Of a stretch of 64,000 bases of DNA, positions 1 through 64,000 are shown one piece after another (within the stretch, counting starts at the first letter, position 1; each line of letters begins with the position of its first letter). This DNA is from a virus. The notes beneath the pieces were generated by a model. That model searched no databases. It saw only the letters and a program-made list of their open reading frames with translations, and was not told the DNA's origin. The stretch lies in IMG/VR virus record IMGVR_UViG_3300025009_000052. One strand, 5' to 3'. A program made the translations under genes and the position numbers.

Positions 1-14
1 AATATATCATCCTT

Positions 15-344
15 TTAATAATATTTTTCTTCAAATTTATCTTGGCTCATACATAAAAGAATTATTAAGTCTATAAGGACTATAAAGAGTGGTAGAAAAG
101 TCCAGAAGAAAAACAAGAAGAAAAAAAGATAAGCTATGCCTAATATTGTTTTACCTAAATAAAACTTGTGCGCTCCAATCACACCTAGAAAAAATGCTAA
201 AACCGCTGCAGTTGTCTTGCTCTTAACTGAAATGCTTTTTTGTCTAACTCCGCAATGGGGACAAATCATAGCCTTAATCTTAATCGCAGTACCACAGTCA
301 TTGCAGAATTTTTCGTCCAATCCTTTTAATCTTTTTTGTTCCAT
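15..344 (-). CDS. Zinc-ribbon + TM2 (NINE-like) membrane protein
   Basis: CxxC..CxxCG ribbon then KSKTTAAVLAFFLGVIGAHKFYLG, the TM2 signature; AAGGAGG SD upstream. Confidence 0.85.
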   Translation of the reverse strand: MEQKRLKGLDEKFCNDCGTAIKIKAMICPHCGVRQKSISVKSKTTAAVLAFFLGVIGAHKFYLGKTILGIAYLFFFLFFFWTFLPLFIVLIDLIILLCMSQDKFEEKYY

Positions 345-529
345 AATGCCTCCTTTTTAATAAATTCATCGCATTCGATTAATTCTTCTGATTGATCATT
401 ATCATTACAGCCGTCCCACTTACCTTTTAAACAACATAGCTGGATGTAGGGAAAATCAAAGCTTGGTAATAAGTCACTACCCAAGAATTTACAATCAGAA
501 CATTTAACTAAGTCTTTGTTTTTATTCAT
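326..529 (-). CDS. Hypothetical Cys-rich protein
   Basis: Start re-called to ATG 529 (MNKNK), overlapping the end of the upstream gene. Confidence 0.6.
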   Translation of the reverse strand: MNKNKDLVKCSDCKFLGSDLLPSFDFPYIQLCCLKGKWDGCNDNDQSEELIECDEFIKKEALWNKKD

Positions 530-689
530 CTTCTTCGTCTTCCTTTCTACATTGTGGACATAAACCATCGTCATCTAATATATTCTCAGAGCCAACACTA
601 TCGCCACAACGATAGCAACAAAATTCATCTTCATCCCATTCAGGAGTTTCTAATTTCCAATCATCATAACCATCTAGTAGATGTGCCAT
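522..689 (-). CDS. Small acidic CxxC zinc-finger protein
   Basis: AAGGAG SD (695-700) before ATG 689; CYRC...CPQC. Confidence 0.65.
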   Translation of the reverse strand: MAHLLDGYDDWKLETPEWDEDEFCCYRCGDSVGSENILDDDGLCPQCRKEDEEDE

Positions 690-706
690 ATTAGCTCCTT
701 TAATAA

Positions 707-718
707 ACAATACCACAA
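707..718 (-). promoter_or_regulatory. Extended -10 (early-type) promoter TTGTGGTATTGT
   Basis: Matches the recurrent intergenic motif; lies upstream of SD and ATG 689. Confidence 0.6.
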
Positions 719-753
719 TTCAACATAAACCACAAGATAATTATTTATTGTAA

Positions 754-969
754 CTACTTGATTTTAGTTAAATCGTGATATAAAACTGTTTTTTCCATAA
801 CCGATTGGATATTTAGGTAAGTATTATAATCAAGCTCATAGGTTTTATCAAAAGCCTGACACCAGTATGTATCAGGATCGTACCTACCGTCTTCATCTAG
901 AAATAGGGTAATATTATTAATATCGGTCGTAATCGTATGGCCACCTTTTGTTTTAAAATTTACTATCAT
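754..969 (-). CDS. Hypothetical protein
   Basis: AGGAG SD; ATGA-coupled to the upstream gene. Confidence 0.65.
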   Translation of the reverse strand: MIVNFKTKGGHTITTDINNITLFLDEDGRYDPDTYWCQAFDKTYELDYNTYLNIQSVMEKTVLYHDLTKIK

Positions 970-1175
970 TTTTTACTCCTATTGTTGATAAAGTATATTA
1001 CGGAATATCCAAATGAGCATATTATAATTGAAGTAAACAACCAACATAGGAACATTTCTATATCCACCAATGTTGATAGGTAAGTATATGTAATATCACA
1101 TAGATAGATTAAAAAGAAAGCAACTAAGAATAGTCCACTTCCAATTAAGGGTGATAGCCAGGGTGATAGTTTCAT
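966..1175 (-). CDS. Small two-TM membrane protein
   Basis: Two hydrophobic segments; ATGA coupling. Confidence 0.6.
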   Translation of the reverse strand: MKLSPWLSPLIGSGLFLVAFFLIYLCDITYTYLSTLVDIEMFLCWLFTSIIICSFGYSVIYFINNRSKK

Positions 1176-1741
1176 AATTTCACCTCACCCACAACCGGCA
1201 TTATAACGGTTTCTAATTGGCCATCTTCTTTAGTTACAATAACGATTGGTTTTAGCGGGTCACGAAAATGCATAGTACAATAATTAGTATCCCCTAGTAA
1301 TTCCAATAACCTAATCATTTGTTTAGGATTAAAAGAGATTGACTTAACATCTTTTTTAGATGAGTAGGTTTCCCTACACATTACTCTATAATATGGAACG
1401 TAGTCTTTTTGGATTATCGGAACGATTAGGTTATTTACTTGGAATTGATCGTCGGTTAATGTGCAATCAACAAAGCCGGTCTTTTTAAAGGGTCTTATTT
1501 CGGACTTGATCTTTTTAATAAAACCTCTATCTAGGATTATTTCACGATCTTTGAGCTCTCTAGCCAATGCGATTTCCTCTACCTCATAAGCCGCCATCAT
1601 ATAGCCGTCGGTAGCGGCAATTCTTACCTTACTATCTACAGCTTTGAGGAAAACACCCTGTAAATTTGGTCTGGTTACGTCGTCACTAGTGGCGTTATTG
1701 ATTCTGGTAATGAGCTCTAAAGTTTTATATTGTATTTTCAT
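1172..1741 (-). CDS. Truncated DNA polymerase III beta-clamp (DnaN-like) protein
   Basis: DnaN-like motifs TRPNLQGVFL, AATDGYMMA, YVPYYRVM, ISFNPKQM and C-terminal VIMPV; only 189 aa. Confidence 0.8.
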   Translation of the reverse strand: MKIQYKTLELITRINNATSDDVTRPNLQGVFLKAVDSKVRIAATDGYMMAAYEVEEIALARELKDREIILDRGFIKKIKSEIRPFKKTGFVDCTLTDDQFQVNNLIVPIIQKDYVPYYRVMCRETYSSKKDVKSISFNPKQMIRLLELLGDTNYCTMHFRDPLKPIVIVTKEDGQLETVIMPVVGEVKL

Positions 1742-1743
1742 CC

Positions 1744-1953
1744 TTACTCCTTATCTACATTTACGTTACGGGCACATAGGCAATTTGTGATAGACTTATT
1801 TTGATTAAATGAGACTTGGACGCCAGACATCAGGAAGGGTACTCGGTCTAATACAACAGAAATATCAAAATAATACTCATTACCCTTAGGGTCGATGATT
1901 ATACCATTTTTATCTTTTTGGCTATACCAGAGAACTTTTCCCTTCTTTTTCAT
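1744..1953 (-). CDS. Cold-shock domain (OB-fold) protein
   Basis: KGKVLWY..KNGII...EYYFDIS...GVQVSF...ARNV parallels the CspA consensus; 69 aa. Confidence 0.75.
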   Translation of the reverse strand: MKKKGKVLWYSQKDKNGIIIDPKGNEYYFDISVVLDRVPFLMSGVQVSFNQNKSITNCLCARNVNVDKE

Positions 1954-2228
1954 CTATTTATCCTCCTAGCTTTCTTAGCTGCTTTATTCCTTTTTCTATT
2001 ATACACCTTTTTCTTCAGATCCACAAGTCTTTTTATGGGTTCTTTTTCTGGTAGATAGCCGATTCTATGTGGAGTGCCAGATGTGTCACTTAAATTAGCG
2101 GCATTATTTAGTGTGATAGGTTCGGTAGTTGCTGTCGATTGAGTACCTATTTTTAGCATATAGTTAATAATATCTGTAGCGTCAAATAAGGGTAATCTAA
2201 CACATGGTTCTTCTTCCATCATACTCAC
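1950..2228 (-). CDS. Hypothetical protein with basic C-terminal tail
   Basis: GAGGTG SD; RKRNKAAKKARRINR tail. Confidence 0.6.
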   Translation of the reverse strand: MSMMEEEPCVRLPLFDATDIINYMLKIGTQSTATTEPITLNNAANLSDTSGTPHRIGYLPEKEPIKRLVDLKKKVYNRKRNKAAKKARRINR

Positions 2229-2229
2229 C

Positions 2230-2355
2230 TCAATTAAAAATATTTAAGATAGTTGACAATCCTTCAGCAAATATATAGGCTGAATAGAGCAGGAACAGCA
2301 TGTAGGCTGCCCAAGTCGTTAGCAATAAGCCCAATATAATCAATAGCTTATTCAT
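2230..2355 (-). CDS. Small hydrophobic peptide (41 aa, not in ORF track)
   Basis: Manually translated MNKLLIILGLLLTTWAAYMLFLL...; fills the gap, ATGA-coupled. Confidence 0.5.
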   Translation of the reverse strand: MNKLLIILGLLLTTWAAYMLFLLYSAYIFAEGLSTILNIFN

Positions 2356-2495
2356 TTGATTCCCCAATAGTTAAGAGCTAGTTCGTGAATATGACTAACA
2401 AAAGGTATAGTGTAAAATACGCTAGTCACTAAAACAGCAACACTAAATACAGCTAGAGTGGCACAAATAAATATAGTTTTAAATAGTTCTTTCAC
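2352..2495 (-). CDS. Small hydrophobic peptide (47 aa, not in ORF track)
   Basis: GTG start after GAGGT SD; MKELFKTIFICATLAVFSVAVLV... Confidence 0.5.
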   Translation of the reverse strand: MKELFKTIFICATLAVFSVAVLVTSVFYTIPFVSHIHELALNYWGIK

Positions 2496-2496
2496 A

Positions 2497-2826
2497 CTAT
2501 ACCTCAATCTCTTTAATTATTTCAGTTTCTATAAATTTATAACATCCCTTCCAATTTAAATCTTCCCAAGTCTGGCTTGAGTAGATACAGCTAAATTCGC
2601 CATCTCTGTCTAGATAATAGTGTCTATATAGCACATGCTTTTTCTTTGGTTTTTCTGGTTCGTAGACCCTATATTTTATATTTCTAAAATCTAAATTAGT
2701 TAAAGTACCCTTGTCGGTAACTATATATCCACTATCGTTTATATGCACATAAATACCGAACATACCAACTGCGTTTAATTTCTTCCCATCGAGTAACGCC
2801 TGTATTATTTCCCTGTCTGTTTTCAT
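2497..2826 (-). CDS. Hypothetical phage protein
   Basis: SD and ATGA coupling. Confidence 0.65.
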   Translation of the reverse strand: MKTDREIIQALLDGKKLNAVGMFGIYVHINDSGYIVTDKGTLTNLDFRNIKYRVYEPEKPKKKHVLYRHYYLDRDGEFSCIYSSQTWEDLNWKGCYKFIETEIIKEIEV

Positions 2827-3302
2827 TTCACATCTCCTAAATCCTGTTTACAATCAGGACAATATAGATATTTACTAGTTATTAAGTGAACCTCACGTTT
2901 ATTAGGGTGAGAGCACGAGCAAGTGGGTTCTATGTTGGTACTTACCGCTCTGGAGTAGTATAGTAATTGGGATTCGGTAGCACATGTGTGAGAATAGCCC
3001 CCAAAACACGGTAAAACATCGTATATAAGCCCTACATTGTCTTTATATCTTATATCAACAACCCTATATCTACCTGCGGGAGCTACAAAATGATCCCCAA
3101 TACAGTATATGGCAACTTCTCTTTCGGTGCCGTCGTTAAGTAAATATTGGCCACCGTCGAATACTAGAGTTCTGTATAAAATATTATTAGCACCTTGTTT
3201 TACACCAATAGATCTGATTACACCACAATAACCATTATAGAAACACAGTCTTCCAATTAGCTTTTTAAGTTCGTCTATGGTTTCATTTCCTGTTAGTTTC
3301 AT
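2823..3302 (-). CDS. Hypothetical protein with C-terminal Zn finger; paralog of 54607-55101
   Basis: Shares the MKLTGxET..EL.KLIGR N-terminus and CxHPNKxEVHLITSKYLYCPDCKxDLGD C-terminus with 54607-55101. Confidence 0.8.
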   Translation of the reverse strand: MKLTGNETIDELKKLIGRLCFYNGYCGVIRSIGVKQGANNILYRTLVFDGGQYLLNDGTEREVAIYCIGDHFVAPAGRYRVVDIRYKDNVGLIYDVLPCFGGYSHTCATESQLLYYSRAVSTNIEPTCSCSHPNKREVHLITSKYLYCPDCKQDLGDVK

Positions 3303-3311
3303 AGTCCTCCC

Positions 3312-3668
3312 TTAAAACCCTATATCATCAGGGGCATAGTTACCAACTGTAACAGCTTTCCAATTAGTCTCATTATACTTCTCTAAGATCATTTTGTCAA
3401 CATCTTTTTTAACATTCTGATCGTTAAACCAGAAACTATCGTAATATTTACCATTGCTAAGCTTTTGATGTCCATATTTAATAAATAGCCCTTTTTTAAC
3501 AATAACATAGCGAGCGGTTATAACACCAATTTGAACTAAACCACTGGCAACAAACCAAGTGTTGGATTTATACATATTAAGGACTTTAATATTGTTAGTT
3601 GATTTATTAACCTTTTGGCATAGGTAAACTATTTTATTAATTAACGTGTTTTTATAGTCAGATTTCAT
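3312..3668 (-). CDS. Hypothetical protein
   Basis: 118-aa ORF, ATGA coupling. Confidence 0.65.
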   Translation of the reverse strand: MKSDYKNTLINKIVYLCQKVNKSTNNIKVLNMYKSNTWFVASGLVQIGVITARYVIVKKGLFIKYGHQKLSNGKYYDSFWFNDQNVKKDVDKMILEKYNETNWKAVTVGNYAPDDIGF

Positions 3669-3934
3669 TTATATCCCCTTACCGATCTAAAGTTGTCTAG
3701 TTTAGTAAATTTAAACTTCTCATCCTTCCACTTATCAGAAGCTGTTTTTATAAAGATCCTACCATTATCATATTCTTCAAGGGCATCTAAAAGGTCAATC
3801 AGTTCATATGGGGCCACTTCCAGAATCTTCTTATAATGTGAGTAGAATTCTGAGAGTGAGCCGCATTCTACAACCTGTTGGATATATTCTAAGTTTGTCA
3901 TACCTTCAATAAATCTTGCTTTTAAATAACTCAT
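3665..3934 (-). CDS. Hypothetical protein, first gene of the leftward early unit
   Basis: AAGGAG SD; promoter motif directly upstream. Confidence 0.7.
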   Translation of the reverse strand: MSYLKARFIEGMTNLEYIQQVVECGSLSEFYSHYKKILEVAPYELIDLLDALEEYDNGRIFIKTASDKWKDEKFKFTKLDNFRSVRGYK

Positions 3935-3952
3935 TTTGAGCTCCTTTCAAAC

Positions 3953-3964
3953 ATACTACCACAA
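3953..3964 (-). promoter_or_regulatory. Extended -10 (early-type) promoter TTGTGGTAGTAT
   Basis: Recurrent motif at the head of the leftward unit. Confidence 0.65.
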
Positions 3965-3997
3965 ATCGCCTTAAAACACAACATAAATTTAAATGGT

Positions 3998-4005
3998 AAT
4001 CTTTA
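3998..4005 (+). promoter_or_regulatory. Putative late promoter motif AATCTTTA
   Basis: Intergenic, about 45 nt before the tape measure gene; the same motif precedes all structural units. Confidence 0.55.
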
Positions 4006-4050
4006 ATTCAGCCCTATGAGAAATCAACTACTTATATAAGAGATAGATAG

Positions 4051-6498
4051 ATGACTGAAAAAAAAATACTAATAAAAGCCGTGATGGATAATACTGAGTT
4101 CGATACTCAGATTCAAAAGCTTGAACAAAAGCTTAGGCAGCTCCAACAATCCCAAAAAACCTTCTCACAGGCTCAACAATCTTATTCCCCACAGTCTAAA
4201 ATGGGTGAACATACCAGGGCTTTTTTCGGTGATTATAATCAAGATAACGTAGATAAGTTAAGGGAAATGTTCAATTTAAACGCTCGTAAGCTCCAACATG
4301 AATCTAAAGAACTATTATCCAGAGGATCAGAATTAAAGAAATTAGAAAAGATCGAAGATAATCTAAATGTAATCCAGAAAGCTAGAATAACTCTTTTAAA
4401 GGAAGAAATAGACACGATTAAGAAAAGGGGCCAAGAAATAGTCCAACAAAATACTATGATTAGTCAACAAGCTAAATCATTAGGCTCTGGATTAGAAGGA
4501 TTCAAAGGTGTTGGCGGTGGTCAAGAAGACGACGACTCAACTGGACTTATTTACACACAAAGAATGCGTAATTACAAGGCTTTAAGACAAAAAGGATTAG
4601 GTGTTGGACTATCTAGAGGTTTATCGGCTTTAGGTGGATTGGCTGGAGCGGGTGGCTTAGCAATGGCGGCGGGTCAAGTAGGATTATCTGGTTGGACTGA
4701 ATTTGCAGAAAAACAACGTAATTTGGCAATGGCTCAGGGGTCAGCTACATCAATGGCAACTGTTTCCTTACAGGAACAAGCTCAAGGTAGAGGTGTTGAA
4801 AACCTTATATTTTCTAAAGAACGACAAAGAGGATTAGAAGTAGCTGGAAACGAAATGAGCTCTCAAAGATTAAGGGATATTGCTGGAATTGCAATGCCGA
4901 CTTGGGGGAAGATAGGGGCTGGAGTTGCTGGTTTTGCTGCCGCAGGTCCAATTGGGGCTGCTGTAGGTTATGCTGGCGCCGCTATGACAGATAAAAGATC
5001 CCGTGGCGCACTTCTAGGAACAGAAGAATACCAATCAACATTAACTAAAGAAGGGTTAGAAAAAGCTAGGTCAGTAGAGGCTGCCGAAAAACTCAAAAAC
5101 TTCCAAAGAACTATGGCTTACGATGAATTTGGAAGAAGCGGTAATCAATATAGACAATTCCAACAAATGTTTGGCCAAGAAAACGCTACAAATCCAGAAG
5201 GAATGTTGGGTCAAATTAATCGAGCTGGAATGACCAGAAGTACCGGTATGGAGTTGGGTGGCCAACTAATGCAAGCTAGCGGAATTACTACTGGTTCTGG
5301 TGATTTAAACAATTTAAAACAAATGCAATTATTAAAAGAGGGCGGCATTACTAATATTGGTCAAGTAGCTGGTAGAATAAAAGGATTAGAATCTGGCTTT
5401 GGTGAAAAATCACAAGAAAAGGTCTTAGAAAAAATAATGTATGACGCTATGAAAGCTGGTATTAATGATTCTAAAATGGTTGAGGAAACTCGCAACTTTT
5501 TAAATATCACTACCCAATTAGCTACTCAAAAAGGTGTATCTGCTGGTGGAATTTCAGAAGAAATAGCTAGGGGCACAATGACACCATCTGGAGTTGGATT
5601 ACAATCGGCTATGACAGCTTTCCAAATGAGGGAGCAAGAATCTGGAGATTTGGGAGGGGCTAGGGGTGCTTTTAAATGGGCATATTCAGGAACAGAAGAG
5701 GGGCAAAAATCATTAGGTGGGATGTCCAATAATTTTGAATTGACCAGTAGTTTCTTAGGAATGCCAATATCACAAATGACCGAAGATAATCCAATGGTCC
5801 AACGTTTTATGAAAGAAACTGGGGCTAAGGATATAAATGAATTAAAAGATATCAAGCGTAAGTTTGAACTAAGAGGATCTACACCTAGGGGCGAAACATT
5901 ACAAAAGTTAGAACAATTCGGTAAATCAATTGAAGGAATGTCGGGTCAAGATATTACAAAAGCAGTTAGTGGTGGTGGGTTAAATGATCTATATACGAAC
6001 ATTACAGGTGCTTTAAGTACAGAACGAGGATCAGAGTTTAGGGGTTTAAATTTTAGAGACCAAATGTCATATGTAACAGCAATGTCCAGAGGCGATATGA
6101 CAGGTGGCCAACAGTCTACTTTAGGAGATATTGCTGCTAGAGGTGGAAAATCTCCTTATTTGGCCGGTGAAAAAGCTGAGGCTGCTGACCAATTATCTCA
6201 AATGAATCGATTAAATAAATTCATTGATGAGTTTGCTGATATATCTAATAAATACTCTGAATCCACTAAAATGCTATTAAATTCATCCAGCGATGTAGAT
6301 GAGTCAATGAAGTTGTTTCAAAAAGCAATTGAAAACGGAGCAAGTTCGTTAGAAATGTTACAAGGAATAATGGTTAGTATTAAAAGAACTGCCGATACTG
6401 GTTCAATAGATGAAAGCTGGAAAAGAGGTAATTTACAAAGTCAAATAATAGATTTGGGCAAAGACTCCGCAATGAAATCAAATAAGGGTAAATGGTAA
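4051..6498 (+). CDS. Putative tape measure protein
   Basis: 815 aa, N-terminal coiled coil, Gly/Ala/Gln-rich helical body with hydrophobic GxxG stretches; precedes the hub and spike genes. Confidence 0.7.
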   Translation: MTEKKILIKAVMDNTEFDTQIQKLEQKLRQLQQSQKTFSQAQQSYSPQSKMGEHTRAFFGDYNQDNVDKLREMFNLNARKLQHESKELLSRGSELKKLEKIEDNLNVIQKARITLLKEEIDTIKKRGQEIVQQNTMISQQAKSLGSGLEGFKGVGGGQEDDDSTGLIYTQRMRNYKALRQKGLGVGLSRGLSALGGLAGAGGLAMAAGQVGLSGWTEFAEKQRNLAMAQGSATSMATVSLQEQAQGRGVENLIFSKERQRGLEVAGNEMSSQRLRDIAGIAMPTWGKIGAGVAGFAAAGPIGAAVGYAGAAMTDKRSRGALLGTEEYQSTLTKEGLEKARSVEAAEKLKNFQRTMAYDEFGRSGNQYRQFQQMFGQENATNPEGMLGQINRAGMTRSTGMELGGQLMQASGITTGSGDLNNLKQMQLLKEGGITNIGQVAGRIKGLESGFGEKSQEKVLEKIMYDAMKAGINDSKMVEETRNFLNITTQLATQKGVSAGGISEEIARGTMTPSGVGLQSAMTAFQMREQESGDLGGARGAFKWAYSGTEEGQKSLGGMSNNFELTSSFLGMPISQMTEDNPMVQRFMKETGAKDINELKDIKRKFELRGSTPRGETLQKLEQFGKSIEGMSGQDITKAVSGGGLNDLYTNITGALSTERGSEFRGLNFRDQMSYVTAMSRGDMTGGQQSTLGDIAARGGKSPYLAGEKAEAADQLSQMNRLNKFIDEFADISNKYSESTKMLLNSSSDVDESMKLFQKAIENGASSLEMLQGIMVSIKRTADTGSIDESWKRGNLQSQIIDLGKDSAMKSNKGKW

Positions 6499-8393
6499 TG
6501 TCAAATAGCAAAGCATATATTAGGCATATTTATAAAAATACGGAAGATAGTCATCAGACTTCCCCAGCTTATGTAATGACCTTTGTTAGATGGAATAACC
6601 GAGATACTGTTAATTATAAGGAAGCTGAAGTTGAAACTAGAAAGCCTTTGGTTGTAATAAACGATTGTGTTGATTTACAGGTAACAAATACAAAACAAAA
6701 CGTAACGTCTTCTTTTTCAGCAACACTTAGGGCTGGAGATATTAATTACTCAACAGCGGTTCATCCTGGGGATTATGTATTAATCAATATGGTTAATTTT
6801 CAAGACAAAGCCTATGAGATTTACCAAAGAGCCCTCAAGAGCCAACCTATCAATGAATTTCATGACGGATTTAAAGGCTTATTTAAAGTACAAACAGTTA
6901 GGCGTAAAATAGAAATTAATCCAGAAAGCGGATTGAAGAGTTATTATTTTGTAGTTCATGGTTTTGGATTTACCGAAATGAAAACTCAACTTTATTATGA
7001 TCCAGTTATTAGTACGGTATTCCAACAGTCAGATGTTTTATTTATATCTCAGTTTGCTAAGTATTGGAACGAAATAGCTACCTCTGCTAGTAACAAGAAA
7101 AACATTCAAGAAATAATGATTATTCTATTTAAGTTATTGTTGGGAACAGGATTAAAAAATACCGACTTTCAAATATCACCTACCCAAAACGTACATTTTA
7201 AAGTACCAAGTACTGTAGCGAGATTGTTAGGTAGACAATCGTTAGGAGTTAGCGAGCCAGTAATTCCAGATATTTACAACTTTATTTTCGGCATATGGGA
7301 TAATCCAGCTCAGCAAATCAAAGAAGATCAAGGATCAGAATATAAAGGATTTAATCCAAATGCTAAGTATCACAAAAACGATTCTAATTTCTATACTATC
7401 GGTAAAGAAATAGAAGGTTGGAGAATCTTAGCTGCTGAGAATTTCAATCAAAAAGAAATTTGGAGTGTGTTACAATCATATTTGAATGGAACTGTTAACG
7501 AAATGTACACAACATATCGGGTTAGTCCAGAAAATAACAATCGAGTTTACCCAACTGTAGTAGTTAGACAAAAACCATTTTCATCAGAGCATTATGTGTC
7601 TCCTCAAGTTACTACACCTGTTAAACCAGAACCCAAACCATATACTAAATTTTTATCATTACCCAGATGGAAAATATCGTCTGATTTGATGTTTATGGTT
7701 GATTTGGGTAAAGATGAGGCAGCTAGGGTTAACTTTGTTCAAGTGTTTGGTAGAAGCTTAGCCGCTAGTGATGCTGAGAATAGGTCCATGCAAGTAGGTA
7801 AGGGTAATTTTTTCTATGATGGAAAGGACGTTCAAAGACATGGTTTAAAGCCAATTATTGCAAGTAGTGTATTTGATTACCCAGGTGGAATATCAGAAAC
7901 CCAATCTAGAAACTGGGCCTATCTTTTATTTGACATGCTAAATGCTGGCCAATTAAAAGAATCTGGAGCGATATCTTCTGTTGGAATAGTACACCCAATA
8001 TCTGTAGGAGATAATTTAGAGTTTGATGATTGTGTTTATCATATCGAACAAGTTACTCACAATATGAAAGAAGATCCAGATGGAAAACTATCATTTAGAA
8101 CTAATTTGATATTGTCCTTCGGAACCAATTTAAATAGTACTAAAGATTTACCAATTTACCCACAAATGCAACATACTGACTCGTATAGAGAAAGACTTAA
8201 AGATAATGCTAATGAAGGAATACTTCCAGGTGTTTCGGATACTCAGGATATTGCTGGTAGAGTACAGGGAGAAGAGGTTCAAGAAACTAAAGAACAATCG
8301 TTTACAGGTGGAAGTGTTGATAAGAAGGGTATGGAGAGAGCTAGTAGCTTATCCTATAATGTTAAAAAAGATAAATTAAGTAAGGATGAATAA
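6498..8393 (+). CDS. Putative baseplate hub (gp27/Mu gp44-like) protein
   Basis: Lies between tape measure and spike; FSATL...GDYVLI N-terminus and ISVGDNL...YHIEQVTH C-terminus typical of hub proteins; TAATG overlap start. Confidence 0.6.
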   Translation: MSNSKAYIRHIYKNTEDSHQTSPAYVMTFVRWNNRDTVNYKEAEVETRKPLVVINDCVDLQVTNTKQNVTSSFSATLRAGDINYSTAVHPGDYVLINMVNFQDKAYEIYQRALKSQPINEFHDGFKGLFKVQTVRRKIEINPESGLKSYYFVVHGFGFTEMKTQLYYDPVISTVFQQSDVLFISQFAKYWNEIATSASNKKNIQEIMIILFKLLLGTGLKNTDFQISPTQNVHFKVPSTVARLLGRQSLGVSEPVIPDIYNFIFGIWDNPAQQIKEDQGSEYKGFNPNAKYHKNDSNFYTIGKEIEGWRILAAENFNQKEIWSVLQSYLNGTVNEMYTTYRVSPENNNRVYPTVVVRQKPFSSEHYVSPQVTTPVKPEPKPYTKFLSLPRWKISSDLMFMVDLGKDEAARVNFVQVFGRSLAASDAENRSMQVGKGNFFYDGKDVQRHGLKPIIASSVFDYPGGISETQSRNWAYLLFDMLNAGQLKESGAISSVGIVHPISVGDNLEFDDCVYHIEQVTHNMKEDPDGKLSFRTNLILSFGTNLNSTKDLPIYPQMQHTDSYRERLKDNANEGILPGVSDTQDIAGRVQGEEVQETKEQSFTGGSVDKKGMERASSLSYNVKKDKLSKDE

Positions 8394-9484
8394 TGGCTGA
8401 AAAATATTCCCCAGTACTACCAAGTTCATTATTAGAGCAAGCCGGCGATGAGTTCGACGGTTTTAAATCTACCTATAATAACTTTTCATTGAAAACTGGA
8501 ATTATACTCAAATCATATGATATTGACGATGTAAATAATATATCAAAAAACTTTGTTGAGTATGATGTAATTGCAATTGAATCACAAGGTAATTTAGCCA
8601 CTGGGCCCGTTATTTTTAAGAAATGCCCTTCATTAGAAGGATTTGGCGGTGTGGCCAATTTCTATGAGGCTAAGCTAAAAGCATCTTCTAACGATAAGGT
8701 AAAATATGACGGTGAAATAGCTAAAAGCGATGGATCTGTAGTTTTATTGTTATGTATTAATGGAAATGAAGATAGCGCTATGATCATAGGATCAAGTAAA
8801 CACCCAGCCAGAAAAACTACACTAACTAAAGAAGCTGGCCAGCATTTAGAAGGTGAGTATAATGGAGTTAACTGGCAAGTTAATAAGGATGGGGAACTAA
8901 CAATTACCTTTAAGTCCCCATCTAGTATTGATAACCAAAAAGTTAAGTATAAGGATGAAAAAGCTAAGGGAACATATTTAAAGATTGATAAAACCGGATC
9001 TATAGATATTAATGACGGAGCTACTGAAAATATTAAAATAGACAAAACGAATAAAACCATTGGTATTAAGGCAGACAAGGACGTTAGCGTTAGTACTAAT
9101 GGAAGTTTTAAAGTAACAGCTAAAGAAAATATTCAAATGAAGTCCACTAAAGATTTATTACTTGAAGCTGAGGGTAAAGCCGATATTATCATTAAAAAAG
9201 ATATGAGTTTTGAGATATCTAAAAACCTTAAAGGTAAGGCGGGCCAGATTGAGTTAGAATCTGACTCTATCACTAAGATTAAAACCAAACAATTAATGGT
9301 TCAAGGCGATATGGTTCAAATCCAAGCTTCCCAAGTACAATTACAAGCTTCTATGATAATGTTAGGTAATGGTGGAACACCTGCCGTTACTATGATGACG
9401 AAGTTCTTGGGGATTGGTTTCGCCGGAACACCAGTTGTTAGCTCAGCTATCGGACCAATGTCAAGTTCTGTCTTCATAGCATAA
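8393..9484 (+). CDS. Putative baseplate central spike (gp5/gpV-like)
   Basis: N-terminal OB-like region ending VVLLLCING...IIG, then repetitive beta-strand (beta-helix-like) segments. Confidence 0.65.
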   Translation: MAEKYSPVLPSSLLEQAGDEFDGFKSTYNNFSLKTGIILKSYDIDDVNNISKNFVEYDVIAIESQGNLATGPVIFKKCPSLEGFGGVANFYEAKLKASSNDKVKYDGEIAKSDGSVVLLLCINGNEDSAMIIGSSKHPARKTTLTKEAGQHLEGEYNGVNWQVNKDGELTITFKSPSSIDNQKVKYKDEKAKGTYLKIDKTGSIDINDGATENIKIDKTNKTIGIKADKDVSVSTNGSFKVTAKENIQMKSTKDLLLEAEGKADIIIKKDMSFEISKNLKGKAGQIELESDSITKIKTKQLMVQGDMVQIQASQVQLQASMIMLGNGGTPAVTMMTKFLGIGFAGTPVVSSAIGPMSSSVFIA

Positions 9485-9543
9485 TAGACCAACAATAGTA
9501 ATCTATACACCATAGGTAGGATAATCTACCATTGGAGATTAAT

Positions 9544-10440
9544 ATGTTAAAGTATACTACAGAATATGTTAGAGAGTTTTTAGAAAAAATAGGATGGAAA
9601 ATGCTATCCAACGAATATACCGGATATAATAAACCAATTGCTGTTATGTGTCCCAACAAACATGTGCAGAAGAAATTGTTTAAGGATATAGTTGGAGGCG
9701 GAAAATGTATGAAGTGTCATTATTTATCTGGGAAAGCAGGTAAACCTACCCATAAATATGAATATGTAAAAGAATTTGTAGAAAAAGAAGGATATCATTT
9801 GTTGTCTAAGACATATAAAAGACAATCTGATCTATTAGAAATGAGCTGTAAAAATGAGCATAAGTGCTATATTTCATTTAAAAAATTTAAAACAGGTAGA
9901 AGGTGTCGATATTGCGACCCTAGCAGAAAAATGGAATTTGATGAAATATGTTTAAGAGCTATTGAATTTGGTTTCAAAATACTAGATACAGAATATTCCC
10001 CTAAAAAGAAACTACATATAGAGTGTGTAAATGGTCATGTTATGGAAAAATATTGGAATAATTTCCATCATAAACCAGCATGTGGAGAGTGTCATAATCC
10101 CTATAAGAATATGACTAGGGAGGAGTATCGCAAAATGTATAATGTAACAGATAAGGGAATTTATTCTAGATATTCTGGCGATTGCAATAGGACTAATCGC
10201 TTAAAACGTGGTATCCAAATGCAATTGACTTTTGAACAATTCAGTGAAATTATAAATAAAAACTGTTCATATTGTGGTTCCCTTAATTGTAGAGGGGTAG
10301 ATCGTAAAGATTCTTCCGGCAATTATGATTTGGAAAATTCAGTGCCTTGCTGTAAATACTGTAATAGTATGAAAAATTCAATGACCGTAGAGGAGTTTCT
10401 AAAACACATAGAAAAAATAGCCAAACATAGCCTAATCTAA
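9544..10440 (+). CDS. HNH homing-endonuclease-like protein with 3 N-terminal C-x3-H/CxxC Zn repeats
   Basis: CSYCG...GVDRKDSSGNYDLENSVPCCKYCNSMK HNH motif; three ~60-aa repeats; GGAG SD before ATG 9544. Confidence 0.85.
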   Translation: MLKYTTEYVREFLEKIGWKMLSNEYTGYNKPIAVMCPNKHVQKKLFKDIVGGGKCMKCHYLSGKAGKPTHKYEYVKEFVEKEGYHLLSKTYKRQSDLLEMSCKNEHKCYISFKKFKTGRRCRYCDPSRKMEFDEICLRAIEFGFKILDTEYSPKKKLHIECVNGHVMEKYWNNFHHKPACGECHNPYKNMTREEYRKMYNVTDKGIYSRYSGDCNRTNRLKRGIQMQLTFEQFSEIINKNCSYCGSLNCRGVDRKDSSGNYDLENSVPCCKYCNSMKNSMTVEEFLKHIEKIAKHSLI

Positions 10441-10465
10441 AATAATTCATCTATTTTATCTAAAA

Positions 10466-10477
10466 TTGTGGTATATC
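10466..10477 (+). promoter_or_regulatory. Extended -10 (early-type) promoter TTGTGGTATATC
   Basis: Recurrent motif at the head of the accessory block. Confidence 0.6.
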
Positions 10478-10520
10478 TAGTTATATAGTCCCAACCTTTT
10501 TTTGTAACTGAGGAGTAAAA

Positions 10521-10643
10521 ATGGACGACGAAGATTTAAGTATGTATTTGACCGATTTTGTTTGTGAAAGCGGGCTGTGGGATAATTTCTTAAAGTTTCT
10601 TGAGAAAAAAGGATTCTCAGAAGAAGAGTTGGAGGATCTATAA
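10521..10643 (+). CDS. Small acidic protein (40 aa, not in ORF track)
   Basis: GAGGAG SD; MDDEDLSMYLTDFVCESGLWDNFLKFLEKKGFSEEELEDL; TAATG overlap with the next gene. Confidence 0.7.
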   Translation: MDDEDLSMYLTDFVCESGLWDNFLKFLEKKGFSEEELEDL

Positions 10644-10898
10644 TGAAAACAACATTATTAGCCCTTATTGTTAGTATCGCCGTCTTAATCACGTCATTTT
10701 CTATTTTGGTTTATAGAATAACCGAATATAACGAAAAAGAAGCACAGTTTGAAGAGCGTACTTCATCAATAAAAACATACCTCAGTAATAAAGTACCTGA
10801 GTAATAAAGTACCTGAGGGTGGATATAGTATATGTGATATCGACCCTTTCAATTCATTATGCCCATGTGATAAGGTCATATATTGGAGAAATAGATGA
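10643..10898 (+). pseudogene. Membrane-anchored small protein gene truncated by a 16-bp tandem duplication
   Basis: GGAGG SD, N-terminal TM, stop at 10802-10804. Removing one repeat copy gives a 79-aa ORF ending in an ATGA overlap with 10895. Confidence 0.7.
10784..10817 (+). repeat. 16-bp tandem duplication AGTAATAAAGTACCTG x2
   Basis: Exact copies at 10784-10799 and 10800-10815. Confidence 0.95.
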
Positions 10899-11323
10899 AA
10901 TACGACAATTTAGCTGTAGATATGGTAAGCGAAGCGCTTGGCTTAGCAGAAGACGGTTGCGAGGTAACTAGGCTTTACGCTCCAGTATTGAAGTTCTTTG
11001 ACGTTAATTATCTTGAGGTTGTATACCTAAGATGTCCAATAGTCGATATGAGTATAAAGTTTGTAGTTCGTATTTGTAAACCAATACCACTCACTTTAAA
11101 GACCATATCTATTAATGTTGATGGTCTTAAGGGAACTCAGAAGGATTTATTAGACCAATTAAAGCTAAGGTGCTTAGAAGAATGGAGATCTAATTTTAAG
11201 AATGCGTATAAATCTGACGAGTCAGATGAGGAAGCCAAAAAGACCTTAGAGAAGTTCAATAATATTAAAAAAGTTAAGCTGATTGAGGTAAGGGTAAATC
11301 AGGAGCAATTCAATGAAAAATGA
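10895..11323 (+). CDS. Hypothetical protein
   Basis: GGAG SD; 142 aa. Confidence 0.7.
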   Translation: MKYDNLAVDMVSEALGLAEDGCEVTRLYAPVLKFFDVNYLEVVYLRCPIVDMSIKFVVRICKPIPLTLKTISINVDGLKGTQKDLLDQLKLRCLEEWRSNFKNAYKSDESDEEAKKTLEKFNNIKKVKLIEVRVNQEQFNEK

Positions 11324-12044
11324 CGATCTTGGTACTAGAATGAAAGAACAGTATGAAAATAGGACGAGGATTAAGTTACCTAGACGAACAAATACCATAA
11401 TTAGATTAGATGGAAAAGCGTTCCATACCTTTACTAAAGACTTCAATAGACCCTTTGATGTAAGATTTATTTACTTAATGAACGAAACGGCTGAGTATCT
11501 TTGTGAGAATATTCAAGGATGTAAGTTCGCATATGTTCAATCAGATGAAATATCATTATTATTAACCGATTACGATAAAATTACCTCAGAAGCTTTCTTT
11601 GATGGTAATATTCAGAAAATCACTAGCATAACAGCATCCATGGCCACTATGATATTTAATGAAATGTTAAATGAAGATGATAGAATTACTGAAAAATCCC
11701 AAAGAGCAATGTTTGACTCAAGAGCTTTTACAATTGCAGATAAAGAAGAGGTAATAAATTATTTTATATGGAGACAAAAAGATGCCGTAAGAAATAGCGT
11801 TCAAATGGTAGCTCAGAGTTTATATTCTCACAAAGAACTACAAGGTAAAAATTGTTCACAATTACAAGACATGATTTTTAATAAGGGACAGAATTGGAAT
11901 GATTATCCAATTGGACAAAAAAGAGGTAGGTGTGTTGTGAAAGATTCGTCTGGATATTGGACAATATCTGACCCACCAACATTTACCCAAGATCGGGATT
12001 TTATTGGTAATTTAATGAATGTAACTATAGAGGATAACATATGA
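11313..12044 (+). CDS. tRNA(His) guanylyltransferase / Thg1-like 3'-5' polymerase
   Basis: RMKxYE, IIRLDGKAFHTFT, YVQSDEISLLL, FDSRAF, YFIWRQKDAVRNS, KRGR motifs. Confidence 0.95.
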   Translation: MKNDDLGTRMKEQYENRTRIKLPRRTNTIIRLDGKAFHTFTKDFNRPFDVRFIYLMNETAEYLCENIQGCKFAYVQSDEISLLLTDYDKITSEAFFDGNIQKITSITASMATMIFNEMLNEDDRITEKSQRAMFDSRAFTIADKEEVINYFIWRQKDAVRNSVQMVAQSLYSHKELQGKNCSQLQDMIFNKGQNWNDYPIGQKRGRCVVKDSSGYWTISDPPTFTQDRDFIGNLMNVTIEDNI

Positions 12045-12304
12045 TAACCAATGAAGCGATAATTTTCGAGTTGTTGTTTTTAGCAGAAAACAATGCATTA
12101 GAAGAATTTGAGGAAAATTACGATCCTGAATTTTGTGTGGAAGGTCTTTGGGTAGGATTAATTAGTAATGGGTTCGATTGGCAAAAAACCTCTCAAGGTT
12201 GGCACTATTGGGAACACCTCGATAGACTATTTAGCGCACAAAATATATTTCCTAAATGGGATACAGACTCTTACTGTATGTATTGCGGAAAAATTCATGA
12301 ATAA
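12041..12304 (+). CDS. Small acidic/aromatic protein, family member 1 of 3
   Basis: [10 protein letters not shown]...[14 protein letters not shown] shared with 13273 and 13522. Confidence 0.75.
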
Positions 12305-12770
12305 ACCAAAAGAAAAACTATTTTCTGTAACCTTAGATGATTGTGAAGTACAACCATATCGTGGCTCAGGAGCGGGTGGCCAACACAGAAACAAAACTGA
12401 TTCGGCAATTAGAATAGTACATATTGCTAGCGGTGCAGTGGGACAATGTGAAAACCATCGTAGCCAACACCAAAACAAACAAGAGGCATTTCGTAGAATG
12501 TTTGAGACCAAAACCTTCCAGGATTGGATGAGGATTGAGACGGCTAGAGTTACGGGGCAATTAGCCGAGATTGAAAAGAAAGTAGATAAGGAAATGAAAC
12601 AAGTTAAAATAGAAATTAAGCAAGATGGTAAGTGGTCGGAAGAAAAGATAGAAATCCCCACAATAACTTTTGAAGAGCTCTCGAACAGTAAACAAATTTG
12701 TGCAATTATATCACCAGACACATATAAACAACTTGTAAAACTATCACAACAAACAAAGGATAAGAAATGA
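12297..12770 (+). CDS. Stand-alone class I release-factor (GGQ) peptidyl-tRNA hydrolase domain protein
   Basis: [22 protein letters not shown]...HRSQHQNK; start re-called to ATG 12297. Confidence 0.9.
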
Positions 12771-13267
12771 AAGAAGAAATCGGAAAATTAGTACAAGCGG
12801 CAGAAACCATTGGATTAAGTGATGAATTGGATTTTAGAACCATTGCCGAACATCTTGTAACTGAAAAGGTTGGACCAACAATTATGCCAGATCAGGATAC
12901 TATTGTTAAATTAAACGAAGTTCAATTAGAAAGAGCTAAGGCCAAACTTAAAGAGAATCAAAGAAAAGAACTTGAAGAGGTAGATCCGAGAGTAATGTTT
13001 TTAAAGCTAAAACAAGGTTTTCTAGAACAGTATGGTCGAATTAACGCAGCGATTACAGCTTGCGATACTGTTAAAAGTGATTGTAATTCAATGAGATATG
13101 ACCTAAAATCAATGCAAAATGAACTTAATCGCATAGCAGAAAACAATAGAAATCTAAATAGAGATATGGAAGTTCAAGCAAATGTTTTGAAAGAATTGTT
13201 GCTTTATGTTGAAAAAGTTACAACTCCGTGGTATATTAAGGTATGGAATCGCATTAAAAGGAAATAG
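12767..13267 (+). CDS. Coiled-coil hypothetical protein
   Basis: Heptad-rich; ends in a PWY..W..I basic amphipathic tail. Confidence 0.7.
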
Positions 13268-13272
13268 ACATA

Positions 13273-13509
13273 ATGAGAAGCAAGATGGAAATATTCTTTT
13301 TATTGTTTTTAGAAAGCCATGATGCATTAGATAAGTATTTGATTAATCACGGTGATCGGATAGATCTTGTACTAGAATCGTTCTTTGAGTCGTGGTTATT
13401 TAATGGTTTTTACTGGGAACATTCACCAGAAGGGTATGGCTTTTGGTTTGATATAAATGCCGATTGGCTTTCAGAAATGGAGAATATAACTTTAGCTAAT
13501 TTGAGTTAA
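13273..13509 (+). CDS. Small acidic/aromatic protein, family member 2 of 3
   Basis: LLFLESHDAL...GFYWEHSPEGYGFW. Confidence 0.75.
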   Translation: MRSKMEIFFLLFLESHDALDKYLINHGDRIDLVLESFFESWLFNGFYWEHSPEGYGFWFDINADWLSEMENITLANLS

Positions 13510-13521
13510 CTTGGAGATACT

Positions 13522-13770
13522 ATGAATAAACAAGAATTAGAAATTTTAGAACTATTGTTTTTAGCAGAAAACGATGCACTAGATTCATTTGAAGCAAACT
13601 TTAATGAAGTTGAGTTTAGAAGTGCAAAGTGTACATGTGGGATGTGTACGCCGCTAACTATCGTAGACGCAGGTTTTTTATGGTATAAGTCCCCTGAAGG
13701 CATGGACTATTGGGTAAATATTAATAATGAATTGGAAGAATTCACAGAGGACTTTATTAATGGAAATTAA
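13522..13770 (+). CDS. Small acidic/aromatic protein, family member 3 of 3
   Basis: LLFLAENDAL...GFLWYKSPEGMDYW; GGAG SD. Confidence 0.75.
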   Translation: MNKQELEILELLFLAENDALDSFEANFNEVEFRSAKCTCGMCTPLTIVDAGFLWYKSPEGMDYWVNINNELEEFTEDFINGN

Positions 13771-13969
13771 AAAAGGCGATAAATTATCTTTGGAAGTGCT
13801 TGTTCTAGGCGAAGAAGTTGTTATCTATGACGTTATAAATGATGATATTAAAATTGTTCAAACTGTCCATGGAATTGTTTGGCTAGATGAAAACACACCA
13901 AGGTATACATTAACACCATTGCTTGAAGAGATATTAAGCGAATTTAATATAGTATTGGGGGTTTTATGA
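13760..13969 (+). CDS. Hypothetical protein
   Basis: Start re-called to ATG 13760 after GAGG. Confidence 0.6.
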   Translation: MEIKKGDKLSLEVLVLGEEVVIYDVINDDIKIVQTVHGIVWLDENTPRYTLTPLLEEILSEFNIVLGVL

Positions 13970-14160
13970 TCTTTAGACAGTGGATCGCTATACTAGCCCT
14001 ACTATTATTAGTTCCCATAGTTTGGCCAATCTACTTAACAGTAAGATCTTTTTATTGGATAAGTGTTGTATTTTCAAATATATACGATTTACTTGAATCG
14101 GTACAAGTCAGAACAATAGTTGCTTTAATTAGATTTATATATAGGTGGGGTAATAAATAA
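13966..14160 (+). CDS. Small membrane protein
   Basis: Hydrophobic N-terminus; ATGA coupling. Confidence 0.6.
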   Translation: MIFRQWIAILALLLLVPIVWPIYLTVRSFYWISVVFSNIYDLLESVQVRTIVALIRFIYRWGNK

Positions 14161-14321
14161 TGAGATTTTTAAAAGAATTGGGTAATTTCATATTTAGTTT
14201 AGCTTGGACATCTCTTGTATTGTTGGTGGTCGGATCGTGTTCGATTGATATGATCTGCAACGATGCTAGTATCAGCAAGAAACAACCGAAAATATGTAAA
14301 ATGTGGTTTGAGGAGAAATAA
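14160..14321 (+). CDS. Small membrane/lipoprotein (53 aa, not in ORF track)
   Basis: TAATG overlap; MRFLKELGNFIFSLAWTSLVLLVVGSC... with a lipobox-like VVGSC. Confidence 0.55.
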   Translation: MRFLKELGNFIFSLAWTSLVLLVVGSCSIDMICNDASISKKQPKICKMWFEEK

Positions 14322-14642
14322 ATGAAAATAAACGAAACGGTTAGGGAAGCTTTTGAGACAGCTAAAGAAAAAGGCTGGCATGAAAATATTAACCCATTAC
14401 CAGAACTTTTAATGAAAATGGTTACGGAACTGGCTGAGGCTATGGAAGAATATAGGAACAAAACACCTTCTTTTTATATCAAGGGTGGAAAACCAGAAGG
14501 CATTGAAATTGAATTAGCTGACTGTGTAATCCGTATTATGGATTGTTTTGGTGAAAACGGTTGGGACTTAGAAAGGGCTTTGAGGGTTAAGATGGATTAT
14601 AATAAGACTAGAAGCTATAAACATGGCGGTAAGGTGTGCTAA
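14322..14642 (+). CDS. MazG-like NTP pyrophosphohydrolase
   Basis: TELAEAMEE...IELADCVIRIMD...KMDYNKTRSYKHGGK. Confidence 0.9.
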   Translation: MKINETVREAFETAKEKGWHENINPLPELLMKMVTELAEAMEEYRNKTPSFYIKGGKPEGIEIELADCVIRIMDCFGENGWDLERALRVKMDYNKTRSYKHGGKVC

Positions 14643-14860
14643 TGAAGGGCAAGATGTTGTGTGGAAACTGCGGTAAATATTCTCTTGAATGGACAAACCT
14701 TAGGGGCGAGTCTTTTTCTTATAAAGAACATCAAAAAGTCGAGTTAAAAGTTGATTTTTATGGACATAAATGCCGTGATTGTGGTAATATATCTATATGG
14801 AGCATTGATTATCCAGAATTAGATAGGGCAATCGAAGAATCTTTGGAGATAAACAAATGA
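14636..14860 (+). CDS. YgiT/MqsA-type zinc-finger domain protein lacking HTH
   Basis: CGNC...FSYKE..V...CRDCGN...ELDRAI parallels the N-terminal Zn domain of MqsA; the protein ends there. Confidence 0.65.
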   Translation: MLMKGKMLCGNCGKYSLEWTNLRGESFSYKEHQKVELKVDFYGHKCRDCGNISIWSIDYPELDRAIEESLEINK

Positions 14861-15132
14861 CAGTTAAAAAATTAGACAAAACCCATAATGCTAAGATGGT
14901 ATATATAGGAGAAATAGACTCAAAATCTGTATTTGAAACGAAACAATATTTTCTGGGAGACAATAGGGGTAGTTGGTTTGTAGTAGCAGGAAAAGATGTA
15001 TATTTAGCTAGATATATTGACAAACAAGATGCCGAAGAGCATGTCAATGCTTTAAATGATGGTTACGATCCTACAGAGGAAGAATTACAAGAAGCGTTGG
15101 GGTATTCTAATGAACTAGAAGGTAAGGAGTAG
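14857..15132 (+). CDS. Hypothetical protein
   Basis: GGAG SD; ATGA coupling. Confidence 0.65.
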   Translation: MTVKKLDKTHNAKMVYIGEIDSKSVFETKQYFLGDNRGSWFVVAGKDVYLARYIDKQDAEEHVNALNDGYDPTEEELQEALGYSNELEGKE

Positions 15133-15134
15133 AT

Positions 15135-16220
15135 ATGAGACAATTAGCAACAATTCAAACGGTTTTGAGTAAAAAACCAATTTCAGGTGCGGATAAAATT
15201 GAAGTTGTGCAAGTTAAAGGCTGGGAAGTTGTAGCTAAGAAAGATGAGTTTAATGTTGGTGACAAGGTAATTTATGTTGAAATTGATTCCAAACTACCTG
15301 ATAAGATTTATTTTGACTTTATGCGATCTAGAAATTTCAAAGTTAAGACAATTAAATTGAAGGGCCAAGTATCACAGGGGATAGTATTCCCACTAACTAT
15401 ATTGCCGACTAAAGTAAATGGATACAATATAGAAGAGGATGTAACGGAACTACTTGGAATTACTAATTATAAAGATGACGAAGAAATAAAAGACTCCGTA
15501 GATAGTAGAAAATTTAGCTGGTTAAATGTGTTATATAAATACAAGTTAACTAGATCACTTGCTAAGTTATTAACATTCAAAGCTAAAAAAGAGGCATTTC
15601 CATCGTTTATTAAAAAGACAGACGAAGACAGAATTCAGAATAAATCAAGATTTTATTACACAATAAGAGATTCTAAAGTTAGTGCTAGTGAAAAACTAGA
15701 CGGTCAGAGCGGTACATTCTTTCTTAGAAAATCTTGGTTTAAAAAAGAATTTGGTGTATGTAGTAGAAATTTGCATTTAAAAACAAAGCACCCATGTAAT
15801 TGGTGGAATATTGCCGAGAAATATGGATTTGAAGATAAGCTAAAGAAATTGAATGGAGATATTTATATTCAAGGTGAGATAGTTGGCGAGGGAATACAAA
15901 AAAATAAATATAAATTAACTGGACACAAATTTTATTTATTTAATGCATTCCTCATAAAATCACAAGAATATCTTAATTATGATGAGTTAGTCTCACTAGC
16001 AAATTGGTTAGGTTGTGAAGTAGTACCTAAAGTTGAAGTGGATTTAAGTGATTTAAATGAAGAAAATTTCATTAATAAAATGGTAGAGCGATCTAAGGGC
16101 TTTAGTAAGTTAAATGACAAAGTTATACGAGAAGGTATTGTGATAAGAGAAGATGTTTTGGAATATAAAAACTCTATTAAAGTAATTAACCCAGATTTTT
16201 TACTAAAACACGACGAGTAA
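15135..16220 (+). CDS. ATP-dependent RNA ligase, DRB0094/Rnl5 type
   Basis: N-terminal MRQLATI...GADKIE...YVEIDS...LKGQVSQG OB module; motif I EKLDG, CSRN, IQGEIVG, REGIV, KVIN. Confidence 0.92.
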   Translation: MRQLATIQTVLSKKPISGADKIEVVQVKGWEVVAKKDEFNVGDKVIYVEIDSKLPDKIYFDFMRSRNFKVKTIKLKGQVSQGIVFPLTILPTKVNGYNIEEDVTELLGITNYKDDEEIKDSVDSRKFSWLNVLYKYKLTRSLAKLLTFKAKKEAFPSFIKKTDEDRIQNKSRFYYTIRDSKVSASEKLDGQSGTFFLRKSWFKKEFGVCSRNLHLKTKHPCNWWNIAEKYGFEDKLKKLNGDIYIQGEIVGEGIQKNKYKLTGHKFYLFNAFLIKSQEYLNYDELVSLANWLGCEVVPKVEVDLSDLNEENFINKMVERSKGFSKLNDKVIREGIVIREDVLEYKNSIKVINPDFLLKHDE

Positions 16221-16223
16221 TAT

Positions 16224-16637
16224 ATGGGCGATAAAAAAGATTTAGTTGACAACATTAAAAACCACTTTGGACATGAAATAGTTGATCAATATGTTTTAAA
16301 TGGATCTGGTAAAAAGGAATGGTTCAAATATTGTCGCAATTGTAAGGTTGAAGTAGCTGAGAAACCTCTAGAAAGACCAACTAGAGATGAGCAGATAGAA
16401 AACCTACAAAGATCCTGGGCTTATGTTGCACCAAACATTGGCCAAAGTCCTAAGCAATACCAAGGATTAGACTTGGATTTGGAAGTTCCATTAGAAGACG
16501 ACGAAGATGAGTACGGAGTATTTAATAAGAGAGTTCTAAATACAATGTATGGTAGTTTAGAGTTTCTTAATGATACAGAAGATCATATGATAGATGCAAT
16601 TCGATATAGTATATCGATAAGAAGGAGAGAGGTTTAA
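16224..16637 (+). CDS. Hypothetical protein with Zn-finger-like motif
   Basis: H...YCRNCK; C-terminal DHMIDAIRY. Confidence 0.65.
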   Translation: MGDKKDLVDNIKNHFGHEIVDQYVLNGSGKKEWFKYCRNCKVEVAEKPLERPTRDEQIENLQRSWAYVAPNIGQSPKQYQGLDLDLEVPLEDDEDEYGVFNKRVLNTMYGSLEFLNDTEDHMIDAIRYSISIRRREV

Positions 16638-16728
16638 TTAAAATGAGTACACAAGAATGTATCTTTTTTTCTGTAGCGGCAATTTGTTTTGCAGCAATAA
16701 TGATTGCAATGACATTGATGGGTAATAC

Positions 16729-17376
16729 ATGAAAACTAAATTAAATATGAAGTTTGAAAACACGTTTCCTCCTGGCGGAGATATTATAAATACAGTTACA
16801 GCAACACAATCACCGGTTATTACAAAAGAATATCTAAGGGCATTTCCCAACCACATCTTTGTATTTGGCGATAATACTCTTAGGCGAGGATATGGTGGTG
16901 CGGCGGCTTTGCGTGACGAGCCGAATACTTATGGGTTTATTACAAAGATCTACCCAGATAATAATGACGCAAGTTTCTATAGACCAGAAACCTACAGGCA
17001 TATTTTTGAAGCTGAGTTGCAGAGTTTGAAAGAGTTAATAGAAGCCACTCCCAACAATATTTATTTGATTTCCCAAATAGGGGCTGGATTGGCCAATAAG
17101 TACCAAATATGGGAAAAAGTAATTAAAGATGGGCTAGAATTCTTAAGAAAGTATAAGAATGTGGTATATTTATACACAAGAGAGATAATTATGACAGAAA
17201 AATTAGAATTCCCTAGAATGTATGCTTGGAATGAAATGGTAGAGTACATAGACGAAGAACAAAGTATGTATACTAGAAGGGCACAATTGGTTAGTAGTCA
17301 AGAGGAACTTGATAAACTGTTGATTGATATTAAAAATCAAGAACAAGAGGTAATTAAAGAACATAAAGAAAAATAG
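16729..17376 (+). CDS. Phage VFGDN-motif protein (possible macro-like fold) fused in frame to a 61-aa acidic C-terminal segment
   Basis: IFVFGDN..RRGYGGAA..RDEPNTYGFITK and IGAGLA motifs; internal promoter, SD and ATG at 17159-17193. Confidence 0.65.
   Translation: MKTKLNMKFENTFPPGGDIINTVTATQSPVITKEYLRAFPNHIFVFGDNTLRRGYGGAAALRDEPNTYGFITKIYPDNNDASFYRPETYRHIFEAELQSLKELIEATPNNIYLISQIGAGLANKYQIWEKVIKDGLEFLRKYKNVVYLYTREIIMTEKLEFPRMYAWNEMVEYIDEEQSMYTRRAQLVSSQEELDKLLIDIKNQEQEVIKEHKEK
17159..17170 (+). promoter_or_regulatory. Internal extended -10 promoter ATGTGGTATATT
   Basis: Recurrent motif 20 nt before the in-frame ATG 17191, with AAGAGAG between. Confidence 0.5.
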
Positions 17377-17393
17377 TTCACCTAATATTAATT

Positions 17394-18305
17394 ATGGTCA
17401 AAAAAAGAATAAATAAAGAAAAAACGTCTGAATCAGACATGTTAAAACATGTTATTAGATTGTTACAAAAAGACGGTTGGGAAATATTTCAGGAAGTCAA
17501 TACCCCGATGGGTATAATTGACATTGTAGCTAAACAAAAGATTAAAAATATCGAAATAACTTGGGGGATTGAGGGTAAATTGTCGTTTAGTTTAGATGTG
17601 ATGAGACAAGCCCGTAATCAATTCCCTTATTTTAATTATTTTTCTATCGCAATCCCTTGTGCAAATAATGAATTTTATAAGGAAATTCTTAAAAGTAGGG
17701 GGATTGGAATAATTTTAATAGATGGCTATGCCAAAGAATATGAGCCCGCTAAATTTAAAAGAGTTAAGACAAAAAGAAAAGTATTCCTATCCGACATTAA
17801 CAAGTTAGGAACGGCAGGTAGTTCTAGCGATAGAGTTAGTTCTTTTCAAAATACAATGCAAGAAATAATGGTTAAGTTGCTAAGTCTAGGACAAATAACC
17901 GTTAAAGACCTTTTAGATGACGATAAATATCATTATAGTTCTTTGACTGGGGCTAGAATAGGAATATCTAAGGGAGTACTATATAGAGACTACCAAGATT
18001 ATTTCAATATAACCCAAGATACTCCTATGAAAATATCTCTTACAGAAAAGGGTCGGTTCGAGGCTAAAAGATCTATTTTAGAGCGGGCCATTTCAATATC
18101 TCAAAATGGCTGTATTTATTATGACGAATTACACGATCGTTTGAGATATGCTAAATTTGACTTCACCTTACTCAACTCACAGCAGTTTGGCCAACTATTC
18201 TCTAACTCTTCTAAAGAATTTATTAAAGATCGAGACTGTAGATATCAAACAGCTAAAGATATTTTATTGAGCGAGACTATAATAAATAGTTGGAAAATAA
18301 AATAG
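17394..18305 (+). CDS. PD-(D/E)xK nuclease-fold protein (MmcB-like N-terminus)
   Basis: E...QEV...IDIVA...GIEGK...QA; GIGII strand. Confidence 0.65.
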   Translation: MVKKRINKEKTSESDMLKHVIRLLQKDGWEIFQEVNTPMGIIDIVAKQKIKNIEITWGIEGKLSFSLDVMRQARNQFPYFNYFSIAIPCANNEFYKEILKSRGIGIILIDGYAKEYEPAKFKRVKTKRKVFLSDINKLGTAGSSSDRVSSFQNTMQEIMVKLLSLGQITVKDLLDDDKYHYSSLTGARIGISKGVLYRDYQDYFNITQDTPMKISLTEKGRFEAKRSILERAISISQNGCIYYDELHDRLRYAKFDFTLLNSQQFGQLFSNSSKEFIKDRDCRYQTAKDILLSETIINSWKIK

Positions 18306-18332
18306 ACATAACAATATAATTTGTGGTAATAT
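18303..18332 (+). promoter_or_regulatory. sigma70-type promoter TAGACA-18-TAATAT with TGTG extension
   Basis: TTGTGGTAATAT at 18321-18332; AAGGAG SD follows. Confidence 0.65.
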
Positions 18333-18348
18333 AGAGTAAGGAGATAGT

Positions 18349-18870
18349 ATGAGAATTTACGACATTATTGATGGAAAACTAATTGTTAATCATAACGGAT
18401 TAAAAGGATTTAGGAGTTGTAAGGTTTTTATTAAAGATAATAAAATTATACTAGAAATAGACCGAGAACAACATGTATTAGAAGAGTTGGATTTTAGACG
18501 AATAGATGACGAAATAATCTATGTTAGACATCATATGGGTAATATGGGTAGATACACATCACTAAGCGAATATAATAGGACTCTCATTGATATTAATCCT
18601 AGTGCGATACTTAGATGGTATCACAATATACCTATCCTTGGTTTACTTATGGGGAGATCAAATATTGTGCAAGATATTGCAAGTCATAGTAATTACATAC
18701 AGCAAGCTAAAAAGGATCGGGAAGAGTCGGATATACAATATAACAGTTATCGTAACCAACTTAAACAGTTAGGGGAAGAAAAAGAACGTCTACTAAAAGA
18801 ATTCAGGGCTAAGGTTGATAAATATACACAGCAATTTATAGAAGACGCTTTTCAACAGGGTTTGATATGA
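18349..18870 (+). CDS. Hypothetical protein
   Basis: AAGGAG SD; C-terminal coiled coil. Confidence 0.7.
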   Translation: MRIYDIIDGKLIVNHNGLKGFRSCKVFIKDNKIILEIDREQHVLEELDFRRIDDEIIYVRHHMGNMGRYTSLSEYNRTLIDINPSAILRWYHNIPILGLLMGRSNIVQDIASHSNYIQQAKKDREESDIQYNSYRNQLKQLGEEKERLLKEFRAKVDKYTQQFIEDAFQQGLI

Positions 18871-19439
18871 AAAGATCATATCTAATAACGCAATTAGCCG
18901 ATTTATACGAATCAATCCCCAAAGGAGCTAGCGCCTATCACATCTGTGATATGTTGATTTATAAGGCTGAGAAGTTGGGGATGTTGTCACCTTCTAATGT
19001 ACCGTTTAGTATTAATCCAGTAGTTGAAGAGGATGGGTGTGGAAATCAAACTAGATTAAAAGATTTAGTTGGTTGGGAAGACGAGAGTGATGAAGATTGG
19101 CAAGAGTCTTTTTGCGAAGAAATAGACGAACATCCAAAAACTATAAAGCAAGTCTTGAAAGAAGAAAGTATTAACAATCAAAACTGTCCCTTATGTGATA
19201 AAATAGTTGACACCGAAGGTGATTGTACAAACCCTAAATGTAATGCCTATGGGTATAGGGTTCGATGGCCACTTATAGTCTCATGTCAAACAGCTATTAC
19301 CGATAATACTAAAACCGTATTTAAAGCGTGCCCAGAATGTGAAGGGTCTGGATTTATAGGTAAACTATATCCAAGTGGCCATACCGAGGTTAAATGCGAA
19401 AGATGTAGCGGAGAAGGAATGATAGAAGATGAAGATTAG
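18867..19439 (+). CDS. Zn-finger protein with DnaJ-type CxxCxGxG motifs
   Basis: CPECEGSG and CERCSGEG. Confidence 0.65.
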   Translation: MKRSYLITQLADLYESIPKGASAYHICDMLIYKAEKLGMLSPSNVPFSINPVVEEDGCGNQTRLKDLVGWEDESDEDWQESFCEEIDEHPKTIKQVLKEESINNQNCPLCDKIVDTEGDCTNPKCNAYGYRVRWPLIVSCQTAITDNTKTVFKACPECEGSGFIGKLYPSGHTEVKCERCSGEGMIEDED

Positions 19440-19806
19440 GCTAATAAACTTTCTTTTATTCTTGTGTGATAACTTTCAATATATACTAGGTAATATATCT
19501 AGATTGCTTTCTAAAATAGCGGGGACTTTTGAAGATTATTTATTAAGACTAAAATGTAAAGAGCGTGACGCTCGCCCGATTTATAAAGTGGAAGTAAAAA
19601 ATAGGACTAAATACACTAAAGAATATTGCGGAATCACCCACTGTTGTCCATTATGGTTACATAAATTATGGAAGAAATTTATGTGCAAAAGAAATATCCA
19701 TATTTTTGACGAATCACTATCCTGTAATGACCACTTTTTAAGTTGCGACGCTTGTGACTTGGTAGTTCAAATTAAATACATAGACACTACATATGTGGAG
19801 AATTAA
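19429..19806 (+). CDS. Hypothetical Cys/His-rich protein
   Basis: Overlap-coupled ORF. Confidence 0.6.
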   Translation: MKIRLINFLLFLCDNFQYILGNISRLLSKIAGTFEDYLLRLKCKERDARPIYKVEVKNRTKYTKEYCGITHCCPLWLHKLWKKFMCKRNIHIFDESLSCNDHFLSCDACDLVVQIKYIDTTYVEN

Positions 19807-19808
19807 AC

Positions 19809-20021
19809 ATGACTGGATTAGAAGCTTTAAAATATTTACTAGAAAATAAGAACTCAACCATCTTTTTAAAAGACCGGGAAAAAGAGTATAAAATTGGCAA
19901 TAAGTATACAGATAATTACTTCCCAACTCTTTTAATGAGACATAGCCCTAAGAATATGTGGGAACCGTGTCATATAACTATCAACGATTTTCTAATGAAA
20001 GAATGGAGTTTAAATGAGTAA
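19809..20021 (+). CDS. Hypothetical protein
   Basis: GGAG SD. Confidence 0.6.
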   Translation: MTGLEALKYLLENKNSTIFLKDREKEYKIGNKYTDNYFPTLLMRHSPKNMWEPCHITINDFLMKEWSLNE

Positions 20022-20223
20022 GAAAATAGATAAATGTCAGTTTTGTGGAGGATCTGGGGCTGAAGCCTACGGAGATTATGAAACCCAAGTCTGTTACTAC
20101 TGTGGGGGCACTGGAGAGCATAGAGAAGAACATTACACCTGTAACGAATGCTCTATAAAGGACACCTGTCAATTTGCCTTTGATCTCTACAGCACTAACG
20201 GCGATTGTTTGGCGGAAAAATGA
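20014..20223 (+). CDS. Small Zn-finger protein with CxxCxGxG motifs
   Basis: CQFCGGSG, CYYCGGTG and further Cys residues. Confidence 0.65.
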   Translation: MSKKIDKCQFCGGSGAEAYGDYETQVCYYCGGTGEHREEHYTCNECSIKDTCQFAFDLYSTNGDCLAEK

Positions 20224-20672
20224 GATATATTAATATCCAAAAACATAAATCATCATGTGGTCCAATAGCCGTTATAAATGCTATTAAGTGGTTAGGTGGC
20301 AAACTGTCTTACAAATATTTAGATATGTTTGAAGCTTTTGGCTGGACTAAAAAAGGAATGGATACTAAACAAATGATGCTTATTCTAGACACTTTTGGCG
20401 TTGAATATCACGTTATTTTTAATCCATCTACAAGATTTATAGAGAACTCATTATCTAAAGGAAACGCAGCAATCCTAATGTTTAGGTGGTTTTTACCTAA
20501 TAAAAACTGTGATCACGCTACCTTTGTTTATAAAAACCACAGATCTTGGTTAGATGCCAGCAATACAATTCCATGTGGATTTACAATATTACCTAAAAAA
20601 ATATTAACTAAGTTTTTAAATACCAGTAGAAGGAAGGGATTTCCCTCTATAATGGTGGAGATTTTAGGATGA
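20220..20672 (+). CDS. Peptidase C39-like (papain-fold) protein 1
   Basis: Q-x5-CG (QKHKSSCGPIAVINA), later HATFV and ASN; ATGA start at 20220. Confidence 0.7.
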   Translation: MRYINIQKHKSSCGPIAVINAIKWLGGKLSYKYLDMFEAFGWTKKGMDTKQMMLILDTFGVEYHVIFNPSTRFIENSLSKGNAAILMFRWFLPNKNCDHATFVYKNHRSWLDASNTIPCGFTILPKKILTKFLNTSRRKGFPSIMVEILG

Positions 20673-21016
20673 GACAGCGTGATATACATTTAGAAGCCCT
20701 AGAGATGTTAAGAGAAAAGATTCAAAAAGAATACGAAGAAATATCCAAGATAGCTAACGACGATCCAGTGTCGGAACTGGGTAATTTATATCGAGAATTT
20801 AATACGATGACGACAGGTGATAAAATGGTCAATATTGATAAAATGGTCAAAAAAGAAAGAGAATTGAACGCTAGGATGGAAAAACAAAAGAACCTATCGG
20901 AATTACTCACTAAACAAAGTGATTTAAGATTTAAACTAGACAAGATAATTGGTGAAATAAACAATATTGAATATATGGCGAAACTGTATGAAAAACAAAC
21001 CTCTCCTACAAAATAA
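20669..21016 (+). CDS. Coiled-coil hypothetical protein
   Basis: Helical, charged; lies between the two C39-like genes. Confidence 0.65.
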   Translation: MRQRDIHLEALEMLREKIQKEYEEISKIANDDPVSELGNLYREFNTMTTGDKMVNIDKMVKKERELNARMEKQKNLSELLTKQSDLRFKLDKIIGEINNIEYMAKLYEKQTSPTK

Positions 21017-21449
21017 CGACTATGGCTGTGGTGTATTCGCCATAATGAACGCCATAAACAAAGTTAGTAAGAGACAGTTAACATTGGAGGACATTCCAAG
21101 GTGGGAAAAAATATTAAAAACAGATAAAGAATACGGAACGCTTAGAACAGATCTGATGTTAAAATGTCTTAGAAAGCATTTTTACGCAACTATGAGTAAA
21201 AAGTTCTCTAAGAAGAAAATGGACAATTGGTTAGATAGAGGTAACCAAGCGATTATTCTATACCCATACGAAGGCAAGTACGAGCTACACTATAGCAATA
21301 TCTTCTACAGATTTAAAGATGGCTATGAAGGTGTTAATTTCTGGATTAAAAATAATAAATGGGCCAGGTCTAGTAAAACCAATGAAAGGTGTATTAAATG
21401 GTTTTACCAGGAAGGAACTGAAATATTCTATCTAAGGGAGAGAAAATGA
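20988..21449 (+). CDS. Peptidase C39-like (papain-fold) protein 2
   Basis: QNNDYGCGVFAIMNA...GT...LHYS...GVN. Confidence 0.7.
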   Translation: MKNKPLLQNNDYGCGVFAIMNAINKVSKRQLTLEDIPRWEKILKTDKEYGTLRTDLMLKCLRKHFYATMSKKFSKKKMDNWLDRGNQAIILYPYEGKYELHYSNIFYRFKDGYEGVNFWIKNNKWARSSKTNERCIKWFYQEGTEIFYLRERK

Positions 21450-21649
21450 TTAAAGTTAAAACATATAATATTAAAACACTGAGTAAAAACTATCGGTGGG
21501 TGTGGTCGGAGCTTTACTTCACGATTCTCATAAATATATTAGGTAAAGAAAGATTATTTACGTTCAAGCTTTACTATTGGACCAAGCCCAGCAAAATATC
21601 CATGGAAGTCGCCAAAAGGATTGACCAAGCAGTAAGACATTTTGATTGA
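21446..21649 (+). CDS. Hypothetical protein
   Basis: GGAG SD, ATGA coupling. Confidence 0.55.
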   Translation: MIKVKTYNIKTLSKNYRWVWSELYFTILINILGKERLFTFKLYYWTKPSKISMEVAKRIDQAVRHFD

Positions 21650-21666
21650 TACAAGGATTAATCATT

Positions 21667-21678
21667 TTGTGGTATATT
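21667..21678 (+). promoter_or_regulatory. Extended -10 promoter TTGTGGTATATT
   Basis: Intergenic recurrent motif. Confidence 0.65.
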
Positions 21679-21694
21679 AAATAAAGAGGTATAA

Positions 21695-21934
21695 ATGAAA
21701 AATTGTGTACTAATTTCCCCTAACTTACAAGATATTGTGGATGGAAATACGAATAATACTAGTAATAATGCGATATTATTAAATAGTTATGCTCAATTTG
21801 GTGTTACAATCTATGTCAGAGAATCTGTTCCAGACAATCGATTTATGGTTTTTGATAGTAACGGAGAGTCAACTGTTTACGGCATAATAGAAGAAGATAC
21901 TGACCACACCAATCCATTTGGAGAGGAAATGTAA
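21695..21934 (+). CDS. Hypothetical protein
   Basis: GAGGT SD. Confidence 0.65.
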   Translation: MKNCVLISPNLQDIVDGNTNNTSNNAILLNSYAQFGVTIYVRESVPDNRFMVFDSNGESTVYGIIEEDTDHTNPFGEEM

Positions 21935-22452
21935 TGGATATATTCTTACTTTCCATGGCAATATTTAGCTTAGTTTTTCTTTCATTTAAAGAAAAAGACA
22001 TGTTGAGGGTGGATTTTTCAGCTATATCTAAATTTTTAGCTTTCATGGCTCTGGTGATTTGCGCTCGATTAGGTCTGAATTCTTTTATGTTAAGCGTTGG
22101 TGCCGGACCAATTGTAGATGAAAAAATACTAAGTAAAACAGAGCCGTGGGTGTTTATGTTGGTATGGTTAGAAGACTTGGCCTTTGCAGCGCCAATTTAT
22201 CTATTTAAGCAGTATATAAGTAAAAACAAGTGGTTTTGGATACCTATTGCTATCGGATTTTCATTATTTTTTGCTAGTCAACATGTTTACTTAGGATATT
22301 CTTGGGCATTAGTAACAATTTTATATCCATACCTTATTTCGTGCAAGTACTCACTAAGGTTTGGTTTTGGAACGGTTATGATGTGTCATGTTTTGTATGA
22401 TTTTATAACCTATTATACGACTGTATTGTCTAATTATCAGGTAGGTAAATAA
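21934..22452 (+). CDS. CPBP (CAAX/Abi) family intramembrane metalloprotease-like protein
   Basis: Multi-TM; WLED (EExxxR-like), FASQH (FxxxH) and CHVLYD (HxxxN/D) motifs. Confidence 0.7.
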   Translation: MDIFLLSMAIFSLVFLSFKEKDMLRVDFSAISKFLAFMALVICARLGLNSFMLSVGAGPIVDEKILSKTEPWVFMLVWLEDLAFAAPIYLFKQYISKNKWFWIPIAIGFSLFFASQHVYLGYSWALVTILYPYLISCKYSLRFGFGTVMMCHVLYDFITYYTTVLSNYQVGK

Positions 22453-22637
22453 TGTGCGAAGTTAAGTATTATGCATTTATAAATAGTCAGAAGAAAAAGT
22501 GCCAAAGGTGTGGTGAGTTGTATCAAGGTGAAGACGAAAATATTTGTGATAGTTGTGTTAATGAGATATTGAGAGAAATGGAAGAATACGAAAACGAGTT
22601 TTATTATAGAAATATGGGTCGTGATCAAGAGTATTAA
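22452..22637 (+). CDS. Small CxxC Zn-finger protein
   Basis: CQRC...CDSC; TAATG overlap. Confidence 0.6.
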   Translation: MCEVKYYAFINSQKKKCQRCGELYQGEDENICDSCVNEILREMEEYENEFYYRNMGRDQEY

Positions 22638-22652
22638 CCTAGTAGGAGGCGC

Positions 22653-22931
22653 ATGAAACAATAATATTATATTTCTCAAGAACAGGTAAGGTCGTTACCC
22701 GATAATGGGGGAAATTTACATAAAGCTTTTCTTTTTGCCACAAAGATGCTTGAGGGTGTGGAATTTCCACCGGTGCAGATATATTTCGACAAAGATAATA
22801 ATAGGTGGGATTATAATGACGGTCGCCATCGTGTTCGAGCGGCAAGAATGGCTAATCTTCCTCTAAAGGTTAAATCCTATAAGATAATGGGGGCTACAAA
22901 AAGACAAAAAAGGAGCAACGGTGAAGATTAA
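22653..22931 (+). pseudogene. ParB/Srx-like domain gene with in-frame TAA at codon 4
   Basis: AGGAGG SD, ATG AAA CAA TAA, then an open frame into FPPVQI...NDGRHRVRAA (ParB/Srx DGxHR motif). Confidence 0.6.
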
Positions 22932-23124
22932 ATCCAACGAAGAGTTGTTTAATGATATCTATCATTTAGCCGCTAAAACAACTAGTTTAGCCAGTATCGT
23001 TCAAAACGATACGGAAATAACCCCAGAAGATTATAAGGAATGGGCACTTATGGGCACCCAATGTATTAACGATATTAAACTGTGGATGCAAAAAGTTTAT
23101 AAGCATATTCAGGAAAATCAATAG
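22921..23124 (+). CDS. Hypothetical protein
   Basis: AAGGAG SD, GTG start. Confidence 0.65.
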   Translation: MKIKSNEELFNDIYHLAAKTTSLASIVQNDTEITPEDYKEWALMGTQCINDIKLWMQKVYKHIQENQ

Positions 23125-23128
23125 TAAT

Positions 23129-23140
23129 TTGTGGTATAAT
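23129..23140 (+). promoter_or_regulatory. Extended -10 promoter TTGTGGTATAAT
   Basis: Perfect TG-n-TATAAT, intergenic, AGGAG SD follows. Confidence 0.75.
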
Positions 23141-23155
23141 ACTGTAGGAGAGTAA

Positions 23156-23749
23156 ATGCAAAACACATTAGCTATAATTAAACCTAACATAATCGAAGCA
23201 AATAAGCTTTGCGAAGTATTTTGGGATATTAGAAGCGCTAAATTTGCCATTGACGATATTAAATATATAAAATCGCCCTCCTTAGAGTTTGTTTCTGATT
23301 TTTACCATGAGCATAAGAATAAAGATTTTTACGATAGGCTAGTTAATGGAATGGCAAATAGGCCTTGGCTGGTTTTGGATATTCACAGTCAGGAAGATAA
23401 TTTAAACTCTATTGATTTGTGGAGATTAGCCGTTCTTAAATTGAGACCGTACTATAGCGGAACCGAAAAGCACGACAATGGCCTTCATGGATCGGATTCC
23501 CTACAGTCCTACTTTAGAGAGAGAAAGTTGGTGTTTGGGTATGCTCCAGAAATAAACAATACCGATGAATTTGTAAATCTAACCTCTACAGACGGGAGCT
23601 TTTGTAAAATAAGAAAAAGCAGTATTATTGGGGTAAATCTCACCCCAGGCTGTGGTGGATCTGTTATTCTTCAGACAGGAGAAAGCTTGACATATGATAT
23701 GGTACATATGTTGGAGATATTAAAACAATTAAAACCAATAAAAGTATGA
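23156..23749 (+). CDS. ndk: Nucleoside diphosphate kinase with extra C-terminal domain
   Basis: TLAIIKP, FYHEHKNKDFY, LR...NGLHGSDS catalytic motif. Confidence 0.9.
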   Translation: MQNTLAIIKPNIIEANKLCEVFWDIRSAKFAIDDIKYIKSPSLEFVSDFYHEHKNKDFYDRLVNGMANRPWLVLDIHSQEDNLNSIDLWRLAVLKLRPYYSGTEKHDNGLHGSDSLQSYFRERKLVFGYAPEINNTDEFVNLTSTDGSFCKIRKSSIIGVNLTPGCGGSVILQTGESLTYDMVHMLEILKQLKPIKV

Positions 23750-24039
23750 TGAAACATGTTGAAAAACACATTCACGGCATTTTAGAAAAAACCTTTAGAG
23801 ATTATAAAACCAACTTTAGCGCTTCCTCAAAAGAGTCGATCTCAAATTTTACCAAAGAGTTTATTAATAATTTAGATAAAAACCTTGATTTGGACGTTGC
23901 CTATCTATCTACCCAATCTAAAGAAGCTGAGTTAATCAGAAATATAGACCAAATAATGGTATTATCTAATATAAATACACCTGACAATATACTAATGCAT
24001 ATTAAGGATTTGGTTGAAAAATACAAGGAAGATAAATGA
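23746..24039 (+). CDS. Hypothetical protein
   Basis: ATGA coupling. Confidence 0.6.
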   Translation: MMKHVEKHIHGILEKTFRDYKTNFSASSKESISNFTKEFINNLDKNLDLDVAYLSTQSKEAELIRNIDQIMVLSNINTPDNILMHIKDLVEKYKEDK

Positions 24040-24326
24040 GAGAAAGATATAAACCAATGTTTATTAATGGAGATAGTGAGTCTTTGTTAGAAATAGCAAA
24101 ATCTCTAGATATTCAGTGTGAGAAACTTAAAGATGAGAATGATAAATTATTGAAAATTATAGAGGTGTCTGGTCGAATGGCACTAGCGATTCAGATAGTA
24201 ACAAGCTATCCACTTAAAAGATTAGCGGAAAGTATTCCTAATCTGGAAGCGATAGTAAACGAGTATTATTCCTTAATTGGAGGGTTAGTTAATGAAGATA
24301 GTTCTAAAATTACTGAAGAAGGATAG
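24036..24326 (+). CDS. Hypothetical protein
   Basis: AAGGA SD, ATGA coupling. Confidence 0.6.
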   Translation: MRERYKPMFINGDSESLLEIAKSLDIQCEKLKDENDKLLKIIEVSGRMALAIQIVTSYPLKRLAESIPNLEAIVNEYYSLIGGLVNEDSSKITEEG

Positions 24327-24492
24327 CTTAACCGGTGAAAGTTCTGAAAACATAAGTGAGATTTATACTGAAGATATTGCTTGTTTATATTCAAACGGAG
24401 GTAGTGACATTACTACTATTTTTTTAAATAATGGAAAGTCATTATTAACTAAATACAAACTGAATGAATTGACAAGAATATTAGGAGTTTAG
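24292..24492 (+). CDS. Small beta-rich hypothetical protein
   Basis: GGAGGG SD. Confidence 0.6.
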   Translation: MKIVLKLLKKDSLTGESSENISEIYTEDIACLYSNGGSDITTIFLNNGKSLLTKYKLNELTRILGV

Positions 24493-25776
24493 ATGAAACA
24501 ACTTCAAAAAATGGTTAACGAACTGCAAGAGTCTAATAGCGTCAATTATAAGAAAGAGATACTTGCTAAATACCCTAATAATAAAGAGTATTTAAGACTA
24601 ATTTATAGCCCCTTTAAGCAGTTTGGTGTAACTTCTAAAAACGTAATTAAACTTAATCGTCAGCTTCAAGATGTGGAACCAGTATTTTCAAATGATCTGA
24701 TTCACTTGCTAACTATGCTTTCTGATAGGGAAATTACAGGACACATTGCTATTGCTTCGGTACAAAAATTCATAGACCATAACTTAGAGTTTGAAGATCT
24801 GATATTATCAGCAATCGATAAAAACCTTAAGTGCCGTATTGAGGCTGATGTGATTAATGCCGTATTTCCAAATTGCGTTCCAACATTTAACGTAGTTTTA
24901 GCGAAGGATTATAACAAAATTACCAAGAAACCCAATTTCGATAAGGAAAGTTGGTACTGTTCGAGAAAGCTGGATGGTTGCAGACTCCTAGTTGTAAAGA
25001 TGGGTGAAGATGTCAAGTGCTTTTCCAGAACAGGTAAGGAATTTGAAACCCTAGATGTAATAAAAGAAGAAGTTAGTCAACTTAATATAGATAATTGTGT
25101 GTTAGATGGAGAAATGTGCTTGGTTGATGAGAATGGCCAAGAAGATTTTCAAAGCGTAATGTCTGAAATTAGAAGAAAAGATCACACAATTAAAAACCCA
25201 GCCTATAAGATATTTGATATGTTAACTATTGGTGAGTTTGTAGAGGAAAAGGGAAATACCAATTTAACTGAAAGGTTAAATAATTTAAATAAACTAATGG
25301 AAAATTATAAAGGAACTTGTTTGCAGGTTTTAAAACAATCTTTTGTTCCCAACTTAGAAACCCTAATGGAAGGCGTGTCGGCTGCTACAAAGCAAGGTTG
25401 GGAAGGTTTAATAATTAGGCACGATGTTCCTTACGAAGGTAAGAGAACTAATAACTTATTAAAATTAAAGAAGTTTTTTGACGATGAGTATGTTGTTACA
25501 GATATAGAGATAGGAAAAATGAGATTTGCACTTGGTAATTCAGAAATAGAAGAAGAGGTTATGACTAAGGCTGTAATAAAACATAAGGGATTTGATGTGG
25601 GCGTTGGGTCAGGTTGGTCTATTGCGCAAAGAAGGCAATTTAAAAATAATCCATCGGATATTCTTGGTAAGACAGTAACAATACAATATTTTGAAGAAAC
25701 ACAAAACCAAGATGGTGGAATTAGCTTAAGGTTTCCAACATTTAAAGCCATTCATGGGGATAAAAGAGAGATTTAA
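24493..25776 (+). CDS. ATP-dependent DNA ligase
   Basis: Motifs I RKLDGCR, III LDGEM, IIIa IFD, IV EGLIIR, V LLKLK, VI LRFP; OB domain with VGSG. Confidence 0.95.
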   Translation: MKQLQKMVNELQESNSVNYKKEILAKYPNNKEYLRLIYSPFKQFGVTSKNVIKLNRQLQDVEPVFSNDLIHLLTMLSDREITGHIAIASVQKFIDHNLEFEDLILSAIDKNLKCRIEADVINAVFPNCVPTFNVVLAKDYNKITKKPNFDKESWYCSRKLDGCRLLVVKMGEDVKCFSRTGKEFETLDVIKEEVSQLNIDNCVLDGEMCLVDENGQEDFQSVMSEIRRKDHTIKNPAYKIFDMLTIGEFVEEKGNTNLTERLNNLNKLMENYKGTCLQVLKQSFVPNLETLMEGVSAATKQGWEGLIIRHDVPYEGKRTNNLLKLKKFFDDEYVVTDIEIGKMRFALGNSEIEEEVMTKAVIKHKGFDVGVGSGWSIAQRRQFKNNPSDILGKTVTIQYFEETQNQDGGISLRFPTFKAIHGDKREI

Positions 25777-26409
25777 TTGAACGCTAAAGAATTTTTAAAA
25801 TACGTTAAAGAACAGTGCGCCGAAAGCGATATCAAAGTTGATTTGGTGGATGGCAAGTCTATTGACGTAAACGGAACTTCTTGTACTGGTTCTTTCGATG
25901 ATAGGGCTAAGATATTGTCGGTCGCCATTAATCGACCAGAATCAGAGTGGTTACCGATCTTAGCACATGAGTTTTGTCATTTTAGACAATATAAAGAAAA
26001 TACCAGGGCGTGGAGAAATCTTTACTGTACAGTAGTTGGAAATACAATTTGCTGCGTCTCAATATTGGACTTATGGTTAAGTAATGAAATCGAATTAACC
26101 AAAGAACAGTTGGAAAAATATATCAACACCACCATTAGCGTTGAACTAGAATGCGAAATTGATACTGTCGAATTAATAAAAGAACTAGAGCTCCCAATTA
26201 ATATTGATCAGTATATTAAACAAGCCAATGCTTACTTACTATCATACCAAGCTATGAGGGTTTTTAGGCGATGGACGCTTAGGGGCAGGTCAGTAATTAA
26301 AAACAAAAGAATTATGACTAAGATGGATACTAAATTTAGTTATTCCTATCATGACCCTCTACCAAAATCATTATTAGAAAAATATATTTGGAATTTTTAT
26401 AAGGATTAG
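25777..26409 (+). CDS. Zincin-like metallopeptidase (HExxH)
   Basis: LAHEFCHFRQ plus downstream ELECE. Confidence 0.65.
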   Translation: MNAKEFLKYVKEQCAESDIKVDLVDGKSIDVNGTSCTGSFDDRAKILSVAINRPESEWLPILAHEFCHFRQYKENTRAWRNLYCTVVGNTICCVSILDLWLSNEIELTKEQLEKYINTTISVELECEIDTVELIKELELPINIDQYIKQANAYLLSYQAMRVFRRWTLRGRSVIKNKRIMTKMDTKFSYSYHDPLPKSLLEKYIWNFYKD

Positions 26410-26411
26410 TT

Positions 26412-26870
26412 ATGAAACAGTTGTTGATTTTGTTATTATTAGTAGGATGTGCTAGCGTTGTTCCTAAGCCGATTAAATATCCTAACGTATCGACTGAATT
26501 AAAACCATATATAGAGCAATTTAATACTTACTATAAGGTATATAGACACAGTTCTATCCAACCAACTATTGTTGTGGAATTAGGAGAAATACCAGATAGT
26601 AAATCCGCTTCGGGAGTCTATCGCAGAGATACCGATCAAACTACGATAAGTATCAATCATTGGATAACTCTTGACAATATGGGTAGGTTTATTTTAATAT
26701 CTCACGAATTGGGCCACCATATTTTAAAGAGAAACCATGATTTTTCTGAAAATCCAATTCTGACTGACGGCTGTCCAAGGTCTATAATGTATTATAAATC
26801 ATTCCCTAGTCTGTGTTATAAAAAACACTTTAAATATTATATGGATGAACTTTTTATGTGGAGTAATTAA
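26412..26870 (+). CDS. Lipoprotein zinc metallopeptidase (HELGH)
   Basis: Lipobox LVGC; HELGHHILKRNH...CPRSIM Met-turn. Confidence 0.75.
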   Translation: MKQLLILLLLVGCASVVPKPIKYPNVSTELKPYIEQFNTYYKVYRHSSIQPTIVVELGEIPDSKSASGVYRRDTDQTTISINHWITLDNMGRFILISHELGHHILKRNHDFSENPILTDGCPRSIMYYKSFPSLCYKKHFKYYMDELFMWSN

Positions 26871-27580
26871 TGATAATAATAGGAGATGTTCACGGTTGTC
26901 TAGAAACTTTAAAGTCTTTATTGGACAAAATCCCTCAATCAGAAAAAGACAAAGGTGTTTGTTTTGTTGGAGATTTAATAGATCGAGGTCCAAATTCTAG
27001 AGGGGTTGTGGAGTTTGTTAGATTAAGTGGTTACCAATGTGTTATGGGTAATCATGAACAAATGATGATAGATGAATATAAAGTATTGAACAATCACAGC
27101 CATAAAATCGCACTGTCCTTATATGGCAATGTATGGTTATTAAATGGCGGAGTGGAAACGTTAAGGTCGTATCAGACTAATGATAGTGTAGATAGTGACG
27201 CTGTTTCGTCAGATATAAAATGGATGGAGAGATTACCTACTTATTTAGAGTTTAAAAGTGTGGTTGGAGAAGGTAGGCATTTGGTAGTTAGCCATAGCCA
27301 TATTATTAACTGTTGGCATGGGATACAAGCTAACAATGGAGAGGTAGGAACTAAATATAAAAACGTAATATTGTGGGATAGGCCTTACAACCTTAGATAT
27401 GTTGGAGATATTTTTAGTGTTATTGGACATACTCCAAATAGTCAACCAAAGATTAAGAAAACATATGCTAATATAGATACAGGATGCGTGTTCTCTAAGG
27501 AAAAATCCTTAGGGCACTTAACCGCATTACAGTTTCCAGAAATGATTATTTATCAACAAGAAAATATAGATCATAAGTAA
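26870..27580 (+). CDS. Calcineurin-like metallophosphoesterase (lambda-type Ser/Thr phosphatase)
   Basis: GDVHG, GDLIDRG, GNHE, GHTP, IDTG. Confidence 0.92.
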   Translation: MIIIGDVHGCLETLKSLLDKIPQSEKDKGVCFVGDLIDRGPNSRGVVEFVRLSGYQCVMGNHEQMMIDEYKVLNNHSHKIALSLYGNVWLLNGGVETLRSYQTNDSVDSDAVSSDIKWMERLPTYLEFKSVVGEGRHLVVSHSHIINCWHGIQANNGEVGTKYKNVILWDRPYNLRYVGDIFSVIGHTPNSQPKIKKTYANIDTGCVFSKEKSLGHLTALQFPEMIIYQQENIDHK

Positions 27581-27581
27581 T

Positions 27582-27593
27582 TTATGGTATATT
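27582..27593 (+). promoter_or_regulatory. Extended -10 promoter TTATGGTATATT
   Basis: Intergenic recurrent motif; AGGAG SD follows. Confidence 0.65.
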
Positions 27594-27608
27594 AAGGTAG
27601 GAGATAAA

Positions 27609-28298
27609 ATGATAGATTTAGTTCAACCTACAGAAAAGACAAATGAAAGAATCGTGGATAGATCGGCGGATAAGAAAAAATCACCTAAAAAAGATAAGGC
27701 AATTGTTGTTGACTATGACGATACAGTTGTAGGCTTTTTACAGGCATTATGTAAGGCCCACAATAAAAAGTATGGAACATGTGTTAGCCATAATGATATA
27801 AAAACTTGGAATTTTGATGACTTAGACATAACAGATGCTAGGGGGAATAGAGTAACGGGAGCCGACCTAAGAGCTACGTTTAAACTATATGAAGAGAACG
27901 GTATGTATGCCGCATTAAAACCATTAGATTATGCTAAATACACTTTAGATACCGCTCATGAGATTGGATATAAAGTCATTATTGTTACGGCTAGGAATGA
28001 GAAATTTAGAGTAGCCACCGAATATAACTTAGCCGATCAAGATATTTATTGTGATGAATTGTATTTTTCTAACGATAAGGTAAAAACTATCAAAGATCTT
28101 GCTAAGAAATATCAAATAGTAATGTTTGCGGATGACAAGGCTAGTACTGTTCAAGATGTGGCGGAAAACTGTAGGGTTAAAAACGTTTTTTTAATCACCA
28201 AAGCCCACAATAGAAGTTGTGAGGTAGATGAAGAGATAATCAAAAGAGCAAACGACCTAATGGATTGTCTGAAAGAATTAAAGAAAGTAAATAAATAA
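27609..28298 (+). CDS. HAD-family 5'(3')-deoxyribonucleotidase-like protein
   Basis: VDYDDTV, IVTAR, K, FADD, HN motifs. Confidence 0.85.
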   Translation: MIDLVQPTEKTNERIVDRSADKKKSPKKDKAIVVDYDDTVVGFLQALCKAHNKKYGTCVSHNDIKTWNFDDLDITDARGNRVTGADLRATFKLYEENGMYAALKPLDYAKYTLDTAHEIGYKVIIVTARNEKFRVATEYNLADQDIYCDELYFSNDKVKTIKDLAKKYQIVMFADDKASTVQDVAENCRVKNVFLITKAHNRSCEVDEEIIKRANDLMDCLKELKKVNK

Positions 28299-28322
28299 TA
28301 ACAATTCAAACCAAGGGGAAGC

Positions 28323-29000
28323 ATGAAAACAATCGTGTGTATTGCAGGAGTAAAAACGTCTGGTAAGTCTACAGCAACTCAATATATAAAAGAATATTAC
28401 GAAAATAAGGGTAGACAGGTTGTTGAAGCTGCCTTAGCCGATAAATTAAAAGATGTTTGTTCTATGGCGTTTGGTATCCCACGCAATACTTTTGACGATC
28501 AAAGATATAAGGAAATACCGTTTAGGATATTTAATTTTAAACAAGAATTGTATAGTTCTGATATCAGAAGGGTAATTAGTTCTTTTGGGTACGACATTAG
28601 TCTACCCGAAATTGCCGAAAAGTTTAAAAATATTGTTGGCATGGAATTAGAATCGGCTAGACATATTGCACAAATAGTAGGCACACAGGTACTTAGGGCT
28701 ATGGGAGATGAAGATATTCACTGCAAAAATTTAGAACTCGGTGAGGATGTGACGTTAATATCTGACGCTCGTTTTCCCAATGAATACAACTACTTCTCTA
28801 ATAAAGAAGGCTATAAGTTCATACCTCTGTATCTAGCTAGAGAAAAAGCAGAATCTCAAGTTACTAAAGATTCCCACGTTTCAGAAACATCGGTTTTTCT
28901 TTTTAAAGACAAGTGTATTAAAGTAGATAATAATGGGACCAGAGAGCAGACAAAACAAGAATTATTTAATATTTTGGATAAAGTGAATTGCAATCTTTAA
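28323..29000 (+). CDS. Deoxynucleoside monophosphate kinase
   Basis: GVKTSGKST P-loop, LADKLK, QIVGTQVLR, ISDARFPNE, HVSE. Confidence 0.85.
   Translation: MKTIVCIAGVKTSGKSTATQYIKEYYENKGRQVVEAALADKLKDVCSMAFGIPRNTFDDQRYKEIPFRIFNFKQELYSSDIRRVISSFGYDISLPEIAEKFKNIVGMELESARHIAQIVGTQVLRAMGDEDIHCKNLELGEDVTLISDARFPNEYNYFSNKEGYKFIPLYLAREKAESQVTKDSHVSETSVFLFKDKCIKVDNNGTREQTKQELFNILDKVNCNL
28992..28999 (+). promoter_or_regulatory. Putative late promoter motif AATCTTTA
   Basis: Overlaps the kinase stop codon, 4 nt before ATG 29004. Confidence 0.5.
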
Positions 29001-29003
29001 TCT

Positions 29004-30320
29004 ATGGTAGCACTAACACAAGACGAACGAATTAGAATTTCCGAAAAAGTAGTTAAAATTCCTGGCGAAAACGCTCAATTTGAAGGAATTAAGGATAGTC
29101 TTGGGACTATTAAGATCGCAGTACAATCCAAAGACAATGCTCATAAGAAATTTGTTGATTCCGATGTTTTATTGATTAATGGTTATCAGGTAGAATTAGG
29201 GAAATACGATGGGAATCAGAGGACAGAATTAACAGAGCAGGACTTTACAGATTCGGTTAATAGAATTAAAAATAACCCATTTTTTCCGAACGACCCACTT
29301 ACTCCAACTCCCAATTTACCAAACGGAGTTTGGACTCAGTTTTTACCATATGCCTATACCAGCGCCCTAGGAAGGAAGTTTGACGAGTCCTACGCTGTAA
29401 TTACTAAGGAACAAGATAAGATCGATTCTATCTTATCGTATATTACTACTATTGAAACATTTACGGATATAACTAGAAGTACAGGGCAACATGCGATTGC
29501 TGGGGTATTTCCCGATCCCGATATTATTGAGGATTACGCCCCTATGCAAGCCGCCGCTACTAGCTGCAAAAATGCCGTTCAAGATTGGGAAGATTTTATA
29601 AACACTTTGTTTTCCCAAATAGTAACTACCGATACGGACATAACTAGGTCAGCACAAAATATAGCATCTAAAGCCGATATCACTAGCGCTATATCAATAA
29701 TAGATGTTTGGCAAGCACTAGCTGATTTTGATACTAACCATGGTCAAACTACAGCAGCGGGTTTTAATTCTTACGATGTAAATCTTTTAAATCCTACTAA
29801 GTTTAGGGCTGCTGAATTACAACCATTAAAAGACGAATTAACTGCTCGACAGGCTTTTTTAACTATCAGAATGGCCCAGCTAAATTCTTATCTTGGAACT
29901 ATTGTGCAAAATTTAACAGATGGGTCAATCACTAGTTCGTCTGGATTTTACGGAACTAGATTTGGCTTTATTACCTTAAGATTACATATTTTAATGGGAT
30001 CTTTAACTGAATTGAAGGGCTTAGAGCAGGGACAGGCTGCTCAACAACAAATGCAAGATGCCAATAATATTGCCGCCAATACATATGATGGAATAATGAA
30101 GGCGTCTCTTTTTAGGGCTCCAGCAGCAGGAACTAATGTGATACACCTAATGGATGCTACTAATTTTAGTATTGGAAACGCTATTTATGTGGTAGCTGAC
30201 AATCAAGAAGAAATATCTGCTAATATTATCAATAAAGAAAATAGTACGGTTTTTTTGGATCAAAATATATCGAAAAAATATACAAGATTAATTAATGCTA
30301 GATTATACAGGCTTCTTTAG
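29004..30320 (+). CDS. Putative virion/baseplate structural protein
   Basis: 438 aa with composition like neighbouring structural genes; C-terminal beta-barrel-like segment resembles one in 31265; late motif upstream. Confidence 0.55.
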   Translation: MVALTQDERIRISEKVVKIPGENAQFEGIKDSLGTIKIAVQSKDNAHKKFVDSDVLLINGYQVELGKYDGNQRTELTEQDFTDSVNRIKNNPFFPNDPLTPTPNLPNGVWTQFLPYAYTSALGRKFDESYAVITKEQDKIDSILSYITTIETFTDITRSTGQHAIAGVFPDPDIIEDYAPMQAAATSCKNAVQDWEDFINTLFSQIVTTDTDITRSAQNIASKADITSAISIIDVWQALADFDTNHGQTTAAGFNSYDVNLLNPTKFRAAELQPLKDELTARQAFLTIRMAQLNSYLGTIVQNLTDGSITSSSGFYGTRFGFITLRLHILMGSLTELKGLEQGQAAQQQMQDANNIAANTYDGIMKASLFRAPAAGTNVIHLMDATNFSIGNAIYVVADNQEEISANIINKENSTVFLDQNISKKYTRLINARLYRLL

Positions 30321-30605
30321 TTTTTTAAGGCTAAAATTAGGATTAGTTAGGGCTATTTCATAAACTTCGTTTAAAACCGTATTAGTCACATTATCTATCG
30401 CCTCATCATATTGTTTGGATGTCCAAGCCTTACCCCCAACCCTATCGGCGTCTATTTGAAGAGACACTATTTCCATTTCTTTTAAGTACATATATTCAAT
30501 ATGGTTAGTTAGCGTGTTTTCCAATTGTTCTTTAGGTATCTCGCTGTAATAATTAGCCTTTTCCAAAGAAGATAGGGCTAGATCTATGTATTTCTTTATA
30601 TCCAC
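30303..30605 (-). CDS. Hypothetical protein
   Basis: AGGAG SD, GTG start. Confidence 0.65.
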   Translation of the reverse strand: MDIKKYIDLALSSLEKANYYSEIPKEQLENTLTNHIEYMYLKEMEIVSLQIDADRVGGKAWTSKQYDEAIDNVTNTVLNEVYEIALTNPNFSLKKLKKPV

Positions 30606-30607
30606 TA

Positions 30608-31126
30608 TTATCTCCTAAACAATTCTTTCATATAATAATCGTAATGATCAATATAACATCTGTTAGACAAAACATAGGGGTGCATCAAAGATATTGGACA
30701 ACCATCATAAAGATATTTTTTATCAGACTTGAGCCCTAATTCTACTAATAATTCGTTAAACCAAGACGATATTGAACTTTCGTTCTTTATTTCAAAAGTA
30801 TGGTCTCTAAATAAATAACAATGACCGAGTTCGTGAAAAACCATAGCCTCTCTTTTATAGTCAGAAACATCTCTTCTGTTCCACCAGTCAATATTAATCC
30901 AAACTACATTTTTGTACACGCCTAAATTACATGTTCCAATTACGGTTGACTTGTCGGGATATTTATGAAATTCTAAATGAATTTTATTGTCAATTTCTTC
31001 TTTAGATATTCTAGCCTCAAAAATAAACCTTTCCAAATATGGATTAAATTCTTCATTTTTTGGTTGGGTTGGAGTAACGCCCGAACAGCTAAATATTAAA
31101 AACAATAAAATTACTAAATATCTCAT
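30608..31126 (-). CDS. Lipoprotein zinc metallopeptidase (HELGH), paralog of 26412-26870
   Basis: Lipobox-like IFSC; HELGHCYLFRDH...DGCPISLM...YYMKELF. Confidence 0.75.
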   Translation of the reverse strand: MRYLVILLFLIFSCSGVTPTQPKNEEFNPYLERFIFEARISKEEIDNKIHLEFHKYPDKSTVIGTCNLGVYKNVVWINIDWWNRRDVSDYKREAMVFHELGHCYLFRDHTFEIKNESSISSWFNELLVELGLKSDKKYLYDGCPISLMHPYVLSNRCYIDHYDYYMKELFRR

Positions 31127-31173
31127 GGTTTTATTGGGTTACTGGACTTACCCACTCCTTTTGTGTTCTAACT

Positions 31174-31200
31174 TAAAGATTGTTATAATGATAATCTTAT
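31174..31200. promoter_or_regulatory. Divergent pair of putative late promoter motifs
   Basis: CAATCTTTA on - strand (31174-31182) and AATCTTAT on + strand (31193-31200). Confidence 0.55.
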
Positions 31201-31264
31201 AATTATAATGCCATAAAAACCCTCCAATATTAACATTCATTTTACTATAAAAAGGATTTATTTA

Positions 31265-33946
31265 ATGGGTTTGTTTGATAAAGCGCAGGATTGGGTCAAT
31301 AATCAATTAGGTTTTAATGATTCGTCCTCTAAAGAAAAATCAACCGGAATTAGTGCCCAGGTAGAGCCTTGGGACATTAATAAGTCCAAAAAAGAAGAGT
31401 CTTTTTTTCCAGCCAATTTTATAGATGGTAAAAGGTGGGATAGGGTTTACCCATACCGACTAATGGTTATAGATATTCGTACAAAAAGAGTAATTACGTC
31501 CGAAGGGGGCACTATGCGTCCTATGGATGTAGATACCTCATATTTCCAACACGGTACTGACTTTTCATTAACACAGACCATGACCCAATCGCTTGGTTGG
31601 ATTGTTGATTTGCCAATAACCCCCCAACAATTGAGTATTACTGACCAGTTTGCCATTAACACTTCGGCTACAATGCGTGGTGTGGTAGAAGAGCATAATG
31701 GGGTTAAATTTAAATTAATTTCAGTTCAAGGAACTACAGGTATTTGGCCAAATAGACCAACACAAGGTGCTAAATTAAAATCACCCACAATTTTAGGATC
31801 TTTGTTTGGCGGCACATTTGAAGCATTAACCGGTGTTGTACAAGGAATTAAACAGGTCCAAAGTGCTTTTACTGGACAACACCCTAATCGATTGGCCGAC
31901 GCCGCTTCTCCACAATCTACAGGTAGCTTAACAGAAACAGGATATTACAAAGCCCATCTGATGGCACAGTTTTTTGAAAGATATGCTCAGGAAAAAAAGA
32001 AAGCGGTTAACAAACATTGGCGCTTAGTATTTAATATTCCTAAGCAAAATCAATCATTTATAGTTACCCCGCTAACATTTAATTGGAATCAAAACCAACA
32101 AAGACCTAATGAGGTAATATTTAGTTTTCAACTTAAAGCGTGGAAACGGGTTGATATTTCCACTAACGAAACTGGGGTAAAGGCTGAATTACCAGATTTA
32201 TCTCCTAACGCATTACAAAGAATAATTACGGGAATAAACGGAGCTAGGGCTACTTTGGCAGCTTCTATGAATTTGCTTAGAGCGGTAAGGAGTGACTTTA
32301 GAAAACCGTTAGATATTTTAAGACAAACCGCCTTAGCAGTGAAAGATTTGGGTGGCTTAGCATTTGCGGTAGTAGACCTTCCAAGTTCTATAATTGGTGA
32401 TTATAAAAGTTCTATTAAGGAATCCTTATCTATAACAAAAAATGCCTTTAAACGTGGTGTAGATAATGGTGGTAATAGAGTTTCGACCGGTAATAGTATT
32501 TCTTCTATTGGTATTAATATAAAAACACAAAGTCTTACTGCTGGGGCAGGAGCGGCGGTTAACGCTATAGTATCGGAATCTAATCGTTTCGAGGGCTTAA
32601 GCACTCAAGCCGTTGCAGATGGGGCGTTGGGACTAGAAGCTTCGCAATCATTACAAACTAGCGCTTTAGACTCTGTATTTGAAAACCCAGAAGAAAATTT
32701 TGAGTTATTTAATTCAGTTAGTTTAGACGATTTAATTTTAACCCCACAACAACAAGCCTTGGTTGATAATGAGTTAGAGATAATTAGACTAACAACCGTT
32801 AATGACCATAGAGAATCGAGAAATGAGTTAGAAAAATTAATGAATGATCTATCTAATTATTTTGGTGCCGGTAATCAAACATATTCAGATGTTTATGGGC
32901 TACCCGACCCAAAAGAAAGAATCATTCCCATGACCTTGGAAGAAAATGAAATATTAGAATCCTTAATGGAAGCTATTCAATCCTACGACCTTCTGATTGC
33001 TACTAAAGAATGGGACGACAATAAGATAGAGAGTCCATTAGAATATGTTGGTGGATTGGCCAACGAAGCTGGAATTAATTTTGAACAATATACTTCCAAA
33101 TACTTAGCCCCCGTTCCTTTTGGCTTAACTATTGAGGAAATTGCGGCAAGATATTTAGGGAACCCCGATAGATGGATTGAGATCGTAACGTTAAATAATT
33201 TAAGATCCCCTTATATAGATGAGGAGGGCTTTTACTATAATTTATTAAGTAATGGAGAAGGTAGACAAATAACAGTTGACGATAGTTTAAATCAATTATA
33301 TATTGGGCAAAATATTGTATTGTCGTCCAACACTGTACCCGCATTTATAAGAAAGATAATTAATGTAGAGAAAATTAGCGACACTAACTACCTGATAACA
33401 GTAGATGGTTTAGATAATTTAGATAATTTAACTACTGCCGGAGCCGCTAAATTACAAGGTTATTTACCAGGAACAGCAAATAGCCAAAACCAAATCTATA
33501 TACCTATTAATACACCTGCTGAGGAAGATGATAGAACTTTTGAAATACCATATTTGGACGAAAAACATTTAACCAAATTGTCCAAAGTAGATTGGTTATT
33601 AACTGATCAGGGTGATTTGGCCATTAATTCAGTAGGAGATTTAAGATTATCCAATGGTTTAACTAATTTAATACAGGCTTTAAAGTTGAAAATTAAAATT
33701 AAAAAAGGAACACTACTTAGACATTTAGATTATGGATTGGGATTAGAACATGGAATGTCAGTAGCGGATATAGAAAATGGCGAAATAATTAAGGCTTTAA
33801 ATAAAATGATAGAAGACGATCCACGATTTGATTCTATAGAAAGAATAACTATAAAACTAGTTGGACCAACCTTAGCAATAGATATGGCTGTAAAACTAGC
33901 AAATCAATCGGGAATTCTTCCAATTAATTTTGATGTGAATTTATAA
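31265..33946 (+). CDS. Baseplate protein with LysM-like and C-terminal gp25-like domains
   Basis: TIEEIAARYLGNPDRWIEIVTLNNL (LysM/tail-X-like); GDL...NLIQAL...HLDYG...DDPRF (gp25-like). Confidence 0.7.
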   Translation: MGLFDKAQDWVNNQLGFNDSSSKEKSTGISAQVEPWDINKSKKEESFFPANFIDGKRWDRVYPYRLMVIDIRTKRVITSEGGTMRPMDVDTSYFQHGTDFSLTQTMTQSLGWIVDLPITPQQLSITDQFAINTSATMRGVVEEHNGVKFKLISVQGTTGIWPNRPTQGAKLKSPTILGSLFGGTFEALTGVVQGIKQVQSAFTGQHPNRLADAASPQSTGSLTETGYYKAHLMAQFFERYAQEKKKAVNKHWRLVFNIPKQNQSFIVTPLTFNWNQNQQRPNEVIFSFQLKAWKRVDISTNETGVKAELPDLSPNALQRIITGINGARATLAASMNLLRAVRSDFRKPLDILRQTALAVKDLGGLAFAVVDLPSSIIGDYKSSIKESLSITKNAFKRGVDNGGNRVSTGNSISSIGINIKTQSLTAGAGAAVNAIVSESNRFEGLSTQAVADGALGLEASQSLQTSALDSVFENPEENFELFNSVSLDDLILTPQQQALVDNELEIIRLTTVNDHRESRNELEKLMNDLSNYFGAGNQTYSDVYGLPDPKERIIPMTLEENEILESLMEAIQSYDLLIATKEWDDNKIESPLEYVGGLANEAGINFEQYTSKYLAPVPFGLTIEEIAARYLGNPDRWIEIVTLNNLRSPYIDEEGFYYNLLSNGEGRQITVDDSLNQLYIGQNIVLSSNTVPAFIRKIINVEKISDTNYLITVDGLDNLDNLTTAGAAKLQGYLPGTANSQNQIYIPINTPAEEDDRTFEIPYLDEKHLTKLSKVDWLLTDQGDLAINSVGDLRLSNGLTNLIQALKLKIKIKKGTLLRHLDYGLGLEHGMSVADIENGEIIKALNKMIEDDPRFDSIERITIKLVGPTLAIDMAVKLANQSGILPINFDVNL

Positions 33947-33957
33947 GGAGATAGAGT

Positions 33958-36900
33958 ATGGCAAACGTGCCTTTACCAAAAAGTTATAATCAAATACTAG
34001 GCGAAATGTTAGCGTCCTATATGGGAAAAATAGGTGTTAATGATGTTAATGTTGGCGGGGCGATGGTGTCCTTTTTTGAATGTATGGCACAGGCGATATA
34101 TCGCTCTTCTGGAGATACGTTCGCTATATTAAGAGATTTTTCTGTTGATAGGGCTAGAGCCGAAGCATTAAAAAGATTGGCTAAAGAAGAAAGGGTACTT
34201 CCTATCCCAGCTCAAGTGGCTACAGGCAAGGTAACCGTATCAGACACCCGATACACCAAAATAGCGACTAAGATTTATGCTGGTTCAAATCCTCCTACGG
34301 TTGGAAGTATTGTAATTAAAGTTTCAGATGCTTCTTTATTTACACCAACGGGTGCAATTTATATTGGTCGTGGAACTCCAAATATAGAGGGGCCAATTTC
34401 TTACACATCTATTGTTGCTGTAGGTAGTTTTTATGAAATCAATCTTTCATCTGCAACAACTAAATATCACAATATATCAGAAAGCGTTATATTGGCCCAA
34501 GGCGGTACTAGGAATATTCCAATCGGAACTACTGTTAAGACTAGAACTTTAGGGTCATCCCCTGTAGTTTCTTTTACAACGACCCAAGCCGCAATTATAT
34601 TAGATGGAGAAGTTGAAATAGCAAACGTGTCTGTAGCAGCTCAAGAGCCTGGAACAGACAGTAATATACCTAGAGGAGCAATAGTTGAATTTGCATCAGT
34701 TCCTTTTGAGGGTGCTAGCGTTACTAATCCAAATCCTTTTACGACTGGAAAAAATGAAGAAACAGACGAGGAGATCCGAAATAGAATTAAAAAATCTCGT
34801 AGTTCTAAGGGGTTAGGTACGACAATTGCAGTAAAAAACTCTGTGCTTGGAGCACAATCAGACGATGATAATTCTATTGTTACATCTAATGAAATGTTTT
34901 CAGATGGAGAAAATACAACTCTATATATTGATAATGGAGAGGGGTATGAGGAAAAAGACGCTGGTGTTGGTGTTGAATATATTGTAGATTCGGCTTTAGG
35001 TGGGGAAACCCATTTTCAATTGGCTACTGGTGGATCACAAACCTCAGTTAGAAAAGCATTTTTAGAATCTACCGAAATATCACCATTCTCTGTTTCAGAA
35101 ACAGATCGATTGGCTGTTTTAATTGGAGGGGCGCTCTCAGAACACGTTTTTAACATTGGTGATTTTAAAAATAATGGATATGCGACGGCCTATGAAATTG
35201 TAGCTTCTATTAATGCGGATCCAGAATTAACATTTGTAGCTCAGACATCAAATAATGGGACTAAAGTCGTTATTACTTCTAAAAATGAAGATAATGAATA
35301 TTTGCAAATAACAGACCCTACTACTGGAACAGACTCAGCAATAGCCCTAGGTTTCCAGAGGGATGAGGTTCAAACACTTAGACTTTATAAAAATAAAGAA
35401 GCTTTGAGTAGAAGTGGAAGATCGGCTTCTGTAGAGTCTGAAAACCAAACGGATTGGTCAAATACGTTAGTTTCAGGAGAATCTTTAATATTAAAAGTTG
35501 ATGGAACTCAATTTATAACTTATATAATTACCGATGCGGATTTTATCGCAGAAGGAACTCACGCTAGTTTAGCAAAAACCAATAATCTTCAATCTTGGAT
35601 TAATGTTTTTAATTCCAAATTAATTGGAGTAACCGCTACTATAAATGGAACTAGAATAATATTAGCATCTAACTTGGGAAATAAAAGTAGAGCGTCTTTA
35701 GAAATAGATTCCTCATCTACCTTAGTTGTAAAAGGAATGTTTTCTCAGTCAAACGGATTAACCGCTCAAGGCAGAGAGGCTGATTTTATTTTTTCTAGAA
35801 ACACCGCTCAGTTTAAATTAACTCATGCCTTAAGTGTAGGAGATAGTTTAACTGCTGGAACAGAATTTACCCAAGCTTCAGTATCAAGTTCAAAAATACT
35901 TGGAGGAAATGTCACATTAAGTAATGACGCATACCTTTGGTTATTAATAGATAAGCCAAATACTATCATAAATCATGGTGTTGTGGCTGATAGTATTGTT
36001 CACCTTACTAAAGAAGTCAACAACACAATAAGAATCAGATCGCAGGTTACCGATGCTTTTTCTGGAGTGCTAGAAGGTGATTATATAGTTCTATGGTCAG
36101 ACGAATTTAATCCTGAAAACAGAATTGAAGGTCGAGTTTGTAGTGTTGGTACACAGATTGTATCGAACGACTATATTGAACTTAGACTAACCGCTTCTGA
36201 ATATGCAGCCACATCAGACCAAAGTACCATCGTTTTTAGTGAAGGTTTAGTAATTGTTCGATCACAATACGCACCTCAAAAAATTAAAATGAGCGCTGGT
36301 AGTTATGATATTAATACAATAGCTTCTACATTATCGTCAACTTTAGAAGGTGGTTATTTCTCTGTTGAAAATGATGAATATTTAATAATTACCAGTAAAA
36401 ACATGGGGTTAGACGGATCAATAACCATTGTTGCCATTAACGAAGCCGCTAAGGGCTTAAATTTCACATTAAGCGATTCTAGCCAATCAATAACGTCCCA
36501 TTTTGCTTTTAACGATAGTGAGGGTTATAATAATGAATTTCCAATATTTATTCATTCTAGTGTGTCAGCAGATGAATCAGCAGATGTCCCTAATAGTTTT
36601 TTATCTGATTTTACATCTACTACCAATCTTTCTACCTTAGGTGTTGATCCTAATGAGATAGTTTGTATGTTACATCCATATCTTTTTAGCGGATCTGAAA
36701 TTAAAGACAATTCGTCTTATAACGAATGTGTTCAAATTAAAGACCTAACCGGAGCCGTTGTTGATATTAATCAAAATAATATTATGAGAAGATTAAGGGT
36801 AAATGATCGTTATTTTTTAGCAAATCCTTTGGATTTTAGTTATAACGATTCTCTAATTACTATATTGGATAATGATCCATCAACCAAAACATTCCCGATT

Positions 36901-39900
36901 AGTTTATATAGAAAAGCATTAACCAACAATAGTATGTCAGTTAATGCCGATAGCTTTAGGGCTTACGATATAGATTCTGGATTAACAGAAACGTTTGATA
37001 CTTATTTTGGATCGTCCTATAGTTTTAATAACTATAAAGTATTTATGAAAGCTAAGAATGTAATTGATCCAAATTCTTCTACCGACGAAGACGCTATTCT
37101 GTACAGGGCTGCTATTTGGGGACGAGGTGGAGAAAAATACAATATAGGATATACCTATCCAACGGCAAATAATTTAGGAATTAGCCATACGATAGTTATT
37201 TCCGATTTGGTTAGGATTAGATTGTCATTAAAATCTGGTTCGGCGGTTCCGAATACTATTGATGGAACTACACAATGGGATATTACGATAACCGCAAATA
37301 CCCCAGTAGCCGGTGTAGAAGAGGTCACATACACTTATAATAGTGTCGGGACAAATCCTAGTATGAATTCACTAGTGGCTGGTAATTACGTTACAATCAA
37401 TACTAATGGTGATTTTAGTGTTGAAAATACAGGTACATTTAGAATAAGTTCTGCTACTTCAAGTTCTTTTACGGTCAGACGACCTAGTGGTTCTGCTGTG
37501 GCGGAAAATAATATTGCAACTTTAGAAAATAACACCATATCTTTATTTGAAGATTCCGATACGACAGCACAAGAATTGGTAGATTACGTTACGGCTAATT
37601 TGAGTGATTTTATAATCGCTTCTGTAATTGGAGATAATGGAACTACGGGAGCTGGTGTTATAGATTTAAGTACATACGAAGATAATTCGTTTGTAGTTAA
37701 TACAGACGGAATATCGTTACTGGACGGTATAAATTGGATATTAGAAAGTGATGTGGACGCTGTGGCCCCTGCTGCTAATTTTACATTTAAAAACTCTCTT
37801 TCTTTACCAAATTATAATACTAACACAGCTAATGCCTATGTTTTTAACGATGGTGAAGATCTTAGGTTAGTACCTACCACATCTAAACAAGTAGTTGATT
37901 TAATATCAACACTAGTTGTTTCTGGGTTTTCAACTTTAGGTAAAATATCAACTACTGATATGGAAACTAAATTACAACTAGCTTCGTTAATATTAGGCTC
38001 TAACGGTTCTTTACAAATAACTGGTGGAAGCGCTAATAAGGCTGAGGGGTCTTTTCTAAGTTCAAGTACTTCAATTCCTAATACTAATTATATCAGATCA
38101 AGTATAAGTAGGTCGGCAGCATCGGGTCTCCATGCCGGTCAGTGGATAAAATTAATAGCTACCTATTCTCAGAAGAAAGATTTGGGAATTAGTACGACTA
38201 CTAATGTTACTATTACTCCCAATGTTCCAACCGCTGGTCAATCAAAAGTTGAATTTGGAAATAGAGAAAATTATGATTTATATTTTGGCCAACCTAGAAA
38301 CCATATTCGAGATGAGGGAAGGGCATTTCATGTTGAAAAACATGGATCTTTGGTTTGTATCTCTTGGGATGGAATAACGGGTAGCGCACCTGTATTTACA
38401 AAATCTGTAGAAATAAACGCCGATAATGGTGGTATTTCAGTTAATTACGATAATGAAACTGGATATACTAGCTATACAGTAGAAAGCGGTAGTAGAAATT
38501 TCCTAGAAGCCATGTCAGAAGATACAATTGTAATTCAAAATATGGCCGATACTACTAATAATGGCACATTTAAAGTAGTTGGAGTTTCTGACGACGGCAA
38601 CACTATCGTTACCGATAACGCATATGGCGTAGATGCAGCTTCGGCTATTGTTAATTCAGCTAATATTACTATAAGTACCGCTATAAAAGAAGGTGATAAT
38701 GTTGAAATCGGATCTCCTTTTGCTGCGGTAAATCAAGGTATTTTTAGGGTTATTAGAAAATACGAAAATAGTATTTACATTGATAATCCCTCTGCTGGTG
38801 AAGAAAGAGTTGTAGTTTCGTCTAATTTCCACCCAATTACAATAGATTCATCCACCGAGTTTGATATTGTAACTACTAATGATATGAGAATTGAGTGGAA
38901 TGGAAATGGGGTTGAACCTGATTTTTCTGTGGTAAATCTCGGGGATATCGTTGAGGTTGGAACTACTTTCGATGTCGATAATCAGGGTAAATTTATGGTT
39001 ACTAAAATCGGAGACAACTGGATAGAATGCTGCAATGCATTAGCTGTATCTGAAACAGGAATTACCGTATCTGGAGTTGGTGCAGATATCTTAAGGATTC
39101 ACCAACCTGCATTAAAATTCCATCCTTATGAAAACACAGTAGAAGGGGATAAATTAGTCATTTCAGGAACTGTGTTAACCGAAGCTAATCGAGGAACATA
39201 TTCAATTGTAAAAATATTGGATAAAAATTCTATAATAGTTGGAAATATTTTAACTAGTCAATCAAGCGTTCCATTAGCTTCTAAACATACCCAAGTGTAT
39301 GTGGAAGAGTTAGAACCATATGTGGGATATAAAAAGATTTATACTATGGCTGTTGATCCGTCAAATTCTAATCGATATGTGTTAGTTTTTGATTCTAACG
39401 AACAAGTAAGTAAGATTAATAAAGATTCCGGCGCTGTTATTTTTGAAGCAATGGGAAAACTTAATTTTTCTGAAAGTATTGTTAAAGGATTAGATTCATA
39501 CAGATACCACACTGGATTAATATCAGAAGCTAATAAGATTGTATATGGCGAGCCTAGAGATAGCATTACATATCCTGGCGTTGCTGCTGCTGGGGCTGAA
39601 ATCTTTATTAAACCACCTCTTAAGAGAAGGATTGAAGTTTCTATCAACGTTCGAGTTCAAACTGGTATCCCATTTAATAGGATTGTGGAGCAAGTTAGAA
39701 ATAATATTGCCGCATTAATTAATGGATCTCCAATTGGCCAGTCTATAGCTATTTCTGACATTATATCTACAGTAAATAGTATACCTGGAACTAAAGCCGT
39801 ATCTATTACATCCCCATCCTATAGTCCTGCAAACGATGTGATTGTAATTAATGCTGCTGAAAAACCATTTATTTTAGACATTGTTAATGATATTACAGTA

Positions 39901-39918
39901 GCAAAGGTTGGCGCTTAA
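33958..39918 (+). CDS. Giant baseplate J-like wedge protein
   Basis: N-terminal J motifs (ATGKVT, AQEPGTDSNI, GKNEETDEEIRNR) and C-terminal J-like region around a ~1500-aa repeat-containing insert. Confidence 0.85.
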   Translation: MANVPLPKSYNQILGEMLASYMGKIGVNDVNVGGAMVSFFECMAQAIYRSSGDTFAILRDFSVDRARAEALKRLAKEERVLPIPAQVATGKVTVSDTRYTKIATKIYAGSNPPTVGSIVIKVSDASLFTPTGAIYIGRGTPNIEGPISYTSIVAVGSFYEINLSSATTKYHNISESVILAQGGTRNIPIGTTVKTRTLGSSPVVSFTTTQAAIILDGEVEIANVSVAAQEPGTDSNIPRGAIVEFASVPFEGASVTNPNPFTTGKNEETDEEIRNRIKKSRSSKGLGTTIAVKNSVLGAQSDDDNSIVTSNEMFSDGENTTLYIDNGEGYEEKDAGVGVEYIVDSALGGETHFQLATGGSQTSVRKAFLESTEISPFSVSETDRLAVLIGGALSEHVFNIGDFKNNGYATAYEIVASINADPELTFVAQTSNNGTKVVITSKNEDNEYLQITDPTTGTDSAIALGFQRDEVQTLRLYKNKEALSRSGRSASVESENQTDWSNTLVSGESLILKVDGTQFITYIITDADFIAEGTHASLAKTNNLQSWINVFNSKLIGVTATINGTRIILASNLGNKSRASLEIDSSSTLVVKGMFSQSNGLTAQGREADFIFSRNTAQFKLTHALSVGDSLTAGTEFTQASVSSSKILGGNVTLSNDAYLWLLIDKPNTIINHGVVADSIVHLTKEVNNTIRIRSQVTDAFSGVLEGDYIVLWSDEFNPENRIEGRVCSVGTQIVSNDYIELRLTASEYAATSDQSTIVFSEGLVIVRSQYAPQKIKMSAGSYDINTIASTLSSTLEGGYFSVENDEYLIITSKNMGLDGSITIVAINEAAKGLNFTLSDSSQSITSHFAFNDSEGYNNEFPIFIHSSVSADESADVPNSFLSDFTSTTNLSTLGVDPNEIVCMLHPYLFSGSEIKDNSSYNECVQIKDLTGAVVDINQNNIMRRLRVNDRYFLANPLDFSYNDSLITILDNDPSTKTFPISLYRKALTNNSMSVNADSFRAYDIDSGLTETFDTYFGSSYSFNNYKVFMKAKNVIDPNSSTDEDAILYRAAIWGRGGEKYNIGYTYPTANNLGISHTIVISDLVRIRLSLKSGSAVPNTIDGTTQWDITITANTPVAGVEEVTYTYNSVGTNPSMNSLVAGNYVTINTNGDFSVENTGTFRISSATSSSFTVRRPSGSAVAENNIATLENNTISLFEDSDTTAQELVDYVTANLSDFIIASVIGDNGTTGAGVIDLSTYEDNSFVVNTDGISLLDGINWILESDVDAVAPAANFTFKNSLSLPNYNTNTANAYVFNDGEDLRLVPTTSKQVVDLISTLVVSGFSTLGKISTTDMETKLQLASLILGSNGSLQITGGSANKAEGSFLSSSTSIPNTNYIRSSISRSAASGLHAGQWIKLIATYSQKKDLGISTTTNVTITPNVPTAGQSKVEFGNRENYDLYFGQPRNHIRDEGRAFHVEKHGSLVCISWDGITGSAPVFTKSVEINADNGGISVNYDNETGYTSYTVESGSRNFLEAMSEDTIVIQNMADTTNNGTFKVVGVSDDGNTIVTDNAYGVDAASAIVNSANITISTAIKEGDNVEIGSPFAAVNQGIFRVIRKYENSIYIDNPSAGEERVVVSSNFHPITIDSSTEFDIVTTNDMRIEWNGNGVEPDFSVVNLGDIVEVGTTFDVDNQGKFMVTKIGDNWIECCNALAVSETGITVSGVGADILRIHQPALKFHPYENTVEGDKLVISGTVLTEANRGTYSIVKILDKNSIIVGNILTSQSSVPLASKHTQVYVEELEPYVGYKKIYTMAVDPSNSNRYVLVFDSNEQVSKINKDSGAVIFEAMGKLNFSESIVKGLDSYRYHTGLISEANKIVYGEPRDSITYPGVAAAGAEIFIKPPLKRRIEVSINVRVQTGIPFNRIVEQVRNNIAALINGSPIGQSIAISDIISTVNSIPGTKAVSITSPSYSPANDVIVINAAEKPFILDIVNDITVAKVGA

Positions 39919-41537
39919 TGAGCAATCATCAAAGTAATTCAGAACAAAAGAAAAGACTGAGAAGTTATCTTAACCCTGCAATTCGAGGTCCACGAACAGA
40001 TAGTGTGTTAGAGGCGCTATCTATAGGTGCTTCTCATTTAATCTCTAATATAGAAGCTGTTAATGATATGTTATATATTGTTACTGCTGTGGATAAGTAT
40101 TTGGATGCCAGAATGGCAGATAGAGATCTTACTAGGCCAGACAATGTAGGACTATCCGATGAGGTATTTAGAGAGTTAGGTATTGAAGTTTCAAATAGGA
40201 AACAAGTAAGAGACCTGATAGGAAATATTTTAAATATTATGTATGGGGATGAATTTACCAAGGCTACTTTGTTTTCTAATGAATTTGAACCTTACGCTTT
40301 AGAAGACGGAGATACTTTAAAAATTCAATTTGACGACGGCGAAGTAGTAGAGGTGATTTTTGACGCTTCTCAGTTTACCAATATTTCGGCAGCTACAGCC
40401 CAGGAAGTCGCAGACGCTATAACTAAAAGCTTGAGAAAATTAGGACGTACCGGTTCCGCAATATCTAGAAATGATGGTTCTGGAGCATATGTTGTTTTAA
40501 TGTCAGAAACCATAGGCCCGTCTTCAACCATAAGAGTATTCGGAGGTAAGGCCCAGAATTCATTGAAGTTTCCAGCAATAAGACCGACGGCTGGAGTTGC
40601 ATTAACACAATGGACATTATCTTTAGTATCTGGGGGTAAAATAAGGGCTACTTGGTCAGGCGGTCCTAATCCTTTTATTGGTAAAGTTAAAAAAGATGAC
40701 TATGTTAATATATACGGGACTTCTTTTAATCTCTTAAATAGAGGGACATTTACAATATCTGCTGTTAATGGTGGATTAGTTACCGAAGCTTATGTAGAGT
40801 TTGAAAATCCAAATGGAATAGCTGAAACAATATTGCAAGGAAACGATACTGCTATTTTGTTTTATCAACCACAAAGAGCAACGTTAGCGTCAAACTTTAC
40901 TTATGCGGCTGCTTACCAAACAGAATCTAGACTGTTAGAGATATTTATGCCGGCAACTACTAAGGTAATTCGTCGAAATAGAAAAGGAGCCGCACATCTT
41001 CATGAGTCTGGTTCTTCAAATTTAGACGATACCTTTGGGCCATATTTATATGACGAAAGTAAGCCATATTTAATAGGCGGGGAAGAGTGTAATTCAACTA
41101 TATTGGTTGACTCCAATACAGAATTAATCGTTACGGTTGACGACTCGTCTCAGTTTCCTGACGATCAGGGTCATTTGATATTTGGATTTGGTACTAGTAA
41201 AGAAGAGGGCCCAGTTCCTTATATTTCTAGACCTTCAAATAACAGCTTAATGATCAACCCATCCTATAGATTTCAAAATGTACATCCAATTGGAACAAAT
41301 ATATCTTTAGTTTCACAAGATTACTCATATACTGTTACTAAAAATGGTGAGGATTATCCATTTTATTTAACCGATGTGGTGTCTGGCAGGTTATATGCTG
41401 AGGATTTAATAAATACAGTAGCGGCTACCGGTATCAATGTTGTAATTACGATTTTGTACCCGAACGACATCGGGTTAGGTAAGTGGAATACAGAGAATTC
41501 AGAAAAATACTGGGTTTGGGGCGAAGATTTAGAATAA
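39918..41537 (+). CDS. Baseplate wedge (gpI/gp7-like) protein
   Basis: Follows J with TAATG overlap; TA..KYLD...RP...LSDEVFR motif; shares insert domains with the J protein. Confidence 0.65.
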   Translation: MSNHQSNSEQKKRLRSYLNPAIRGPRTDSVLEALSIGASHLISNIEAVNDMLYIVTAVDKYLDARMADRDLTRPDNVGLSDEVFRELGIEVSNRKQVRDLIGNILNIMYGDEFTKATLFSNEFEPYALEDGDTLKIQFDDGEVVEVIFDASQFTNISAATAQEVADAITKSLRKLGRTGSAISRNDGSGAYVVLMSETIGPSSTIRVFGGKAQNSLKFPAIRPTAGVALTQWTLSLVSGGKIRATWSGGPNPFIGKVKKDDYVNIYGTSFNLLNRGTFTISAVNGGLVTEAYVEFENPNGIAETILQGNDTAILFYQPQRATLASNFTYAAAYQTESRLLEIFMPATTKVIRRNRKGAAHLHESGSSNLDDTFGPYLYDESKPYLIGGEECNSTILVDSNTELIVTVDDSSQFPDDQGHLIFGFGTSKEEGPVPYISRPSNNSLMINPSYRFQNVHPIGTNISLVSQDYSYTVTKNGEDYPFYLTDVVSGRLYAEDLINTVAATGINVVITILYPNDIGLGKWNTENSEKYWVWGEDLE

Positions 41538-41547
41538 GGAGAATTTA

Positions 41548-41973
41548 ATGACTCAATCAGTGACCATGAAAGGGGTTGATATTAAGCTTTATATAGGTGG
41601 TAAAGTTTATCCATGCGCCCAAGAGATCAGATATACGATAGATTACGGTGAAAGTGAAATTTATGGTATTGACAGTGCTTTTCCGATGGAAATTGTGACT
41701 ACTAAAGTAAGCATTCAAGGTACTATTTCTGGTGTTAAATTAAAGTCTGTTGGTGGACTACAAGGGTATGATCTTAGAACTAAAATTCAAGATATTTTAC
41801 ATGCGCCCTATGTTTCTTTGAGGATCAAAGATAGACACACTGATTCGGATATTTTATGGATACCTCAAATGAAAGTAACAAGTGAACAACTTCAAGTTGT
41901 TGCCAAGGGCGTTGTAAAATTAAGCTTTAATTTCAAGGGTATAATACCATATAATGAGTTAGATTTACACTAA
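41548..41973 (+). CDS. Tail-tube-fold protein (tube initiator-like)
   Basis: 141 aa, all-beta; IKLYIGG...IYGIDS..P.EI pattern of tube proteins. Confidence 0.55.
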   Translation: MTQSVTMKGVDIKLYIGGKVYPCAQEIRYTIDYGESEIYGIDSAFPMEIVTTKVSIQGTISGVKLKSVGGLQGYDLRTKIQDILHAPYVSLRIKDRHTDSDILWIPQMKVTSEQLQVVAKGVVKLSFNFKGIIPYNELDLH

Positions 41974-41993
41974 TTTATAATTAAAATAATAAC

Positions 41994-42001
41994 AATCTTT
42001 A
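41994..42001 (+). promoter_or_regulatory. Putative late promoter motif AATCTTTA
   Basis: Intergenic, about 35 nt before ATG 42036; part of the palindrome ATCTTTAAAGAT. Confidence 0.55.
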
Positions 42002-42035
42002 AAGATATATCTACCTAAATAATTAAGAGGATAAG

Positions 42036-45000
42036 ATGGCTGTTAGACGAAGATTTAATGTAATTAATCAGATGCGTTGGGACGTTCCTCATATGAGATC
42101 TATAGAATCAGCAGTTTCTAATGATTTCGATGAGTTACTTAGTTCGTTAGTTTTAGGTGAAAGCCAATCCTATATTGCCAGAGGTTTTGAAATCAATATG
42201 GTAGGTGCGGTGGGAGCATCTGCTAATGGACTACAGTTAATTGTAGAAAATAGTTCTGTATTACATGGTAAGTCAACAGTATCGGGTACTTTTTTGATGG
42301 TTCCAGACGGAACAGCTAATGAAATTCTTAATTCTACAGTAAATGAAAAGGTAGATGGTAGTTTTACCCCCAGTTCTCTAAACTATATTGGTTTAGAATA
42401 TAGTCGAGCTGTAGACGACACAACCCTGTCTCAAGTATATTTATGGAACCCAACTTCACAAACTGAAACTACTAAAACCCTTCCCTTAGCTCAGATTTTA
42501 AACTACACAATAGTTATCACATCCTCTATATATGCTAGTAACGTACTACCAATAGCTATTGTTGAGACAGATAGTGCAAATAATGTCTTAAGTGTTATTG
42601 ATCAAAGACCTATGTTATTTAGATTAGGCACTGCTGGGGTTAATACTCCAAATCCTGATTATGAATATCCTTGGACCAACCATACAGAAGGTAGAACGGA
42701 AAATCATTGGCAATCATCCTCTTCAACCTCTCCATTTAGGGGCGGCGATAAGCAAATTATGTCATTAAAAGAGTGGATGGACGCTATAATGACAGAGTTT
42801 AAATTAATTAAGGGAACTCCAAGATGGAACACCCTAACAAGTAATATCAGTATAGATGATTTATATGCTGATTTGGCAAATTTAAAAATGACCGGTAGGG
42901 GTTCTTTTTTTCATAGCGAATCTGTTGCTGGCCAGATCAACTGGGATAGAGATTTTTATTTAAGATTAATTGGAAGTAGATTAAGCTTTAGAGTTTTAGC
43001 TAATTTAACCTCTAACCACATAACATTAGCCGACGGCGAAGTTGCTTATTTAGAGTTAGAAAGAGATGTTGAGATAACACCTAATTTAATATTTACTAAT
43101 GGAAGTGCTGTAGTTTCTTCTGTGGGCGCCGTTTCTTGGACCAATAACGTAACTGCTGGTGATTTTATTAAGTTAGGTTCGGCAAATAAATCAAAATACT
43201 ACCAAATATTGACGGTAGATTCTGTTTCTCAAGTTACACTAACTGTTAATTATCAAGAATTATCAACCGGATCTGCTGGTGATAATGCTGTTTATACTTG
43301 GGGTTGGTACGAAACAAGTGCTTCTCCCTCAACAAAAAGACATATTAAAATAGCCGATAGAGAAGATGTTCCTTTTGATGGCAATGTTTATTGGTTATTT
43401 TTTAGAGACGATAATGGGGCCAGTATTGCTAAGATTTATATTAGAATGGGTGGGGGCTCTGGAGAATTAGAGCAAGGTGAAAGCGTTCAAATTAGTGATG
43501 AAGTTCCACAAGCTTTATTGGACTATATTGGTTCTAGAAGTGAAAGCGATAGTGACCCAAATTATTCTGGTTCGGTTAATATTAAAGAAGTTACCGAAGT
43601 AGAATTTGATGCACAATCTAAAATAGCTGCTGGTCAATATTGGTTGATTGAATCTGCTGGTGGAACTCAGTATTATGTTTGGTATACCTTTAATAGTGTT
43701 GGTGTGGATCCAGCAATAGTAGGTAGAACAGGTGTTCAAGTTGATTTATCTGCAAGTGGAGATACTGAAAATCAAGTTGCTACTAAGACTCAATTAGTAA
43801 TAGAAGCCCTAGCTGATTTTACTGCAACTGTAAGTAATAACGTAGTTACAATAGAAGATGCAAATAATGGAACACCTGCCGATGCAAGTAATGGAAATAT
43901 GGGCGGGGCATTTTACATTACAATTCCTACGGAAGGAGATGTAAGTACTAAATTTAATCAACAAAATTATAACACCATCGAAGGTGAGAATCTAACACGA
44001 AGGGCGGCAAGATTGACGGCTATGATGGCCGATAAAGCCCAAGATAAAACTATTGGCTTTACTCCAGATTATAAGTCTTGCGCTAAGGCAACGAATGGAG
44101 CAAATCAAGAAATCGGTTTTGCTAATACAGATGAAGATGGTAACGTAACTACTCCATATCTTTATATTTCCATTCCAAGTTCATCCAACAATATGACAAT
44201 TGAATTAACTAACGGTCCAGTGTCGTTAGCCGTAAATCAAGTTGCTTATTTTACGATAGATAGAAACGCATCGTCATCTATCGATTTATCAAATTTAACA
44301 ATTGTTAGTATTGGATCTTGCCCATTAAATGAAAATGTTTTTATATTTGCCTATAGACTTGCAGATACTACAGTTTGGTTGTGGGATGGTCAGGAATTAA
44401 TAGATGGTGATAATCCAAGTTTAAGCGCATTTTCTGAAGTTTTGGCTTCTAATGCTTACCAAGAACCTATATATATTATAGCGGGAGCTCCCTCTACCGA
44501 TAATGAATTGACCGGGCCTATAAGTGCCGGTACAGCTATTACCTTACCAGATGACTCCAGAGATAGTGGAAGCCCACAAGGTTATGTAGTTGGAAAGGGC
44601 GTTTTAGATGTTTACTTAAATGGAATACCATTATTAAATGGGGTTGACTTTATAGAATTAGGTCCTGTAGGTTCTGCTAATAATCAATTCCAAATAGACA
44701 TTGATTTAGTAATCGGAGACATATTAGATATTAGAATTAAAGTTAATGGTGGCTATACCGGTGTTGGAACTCTATCGAGTGGTGAGAGCAATGCTGGTGT
44801 AAATGTTGGTACTGGGGCAGAGGTTTACCAAACCAAGTCTGGTGTGAATTTATTATTTAGAACGTTAGTGTCGGGTGCAAATATAATCATTACTGAAAAT
44901 ACCAATGAGATAGTTATTGCGGCAAGTGGCAGTACTTCTAAAAATGTACAACATATTAATAGCGCCGATTATGTAATTACAGATATTGATGGTTACGATG

Positions 45001-45248
45001 TATTATTGGTAACGACTGGGGCAAGTGATAGGTTGATGACGCTACCTACCGCTAGTGCAAATAATGGTCGTACCATAGTGGTCAAAAAAATCGATGCTGG
45101 AATTGGCTATGTAAGGATAAGAGCTGAGGGTGCTGAGGCGATAGACGACATGGTAGGCGCCACATACAACTCGGCCGTAAACGAAATTCAGGCACAGTGG
45201 TCATCCTTCACATACGTATGCGATGGATTTAATTGGTTTATTATATAG
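42036..45248 (+). CDS. Large tail fibre/baseplate-attachment structural protein
   Basis: 1070 aa, Ser/Thr/Gly/Val-rich; C-terminal TLPTA...GRTIVVKK...DG.NW fibre-type domain. Confidence 0.7.
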   Translation: MAVRRRFNVINQMRWDVPHMRSIESAVSNDFDELLSSLVLGESQSYIARGFEINMVGAVGASANGLQLIVENSSVLHGKSTVSGTFLMVPDGTANEILNSTVNEKVDGSFTPSSLNYIGLEYSRAVDDTTLSQVYLWNPTSQTETTKTLPLAQILNYTIVITSSIYASNVLPIAIVETDSANNVLSVIDQRPMLFRLGTAGVNTPNPDYEYPWTNHTEGRTENHWQSSSSTSPFRGGDKQIMSLKEWMDAIMTEFKLIKGTPRWNTLTSNISIDDLYADLANLKMTGRGSFFHSESVAGQINWDRDFYLRLIGSRLSFRVLANLTSNHITLADGEVAYLELERDVEITPNLIFTNGSAVVSSVGAVSWTNNVTAGDFIKLGSANKSKYYQILTVDSVSQVTLTVNYQELSTGSAGDNAVYTWGWYETSASPSTKRHIKIADREDVPFDGNVYWLFFRDDNGASIAKIYIRMGGGSGELEQGESVQISDEVPQALLDYIGSRSESDSDPNYSGSVNIKEVTEVEFDAQSKIAAGQYWLIESAGGTQYYVWYTFNSVGVDPAIVGRTGVQVDLSASGDTENQVATKTQLVIEALADFTATVSNNVVTIEDANNGTPADASNGNMGGAFYITIPTEGDVSTKFNQQNYNTIEGENLTRRAARLTAMMADKAQDKTIGFTPDYKSCAKATNGANQEIGFANTDEDGNVTTPYLYISIPSSSNNMTIELTNGPVSLAVNQVAYFTIDRNASSSIDLSNLTIVSIGSCPLNENVFIFAYRLADTTVWLWDGQELIDGDNPSLSAFSEVLASNAYQEPIYIIAGAPSTDNELTGPISAGTAITLPDDSRDSGSPQGYVVGKGVLDVYLNGIPLLNGVDFIELGPVGSANNQFQIDIDLVIGDILDIRIKVNGGYTGVGTLSSGESNAGVNVGTGAEVYQTKSGVNLLFRTLVSGANIIITENTNEIVIAASGSTSKNVQHINSADYVITDIDGYDVLLVTTGASDRLMTLPTASANNGRTIVVKKIDAGIGYVRIRAEGAEAIDDMVGATYNSAVNEIQAQWSSFTYVCDGFNWFII

Positions 45249-45257
45249 GAATTAATT

Positions 45258-45701
45258 ATGACATATTCAAGAAGTTTAGCGGGATCAATCAGTACAGCAC
45301 CACAAGGTGACGAAGGTTTGAACTCTACAGGTAGTTCCTTAAACAAAGCTACTCCCGTATCTATTAATCATACTTCTGGTGAGGTCGATATAATTGACGT
45401 TTCAAATGAAGCAAGTGCCAGAGCTTCCTTCGCTGTAGTTAGAGAAGATTCGGCAGATGGACAACCAGTAGAATATATTTCCAATGGAAGATTAAAAGAC
45501 GTTTCCCTTTCTTTTGATTATAGCGATGTTATCTATGTTTCTAAATTGGGCTCGTTAACAAATATTGCACCTTCCGTTGGTGTTGGTGGTTTTGTGTCTG
45601 GTGATTTTATTGTTAGGGTAGGAATAATAGCTAAAAATTTAAGTGACCCATTAAAAAAGGATTTAGTAATAGATATGGAAGTTGAAGGTCAATTGGAGTA
45701 A
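45258..45701 (+). CDS. Virion structural protein (cement/fibre-associated fold)
   Basis: Similar to the C-terminal domain of 45932 and an internal domain of 50107. Confidence 0.55.
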   Translation: MTYSRSLAGSISTAPQGDEGLNSTGSSLNKATPVSINHTSGEVDIIDVSNEASARASFAVVREDSADGQPVEYISNGRLKDVSLSFDYSDVIYVSKLGSLTNIAPSVGVGGFVSGDFIVRVGIIAKNLSDPLKKDLVIDMEVEGQLE

Positions 45702-45703
45702 AT

Positions 45704-45892
45704 ATGGAAAGAGTAAGGAAAGTAAGTGAAGAACAATTATCTAAAATGAGCGAAGAGCAGCTTCAACTGATTGAAGAAAAATTAGGTGGAAGAATTAGAG
45801 AATTGATAGACTCTACCGTTACAGAAGCAAATAAATTATTAGACATTTATGGATTAAAAGTAAGGATGCAGTTTCTCATAGAAGAAAAATAA
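45704..45892 (+). CDS. Small hypothetical protein (possible fibre chaperone)
   Basis: GGAG SD; helical. Confidence 0.6.
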   Translation: MERVRKVSEEQLSKMSEEQLQLIEEKLGGRIRELIDSTVTEANKLLDIYGLKVRMQFLIEEK

Positions 45893-45931
45893 AAATAACA
45901 TAATTACAATGACGTAATTACAGGAGGTTAT

Positions 45932-47827
45932 ATGGCCGATTTTAAAATTTTATCACGTCTTATCAACGGGTTAAACCGTAATGTTGATTTATCAACAAAC
46001 ACTTTAATTTTAGGTAACGTAAAGATTGGTGGAGAAACCAATTATGCTACATTTGATGTTTCAGCTTTAGATGCAGCTAGAACTATTACAATGCCAAATG
46101 CCAACGTAGATTTGGGTGGAATTGCTACTAATGCTAGTGCTATTTCAACTCACTTAAATGGTGAAGCTTCAAAACACGATGCTACTGAAATTGATTTTGA
46201 ATATGCCGATGGTTCTAAAAAGAATATTCAAGCCGCTTCCGATACTGTTGAAGCTGCAATTCAAGATTTAGACACAGCGATTGGTGCTTTAGCCGCTACC
46301 CCAACTAATTACACCCCAGCTTCTCCTGCTATTGTTGCTTCTCACTTAGCTGCAATTGATAGTGCAATTGGAACGGCTTTAGGTTCTGATTTTAGCGATG
46401 CTGTTTTTAGAATTTCTGACAACACTACCGCTTCTAAGAAAATTGCATTTGAAGCTAGTGGAATTTCCGAATCTACCGTTAGAACAATTACAATGCCAGA
46501 TGCAAACGTAGATTTAGGACATATTGCTAATTTAACTACACTGTCTGGTGTAGCTGCTGCAAGTACACATTTAGGTACGTTTACCGGTGCTATTATTGAA
46601 GATAGTAGAACTATTAAACAAGCATTACAAGATTTAGAAACATCCTTGTCAAATACCCAAGGTGTTATAAATAACTTTGAATGGCAAGAATCTGCTTTAA
46701 GTTATGTGGCCGATAACACAGCGGCTCCAGCTACCGAAGTAACTGGTGATAGATATATTTTATCTCATGATGGCGGCGCTCCCCATGCTGATTATGATGG
46801 TGCTTCTGCTGGTGATATTGTCGAATTTAACGGAACATCTTGGATTGCCGTTACTCCAAGTGTCGGTACTTTTATTGCTGTTGATGACGAAGCGAATAAG
46901 CTTTACGTTTGGGGAGGATCTTCCTGGTCATCTAAATATTTTGAATCAACTACCGCTTCTGGTCTTTTAACTAAAGACGTTTTTGATGTAAAATTTGCTA
47001 CAAGTACTGCTGCTAATATTATAGTTTACAATGCTTCTGGAATTGCATCTGCTGTCGCAATGTCTAGTGAAGCAACTATTAGTGACGCTGGTGCGGTTAC
47101 TTTAAGTAACGCTGCTGTAATTGGCAAAGTATTGACTGGTTTTACTAGTGGAGTGGGAACAGTAACTGCTGATGATAGTTTATTAAGTGCTATTCAGAAA
47201 ATTGACGCTAATGCTAATGCTGCTGCTAGTGCTGCTAGTGACGCTCAAGCCGATGTTGATGATTTAGTAACTCTTTCTGGTGTTGCCGTTAATGCAGAAC
47301 ATTTAGGTACATTTACAGGATCAACAATTGCTGATTCTTCTACAATTAAATCAGCATTACAGAGCCTCGAAACCGCAGTAGAAGGAGCATCTGCATCTTC
47401 TAATAAGATAGAAAAAACATGCGTGGCAGGATTTCAAGTTCCAGCCAATTCCTCCAGACTTGTTAGGTATGCGTTGTCATCGGAAACAGCCGGTAGGGTA
47501 TATTTAGCATCCAAACCAGCCGGAGCCGCTGGATCTGAAACCAATACAATTTACGTTATTGGACTAGCTCAAAACCGAACGGCTTCAGCTATAGAAATAG
47601 GATCAAATGTTCCTGTTATTATTTTAGGGGAAGCAACTCTCCAATCCTCAGACAGTTCTTTTGAATCTAGTGAAGTTGGCTTACCTATATTTTTGGGTGA
47701 TTCAGGTGCATTTGATGTTGCCACTCAGTTAACATTTAGTTCTAACGATGCATCGGTTTGGTGCGCTCAAGTTAAAACAGTTGGAATTATTGAAATAAAA
47801 CAATCTCAAATCCTAGGAATTAACTAG
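45932..47827 (+). CDS. Tail fibre-like structural protein with internal repeats
   Basis: Duplicated RTITMPxANVDLG and TLSGVA...HLGTFTG..I.DS.TIK.ALQ.LET; DUF2793-like GDRYI...W...P..G segment; AGGAGG SD. Confidence 0.75.
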   Translation: MADFKILSRLINGLNRNVDLSTNTLILGNVKIGGETNYATFDVSALDAARTITMPNANVDLGGIATNASAISTHLNGEASKHDATEIDFEYADGSKKNIQAASDTVEAAIQDLDTAIGALAATPTNYTPASPAIVASHLAAIDSAIGTALGSDFSDAVFRISDNTTASKKIAFEASGISESTVRTITMPDANVDLGHIANLTTLSGVAAASTHLGTFTGAIIEDSRTIKQALQDLETSLSNTQGVINNFEWQESALSYVADNTAAPATEVTGDRYILSHDGGAPHADYDGASAGDIVEFNGTSWIAVTPSVGTFIAVDDEANKLYVWGGSSWSSKYFESTTASGLLTKDVFDVKFATSTAANIIVYNASGIASAVAMSSEATISDAGAVTLSNAAVIGKVLTGFTSGVGTVTADDSLLSAIQKIDANANAAASAASDAQADVDDLVTLSGVAVNAEHLGTFTGSTIADSSTIKSALQSLETAVEGASASSNKIEKTCVAGFQVPANSSRLVRYALSSETAGRVYLASKPAGAAGSETNTIYVIGLAQNRTASAIEIGSNVPVIILGEATLQSSDSSFESSEVGLPIFLGDSGAFDVATQLTFSSNDASVWCAQVKTVGIIEIKQSQILGIN

Positions 47828-47854
47828 TTTTTATTTAACTATTAATTTATTTTT

Positions 47855-47892
47855 AAAAAAGGAGCGATTTCTGCCGCTCCTTTTGTTTTTTT
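47855..47892 (+). terminator. Rho-independent terminator
   Basis: Stem AAAAGGAGCG/CGCTCCTTTT, 8-nt loop, T-tract. Confidence 0.85.
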
Positions 47893-47902
47893 ATGGTATA
47901 AT
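47891..47902 (+). promoter_or_regulatory. Extended -10 promoter TTATGGTATAAT
   Basis: Directly after the terminator, 20 nt before ATG 47922. Confidence 0.7.
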
Positions 47903-47921
47903 ATAGTAAGGTATTAAAAAT

Positions 47922-49544
47922 ATGTCTAAAAAATTGACTTTAGAAAAAGTAAGACAATATATTGAAAATTTTGGATATAGATTAATATCTACTGAATACA
48001 TTAATAACCATACCAATATATTGGTTCAATGTAATAAACAACATATTTATTCTGTTAGATTTAATAATTTTATTTCTGGTAAAAGATGTCCACACTGTTG
48101 TGGTGGAATTAAATTTACCCTTGAACAAGTGCGGGCTAAGTTAGAATCTTGCAGCTATACCCTACTATCTGTAGGGTATACTAATTCACACACAGATTTA
48201 GAAATAAAGTGTCCAAATAACCACATAATAAATATGAGTTACAATGCTTTCAGTAGAGGATGTAGGTGTATAATATGTGAAGATCGCCAAAAAATTGATT
48301 ATGAATACGTTAAGAACTATATTGAATTAACTGGATATCTATTAAAATCTCATTCGTACACCAATGCTCACAATAAATTACATACATTATGCCCCAAAGG
48401 ACACGATTATTTTGTTGATTTTAATCATTTTAAGTTAGGAACTAGATGTCCAATATGCAGGAGATGTAAAAAACACACAATAGAATACGCCAGAGAAGTG
48501 TTGTTAAAATATAATTATTTATTATTAAGTACTCAATATACCAATAACCGCACACTACTGTCCGTTGTGTGCCCCTCTGGCCATAATATTAAAATAAGCA
48601 TTGGAAGTTTTTTGGCTGGCCACAGATGCGGAACTTGCTTTGGTAAACAAAAACATCCCATAGAGTATGTTAAGAAATATATTGTAGAAAGAAATTACGA
48701 ATTGCTTTCTACAGAATACATAAATGGAATAAAAAAGTTAAAAATTAAATGTAATTATGGCCACGAATATTGGGCAAGTTTTTCAGCTTTTAAACATGGC
48801 AATACTCGTTGCCCATATTGTGCCAATAATGTACCTAGAACAATAGATCAAGTAAAAGAATTGTATAGAGCAGAAGGTTATGAGTTATTATCTAACGAAT
48901 ATAGGAATCACAATACTAAATTAAATATTAAATGCCCAAGTGGTCATCAATATACAAGTTCCTTGGGTAGTTGGATTGGTAGTAATAAAGGAAGGTGTCC
49001 GGTATGTGCCAATGTTGTAAAATATTCTTGGAACTTCGTAAGTGATTATATAAAAAATTATAATAACCAACTGGTTTCTGAATACAATGGATCTAACAAA
49101 AAGATATCTATTTTATGTGAAAAAAAGCACCTTTATCGAACTACTTTTAATAAGTTTAAGCACGGAGGTCGCTGTCCACATTGTAGAAATTTTATTCAAG
49201 AAGAAATTTGTAGATCTGTATTTGAAAAGATAACTAACAAACCATTCCCTACTAAAAAACCTTATTGGCTTATTAATCCAGAGACGGGTAAAAAATTGGA
49301 GTTAGATGGGTATTGCGAAGAGTTGAAATTAGCTTTTGAATATGACGGAGAGTTTCACTTTAAGAAGCATTTTAGGATTAAGAACAAGAACGATTCCCTT
49401 GAAAAACAACAAAACCGTGACCAACTTAAAAATAAACTTTGTTTAGAAAAAGGAGTTCATCTTATCAGAATTCCATACACTATCAAAAATAAAGAACAAT
49501 TTATCAAAGAACAACTATATAAATTCTGCTTAGGTATAAGTTAA
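47922..49544 (+). CDS. Homing-endonuclease-like protein: seven Zn repeats + PD-(D/E)xK (Vsr/DUF559-like) nuclease
   Basis: Seven ~60-aa Y.LLS.EY...C..GH...F..G.RC..C units, then LELDGYCEELKLAFEYDGEFH...RD..K...LIRIPY. Confidence 0.85.
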   Translation: MSKKLTLEKVRQYIENFGYRLISTEYINNHTNILVQCNKQHIYSVRFNNFISGKRCPHCCGGIKFTLEQVRAKLESCSYTLLSVGYTNSHTDLEIKCPNNHIINMSYNAFSRGCRCIICEDRQKIDYEYVKNYIELTGYLLKSHSYTNAHNKLHTLCPKGHDYFVDFNHFKLGTRCPICRRCKKHTIEYAREVLLKYNYLLLSTQYTNNRTLLSVVCPSGHNIKISIGSFLAGHRCGTCFGKQKHPIEYVKKYIVERNYELLSTEYINGIKKLKIKCNYGHEYWASFSAFKHGNTRCPYCANNVPRTIDQVKELYRAEGYELLSNEYRNHNTKLNIKCPSGHQYTSSLGSWIGSNKGRCPVCANVVKYSWNFVSDYIKNYNNQLVSEYNGSNKKISILCEKKHLYRTTFNKFKHGGRCPHCRNFIQEEICRSVFEKITNKPFPTKKPYWLINPETGKKLELDGYCEELKLAFEYDGEFHFKKHFRIKNKNDSLEKQQNRDQLKNKLCLEKGVHLIRIPYTIKNKEQFIKEQLYKFCLGIS

Positions 49545-49876
49545 GCGCCTCTATCTACCCTAAAACGGAGTTTATCCCCCACATTTAAAGAAAAGGTCAT
49601 TGTTATTTTAGTTCTAGTTCCGGTTCCGACCCAGTTGTAGTCGAAAACATCTTGAACTCTATCTCCGTTAAAGTATACTTCTAGATTATCACCGTCGTAA
49701 GTACCTGAATTTGGTAATGTAATTTCATCCCCCGACTCACAATCGGCTAAATTAATTTCATTTGCCCCAGAAGCGCCACTTTCAACTACGATTAAATAAT
49801 CATCATAAATAGTAGGTGTTCCACTTTCATCCACCATTCTTGGCAATCCAGAAACTAAACGTAGAAATTTTCCCAC
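49541..49876 (-). CDS. Small virion structural protein on the opposite strand
   Basis: GGAG SD then GTG 49876 (MGKFLRLVSGLPR); ITLP...LEVYFNG...DY...GD.L.FR domain resembles a segment of 42036; N-terminus resembles 45932. Confidence 0.7.
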   Translation of the reverse strand: MGKFLRLVSGLPRMVDESGTPTIYDDYLIVVESGASGANEINLADCESGDEITLPNSGTYDGDNLEVYFNGDRVQDVFDYNWVGTGTRTKITMTFSLNVGDKLRFRVDRGA

Positions 49877-49896
49877 AAACACTCCATTAATACAAC

Positions 49897-49979
49897 TTAT
49901 AAGATTAAAGATTACTATACACCAGTCAATAATCTAGAATGGCGATTATCCTAATAGTCCAGAATAATGATAATCTTCA
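49897..49979. promoter_or_regulatory. Divergent putative late promoter motifs
   Basis: AATCTTTAATCTTATAA on - strand (49897-49913); AATCTTCA on + strand (49972-49979). Confidence 0.5.
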
Positions 49980-49982
49980 ATC

Positions 49983-50042
49983 ATAATATAGGTATATTTA
50001 TAATATAGGTATATTTATAATATAGGTATATTTATAATATAG
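49983..50042 (+). repeat. 17-bp tandem repeat ATAATATAGGTATATTT x3.5
   Basis: Exact copies at 49983, 50000 and 50017; partial copy at 50034. Confidence 0.95.
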
Positions 50043-50106
50043 AAATTAAATCAAATGTATTTAAGACAAAATACATAACTAATACAGAATTTTAAAAGGA
50101 AATACA

Positions 50107-53016
50107 ATGGCATCAGCGACAAAAACAGATCTTAGACAGTTAGTCCATAGAGCACAATTAGACCAACTAACAACTAGCGCTCTATATACAACTGCAATTA
50201 CCGGTGGAAAACCAGCTAATAGTACAGAAGCTGATAATCTATTAACTTCGGTTAATTCTGAGCTAACTAATCCTTTAAGATTATACCCAACCGACCCTAC
50301 CGCAGATAGGGTAGTCCATGTCGGTGCCATAACAGTTGTGAATCCAGAAACAGCTAAAAACAGAATAACCACAATGATTAATAAAGCTATGCCAGCTTTT
50401 ACTGGGGCCACAATTACATTGCCTAGTACTGCAAATGGAGCAAGTAATATAGTTGTTTCAGTAGGTGACGATATTGTAAATTATGATCAAACCGCATCAA
50501 CATTTGTAAAATGTGGTGTTTGGTTAAACGATGTTGGTGAAGTAGTATTAAGCTTTGGATCTGAAGGAGCCAGTGCGGCTTTAGCTGGAACCCCTGATTT
50601 TGAGAAGAAAACTCAATTTTTAGGTTATTTTATTATAGAAACAGACGCAAGTCAAAATATCCAAAATATTGAATTTGCAGATATTTTCCAAGTTGAAGGC
50701 GGTGGATCTGGCGGCGGCGGTTTAGATAAATGGGAACCATCCGTTAAATATACAGTTGACGATGTGGTTTGGTATTCAGTAGATCGCAATATTTATGTTT
50801 GTATTACAGAACATACCTCCACAGGTACTTTTGATGAAACTAAGTTTGAATTACTATCTAATGATGGCTATTCAATTACTTTAGGTGAAACAATTGCTGT
50901 AGGTGAGGCCATTTATATTTCTAAAGGTACTGCAAATGGAGATACTGGTAGAACACAAAGCTATGCTTATAAATTAGATATTACCAATGCTAATAGATAT
51001 GATTATGCTGGAATTTGTGTTTATGGTGGTAATGCAAGTGATGTTGGAATTGTTTCTGTAAGTGGAAATATTAAAGGATTTACTGGTTTAACCGGTGGAC
51101 AATTGGTCTATGCTAGTTCAACTGCTGGCGGATGGTCACACACTAAACCAAGTGTTTTGGGTTATAAAATAGTTATTTTAGGAATGGCCGTTGATGCAAC
51201 TCATTTATTAATAAATGGCGGATTAAGTTCATCTAGCGAAACATATACTCTTAGTACAGAAGACGCCGACACCATCCACCTAATTAAAAGTGATAATTTA
51301 AGTTTAATTTCCGAAGTAGATCTCCAAGGTCAACACGCAGATTTCGATGGCGGTGGAACACTCACAGCAGGTGCTTTAACTTTAAGCACTGATGCAGCAG
51401 ATTTACTAAAATCCTCCACCAAAGTCATTGAATACGCCCCTGGTGCTAACGGTCAGAATGATTACTTTGGATTCACTAAAACTATACCACAAGGCTCAAG
51501 AGGACGTTATCTAGGTATTCAGTTTGAAAATAGAATGAGTGCTACTACAATTGATAATGCTTTTAGATTATGTGTTAAACAAAAAGATGGTACAAACGCA
51601 GGACACATTCAATATTTTAATATGCCAGCAGTTTATAATGCCAACGGAGCTGGCAAGACTTTTAAAGAAGCAGCTTATATTTGGGATGATTGCACTGAGA
51701 TCGAATTTGGATGGCAGAATACGGTTACTACCACTACAGTAGAATTATATGTGGATAATATATTGGTAACTAATAGTGCTTTTAAAGATACGAAGTTGAT
51801 TGAAGAGCAAAGTGCTTTTTATTACGGTTATGCTGGTGTTGGATCTACAAATAATAAAATACCTTATTTTAGCAGCGTTGGAAGTAGTGTTGGAAGTGCC
51901 ATATGTACTATAAGTAATAGTTCTACTTTAGGGTTTAGTATAACAGCGTTAAGAGATTGTACAGTATCTATGTCAGCAGACTTTGATGGTGTATATGCGG
52001 GTATAAGTAAAAACTCAACTGAATTAACAACGTCTGTAGTAGGAATTTCTGCGGCAACTAGACTTTCATATGACTACACAAGTGCTTCTTATAGAAGTAC
52101 ACCCTCAGTTAGTGGTGTTAGGTTAGTAGCTGGAGATGTATTAAGACCTCACTTATCTGGAACATCATCAGCTTTAGCACATTTAACTTTTCATGCTCAA
52201 GCCGAAGTAGACGGAGTAGTTCATAGCAATCAACTGCCAGAGAATGATTTTAGTGGAAATATAGCAAACAACGGAACTGCTACAATTACTAGTCAGAATA
52301 GTGATGCTATTGCAAGTGTTAGTAGAACTTCTACGGGAGTAGTGGCTATAACTTTTAAAACAGGAAAGTTCACCGTTGCCCCATCAGTTGTATTAACAAG
52401 CTCAACCACAGATGATAGAATGATGATGTATACCTCATTATCAACTACGGGTGTAACTGTTTATACTAGAAATGGGGGAGCTTCACTTTTTGACTTGCCT
52501 TTTAGTATTCATCTACAACGCCAATTCCCTGACTACAAACCTTTGACCGGAAATATAATAACCCCTTCCATTTTGACGGCAACATTATTTAGTACAGATT
52601 ATGTTACAGCATCTAGTACATTGGGAGCTAGTGTAACTATTCCTATTGACACGTTAGAAGGTAGCCCAATTGCTGTTATTTCTAATGATCAGTTTTCTAT
52701 TCCCAGTGGTGCCTACAGAATAGATTGGTTTACTTCATTTTCCGACGGAAGTTCTTCTAATGGAGAGGGGTCTGGACATTCATATTTATACAACATAACT
52801 GATGCGGTCATTACTAAGAAAGGTTCGGGGATTAAAACAAACGGATCGGGAACTACCGGAGACGTTACAGTCGGGACAGCATATGTAACTATTAGTGCTA
52901 CAAAAACATTTGAATTGAGGGGATATACAGGCACTTCTGGTATGGCAGATTACTTATTTGGCTACAACTATGGGGCTGGATTAGGAACAAACATTACTAT
53001 TACTAAATTAAAATAA
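50107..53016 (+). CDS. Tail fibre / receptor-binding protein with CBM5/12-like module
   Basis: GGGSGGGG linker then WEPSVKYTVDDVVWY...YVCITEHTS; several C-terminal beta-sandwich segments. Confidence 0.75.
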   Translation: MASATKTDLRQLVHRAQLDQLTTSALYTTAITGGKPANSTEADNLLTSVNSELTNPLRLYPTDPTADRVVHVGAITVVNPETAKNRITTMINKAMPAFTGATITLPSTANGASNIVVSVGDDIVNYDQTASTFVKCGVWLNDVGEVVLSFGSEGASAALAGTPDFEKKTQFLGYFIIETDASQNIQNIEFADIFQVEGGGSGGGGLDKWEPSVKYTVDDVVWYSVDRNIYVCITEHTSTGTFDETKFELLSNDGYSITLGETIAVGEAIYISKGTANGDTGRTQSYAYKLDITNANRYDYAGICVYGGNASDVGIVSVSGNIKGFTGLTGGQLVYASSTAGGWSHTKPSVLGYKIVILGMAVDATHLLINGGLSSSSETYTLSTEDADTIHLIKSDNLSLISEVDLQGQHADFDGGGTLTAGALTLSTDAADLLKSSTKVIEYAPGANGQNDYFGFTKTIPQGSRGRYLGIQFENRMSATTIDNAFRLCVKQKDGTNAGHIQYFNMPAVYNANGAGKTFKEAAYIWDDCTEIEFGWQNTVTTTTVELYVDNILVTNSAFKDTKLIEEQSAFYYGYAGVGSTNNKIPYFSSVGSSVGSAICTISNSSTLGFSITALRDCTVSMSADFDGVYAGISKNSTELTTSVVGISAATRLSYDYTSASYRSTPSVSGVRLVAGDVLRPHLSGTSSALAHLTFHAQAEVDGVVHSNQLPENDFSGNIANNGTATITSQNSDAIASVSRTSTGVVAITFKTGKFTVAPSVVLTSSTTDDRMMMYTSLSTTGVTVYTRNGGASLFDLPFSIHLQRQFPDYKPLTGNIITPSILTATLFSTDYVTASSTLGASVTIPIDTLEGSPIAVISNDQFSIPSGAYRIDWFTSFSDGSSSNGEGSGHSYLYNITDAVITKKGSGIKTNGSGTTGDVTVGTAYVTISATKTFELRGYTGTSGMADYLFGYNYGAGLGTNITITKLK

Positions 53017-53025
53017 GGAATCTAT

Positions 53026-53589
53026 ATGACTTTTGAACAAATCAATCTCTTAACTATAGAACCACTAATACCTCTTTTAATAGACAGGTATTGTACTAGA
53101 AACGATCTAGACCCAGAACTAGGCTTAACACAAGAGGAATTAGAAGCTGAATTCCTATTTTATAAGCAAGAACTTATCCTAGAGGAGCAATCCAGACTGG
53201 ATGAAATTCAGAGAAAGGAATTGTTAATTAATCGATGGAAAGACATTAAAGCTAGAGATGGTGGGATGTCTTGTTTTAGAATTTTAAAACCAGACGTTAT
53301 TAATATGAAAAAATATGTAAATAGTCTAATAGAGGATAAATCCCGTGCTGATGAGGCAGAACTTTTCATGCAGCAGTTAGAGGCTAAGGATTTGGAAATA
53401 GTACAGAATCAAAACAATACAGCCTATATAGACTTAAGAAGAAAGGCTTATCCAGAAATCGAATCCTATTTGGATGCAATGGTTAAGATTAATTCAGGGG
53501 ATGAAATATTAATTGCAGAGGGCCAGCAACAATTAGCGGATTATTATACGGCTTGCTTAGCGGTTAAGAGTTTGTATCCGAAGCCTTAG
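53026..53589 (+). CDS. Putative tail fibre assembly chaperone
   Basis: Follows the fibre gene; Y...RRKAYP.I...LDA...AVK..YPKP C-terminus. Confidence 0.7.
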   Translation: MTFEQINLLTIEPLIPLLIDRYCTRNDLDPELGLTQEELEAEFLFYKQELILEEQSRLDEIQRKELLINRWKDIKARDGGMSCFRILKPDVINMKKYVNSLIEDKSRADEAELFMQQLEAKDLEIVQNQNNTAYIDLRRKAYPEIESYLDAMVKINSGDEILIAEGQQQLADYYTACLAVKSLYPKP

Positions 53590-53791
53590 ATTCTAAATAG
53601 ATTTTAAATTCATCATATAGATGTTTAAAGCTTAATCTAGAACTATATCGGCTATAATTATATCCACTTATTAGTTCTGGGTGATTATTAATAATTTTAA
53701 TAGCCCAATTAAACCAAATGTCCAATTGACCTTGGTTTTTACAGCTATACAACACCCTTCTTAAGTATCTTTTAATTTCTTTTTCACTCAT
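53564..53791 (-). CDS. Hypothetical protein
   Basis: GAGGAG SD. Confidence 0.6.
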   Translation of the reverse strand: MSEKEIKRYLRRVLYSCKNQGQLDIWFNWAIKIINNHPELISGYNYSRYSSRLSFKHLYDEFKIYLESKASDTNS

Positions 53792-53792
53792 A

Positions 53793-54362
53793 TTAACTCC
53801 TCACTAGTCCCTTAAACTTTCTAAGCACATCTACCGTTAAGTGTGTATCTACTCTGGCATTATGTAGTGACTCTTCACTTATCTCAATTCCCATATGTTT
53901 AGCCAAAGCGTTTAATCCCCCTAAATTATCATCTGGAATTAAACCACTTAGTTTTAAAAATTGTCCTATCGTACCTGTATCTAAAGTTCTATACGATACA
54001 TAATGATTAAAAGACTTTAGTAATTGATATGTAATAAAATCTATATCAAATTTTACATTGTGCCCAATCGGAATCAACAAACTACACCCTTGATTGCTAT
54101 GTTTAGATAAGAATTCTCTCAATAAATAACCGCCCTTACTATAACCAATAGCTACCTTATCATGTTCTAATAAATTAATCTTATTTACACCAAGTGCTTC
54201 CCCACTGCATATATAATTGCCATCATTTGGTTTAACACTTAATTCCAAAGAATCTGTCAATATTAAATCTTTAGTATAAACACCAAAATAAACAGTTAAT
54301 AGGGAATGTACTTTAGGATCTGTTCCACCCGTTTCACAATCAAATGCTAAAAATTTATTCAC
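53793..54362 (-). CDS. DEDDh 3'-5' exonuclease (DnaQ-like)
   Basis: FDCETGG, GHNVKFD, LDT, HNARVD; GTG start after GGAGGG. Confidence 0.9.
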   Translation of the reverse strand: MNKFLAFDCETGGTDPKVHSLLTVYFGVYTKDLILTDSLELSVKPNDGNYICSGEALGVNKINLLEHDKVAIGYSKGGYLLREFLSKHSNQGCSLLIPIGHNVKFDIDFITYQLLKSFNHYVSYRTLDTGTIGQFLKLSGLIPDDNLGGLNALAKHMGIEISEESLHNARVDTHLTVDVLRKFKGLVRS

Positions 54363-54428
54363 GAATCCCTCCATACTATTATTAAACATATACTAAAAAC
54401 TACCAACAATAGGGTTATTACAGTAGCA

Positions 54429-54593
54429 TCACTCATAATAACCGCCCATAGTAGAATTATTCCACAAATTATGTTGTAATAGTTCAACATCATTAATACA
54501 GTTGTGATATTCAATTCCAACATACTTATTACAAGATATTGTAGTTGATGTAGCACAAGAACATATTAACAATAAAATCAAATACTTAATCAT
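54429..54593 (-). CDS. Small lipoprotein (54 aa, not in ORF track)
   Basis: GAGG SD; MIKYLILLLICSCAT... Confidence 0.55.
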   Translation of the reverse strand: MIKYLILLLICSCATSTTISCNKYVGIEYHNCINDVELLQHNLWNNSTMGGYYE

Positions 54594-54606
54594 TTTTATC
54601 CTCTTT

Positions 54607-55101
54607 TTATTTTATATCGCCTAAATCTGCTTTACAATCTGGACAATATAAATATTTGCTAGTTATTAAGTGAACTTCTTTTTTATTAGGGTGAGGGCAA
54701 TGTTGTGAGCATTTAGTATTTTGTGATAATGCGTTACTTATATTTATAATACCCACCATATCTTCCTCATCGACAATCATAATCCATCGATCGACTACAC
54801 TAGTATTTATTATTTCAGTAGGCTCAATCTTATACTCAAAACAATCGCCATTGTGCATTATATCTATAATATCACAAAAACCATGTTTTGTTTTAAATTT
54901 GTCACCGACACAACAAGCTGAAACTTCTATACTAACCCCACTAATCCATAGACTTTGACCATTTTCTAGATCTAAAATATAATAACCATTTAAGTTAGGG
55001 CCTTCAATGTTAGTAATTTTATCAAAAAACGTTATAGCCCTACAATGTCTTCCAATCAATTTTTCAAGTTCTTCTCTGGTTTCGGCTCCTGTTAGTTTCA
55101 T
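54607..55101 (-). CDS. Hypothetical protein with C-terminal Zn finger; paralog of 2823-3302
   Basis: Shared N- and C-terminal blocks. Confidence 0.8.
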   Translation of the reverse strand: MKLTGAETREELEKLIGRHCRAITFFDKITNIEGPNLNGYYILDLENGQSLWISGVSIEVSACCVGDKFKTKHGFCDIIDIMHNGDCFEYKIEPTEIINTSVVDRWIMIVDEEDMVGIINISNALSQNTKCSQHCPHPNKKEVHLITSKYLYCPDCKADLGDIK

Positions 55102-55102
55102 A

Positions 55103-55573
55103 TTATTCCTTTATCAAATCCTCAGCCTTGATCTCTTCATATTGAAATAGTTCCGTCGTGTCAAGATAGACTAACTTATAGAGTATTTTGTTGGTGCATG
55201 TTTTAAAATACCCATAATAACTAGGATCATCAATATCACTAACAATAAAAAACTCATCGTCTGGATATTTATTTATAAACGCTAAGGCTATATTGTTTAA
55301 ACCCCTATAGTAATTTAAATATTCTTGATCAATCGGTGGGTCATCAAATTTAATACATGTTAAATTGGTTGATATTAACCTATATATGTCGCTAAATTTA
55401 GTACACCTATCGCTCCCAGTAGCTAATTTATAATAAATAGCGTCTAAATCATCCCTATCGTTTTCAGGTAACGATATATAAGCGTCGAACTGATAATACT
55501 TAATACTGTGGTATCTACCTAGGTGTACATATTTCTTATTGTTTTTAGCAAACAAGCAGATATTTATACCCAC
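55103..55573 (-). CDS. Hypothetical protein, tandem paralog A
   Basis: MG..ICLFAKNNKKYV, AF.NKYPDDEFF and QY.EIK.EDLIKE shared with 55576-56049. Confidence 0.8.
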   Translation of the reverse strand: MGINICLFAKNNKKYVHLGRYHSIKYYQFDAYISLPENDRDDLDAIYYKLATGSDRCTKFSDIYRLISTNLTCIKFDDPPIDQEYLNYYRGLNNIALAFINKYPDDEFFIVSDIDDPSYYGYFKTCTNKILYKLVYLDTTELFQYEEIKAEDLIKE

Positions 55574-55575
55574 AA

Positions 55576-56049
55576 TTACTCCTTTATCAAATCCTCAACC
55601 TTAATCTCATCATATTGGAATTGCTCTGCTGGGTCTAATTCGCCAGACACATAATGAGTTCCGTCGCCATATTGCTTCATATATTCATAACAGTCTGGAC
55701 TTTCATTATCGGCCACTACGAAGAATTCATCGTCTGGATATTTATTTACAAAGGCTAAGATTATACGATTCCAGCCTTCACAGTACTGTAGGTGTCCTAA
55801 ATCACTATCTGATCTAGGATGTCTGGTACTTTTTAGATTGGCCAGTGTTAGTTTTTCAATCTCTCTAAAGTTAACAGATCTGTCTATATCGTCAGCTAGT
55901 TTAGCATATATAGAGTGTAATTCGTCTACATCCTCGTTGGACATTTCGGGAGAATTATATAGATCCCAATAAGACTGAAGTACATATTTCCTATCTAAAC
56001 TAACATATTTCTTATTGTTTTTAGCAAATAAACAAATATCTACTCCCAT
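55576..56049 (-). CDS. Hypothetical protein, tandem paralog B
   Basis: Same blocks as paralog A; AAGGAG SD. Confidence 0.8.
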   Translation of the reverse strand: MGVDICLFAKNNKKYVSLDRKYVLQSYWDLYNSPEMSNEDVDELHSIYAKLADDIDRSVNFREIEKLTLANLKSTRHPRSDSDLGHLQYCEGWNRIILAFVNKYPDDEFFVVADNESPDCYEYMKQYGDGTHYVSGELDPAEQFQYDEIKVEDLIKE

Positions 56050-56051
56050 AA

Positions 56052-56231
56052 CTACTCCTTTATATTAACCAACATCCCTAAACTATCAAATACGAATTTG
56101 GTTCCGTTACTTAATTCTATAACAGTATTTCTACCAGCACTGTAGTTTTCAAACTCAATTTCACAAGATTCCAGCATTTCCGTTAGTTGTAAAAGATGCT
56201 CCTCTACTAATTCCACATTGTCTTTAGACAT
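56052..56231 (-). CDS. Small acidic protein (59 aa, not in ORF track)
   Basis: AAGGAG SD; MSKDNVELVEEHLLQLTEMLESCEIEF... Confidence 0.6.
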   Translation of the reverse strand: MSKDNVELVEEHLLQLTEMLESCEIEFENYSAGRNTVIELSNGTKFVFDSLGMLVNIKE

Positions 56232-56730
56232 TGCTATCTCCTTTAAATTCTTTTAGTTTTTCTTCATATTTAATACCAATATTTTCCTTAATTTGATCTA
56301 TACCTTCTGCAATCGCAATTACCATGGCAGTATCTACACCATGTTTTGAAGCCAAGTCCACCACTCCCTCATTAAACAGTTTAGCTAATTCGGCTTTTCT
56401 AGCTCTCATATAGAGCACTGTCTTAATATAATCGATATTTATAAAGCATTCTAAGCTTGGACAGTAGCCAGTTTTCTTACAAACATGTGTGTCTTTACCA
56501 TATATAGGAAGGGTAACCCACTCTGGTAGATCCCCATTTGCCTTCATTTCCTCCACTTCTTTACTGCGTTTCTTAAATTCTTTATTGTTCTTCCACATTG
56601 TTTCATAGTTAACATAAAGAACGGCTAAGAAATAGCCTAAGCGGTGTATTAGGTAAGCAACAAATAGGCAAAATGGAAACAACACAAGGGCTTGCCATAT
56701 TTCAATTGTTTGAGTTAAGTTACTTATCAT
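56224..56730 (-). CDS. Hypothetical membrane-anchored protein
   Basis: N-terminal TM; CKKTGYCP. Confidence 0.65.
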   Translation of the reverse strand: MISNLTQTIEIWQALVLFPFCLFVAYLIHRLGYFLAVLYVNYETMWKNNKEFKKRSKEVEEMKANGDLPEWVTLPIYGKDTHVCKKTGYCPSLECFINIDYIKTVLYMRARKAELAKLFNEGVVDLASKHGVDTAMVIAIAEGIDQIKENIGIKYEEKLKEFKGDSNV

Positions 56731-56902
56731 ATAAAAGCTTCCTTATTAGATCGTTTTTACTTAAAACACCTTCTTCTATGGCCAACATAACCTTAGTTAT
56801 GGCTATGGAAAACCTTAAACTATCGATTTTACTGGCGTTTATAACCGTTTCTTTACCCCTAACCTCAACACAGTCCTTGATGGTTTTAATATAATTTTCC
56901 AT
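56720..56902 (-). CDS. Hypothetical protein
   Basis: GGAGGT SD; promoter upstream. Confidence 0.65.
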   Translation of the reverse strand: MENYIKTIKDCVEVRGKETVINASKIDSLRFSIAITKVMLAIEEGVLSKNDLIRKLLYDK

Positions 56903-56919
56903 TCAACCTCCGTTAAGAG

Positions 56920-56947
56920 ATAATACCACAAAATAACCAAAAGTCAA
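56920..56947 (-). promoter_or_regulatory. sigma70-type promoter TTGACT-16-TATTAT with TGTG extension
   Basis: TTGTGGTATTAT at 56920-56931 (minus strand). Confidence 0.65.
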
Positions 56948-57549
56948 GGTTTTAAAATCTTATGAACTATGCCTAATTCCAATGCCTTAGCTGCTCTAAA
57001 ATATTTATCTTCAAATTTTAACCATCTGTACCATTCTTTATATGGTATTTTAGTATTATCAGCGTAAATTTGGCATAAATCTTTATGGATTAACTTACAC
57101 TCCTCAGTCTCGGCTTGTAAATTAAGATAAACCTTACCTTCAGCCGCACTACTTACACTATGTAGCATAAAAACACTATGTTCGTACATATATCTTTCGT
57201 CGCCAGCTAAAAATATAATTGAAGCACCACTCATAGCACATCCGCAATTATATGTCCTGACTAAAGTACCTTGCTGGCACTTAATAAAGTCGTATAGTCC
57301 AAAAGAACTATAAGGACACCCACCCTCTGAATTTATATAAATATCAATCGGCTTAGTTTTATCCTTAGCTAACATAATTTGAATACCCTTAATGGCGTTA
57401 TTAACTGTTTCAGGAGATATCTCATCAAACATATGAATAACTCGATTATCAATATCAATATTGTCATCAATAAACGTCGTAAAATTAGTTGGTTTTACAA
57501 ATTTACGATCCAATCTTCTTCTAGGCTTTTTATCGTATCTCTGTCTCAT
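56944..57549 (-). CDS. clpP: ClpP-family serine protease subunit
   Basis: IYINSEGG, GCAMSGAS (Ser), FMLHS (His), DKYFRA..ALELG; ATGA overlap with primase. Confidence 0.88.
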   Translation of the reverse strand: MRQRYDKKPRRRLDRKFVKPTNFTTFIDDNIDIDNRVIHMFDEISPETVNNAIKGIQIMLAKDKTKPIDIYINSEGGCPYSSFGLYDFIKCQQGTLVRTYNCGCAMSGASIIFLAGDERYMYEHSVFMLHSVSSAAEGKVYLNLQAETEECKLIHKDLCQIYADNTKIPYKEWYRWLKFEDKYFRAAKALELGIVHKILKP

Positions 57550-58409
57550 AAATTCTCTTTTTGCGATCTTTTTATCGCACTTTGAATTGAAGTCAACCAT
57601 TCTTGATATTTAAAATCACGCTGCTCTGTAAAATATGGCTCTAAAATAGATATAATTTCGCTTTCTAAAAAATTCTTACTAGCTAGGGTCATCGCTATTC
57701 TAAACCAAGTATTGTTTCTTTCGTTAGTTATTCCGCTTTGTAACTCTTCTAGTATCCATGGCGGAATGTCCAATACCGAAGGTACAGACGACGGGATTTT
57801 AGGTATTATAGGCATTGGTTTACATTGGGGGTACTTAGATAGCCAAATATTTAACCTATTAAGGGGAATTCGACCGCTTAACTTAATTAATTGCTGTGGT
57901 AATTTAGCACCATCGTGTCGAATATTTCCAGGAAATCTAATACTTCTGGACGGATTTTTAGTCATTTGATCGGCCCTATTCATAATATTTAATATCCATT
58001 CAGCATATATTCTCCACGTTCCATAATCTGGAAGATCTTCATTTAAAACAATTCCATAGTGGAGACTCTTATTGCCAGAAAAGATACATACAGAGTATGG
58101 CATTTCCATAGAGTCAATATATCGCTGTTGTTCTGGTAGTGGCCCATCGTCAATTTCAACTAAAAAAGATCGAAAAGCAGTTACATTTTCGTCTTTTCTA
58201 AATCCACTAATCGGATTAATAGCCATTAAATTAATATCCGACTCTGTAATTGAAACTGTCTTTTTAGGATCATTGGGCGATATTAATGTTATTTCACCAT
58301 TAAGACTACTTTGGCAGACACTATGATAACCGTATTTATTAGAAGAAACACAGATTGTTTCATTTGTATCAAAAAACAGCTTTAATATCTGCTCAGTAGT
58401 GTCTTTCAT
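57546..58409 (-). CDS. AEP/RepB-like primase with PriCT-like C-terminus
   Basis: VEIDD, FSGNKSLH, D..TKNPSRSIRFPG, ERNNTWF. Confidence 0.8.
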   Translation of the reverse strand: MKDTTEQILKLFFDTNETICVSSNKYGYHSVCQSSLNGEITLISPNDPKKTVSITESDINLMAINPISGFRKDENVTAFRSFLVEIDDGPLPEQQRYIDSMEMPYSVCIFSGNKSLHYGIVLNEDLPDYGTWRIYAEWILNIMNRADQMTKNPSRSIRFPGNIRHDGAKLPQQLIKLSGRIPLNRLNIWLSKYPQCKPMPIIPKIPSSVPSVLDIPPWILEELQSGITNERNNTWFRIAMTLASKNFLESEIISILEPYFTEQRDFKYQEWLTSIQSAIKRSQKENL

Positions 58410-58736
58410 CTACAGTTCAACCTCTAATTGAATATTGGAAATAAAGGAGTCTATTGCTTGTTGGCGTAGTCTTGATTTAGAAGGCGTATTTGCAAATCCA
58501 AAACACTCTTTTACCACCATATTGGCGTGTCGGTTTAAGGCACTATACACTTCAGAAGAATTAGTACCACTTAAGAGACTGTCTCGGAGGTTTAATCCAA
58601 AATAGACCCTAAAATGCTCTTCTGCTAATGAAATACTAGCGTCTATTTGGCCGTTTTTGATAGCCCCAACTTGCATCCAGGTTAAGAAAATTAAATACAG
58701 CTTTTTAAAAAATCCAATGTCCTTATTTGTTACCAT
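58410..58736 (-). CDS. Hypothetical protein
   Basis: GGAGG SD before ATG 58736. Confidence 0.65.
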   Translation of the reverse strand: MVTNKDIGFFKKLYLIFLTWMQVGAIKNGQIDASISLAEEHFRVYFGLNLRDSLLSGTNSSEVYSALNRHANMVVKECFGFANTPSKSRLRQQAIDSFISNIQLEVEL

Positions 58737-59796
58737 CGTTTCCTCCAAATACCCTACTTAAGGTGTTGTTTGATATTTTCCTTACCGCTTCTAATTCGGC
58801 GTTGTTTTTAAATATGTCTGTGTATTCTACATATCGACCACGATCAAAGCCGACATAAATGGTATCCCCTACAGCACTGGTAAATCGACTTTTCTCAATA
58901 TGAAAAGACGTTCTCATATAATCTCTTTCAGCTACCACCTTCATAGCACATGTACTTATATTTAAGATCATTTTTCGACCTTCAATAGCCTCTTTAAACT
59001 CCAAATCCTTGCCTTCTTTTAGTTGGGACAATACAATTATGGGGGCTAAATAATTATTTTTAAAGGTATCTAAGAATTTTGCGAATTCTTCTTGAACTTG
59101 CCACGGGGACATAGATGGCCTATCACTAGATCTCCCAATATTTTGATAATAATCAATTATTATAACGTCGTACTGAGCCTGACTTTTTTGTAAATTCATT
59201 AGAATTGACTTAACCCCTTCCAATGTGGTAGTTTGGCCATAATTACCATTATAATTATCGTCCACAACCACCATACGGTTTGATAAGACCCCAATCATAC
59301 GATCAAATTCGTCTAGCTGAGCGGGAGAAAAAGACTCGTGGTTGATATATGACCATTTTTTACAAATACAAGTTACGCCGTTATATACATCACTAGGGTT
59401 TTCCTCATTTGAGATATAGAGAACCTTACCACCCTGACTTAAAGTATGGAAAGCGATGTTTTTACCGATCGTAGTTTTTCCTTGACCAGTCTTCGCAGCC
59501 GCTAAAATTATATTCTTACCGAAAAAAGGCACTTTACCATTAAAACTATCGTTAATAAAGCATTTAGAGTTTTTAGCGTGTTCTAAATACTCACGATTTT
59601 CTTTCTTTATTCTCTCTATCCTATCAGAAGACATCTTATCTAGAACTATGTTCTTATTAACCTCAGCCTCTTGCTGCCTTTGGACCATATCCTCATAGTC
59701 ATTTTTGATTCGGTTTTTATCCAATTCGTATTTTTTTTGTCGGATTTCTTGAGACTCTTCCAAAATACGATTAGCTTGGCTACTTATATCGGTCAT
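58723..59796 (-). CDS. SF4 (DnaB-like) replicative helicase
   Basis: AAKTGQGKT Walker A, ISNE, IIIDYYQ Walker B, LSQL, EKSRF. Confidence 0.88.
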   Translation of the reverse strand: MTDISSQANRILEESQEIRQKKYELDKNRIKNDYEDMVQRQQEAEVNKNIVLDKMSSDRIERIKKENREYLEHAKNSKCFINDSFNGKVPFFGKNIILAAAKTGQGKTTIGKNIAFHTLSQGGKVLYISNEENPSDVYNGVTCICKKWSYINHESFSPAQLDEFDRMIGVLSNRMVVVDDNYNGNYGQTTTLEGVKSILMNLQKSQAQYDVIIIDYYQNIGRSSDRPSMSPWQVQEEFAKFLDTFKNNYLAPIIVLSQLKEGKDLEFKEAIEGRKMILNISTCAMKVVAERDYMRTSFHIEKSRFTSAVGDTIYVGFDRGRYVEYTDIFKNNAELEAVRKISNNTLSRVFGGNDGNK

Positions 59797-60188
59797 TTAT
59801 CAACCTCTTCCAGTCCTATTATACTTAATAAGCTAGAGTCATATTCTTTAGGCTTAAAATCTTCTGGTTTCAACTCTTCTACCGAAGCCGGTTCTTTATT
59901 TAAAACAGCGTTATCTGAAAAATCTAAGTCAATTAAGGTGTTTAGATAGTGAATTACATAATATCCAAATTTTATTTTAAATAGGTCGCTGGCTTTGTCG
60001 GTTAAAAACCCAATAGTAATTTCATCAACAATTTCTTGATTTATATTCGATCTATCAAGACCTTCATTTTTTAACACCTTAACTAGTTTACTCAAATTAA
60101 GGTAAAAATTATCAATCTTACAATTGTCTTTTTCTATAAAAAAGGATTTCACTATTAACTTGTAATCCACAATTACCCTCTGATACAA
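59793..60188 (-). CDS. Hypothetical protein
   Basis: TTG start below a promoter motif; ATGA-coupled to the helicase. Confidence 0.6.
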   Translation of the reverse strand: MYQRVIVDYKLIVKSFFIEKDNCKIDNFYLNLSKLVKVLKNEGLDRSNINQEIVDEITIGFLTDKASDLFKIKFGYYVIHYLNTLIDLDFSDNAVLNKEPASVEELKPEDFKPKEYDSSLLSIIGLEEVDK

Positions 60189-60201
60189 TCTATCTTAACC
60201 T

Positions 60202-60213
60202 ATTATACCACAA
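60202..60213 (-). promoter_or_regulatory. Extended -10 promoter TTGTGGTATAAT
   Basis: Perfect match overlapping the upstream gene's stop; would drive the helicase-primase-clpP unit. Confidence 0.7.
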
Positions 60214-61090
60214 TTTCAGACTTTTTCATCTCTTTAAGTAGTCCCAATGTTTTTCTTGCTGTTTTTAATTCGTTTTTTAACTGGGAGTCATTAGAATTAT
60301 CTTTTATAAACGACCTTAACATGGATATTTTTTCTTTTACAGTTAAACTATCAAATTTATTTCTGTGATATTCCAACTGTTTATCACTTTCGTAGTTTAA
60401 CATCATTTCTTCTGGATCGTCCGAATAAGTATCACAGAATATGTTTTTTCTAATGAACTCATAGTCATCTATTTCCATATTACCACAAGGTATTTGGATT
60501 AATCTAACTCCATAGCCGTATTGGTCAATTAAACTATCGGACTTGCTTTTGATTTCTCGATATTCTTTCTGGGTTACTGACCTATATCCATACTTCTTAT
60601 GGTCTTCTAAAAGCAATTCATCGCAAACTGGTTTAGAGTGCTTGGTTTCAGCATAAATACCCATTTTAGCCCGACCTGCTTTAATATTACGACTCTTTCG
60701 TTCACATATTGTAGAGCAGTGTTGAATTCTTTGTCGTAAAAAATTTATCAAATTGTTTCGATCGGCTTGGGCCAATTCTTGTTTGGTAGGTTCGGTTTTA
60801 TTTTTTTCTAAAAATTTTACCACAAACCTATTCCTAAGCTTTTCATTGGTCTCTAAACTATAGAGTCCCATATAGGCTAACATATAGATGTTTCCAATTG
60901 ACTTCAAATCCTCACCATCAAAGCCAACCAGATTAAAGTTGGTCCTTAGTTTTTCATACATTTTCATAGATGTTATTTCTACAGTATTTTTATGTTGAGA
61001 TACCCAGTTAGGGTCGTATTGTTTTATTCTAGTCAAATAGTCGTACCTTAGATAGGATTTTTCAAAATCCTTGTCGTATGAATTTCTCAT
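60203..61090 (-). CDS. Possible divergent sigma-factor-like protein
   Basis: 295 aa; GFDGEDLKSIGNIY resembles sigma region 2.2; DPEE...LTVKEK resembles the entry to region 4; weak similarity only. Confidence 0.4.
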   Translation of the reverse strand: MRNSYDKDFEKSYLRYDYLTRIKQYDPNWVSQHKNTVEITSMKMYEKLRTNFNLVGFDGEDLKSIGNIYMLAYMGLYSLETNEKLRNRFVVKFLEKNKTEPTKQELAQADRNNLINFLRQRIQHCSTICERKSRNIKAGRAKMGIYAETKHSKPVCDELLLEDHKKYGYRSVTQKEYREIKSKSDSLIDQYGYGVRLIQIPCGNMEIDDYEFIRKNIFCDTYSDDPEEMMLNYESDKQLEYHRNKFDSLTVKEKISMLRSFIKDNSNDSQLKNELKTARKTLGLLKEMKKSEIVV

Positions 61091-61202
61091 TTAACCTCCC
61101 AGTAATTAACAAATTAATTAATAATACGAAGTAATATAATAACACCAATCGTTACTACGTTTATTACCCATAATGCTACAATTTCTTCAGCGGTCACAAT
61201 CC

Positions 61203-61571
61203 CTATTGTTCTTTTTTACAATCGCATTCGTCGTCATATTCACAACATTCGTCACACTCTCCGCACTCACATAATCCATGGTATTCGTCGTCATATTCGT
61301 ACCAATCACAGTCATTGTCATAGTCATCGCCACATTCATCACAAGCCGAACTATAATTATCTCTAATCTTCTTTTCTTTAAAGTATTTTGACGCCAATAT
61401 AGCCGATTCTACTGCAACATAAATCCCAAAAGCGATAGACACTACAAGTACACAGATAGTGTCAAGATCTGGTTCGTGATATATACTAATACCGCCGATA
61501 ATAAGACCAATATCAAGCAATAGCAGTATTACTAAATTAAAGCTCAGTGTGATTTTTTCTGTTAATGTCAT
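61203..61571 (-). CDS. Two-TM protein with Cys/Asp/Glu-rich tail
   Basis: GGAGG SD; two TMs then CDECGDDYDNDCD...CECGECDECCEYDDECDC. Confidence 0.7.
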   Translation of the reverse strand: MTLTEKITLSFNLVILLLLDIGLIIGGISIYHEPDLDTICVLVVSIAFGIYVAVESAILASKYFKEKKIRDNYSSACDECGDDYDNDCDWYEYDDEYHGLCECGECDECCEYDDECDCKKEQ

Positions 61572-61729
61572 AATTCCTCCTTAGTTCTACTATCTAACAT
61601 ATCATTTAATCTCTCTTCTGTCATAGATAGAAGATAGTGTCGATACAGTTGAATATCGTCTTCTTTATCGTCTAGCCACCTTTCTAGTGCTATATTAATC
61701 AGTTTTTGAATTTTTTCGTCTTTATTCAA
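61568..61729 (-). CDS. Small hypothetical protein (53 aa, not in ORF track)
   Basis: GGAGG SD, TTG start, ATGA overlap with the next gene. Confidence 0.55.
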   Translation of the reverse strand: MNKDEKIQKLINIALERWLDDKEDDIQLYRHYLLSMTEERLNDMLDSRTKEEL

Positions 61730-61787
61730 AAGTCCTCCGGTGGTCTTCGGTATCTTATACTAACACGTTTTTACCACAATAGTCAAC

Positions 61788-61823
61788 AAAAAAACAAAGC
61801 CCCTCCGAAAAACAGAGGGGCTT
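61788..61823 (-). terminator. Rho-independent terminator downstream of recA
   Basis: Stem AAGCCCCTC/GAGGGGCTT, 9-nt loop, T-tract on the minus strand. Confidence 0.85.
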
Positions 61824-61846
61824 CTCAAGGAGGTCACAAACGGAGA

Positions 61847-62875
61847 TTAATTATGCCTATCTCTGGCATAAACCAATTCTACTATTTTTTTAGCTAAGTC
61901 ATTGTTTTCACGAATAGCTGTGATAAACTGGTCTTTACTAGTATATGTCTTACCGTCGAAAATATAAGTCCTATTATTAGGCCTTTCAACTAGGTTGAGG
62001 TTTTTACAGAGCTCAAAAATCTCTTCTTCAACCTTAACTAAGCCCTTATCATATTCTAATGTAAACTGACCCGTTCTACCGTGGGTTCCAAAGCTATTTT
62101 CAGCCATTTTTACAAATATCTTATGTCCTATCAACTCTTTTTTGCCCTTAAAATCTTTTACCTCATCACTCTCAATTTTAGATTCAGAAGACCCATCCCG
62201 AGTAACTTGTACATAATAATCGAAGAAGTGTTTTACGGCGTATCCTCCAGCTAGTTTTTCTTTTGGTCCATATTGTCCAGCATCAAAATTAGCCCTAATA
62301 TGTGCGGTACAGACTAATGCTATATTATATTTTCTAATAATTGGTAGTATATTTTTAAGCCCAACTTGATGAGTCATAGCGTCGTCGCCCATAAGATGGT
62401 CAGCAACACTGTCTTTCCCCATTCTTTTCACACCGGCCATATTTGATATACTATCAATAATGATCATTTTGATTGGCATACCCTGTTCTAACATAGCCTT
62501 AAACTCAATACTTATCCTATCATAAATCTGGACAGGATCGTTAACATTAAATGCTTGGAACCTATCCCTATCTATACCCCACTTATCACTCATTTGCACC
62601 GCAGCCCTCATCTCAGTATCAAATCTAATTACAATCGCTTCTTTATCGTCCTTATGTAGCTGACCAGCCATAAGATAGGAGGCTAGACTTTTTCCACCCT
62701 TAGCTGGGCCATAAAACACACAAGAGTATCCAAATGGTAATCCAGATCCCTTACAGAAAATCCAGTTTAGTGATGGGGAAGGAGATCTCAAAACATTTTC
62801 GGGAGCAAAAGGGTCGTACTCACGATCTACAGCTCCCTCCATTTTATTTAATTGTTGCATCCATTTACTCGCCAT
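61847..62875 (-). CDS. recA: RecA/UvsX-like recombinase
   Basis: SPSLNW...GLP.G, YGPAKGGKS Walker A, FDTE, IIIDSI Walker B, GG.AVKH; start re-called to ATG 62875. Confidence 0.9.
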   Translation of the reverse strand: MASKWMQQLNKMEGAVDREYDPFAPENVLRSPSPSLNWIFCKGSGLPFGYSCVFYGPAKGGKSLASYLMAGQLHKDDKEAIVIRFDTEMRAAVQMSDKWGIDRDRFQAFNVNDPVQIYDRISIEFKAMLEQGMPIKMIIIDSISNMAGVKRMGKDSVADHLMGDDAMTHQVGLKNILPIIRKYNIALVCTAHIRANFDAGQYGPKEKLAGGYAVKHFFDYYVQVTRDGSSESKIESDEVKDFKGKKELIGHKIFVKMAENSFGTHGRTGQFTLEYDKGLVKVEEEIFELCKNLNLVERPNNRTYIFDGKTYTSKDQFITAIRENNDLAKKIVELVYARDRHN

Positions 62876-63038
62876 ATATTCCCTCAAAAAATATTCTTAC
62901 TATTGCTGCTATAATTGCCATAAAAATTGCTACAAAAAAGAGCGGTATAGATATTATTTTAATAAAAATAGCTCTAAATATACCCACCAACATTAAAAAC
63001 AAACACCAAAATACCTTGAGATTATTTTTTATGTCCAT
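62865..63038 (-). CDS. Small membrane protein (57 aa, not in ORF track)
   Basis: MDIKNNLKVFWCLFLMLVGIF...; fills the gap before recA. Confidence 0.5.
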   Translation of the reverse strand: MDIKNNLKVFWCLFLMLVGIFRAIFIKIISIPLFFVAIFMAIIAAIVRIFFEGIYGE

Positions 63039-63315
63039 TTGGTTTTCCTTTAGTATTAGGTTTAGGAATTGACTTATAACTAGTAGTTAATTTAGTTCTC
63101 TTTTCTTCGTTTTCTTTCGTTTTAATAATATCCCTCGCCTTAGAAATGCTCATACTAAACTTACCTAATCCATTTGATCTATTGTAATTTTCAATACCCT
63201 CTTTGGCCTTAGTGTGAGCTGCATTATACTCAGGAGAGTTCTTTTTAAGTTTATCTAAAGCTTTAACTAATAATAAAATATCTAAAAGACTAATAGTTCC
63301 GTTTTCTTTAGACAT
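63022..63315 (-). CDS. Basic hypothetical protein
   Basis: GAGGT SD. Confidence 0.6.
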   Translation of the reverse strand: MSKENGTISLLDILLLVKALDKLKKNSPEYNAAHTKAKEGIENYNRSNGLGKFSMSISKARDIIKTKENEEKRTKLTTSYKSIPKPNTKGKPNGHKK

Positions 63316-63317
63316 AA

Positions 63318-63629
63318 TTACCTCGCTTGTTTTAGCATTCTACTTAACTCCTCTTTAGCTTTTTGGTACTTATATTTGGCCACATTTACAATGGTAATTC
63401 TTTTAACTTCTGGAAATTCACTAACTGTATCTCCGGTAGATACAATAGCCTCAGCTTCTTTTTCAGATATTTCTTTTTTGTCTTTAAAGTAAACGGTTTT
63501 TTTAACTTCTTTTCCTACTCGATAATCTGGCTTATAGCCATCTGGCTTATAGCCATCTTGCTTACTTAAAGAAAATTTCATAATAGACTTCATTTCTTTT
63601 CTTAATCTCTTAACTTGTTTAGAATTCAT
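63318..63629 (-). CDS. Basic hypothetical protein with in-frame DGYKP duplication
   Basis: GAGGTG SD; KQDGYKPDGYKPDY. Confidence 0.65.
   Translation of the reverse strand: MNSKQVKRLRKEMKSIMKFSLSKQDGYKPDGYKPDYRVGKEVKKTVYFKDKKEISEKEAEAIVSTGDTVSEFPEVKRITIVNVAKYKYQKAKEELSRMLKQAR
63525..63558. repeat. 15-bp tandem duplication ATCTGGCTTATAGCC x2
   Basis: Exact copies at 63525-63539 and 63540-63554. Confidence 0.9.
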
Positions 63630-63632
63630 TTG

Positions 63633-64000
63633 TCACCTCACATATTTATTGTCGTTCATTACTCCGCTTCTTAACTGTATGTCGATCTCCTTTCTCATAT
63701 ATCGACATACATTTTCAAATACCTTTATTTTACCCTCGAAAAGTGCCTCCATAGCTTTTAACATTGCTAATCTATCCATAGCTGTGGTATATCCCTCTTT
63801 TCTTTCTAAAAACGCCTCTTTTGTTGCAGTAGAGTCCTTAGTTTTAGTTGTCTTAAGAAAATCAGGATACTCGTCAAGTAAACATTCTGATTTAATCCTG
63901 CGAATCTCTTTGTCAGTCATGGCCACTTGGTACATTATAGTACTTAAATGCTGCCTAGCTTGACGATATCCTTCATTAAAAACATACTCTAAAGAGGAAT
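63633..64000 (-). CDS. Helical protein, possibly UvsY-like mediator; 5' end outside the window
   Basis: Frame is open to the window edge; coiled-coil character near recA; function is a guess. Confidence 0.5.
   Translation of the reverse strand, partial: SSLEYVFNEGYRQARQHLSTIMYQVAMTDKEIRRIKSECLLDEYPDFLKTTKTKDSTATKEAFLERKEGYTTAMDRLAMLKAMEALFEGKIKVFENVCRYMRKEIDIQLRSGVMNDNKYVR

Follow-up and report, generated by a model that had tools for sequence, protein, structure and literature searches.

Does a compact run of six co-oriented phage genes encode one pathway against damage to translation, or is it a chance gathering of genes at a permissive site? The run belongs to the 155-kb genome of an uncultured groundwater phage and was analyzed within a 64-kb stretch of DNA (here, the window). 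The original prediction joined all six genes into an integrated anti-ribotoxin pathway analogous to PrfH-RtcB2, in which a Zn domain blocks the toxin, a GGQ factor frees ribosomes, a Thg1-like protein refills and an Rnl5 ligase re-ligates the cut RNA, with MazG-like and "VFGDN" proteins assisting. We favor a different reading, to which we assign a probability of roughly 0.55: the genes are individually mobile helper cargo of an accessory island rather than a fixed system, and within this cargo the Thg1-like protein and Rnl5 likely form a repair pair.

Six genes and their predicted products

All six genes were present on the + strand, and their individual assignments were borne out by profile and structure-sequence matches:

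11313..12044, +, bacterial-type Thg1-like protein (TLP), predicted 3'-5' nucleotidyltransferase
12300..12770, +, predicted stand-alone mini release factor of the GGQ type, made up of an RF-1 domain and helices
14322..14642, +, predicted MazG-like all-alpha NTP pyrophosphatase
14636/14642-14860, +, YgiT/MqsA-type CxxC...CxxC Zn ribbon
15135..16220, +, Rnl5 (DRB0094/NgrRnl-type) nick-sealing RNA ligase, with an N-terminal OB domain and an adenylyltransferase domain
16729..17376, +, DUF7831 ("VFGDN") protein (PF25176), with a modeled macrodomain-fold core (27-154) and a C-terminal coiled coil (164-214)

The first product matched PF04446 (6e-33; 113.9 bits; cut-off, 29.2) and phrog_4717 (3e-87), and it aligned over residues 4-232 with the Bacillus thuringiensis TLP 4KGK (E 1.8e-63). 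In Thg1 structures, the RxDG and SDE stretches are the metal-binding carboxylates of the palm domain; the active-site stretches RxDG and QSDEIS of the phage protein aligned identically with those of 4KGK ("IIRLDGKAFH" and "VQSDEISLL"). Judged by sequence, it is a member of the Thg1 family of the bacterial TLP type.

The ligase carried PF21189 at residues 1-87 and PF09414 at residues 181-351, scored 160.6 bits against TIGR02306 (cut-off, 151.15), and matched both domains of NgrRnl 5COT (E 3.5e-43), with its KxDG nucleophile motif ("EKLDGQS") aligned to "VKLDGSS" of NgrRnl. The only other ligase-family match in the genome was an ATP-dependent DNA ligase encoded at 24493-25776, 8 kb downstream. 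The functions of Rnl5 ligases have been called "uncharted" (PMC5397189).

The GGQ protein, which likely starts not at 12168 but at the ATG at 12300, where it overlaps the stop codon of the ORF before it, matched PF00472 (4e-20) and phrog_3122 (8.2e-34). The latter family has 700 or more members, each about 120 amino acids long, with a conserved core (LFSVT..DC and GGQ; invariant G24, G26, G27, Q28, F73, W76, and W112) that the present copy shares, differing from them by about 40 additional C-terminal residues. Its AF2 model (pLDDT 86) had domain 3 of RF1/RF2 as its best Foldseek match. These matches identify it, at the level of sequence family, as a phage mini release factor of the phrog_3122 type, a group of stand-alone RF-1-domain proteins of which we know of no characterized member. 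Two better-known relatives were considered and rejected. For ArfB (YaeJ/ICT1), NF006718 reached 33 bits (cut-off, 100) over model positions 11-42 only, ArfB ranked 47th in Foldseek with an rmsd of 19.8, and the tail of the phage protein is of mixed charge, in contrast to the basic C-terminal helix with which ArfB probes the empty mRNA channel; for PrfH, TIGR03072 reached 60.4 bits against a cut-off of 166.65, and a Pfam search of the phage protein gave no PCRF match.

The MazG-like assignment draws its sole profile evidence from phrog_3301 (6.8e-27), Pfam and NCBIfam searches having returned no match; a weak alignment with DCTPP1 (E 0.07) placed the E-x-x-E and E-L-x-D helices in register. The Zn ribbon of 72 to 74 amino acids had no Pfam match of its own and matched TIGR03830, the MqsA family, below threshold (E 5.7e-4; 19.7 bits against 61.8), with a score of 0.94 to Atlas YgiT clusters and TM values of 0.52 to 0.58 to MqsA models. 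An exhaustive phmmer search found 61 homologues, among which the four cysteines were invariant and about half likewise stood alone at about 70 amino acids; of 28 longer homologues scanned, 10 carried PF15731 (MqsA_antitoxin) and several an HTH domain. On this evidence, its earlier description as an orphan MqsA/YgiT Zn domain holds: the phage protein has no HTH domain, and no toxin gene adjoins it, its flanks being the MazG-like gene and a 91-amino-acid ORF.

For the DUF7831 protein, the top 11 rows of a wide VIA-align search with the AF2 model (pLDDT 81.5) were all macrodomains. The best structural match of the core was DarG (Z 9.2; rmsd 3.0; 108 aligned), followed by Poa1p (Z 8.4) and TARG1 (Z 8.0), the latter two with Foldseek probabilities of 0.94-0.97. 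Macrodomains have a three-layer alpha/beta/alpha fold with glycine-rich ADP-ribose-binding loops, and the DUF7831 family has invariant GDN...GGAA and GxGLAN loops. At the level of fold, the models thus identify DUF7831 as a macrodomain fold plus coiled coil, a useful annotation for a family that is very common in phages.

These assignments also raise a reading centered on genome integrity rather than translation, in which Rnl5 would work beside the DNA ligase on nicks in phage DNA that have ribonucleotides on the 3'-OH side, and the macrodomain would strip ADP-ribose from DNA as an anti-DarT protein. Knockout of DraRnl renders Deinococcus radiation sensitive and delays genome reassembly, a phenotype that suggests DNA repair (PMC5397189); AdfM, a phage macrodomain, demonstrably reverses the marks that DarT2 places on DNA (PMC13309987); and both the DarG match and the encoded DNA ligase would fit. 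We consider this reading improbable, however, as Thg1-like proteins are known to act on RNA only, Rnl5 recurs beside the RNA-repair genes Thg1, PNKP, Rnl1, and RlaP, and a macrodomain-fold Z of 8-9 is uninformative on substrate.

The run lies in an accessory island among baseplate genes

The six genes belong to a 12.4-kb lineage-specific island of accessory cargo (9.5-21.9 kb) inside the baseplate genes, bounded as follows:

8393..9484, +, gpV/gp45-like gene for the central spike of the baseplate, the conserved anchor on the left
9485..21933, +, accessory island of about 28 co-oriented ORFs, inserted between the two anchors
9532..10440, +, protein with Zn repeats and an HNH-like C-terminal part, at the left edge of the island
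21934..22452, +, conserved baseplate-module gene, right anchor

The spike gene had 113 homologues, some named in their sources "phage baseplate assembly protein gpV" or "gp45-like." Across 66 related IMG/VR loci compared at the insertion site, the homologue of ORF 21934 began 0.03-1 kb past gpV in most, lying immediately 3' of it in 33, and was followed by homologues of 29004, 26412(-), 31265, and 33958; in the present genome, 12.4 kb of extra sequence separates the two anchors. None of the island genes was found at this site in the relatives apart from homologues of the HNH-like gene, which sit straight after gpV in two of them (L133 and L174), and the cargo was wholly different even among the nearest relatives. 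The product of this HNH-like gene, with a weak PF14279 (HNH_5) match (E 0.013), is by sequence a probable homing endonuclease.

The setting bears on how the run itself is to be read. The predicted tight, co-oriented junctions are real, with mostly 1- to 11-nt overlaps or gaps of <20 nt between genes, but equally close packing begins near 10.5 kb and continues past 30 kb, and so is no peculiarity of the six genes, among which about a dozen small ORFs are interleaved. It is possible, if on the unlikely side, that the island is simply a dumping ground in which none of the six genes cooperate, Thg1 and Rnl5 included. The differing cargo of the nearest relatives, the probable homing endonuclease at the island edge, and packing that is tight genome-wide all agree with such a coincidence, as does the finding that GIY-YIG endonucleases are the commonest neighbors common to Thg1 and Rnl5 loci elsewhere. 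Against it, no fewer than five divergent lineages have Thg1 and Rnl5 adjacent, the control comparison is clean, and both genes occur in full repair operons, as described below.

Only Thg1 and Rnl5 recur as neighbors

Among 38 long related records, the genes were sporadic (Thg1 in 6, Rnl5 in 7, and RF-1 in 3), and where they co-occurred they were 36-75 kb apart: 39.6 kb separated Thg1 from Rnl5 in G041, and in G109 Thg1, Rnl5, and RF-1 were spread at intervals of 36-75 kb. Farther afield, RF-1 was found in none of 46 other, unrelated Thg1-bearing phage records by a search with the present genome as positive control, and DUF7831 was found in 1 of 46 Rnl5-bearing records. Scatter in related phages had been named with the original prediction as an outcome that would speak against it, and the central claim, of one integrated pathway evidenced by clustering, fails on this point.

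The pairing of Thg1 with an Rnl5-type ligase fared better and is the one association among these genes that recurs at close range in other phages. An Rnl5-type OB ligase was present in 17 of the 46 Thg1-bearing records (8 of the 11 complete ones), at ≤6.5 kb from Thg1 in 6 of the 17. Records selected for Rnl5 lacked Thg1 in 42 of 46 cases; in the four that had it, Thg1 was close or adjacent to Rnl5 in three to four. The two were co-oriented neighbors in five records (L008, L020, L040, L061, and L074). After dereplication, 6 of 15 lineages had the two genes within 6.5 kb, against 1.57 expected (P 0.002), and a ribonucleotide-reductase (RNR) control gave 0 of 16 (Fisher p 0.018), figures that come from few lineages and a uniform-placement null, when accessory genes cluster in few regions anyway. 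In the present genome the two genes are not adjacent, being separated by 3.1 kb and about 12 ORFs. Repair operons elsewhere took the forms Thg1-Rnl5-PNKP-Metallophos (L035) and Rnl1-Thg1-SpoU (L011).

An integrated six-gene pathway consequently appears highly improbable. Six co-oriented genes with tight junctions in 6 kb gave it its initial appeal, and some loci elsewhere are reminiscent of it: an unrelated high-GC phage (L130) carries Thg1-RlaP, a PrfH-like factor, a Metallophos phosphoesterase, and Rnl5 within 14 kb, and RlaP recurs near GGQ, Rnl5, and Thg1 loci. The scatter of the genes among relatives, the absence of RF-1 from the other Thg1-bearing records, the want of linkage between DUF7831 and Rnl5, the hypervariable insertion that holds the run, and the unrelated small ORFs interspersed in it all count against it. 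So does the chemistry. RNA cut by MazF, MqsR, colicin E3, or an anticodon nuclease has 5'-OH and cyclic-phosphate ends, and no polynucleotide kinase, phosphatase, or other kinase-type end-healing enzyme was found in the genome; Rnl5 would therefore be unable to seal such ribotoxin cuts without host enzymes. With no end-healing enzyme of this type and no tRNA genes in the genome, the proposed pathway is only partly supported. A theme of RNA repair or of maintaining translation is plausible for three of the six (Thg1-like, Rnl5, and GGQ), and linkage across genomes, as expected of the components of a rescue-and-repair system, was seen in part for Thg1 and Rnl5 only. Since these two alone recur as neighbors, we regard the run as a loose assortment of helper genes that are already known, rather than as a new pathway of six genes; tight co-oriented clustering within a hypervariable phage island is weak evidence of a joint pathway.

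A candidate fill-and-seal repair pair

Under the favored reading of mobile cargo, the Thg1-like protein and Rnl5 would most likely repair RNA together in two steps ("fill and seal"): the former would add missing nucleotides in the 3'-5' direction onto a 5'-phosphate RNA end, with the opposite strand of the helix as template, and so leave a 3'-OH/5'-phosphate nick in the duplex for the latter to seal. Because the phage carries no tRNA genes, the pair would have to act on host RNAs, with tRNA stems the most plausible targets, and as it encodes no end-healing kinase, repair would be confined to 5'-phosphate/3'-OH damage or depend on host enzymes. The remaining genes probably act independently: hydrolysis of peptidyl-tRNA in stalled ribosomes is the probable task of the GGQ mini release factor, and removal of ADP-ribose marks or processing of ADP-ribose derivatives that of the macrodomain protein; the MazG-like enzyme would hydrolyze nucleotides, and an MqsR-like protein may be the binding partner of the Zn ribbon. 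Were the pairing functional, bacterial TLPs and Rnl5 ligases would gain a concrete, testable role.

A stronger version, which we regard as doubtful, makes the pair a self-sufficient, kinase-independent system for gaps in double-stranded tRNA or rRNA with 5'-phosphate and 3'-OH ends, such as metal-dependent (PIN-type or similar) defense nucleases could make, with the mini release factor as a backup that clears damage-stalled ribosomes and the macrodomain as one that cleans modified ends. If true, it would be the first physiological role for Rnl5 ligases and bacterial-type TLPs.

Comparison with known systems

The link between Thg1 and Rnl5 and the phage sets of RNA-repair and ribosome-rescue genes have already been published (PMC2904730, PMC7824862, PMC9503650). 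Such phage repertoires, described by Iyer et al. 2021 (PMC7824862) and Iyer et al. 2022 (PMC9503650) and, as cited in PMC7824862, treated by Burroughs and Aravind 2016, have been read as countermeasures against host attacks on translation (PMC7824862, PMC9503650). Like the present set, they contain RNA ligases, nucleotide-restoring transferases including Thg1, peptidyl-tRNA-hydrolyzing factors, and macrodomains in sporadic, mix-and-match combinations across large phages; unlike them, our 155-kb phage lacks tRNA genes, a kinase, and a 2H phosphoesterase, its ligase is of the Rnl5 type, its release factor consists of a bare GGQ domain instead of PTH2, and its genes lie within a baseplate cluster. 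Bacterial Thg1 neighborhoods hold polynucleotide kinase, Macro, and RNA ligase genes (Anantharaman, Iyer, Aravind 2010; PMC2904730). The phage TLP likewise has an RNA ligase and a macrodomain-fold protein encoded in its vicinity, whereas the kinase, the most persistent partner in bacteria, is missing, and the genes form no compact operon, having small ORFs between them.

The resemblance to PrfH-RtcB2 is conceptual, in that genes for a GGQ factor and for an RNA ligase share a neighborhood; the phage GGQ protein lacks the codon-recognition-like domain of PrfH, the ligase belongs to an unrelated family requiring 3'-OH/5'-phosphate ends, and relatives do not keep the two genes together. T4 Pnkp-Rnl1 repairs tRNA cut by the PrrC anticodon nuclease, a case of phage enzymes restoring host tRNA after attack by a defense nuclease; the T4 kinase-phosphatase, which has no counterpart in the present genome, heals the ends before ligation (summarized in PMC7824862). 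With MqsA (YgiT), the phage Zn ribbon shares a homologous CxxC...CxxC domain and differs in lacking both the HTH domain and an MqsR-like toxin gene.

Other ORFs and a promoter-like motif

The remaining island features include the following:

10466..10475, +, phage promoter-like motif TTGTGGTATA, in the gap ahead of the gene run
12041..12304, +, small protein, phrog_16354, first of three paralogues
12767..13267, +, coiled-coil protein
13273-13509 and 13522-13770, +, second and third phrog_16354 paralogues
17394..18305, +, 303-amino-acid protein, phrog_12193

The protein encoded at 12767..13267 gave weak coiled-coil matches only and none in a PHROG search, and that at 17394..18305 gave none in Pfam, NCBIfam, or PADLOC searches. 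The three phrog_16354 paralogues are 28-40% identical and correspond to DNA repeat family D1. Further copies of the promoter-like motif lie at 13678, 17159, 21667, and 23129, and the window contains 16 occurrences of its consensus WTRTGGTATW where 3.3 would be expected, a count attained in 0 of 100 shuffles.

Identities of the six genes

The 11.3-17.4 kb region contains, on its + strand, all six genes of the original prediction:

11313-12044, +, Thg1-like protein
from ATG 12300, +, GGQ mini release factor
14322-14642, +, MazG-like protein
+, 72-74 amino acids, Zn ribbon
15135-16220, +, Rnl5 ligase
16729-17376, +, "VFGDN" protein (DUF7831)

The Thg1-like protein (PF04446, 113.9 bits; phrog_4717, 3e-87) has as its closest match 4KGK, the Thg1-like protein of Bacillus thuringiensis (E 1.8e-63), and keeps the RxDG and SDE active-site stretches, on which basis we assign it to the bacterial-type Thg1-like proteins (TLPs). 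The product of 15135-16220 is, by sequence, a clear member of the Rnl5 ligases: it carries a PF21189 OB domain and PF09414, scores above the equivalog cut-off of TIGR02306, and aligns with NgrRnl 5COT (3.5e-43) through the KLDG lysine motif. The MazG-like protein matched only PHROGs (phrog_3301, 7e-27) and, weakly, DCTPP1.

The GGQ protein matched known families through its GGQ domain only (PF00472, 4e-20; phrog_3122, 8e-34). Its start is most likely ATG 12300, overlapping the stop of the preceding gene. A longer ORF from 12168 was rejected because its first 44 codons overlap that preceding gene, a real one with two paralogues nearby, and because the family match begins at ATG 12300. The family comprises at least 700 mostly metagenomic proteins of about 120 amino acids, in which the GGQ domain is conserved and F73, W76, and W112 are invariant; the copy in the window has about 40 extra C-terminal residues. 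Its structural model (pLDDT 86) best resembles domain 3 of RF1/RF2, with PrfH, mtRF-R, ArfB, and ICT1 ranking below. Assignments as ArfB (NCBIfam score 33 versus a cut-off of 100) and as PrfH (60 versus 167) were both rejected.

The Zn ribbon had no Pfam match of its own and matched the MqsA-family model TIGR03830 below threshold (E 5.7e-4); in a protein atlas it groups with "YgiT-type zinc finger" clusters (0.94), and its structural model matches those of MqsA with TM 0.52-0.58. An exhaustive phmmer search recovered 61 homologues, about half of them stand-alone proteins of about 70 amino acids; among 28 longer homologues scanned, 10 carried PF15731 (MqsA_antitoxin) and several an HTH. Together, these homologues and the family, atlas, and model matches bear out the predicted orphan MqsA-type Zn domain, and such orphans are common.

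DUF7831 is a phage family whose members, of about 125 amino acids, are very conserved; a single-protein scan of IMG/VR with the copy encoded here returned no relatives. The AlphaFold model of the protein encoded here (pLDDT 81.5) has a core at residues 27-154 followed by a long C-terminal coiled coil. When the core was compared with 48,161 solved chains, the best eleven matches were all macrodomains (DarG, Z 9.2; Poa1p, 8.4; TARG1, 8.0), and Foldseek agreed. The invariant GDN...GGAA and GxGLAN loops would fit the glycine-rich ADP-ribose-binding loops of macrodomains. The protein may reverse ADP-ribosylation or process ADP-ribose phosphates; a phage precedent is AdfM, which acts against DarT2 (PMC13309987). 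The protein atlas lists DUF7831 fusions from other viruses, to DUF4326 (rhodanese-phosphatase-like) and to YAcAr SLOG domains, by which the family belongs to the NAD+/ADP-ribose network of PMC9503650.

Three paralogous small proteins (12041-12304, 13273-13509, and 13522-13770; 78-87 amino acids, 28-40% identity, phrog_16354) are encoded in among the Thg1, GGQ, and coiled-coil genes. They share the motifs LLFL..(D)AL and GF.W..S.EG..(Y)W, and at their 5' ends two copies retain 81% DNA identity across 57 nt. PADLOC gave no meaningful match for ten island proteins. The 6-kb run had no megablast match among 50,697 phage records, and an 815-amino-acid neighbour protein had none by tblastn.

A hypervariable island in the baseplate cluster

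ORF 8393-9484 encodes a gpV/gp45-like baseplate spike protein, whose closest homologues show 55-62% identity (62% for P0002). A single-protein scan of IMG/VR with gpV found no relatives; these were recovered only with an alignment of homologues as the query, which yielded 66 related loci from phages of 130-177 kb at 26-47% identity. With ORFs named by their start in the window, the conserved order in these loci is 4051, 6492, gpV, 21934, (28323), 29004, 26412(-), 31265, and 33958, and in most of them the homologue of 21934 begins 0.03-1 kb past gpV. Here the gap is 12.4 kb and holds about 28 ORFs. Closest relatives hold different runs of small ORFs at this site, tight gene junctions extend well past the six genes, and a sequence motif precedes the island and recurs downstream; we therefore place the six-gene run within a hypervariable cargo island in the baseplate cluster.

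The island opens with a Zn-repeat HNH protein (9532-10440), relatives of which directly follow gpV in two phage loci, L133 and L174, which fits a homing endonuclease targeting a gpV-adjacent site. Its relatives within the same baseplate cluster lie at 7658-8296 (L133), 8144-8527 (L174), and 7446-7712 (a third locus, L196). No other island gene was found at the gpV-21934 site of any relative. Compared with related phages, the genome has a second expanded stretch at 22452-26412, flanked by the conserved genes 21934 and 26412/29004; one of its genes encodes an ATP-dependent DNA ligase (24493-25776; phrog_114, 9.5e-84).

This motif, WTRTGGTATW, is about five-fold over-represented (16 copies versus 3.3 expected). 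Copies on the + strand include those at 10466 (preceding the island genes), 13678, 17159, 21667, 23129, 27582, and 47891, and most sit immediately upstream of gene starts; the motif is probably a phage promoter class common to the island and the baseplate-module genes. Scans for sigma-70 promoters and terminators gave counts not above those of shuffled sequences. In the raw sequence, a tandem 16-bp duplication (AATAAAGTACCTGAGT/G) lies at 10787-10818, at the end of a small membrane-protein ORF (10643-10804).

The IMG/VR virus record that includes the window is 155,481 bp long with direct terminal repeats, and the G+C content of the window is about 34%. No tRNA or tmRNA genes were found in the window or the whole genome, and no Rfam family matched in the window. 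The stretch is contained in 15 groundwater or soil DNA sequencing runs, from which it may originate, and no RNA sequencing runs were listed; two partially matching runs contained low-depth fragments of the same sequence and no island variants.

Distribution of the genes in other phages

The original prediction held that the six genes form one integrated anti-ribotoxin and translation-rescue pathway, with their clustering as the claim. A survey of 38 long records of related phages, 16 of them at least 90% complete, found Thg1, Rnl5, and RF-1 sporadically.

Occurrence in related phages (all records; complete records)
Thg1: 6/38; 5/16
Rnl5-type OB ligase: 7/38; 4/16
RF-1: 3/38; 3/16

Thg1 and Rnl5 co-occurred in only two of the 38 records, 39.6 kb apart in one (G041) and 36 kb apart in the other (G109) if that genome is taken as circular; in the latter, the RF-1 gene lies 66-75 kb from both. 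These counts and distances fit independent gain and loss. Among unrelated phages, none of 46 Thg1-bearing records held RF-1, in a search that did detect the window's own copy; DUF7831 occurred in 1 of 46 Rnl5-bearing records, and Thg1 lay within 10 kb in only 2 of 33 GGQ loci. For the MazG-like enzyme and the Zn ribbon, no link to other genes of the run was detectable. With the genes sporadic and 36-75 kb apart in relatives, and given the RF-1, DUF7831, and GGQ counts, a six-gene pathway is not supported: the genes scatter, which the original prediction itself named as grounds for refutation. The original interpretation keeps partial support, confined to Thg1 and Rnl5 as a pair.

A moderate link between Thg1 and Rnl5

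An Rnl5-type ligase was present in 17 of the 46 Thg1-bearing records (8 of the 11 complete ones), and the two genes lay within 6.5 kb of each other in 6 of those 17. Among 46 records selected by Rnl5, only 4 held Thg1, close or adjacent in 3-4 of the 4. The genes are co-oriented neighbours in five loci (L008, L020, L040, L061, and L074). After dereplication at 70% Thg1 identity, the pair lay within 6.5 kb in 6 of 15 lineages, where uniform placement would predict 1.57 (P 0.002). Ribonucleotide reductase, chosen as a control because it is about as prevalent (16/46 records), was never within 6.5 kb of Thg1 (Fisher p 0.018). We treat the link as real but moderate, a grade set by the crude null and the small number of lineages.

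Bacterial TLPs are template-dependent enzymes that lengthen 5'-truncated tRNAs by 3'-5' addition (PMC4820378), and Rnl5 ligases seal 3'-OH/5'-phosphate duplex nicks with RNA as the 3'-OH strand (PMC4408790, PMC5397189). We infer that gaps in helical regions of host tRNA or rRNA could be filled and sealed by the two enzymes together. No AAA_33-type polynucleotide kinase was found in the genome, so that, barring help from the host, repair would be limited to damage leaving 5'-phosphate and 3'-OH ends, to which most of the toxins originally proposed as targets are ill-matched. The other genes of the run are most plausibly helpers that act independently; the mini release factor, for one, would probably free stalled ribosomes without partners.

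Work published in 2010 described bacterial Thg1 genes in association with those for polynucleotide kinase, Macro, and RNA ligase (PMC2904730), and phage RNA ligases, nucleotide-restoring transferases including Thg1, and peptidyl-tRNA-hydrolysing factors have been reviewed as counter-defence (PMC7824862, PMC9503650). The locus is a new instance of these known RNA-repair and counter-defence repertoires. Its own mix pairs a bacterial TLP and Rnl5 with a GGQ factor of the bare type and a macrodomain of the DUF7831 family, lacks healing enzymes and tRNAs, and occupies an unusual site inside a baseplate operon.

Repair genes around Thg1 in unrelated phages

Thg1 is most clearly seen alongside a complete set of RNA end-healing and sealing enzymes in one unrelated phage (L035, 9992-13722), where a compact co-oriented operon encodes a Thg1-like protein, an Rnl5-type ligase, PNKP (kinase and HAD phosphatase), and a phosphoesterase of the Metallophos family. 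No kinase was present among the ORFs sampled around five adjacent Thg1-Rnl5 pairs. Another locus (L011) encodes Rnl1, Thg1, and SpoU; a ligase of the Rnl5 type lies 5 kb off. A high-GC phage fragment (L130, 5698-19994) holds within 14 kb a Thg1-like protein, RlaP, a PrfH-like factor (RF-1 with a partial PCRF), a RecA interrupted by an HNH-containing intein, Metallophos, and an Rnl5-type ligase. RlaP, Metallophos, and GIY-YIG homing endonucleases are recurring neighbours of these repair loci. At 6980-9814, a further locus (L015) encodes a 944-amino-acid protein that matches PF05183, a family of RNA-dependent RNA polymerases of the cellular type (E 3.5e-16). Eight phage loci, probably of one lineage, have such a gene less than 4 kb from Thg1, and a phage-borne PF05183 gene seems unusual.
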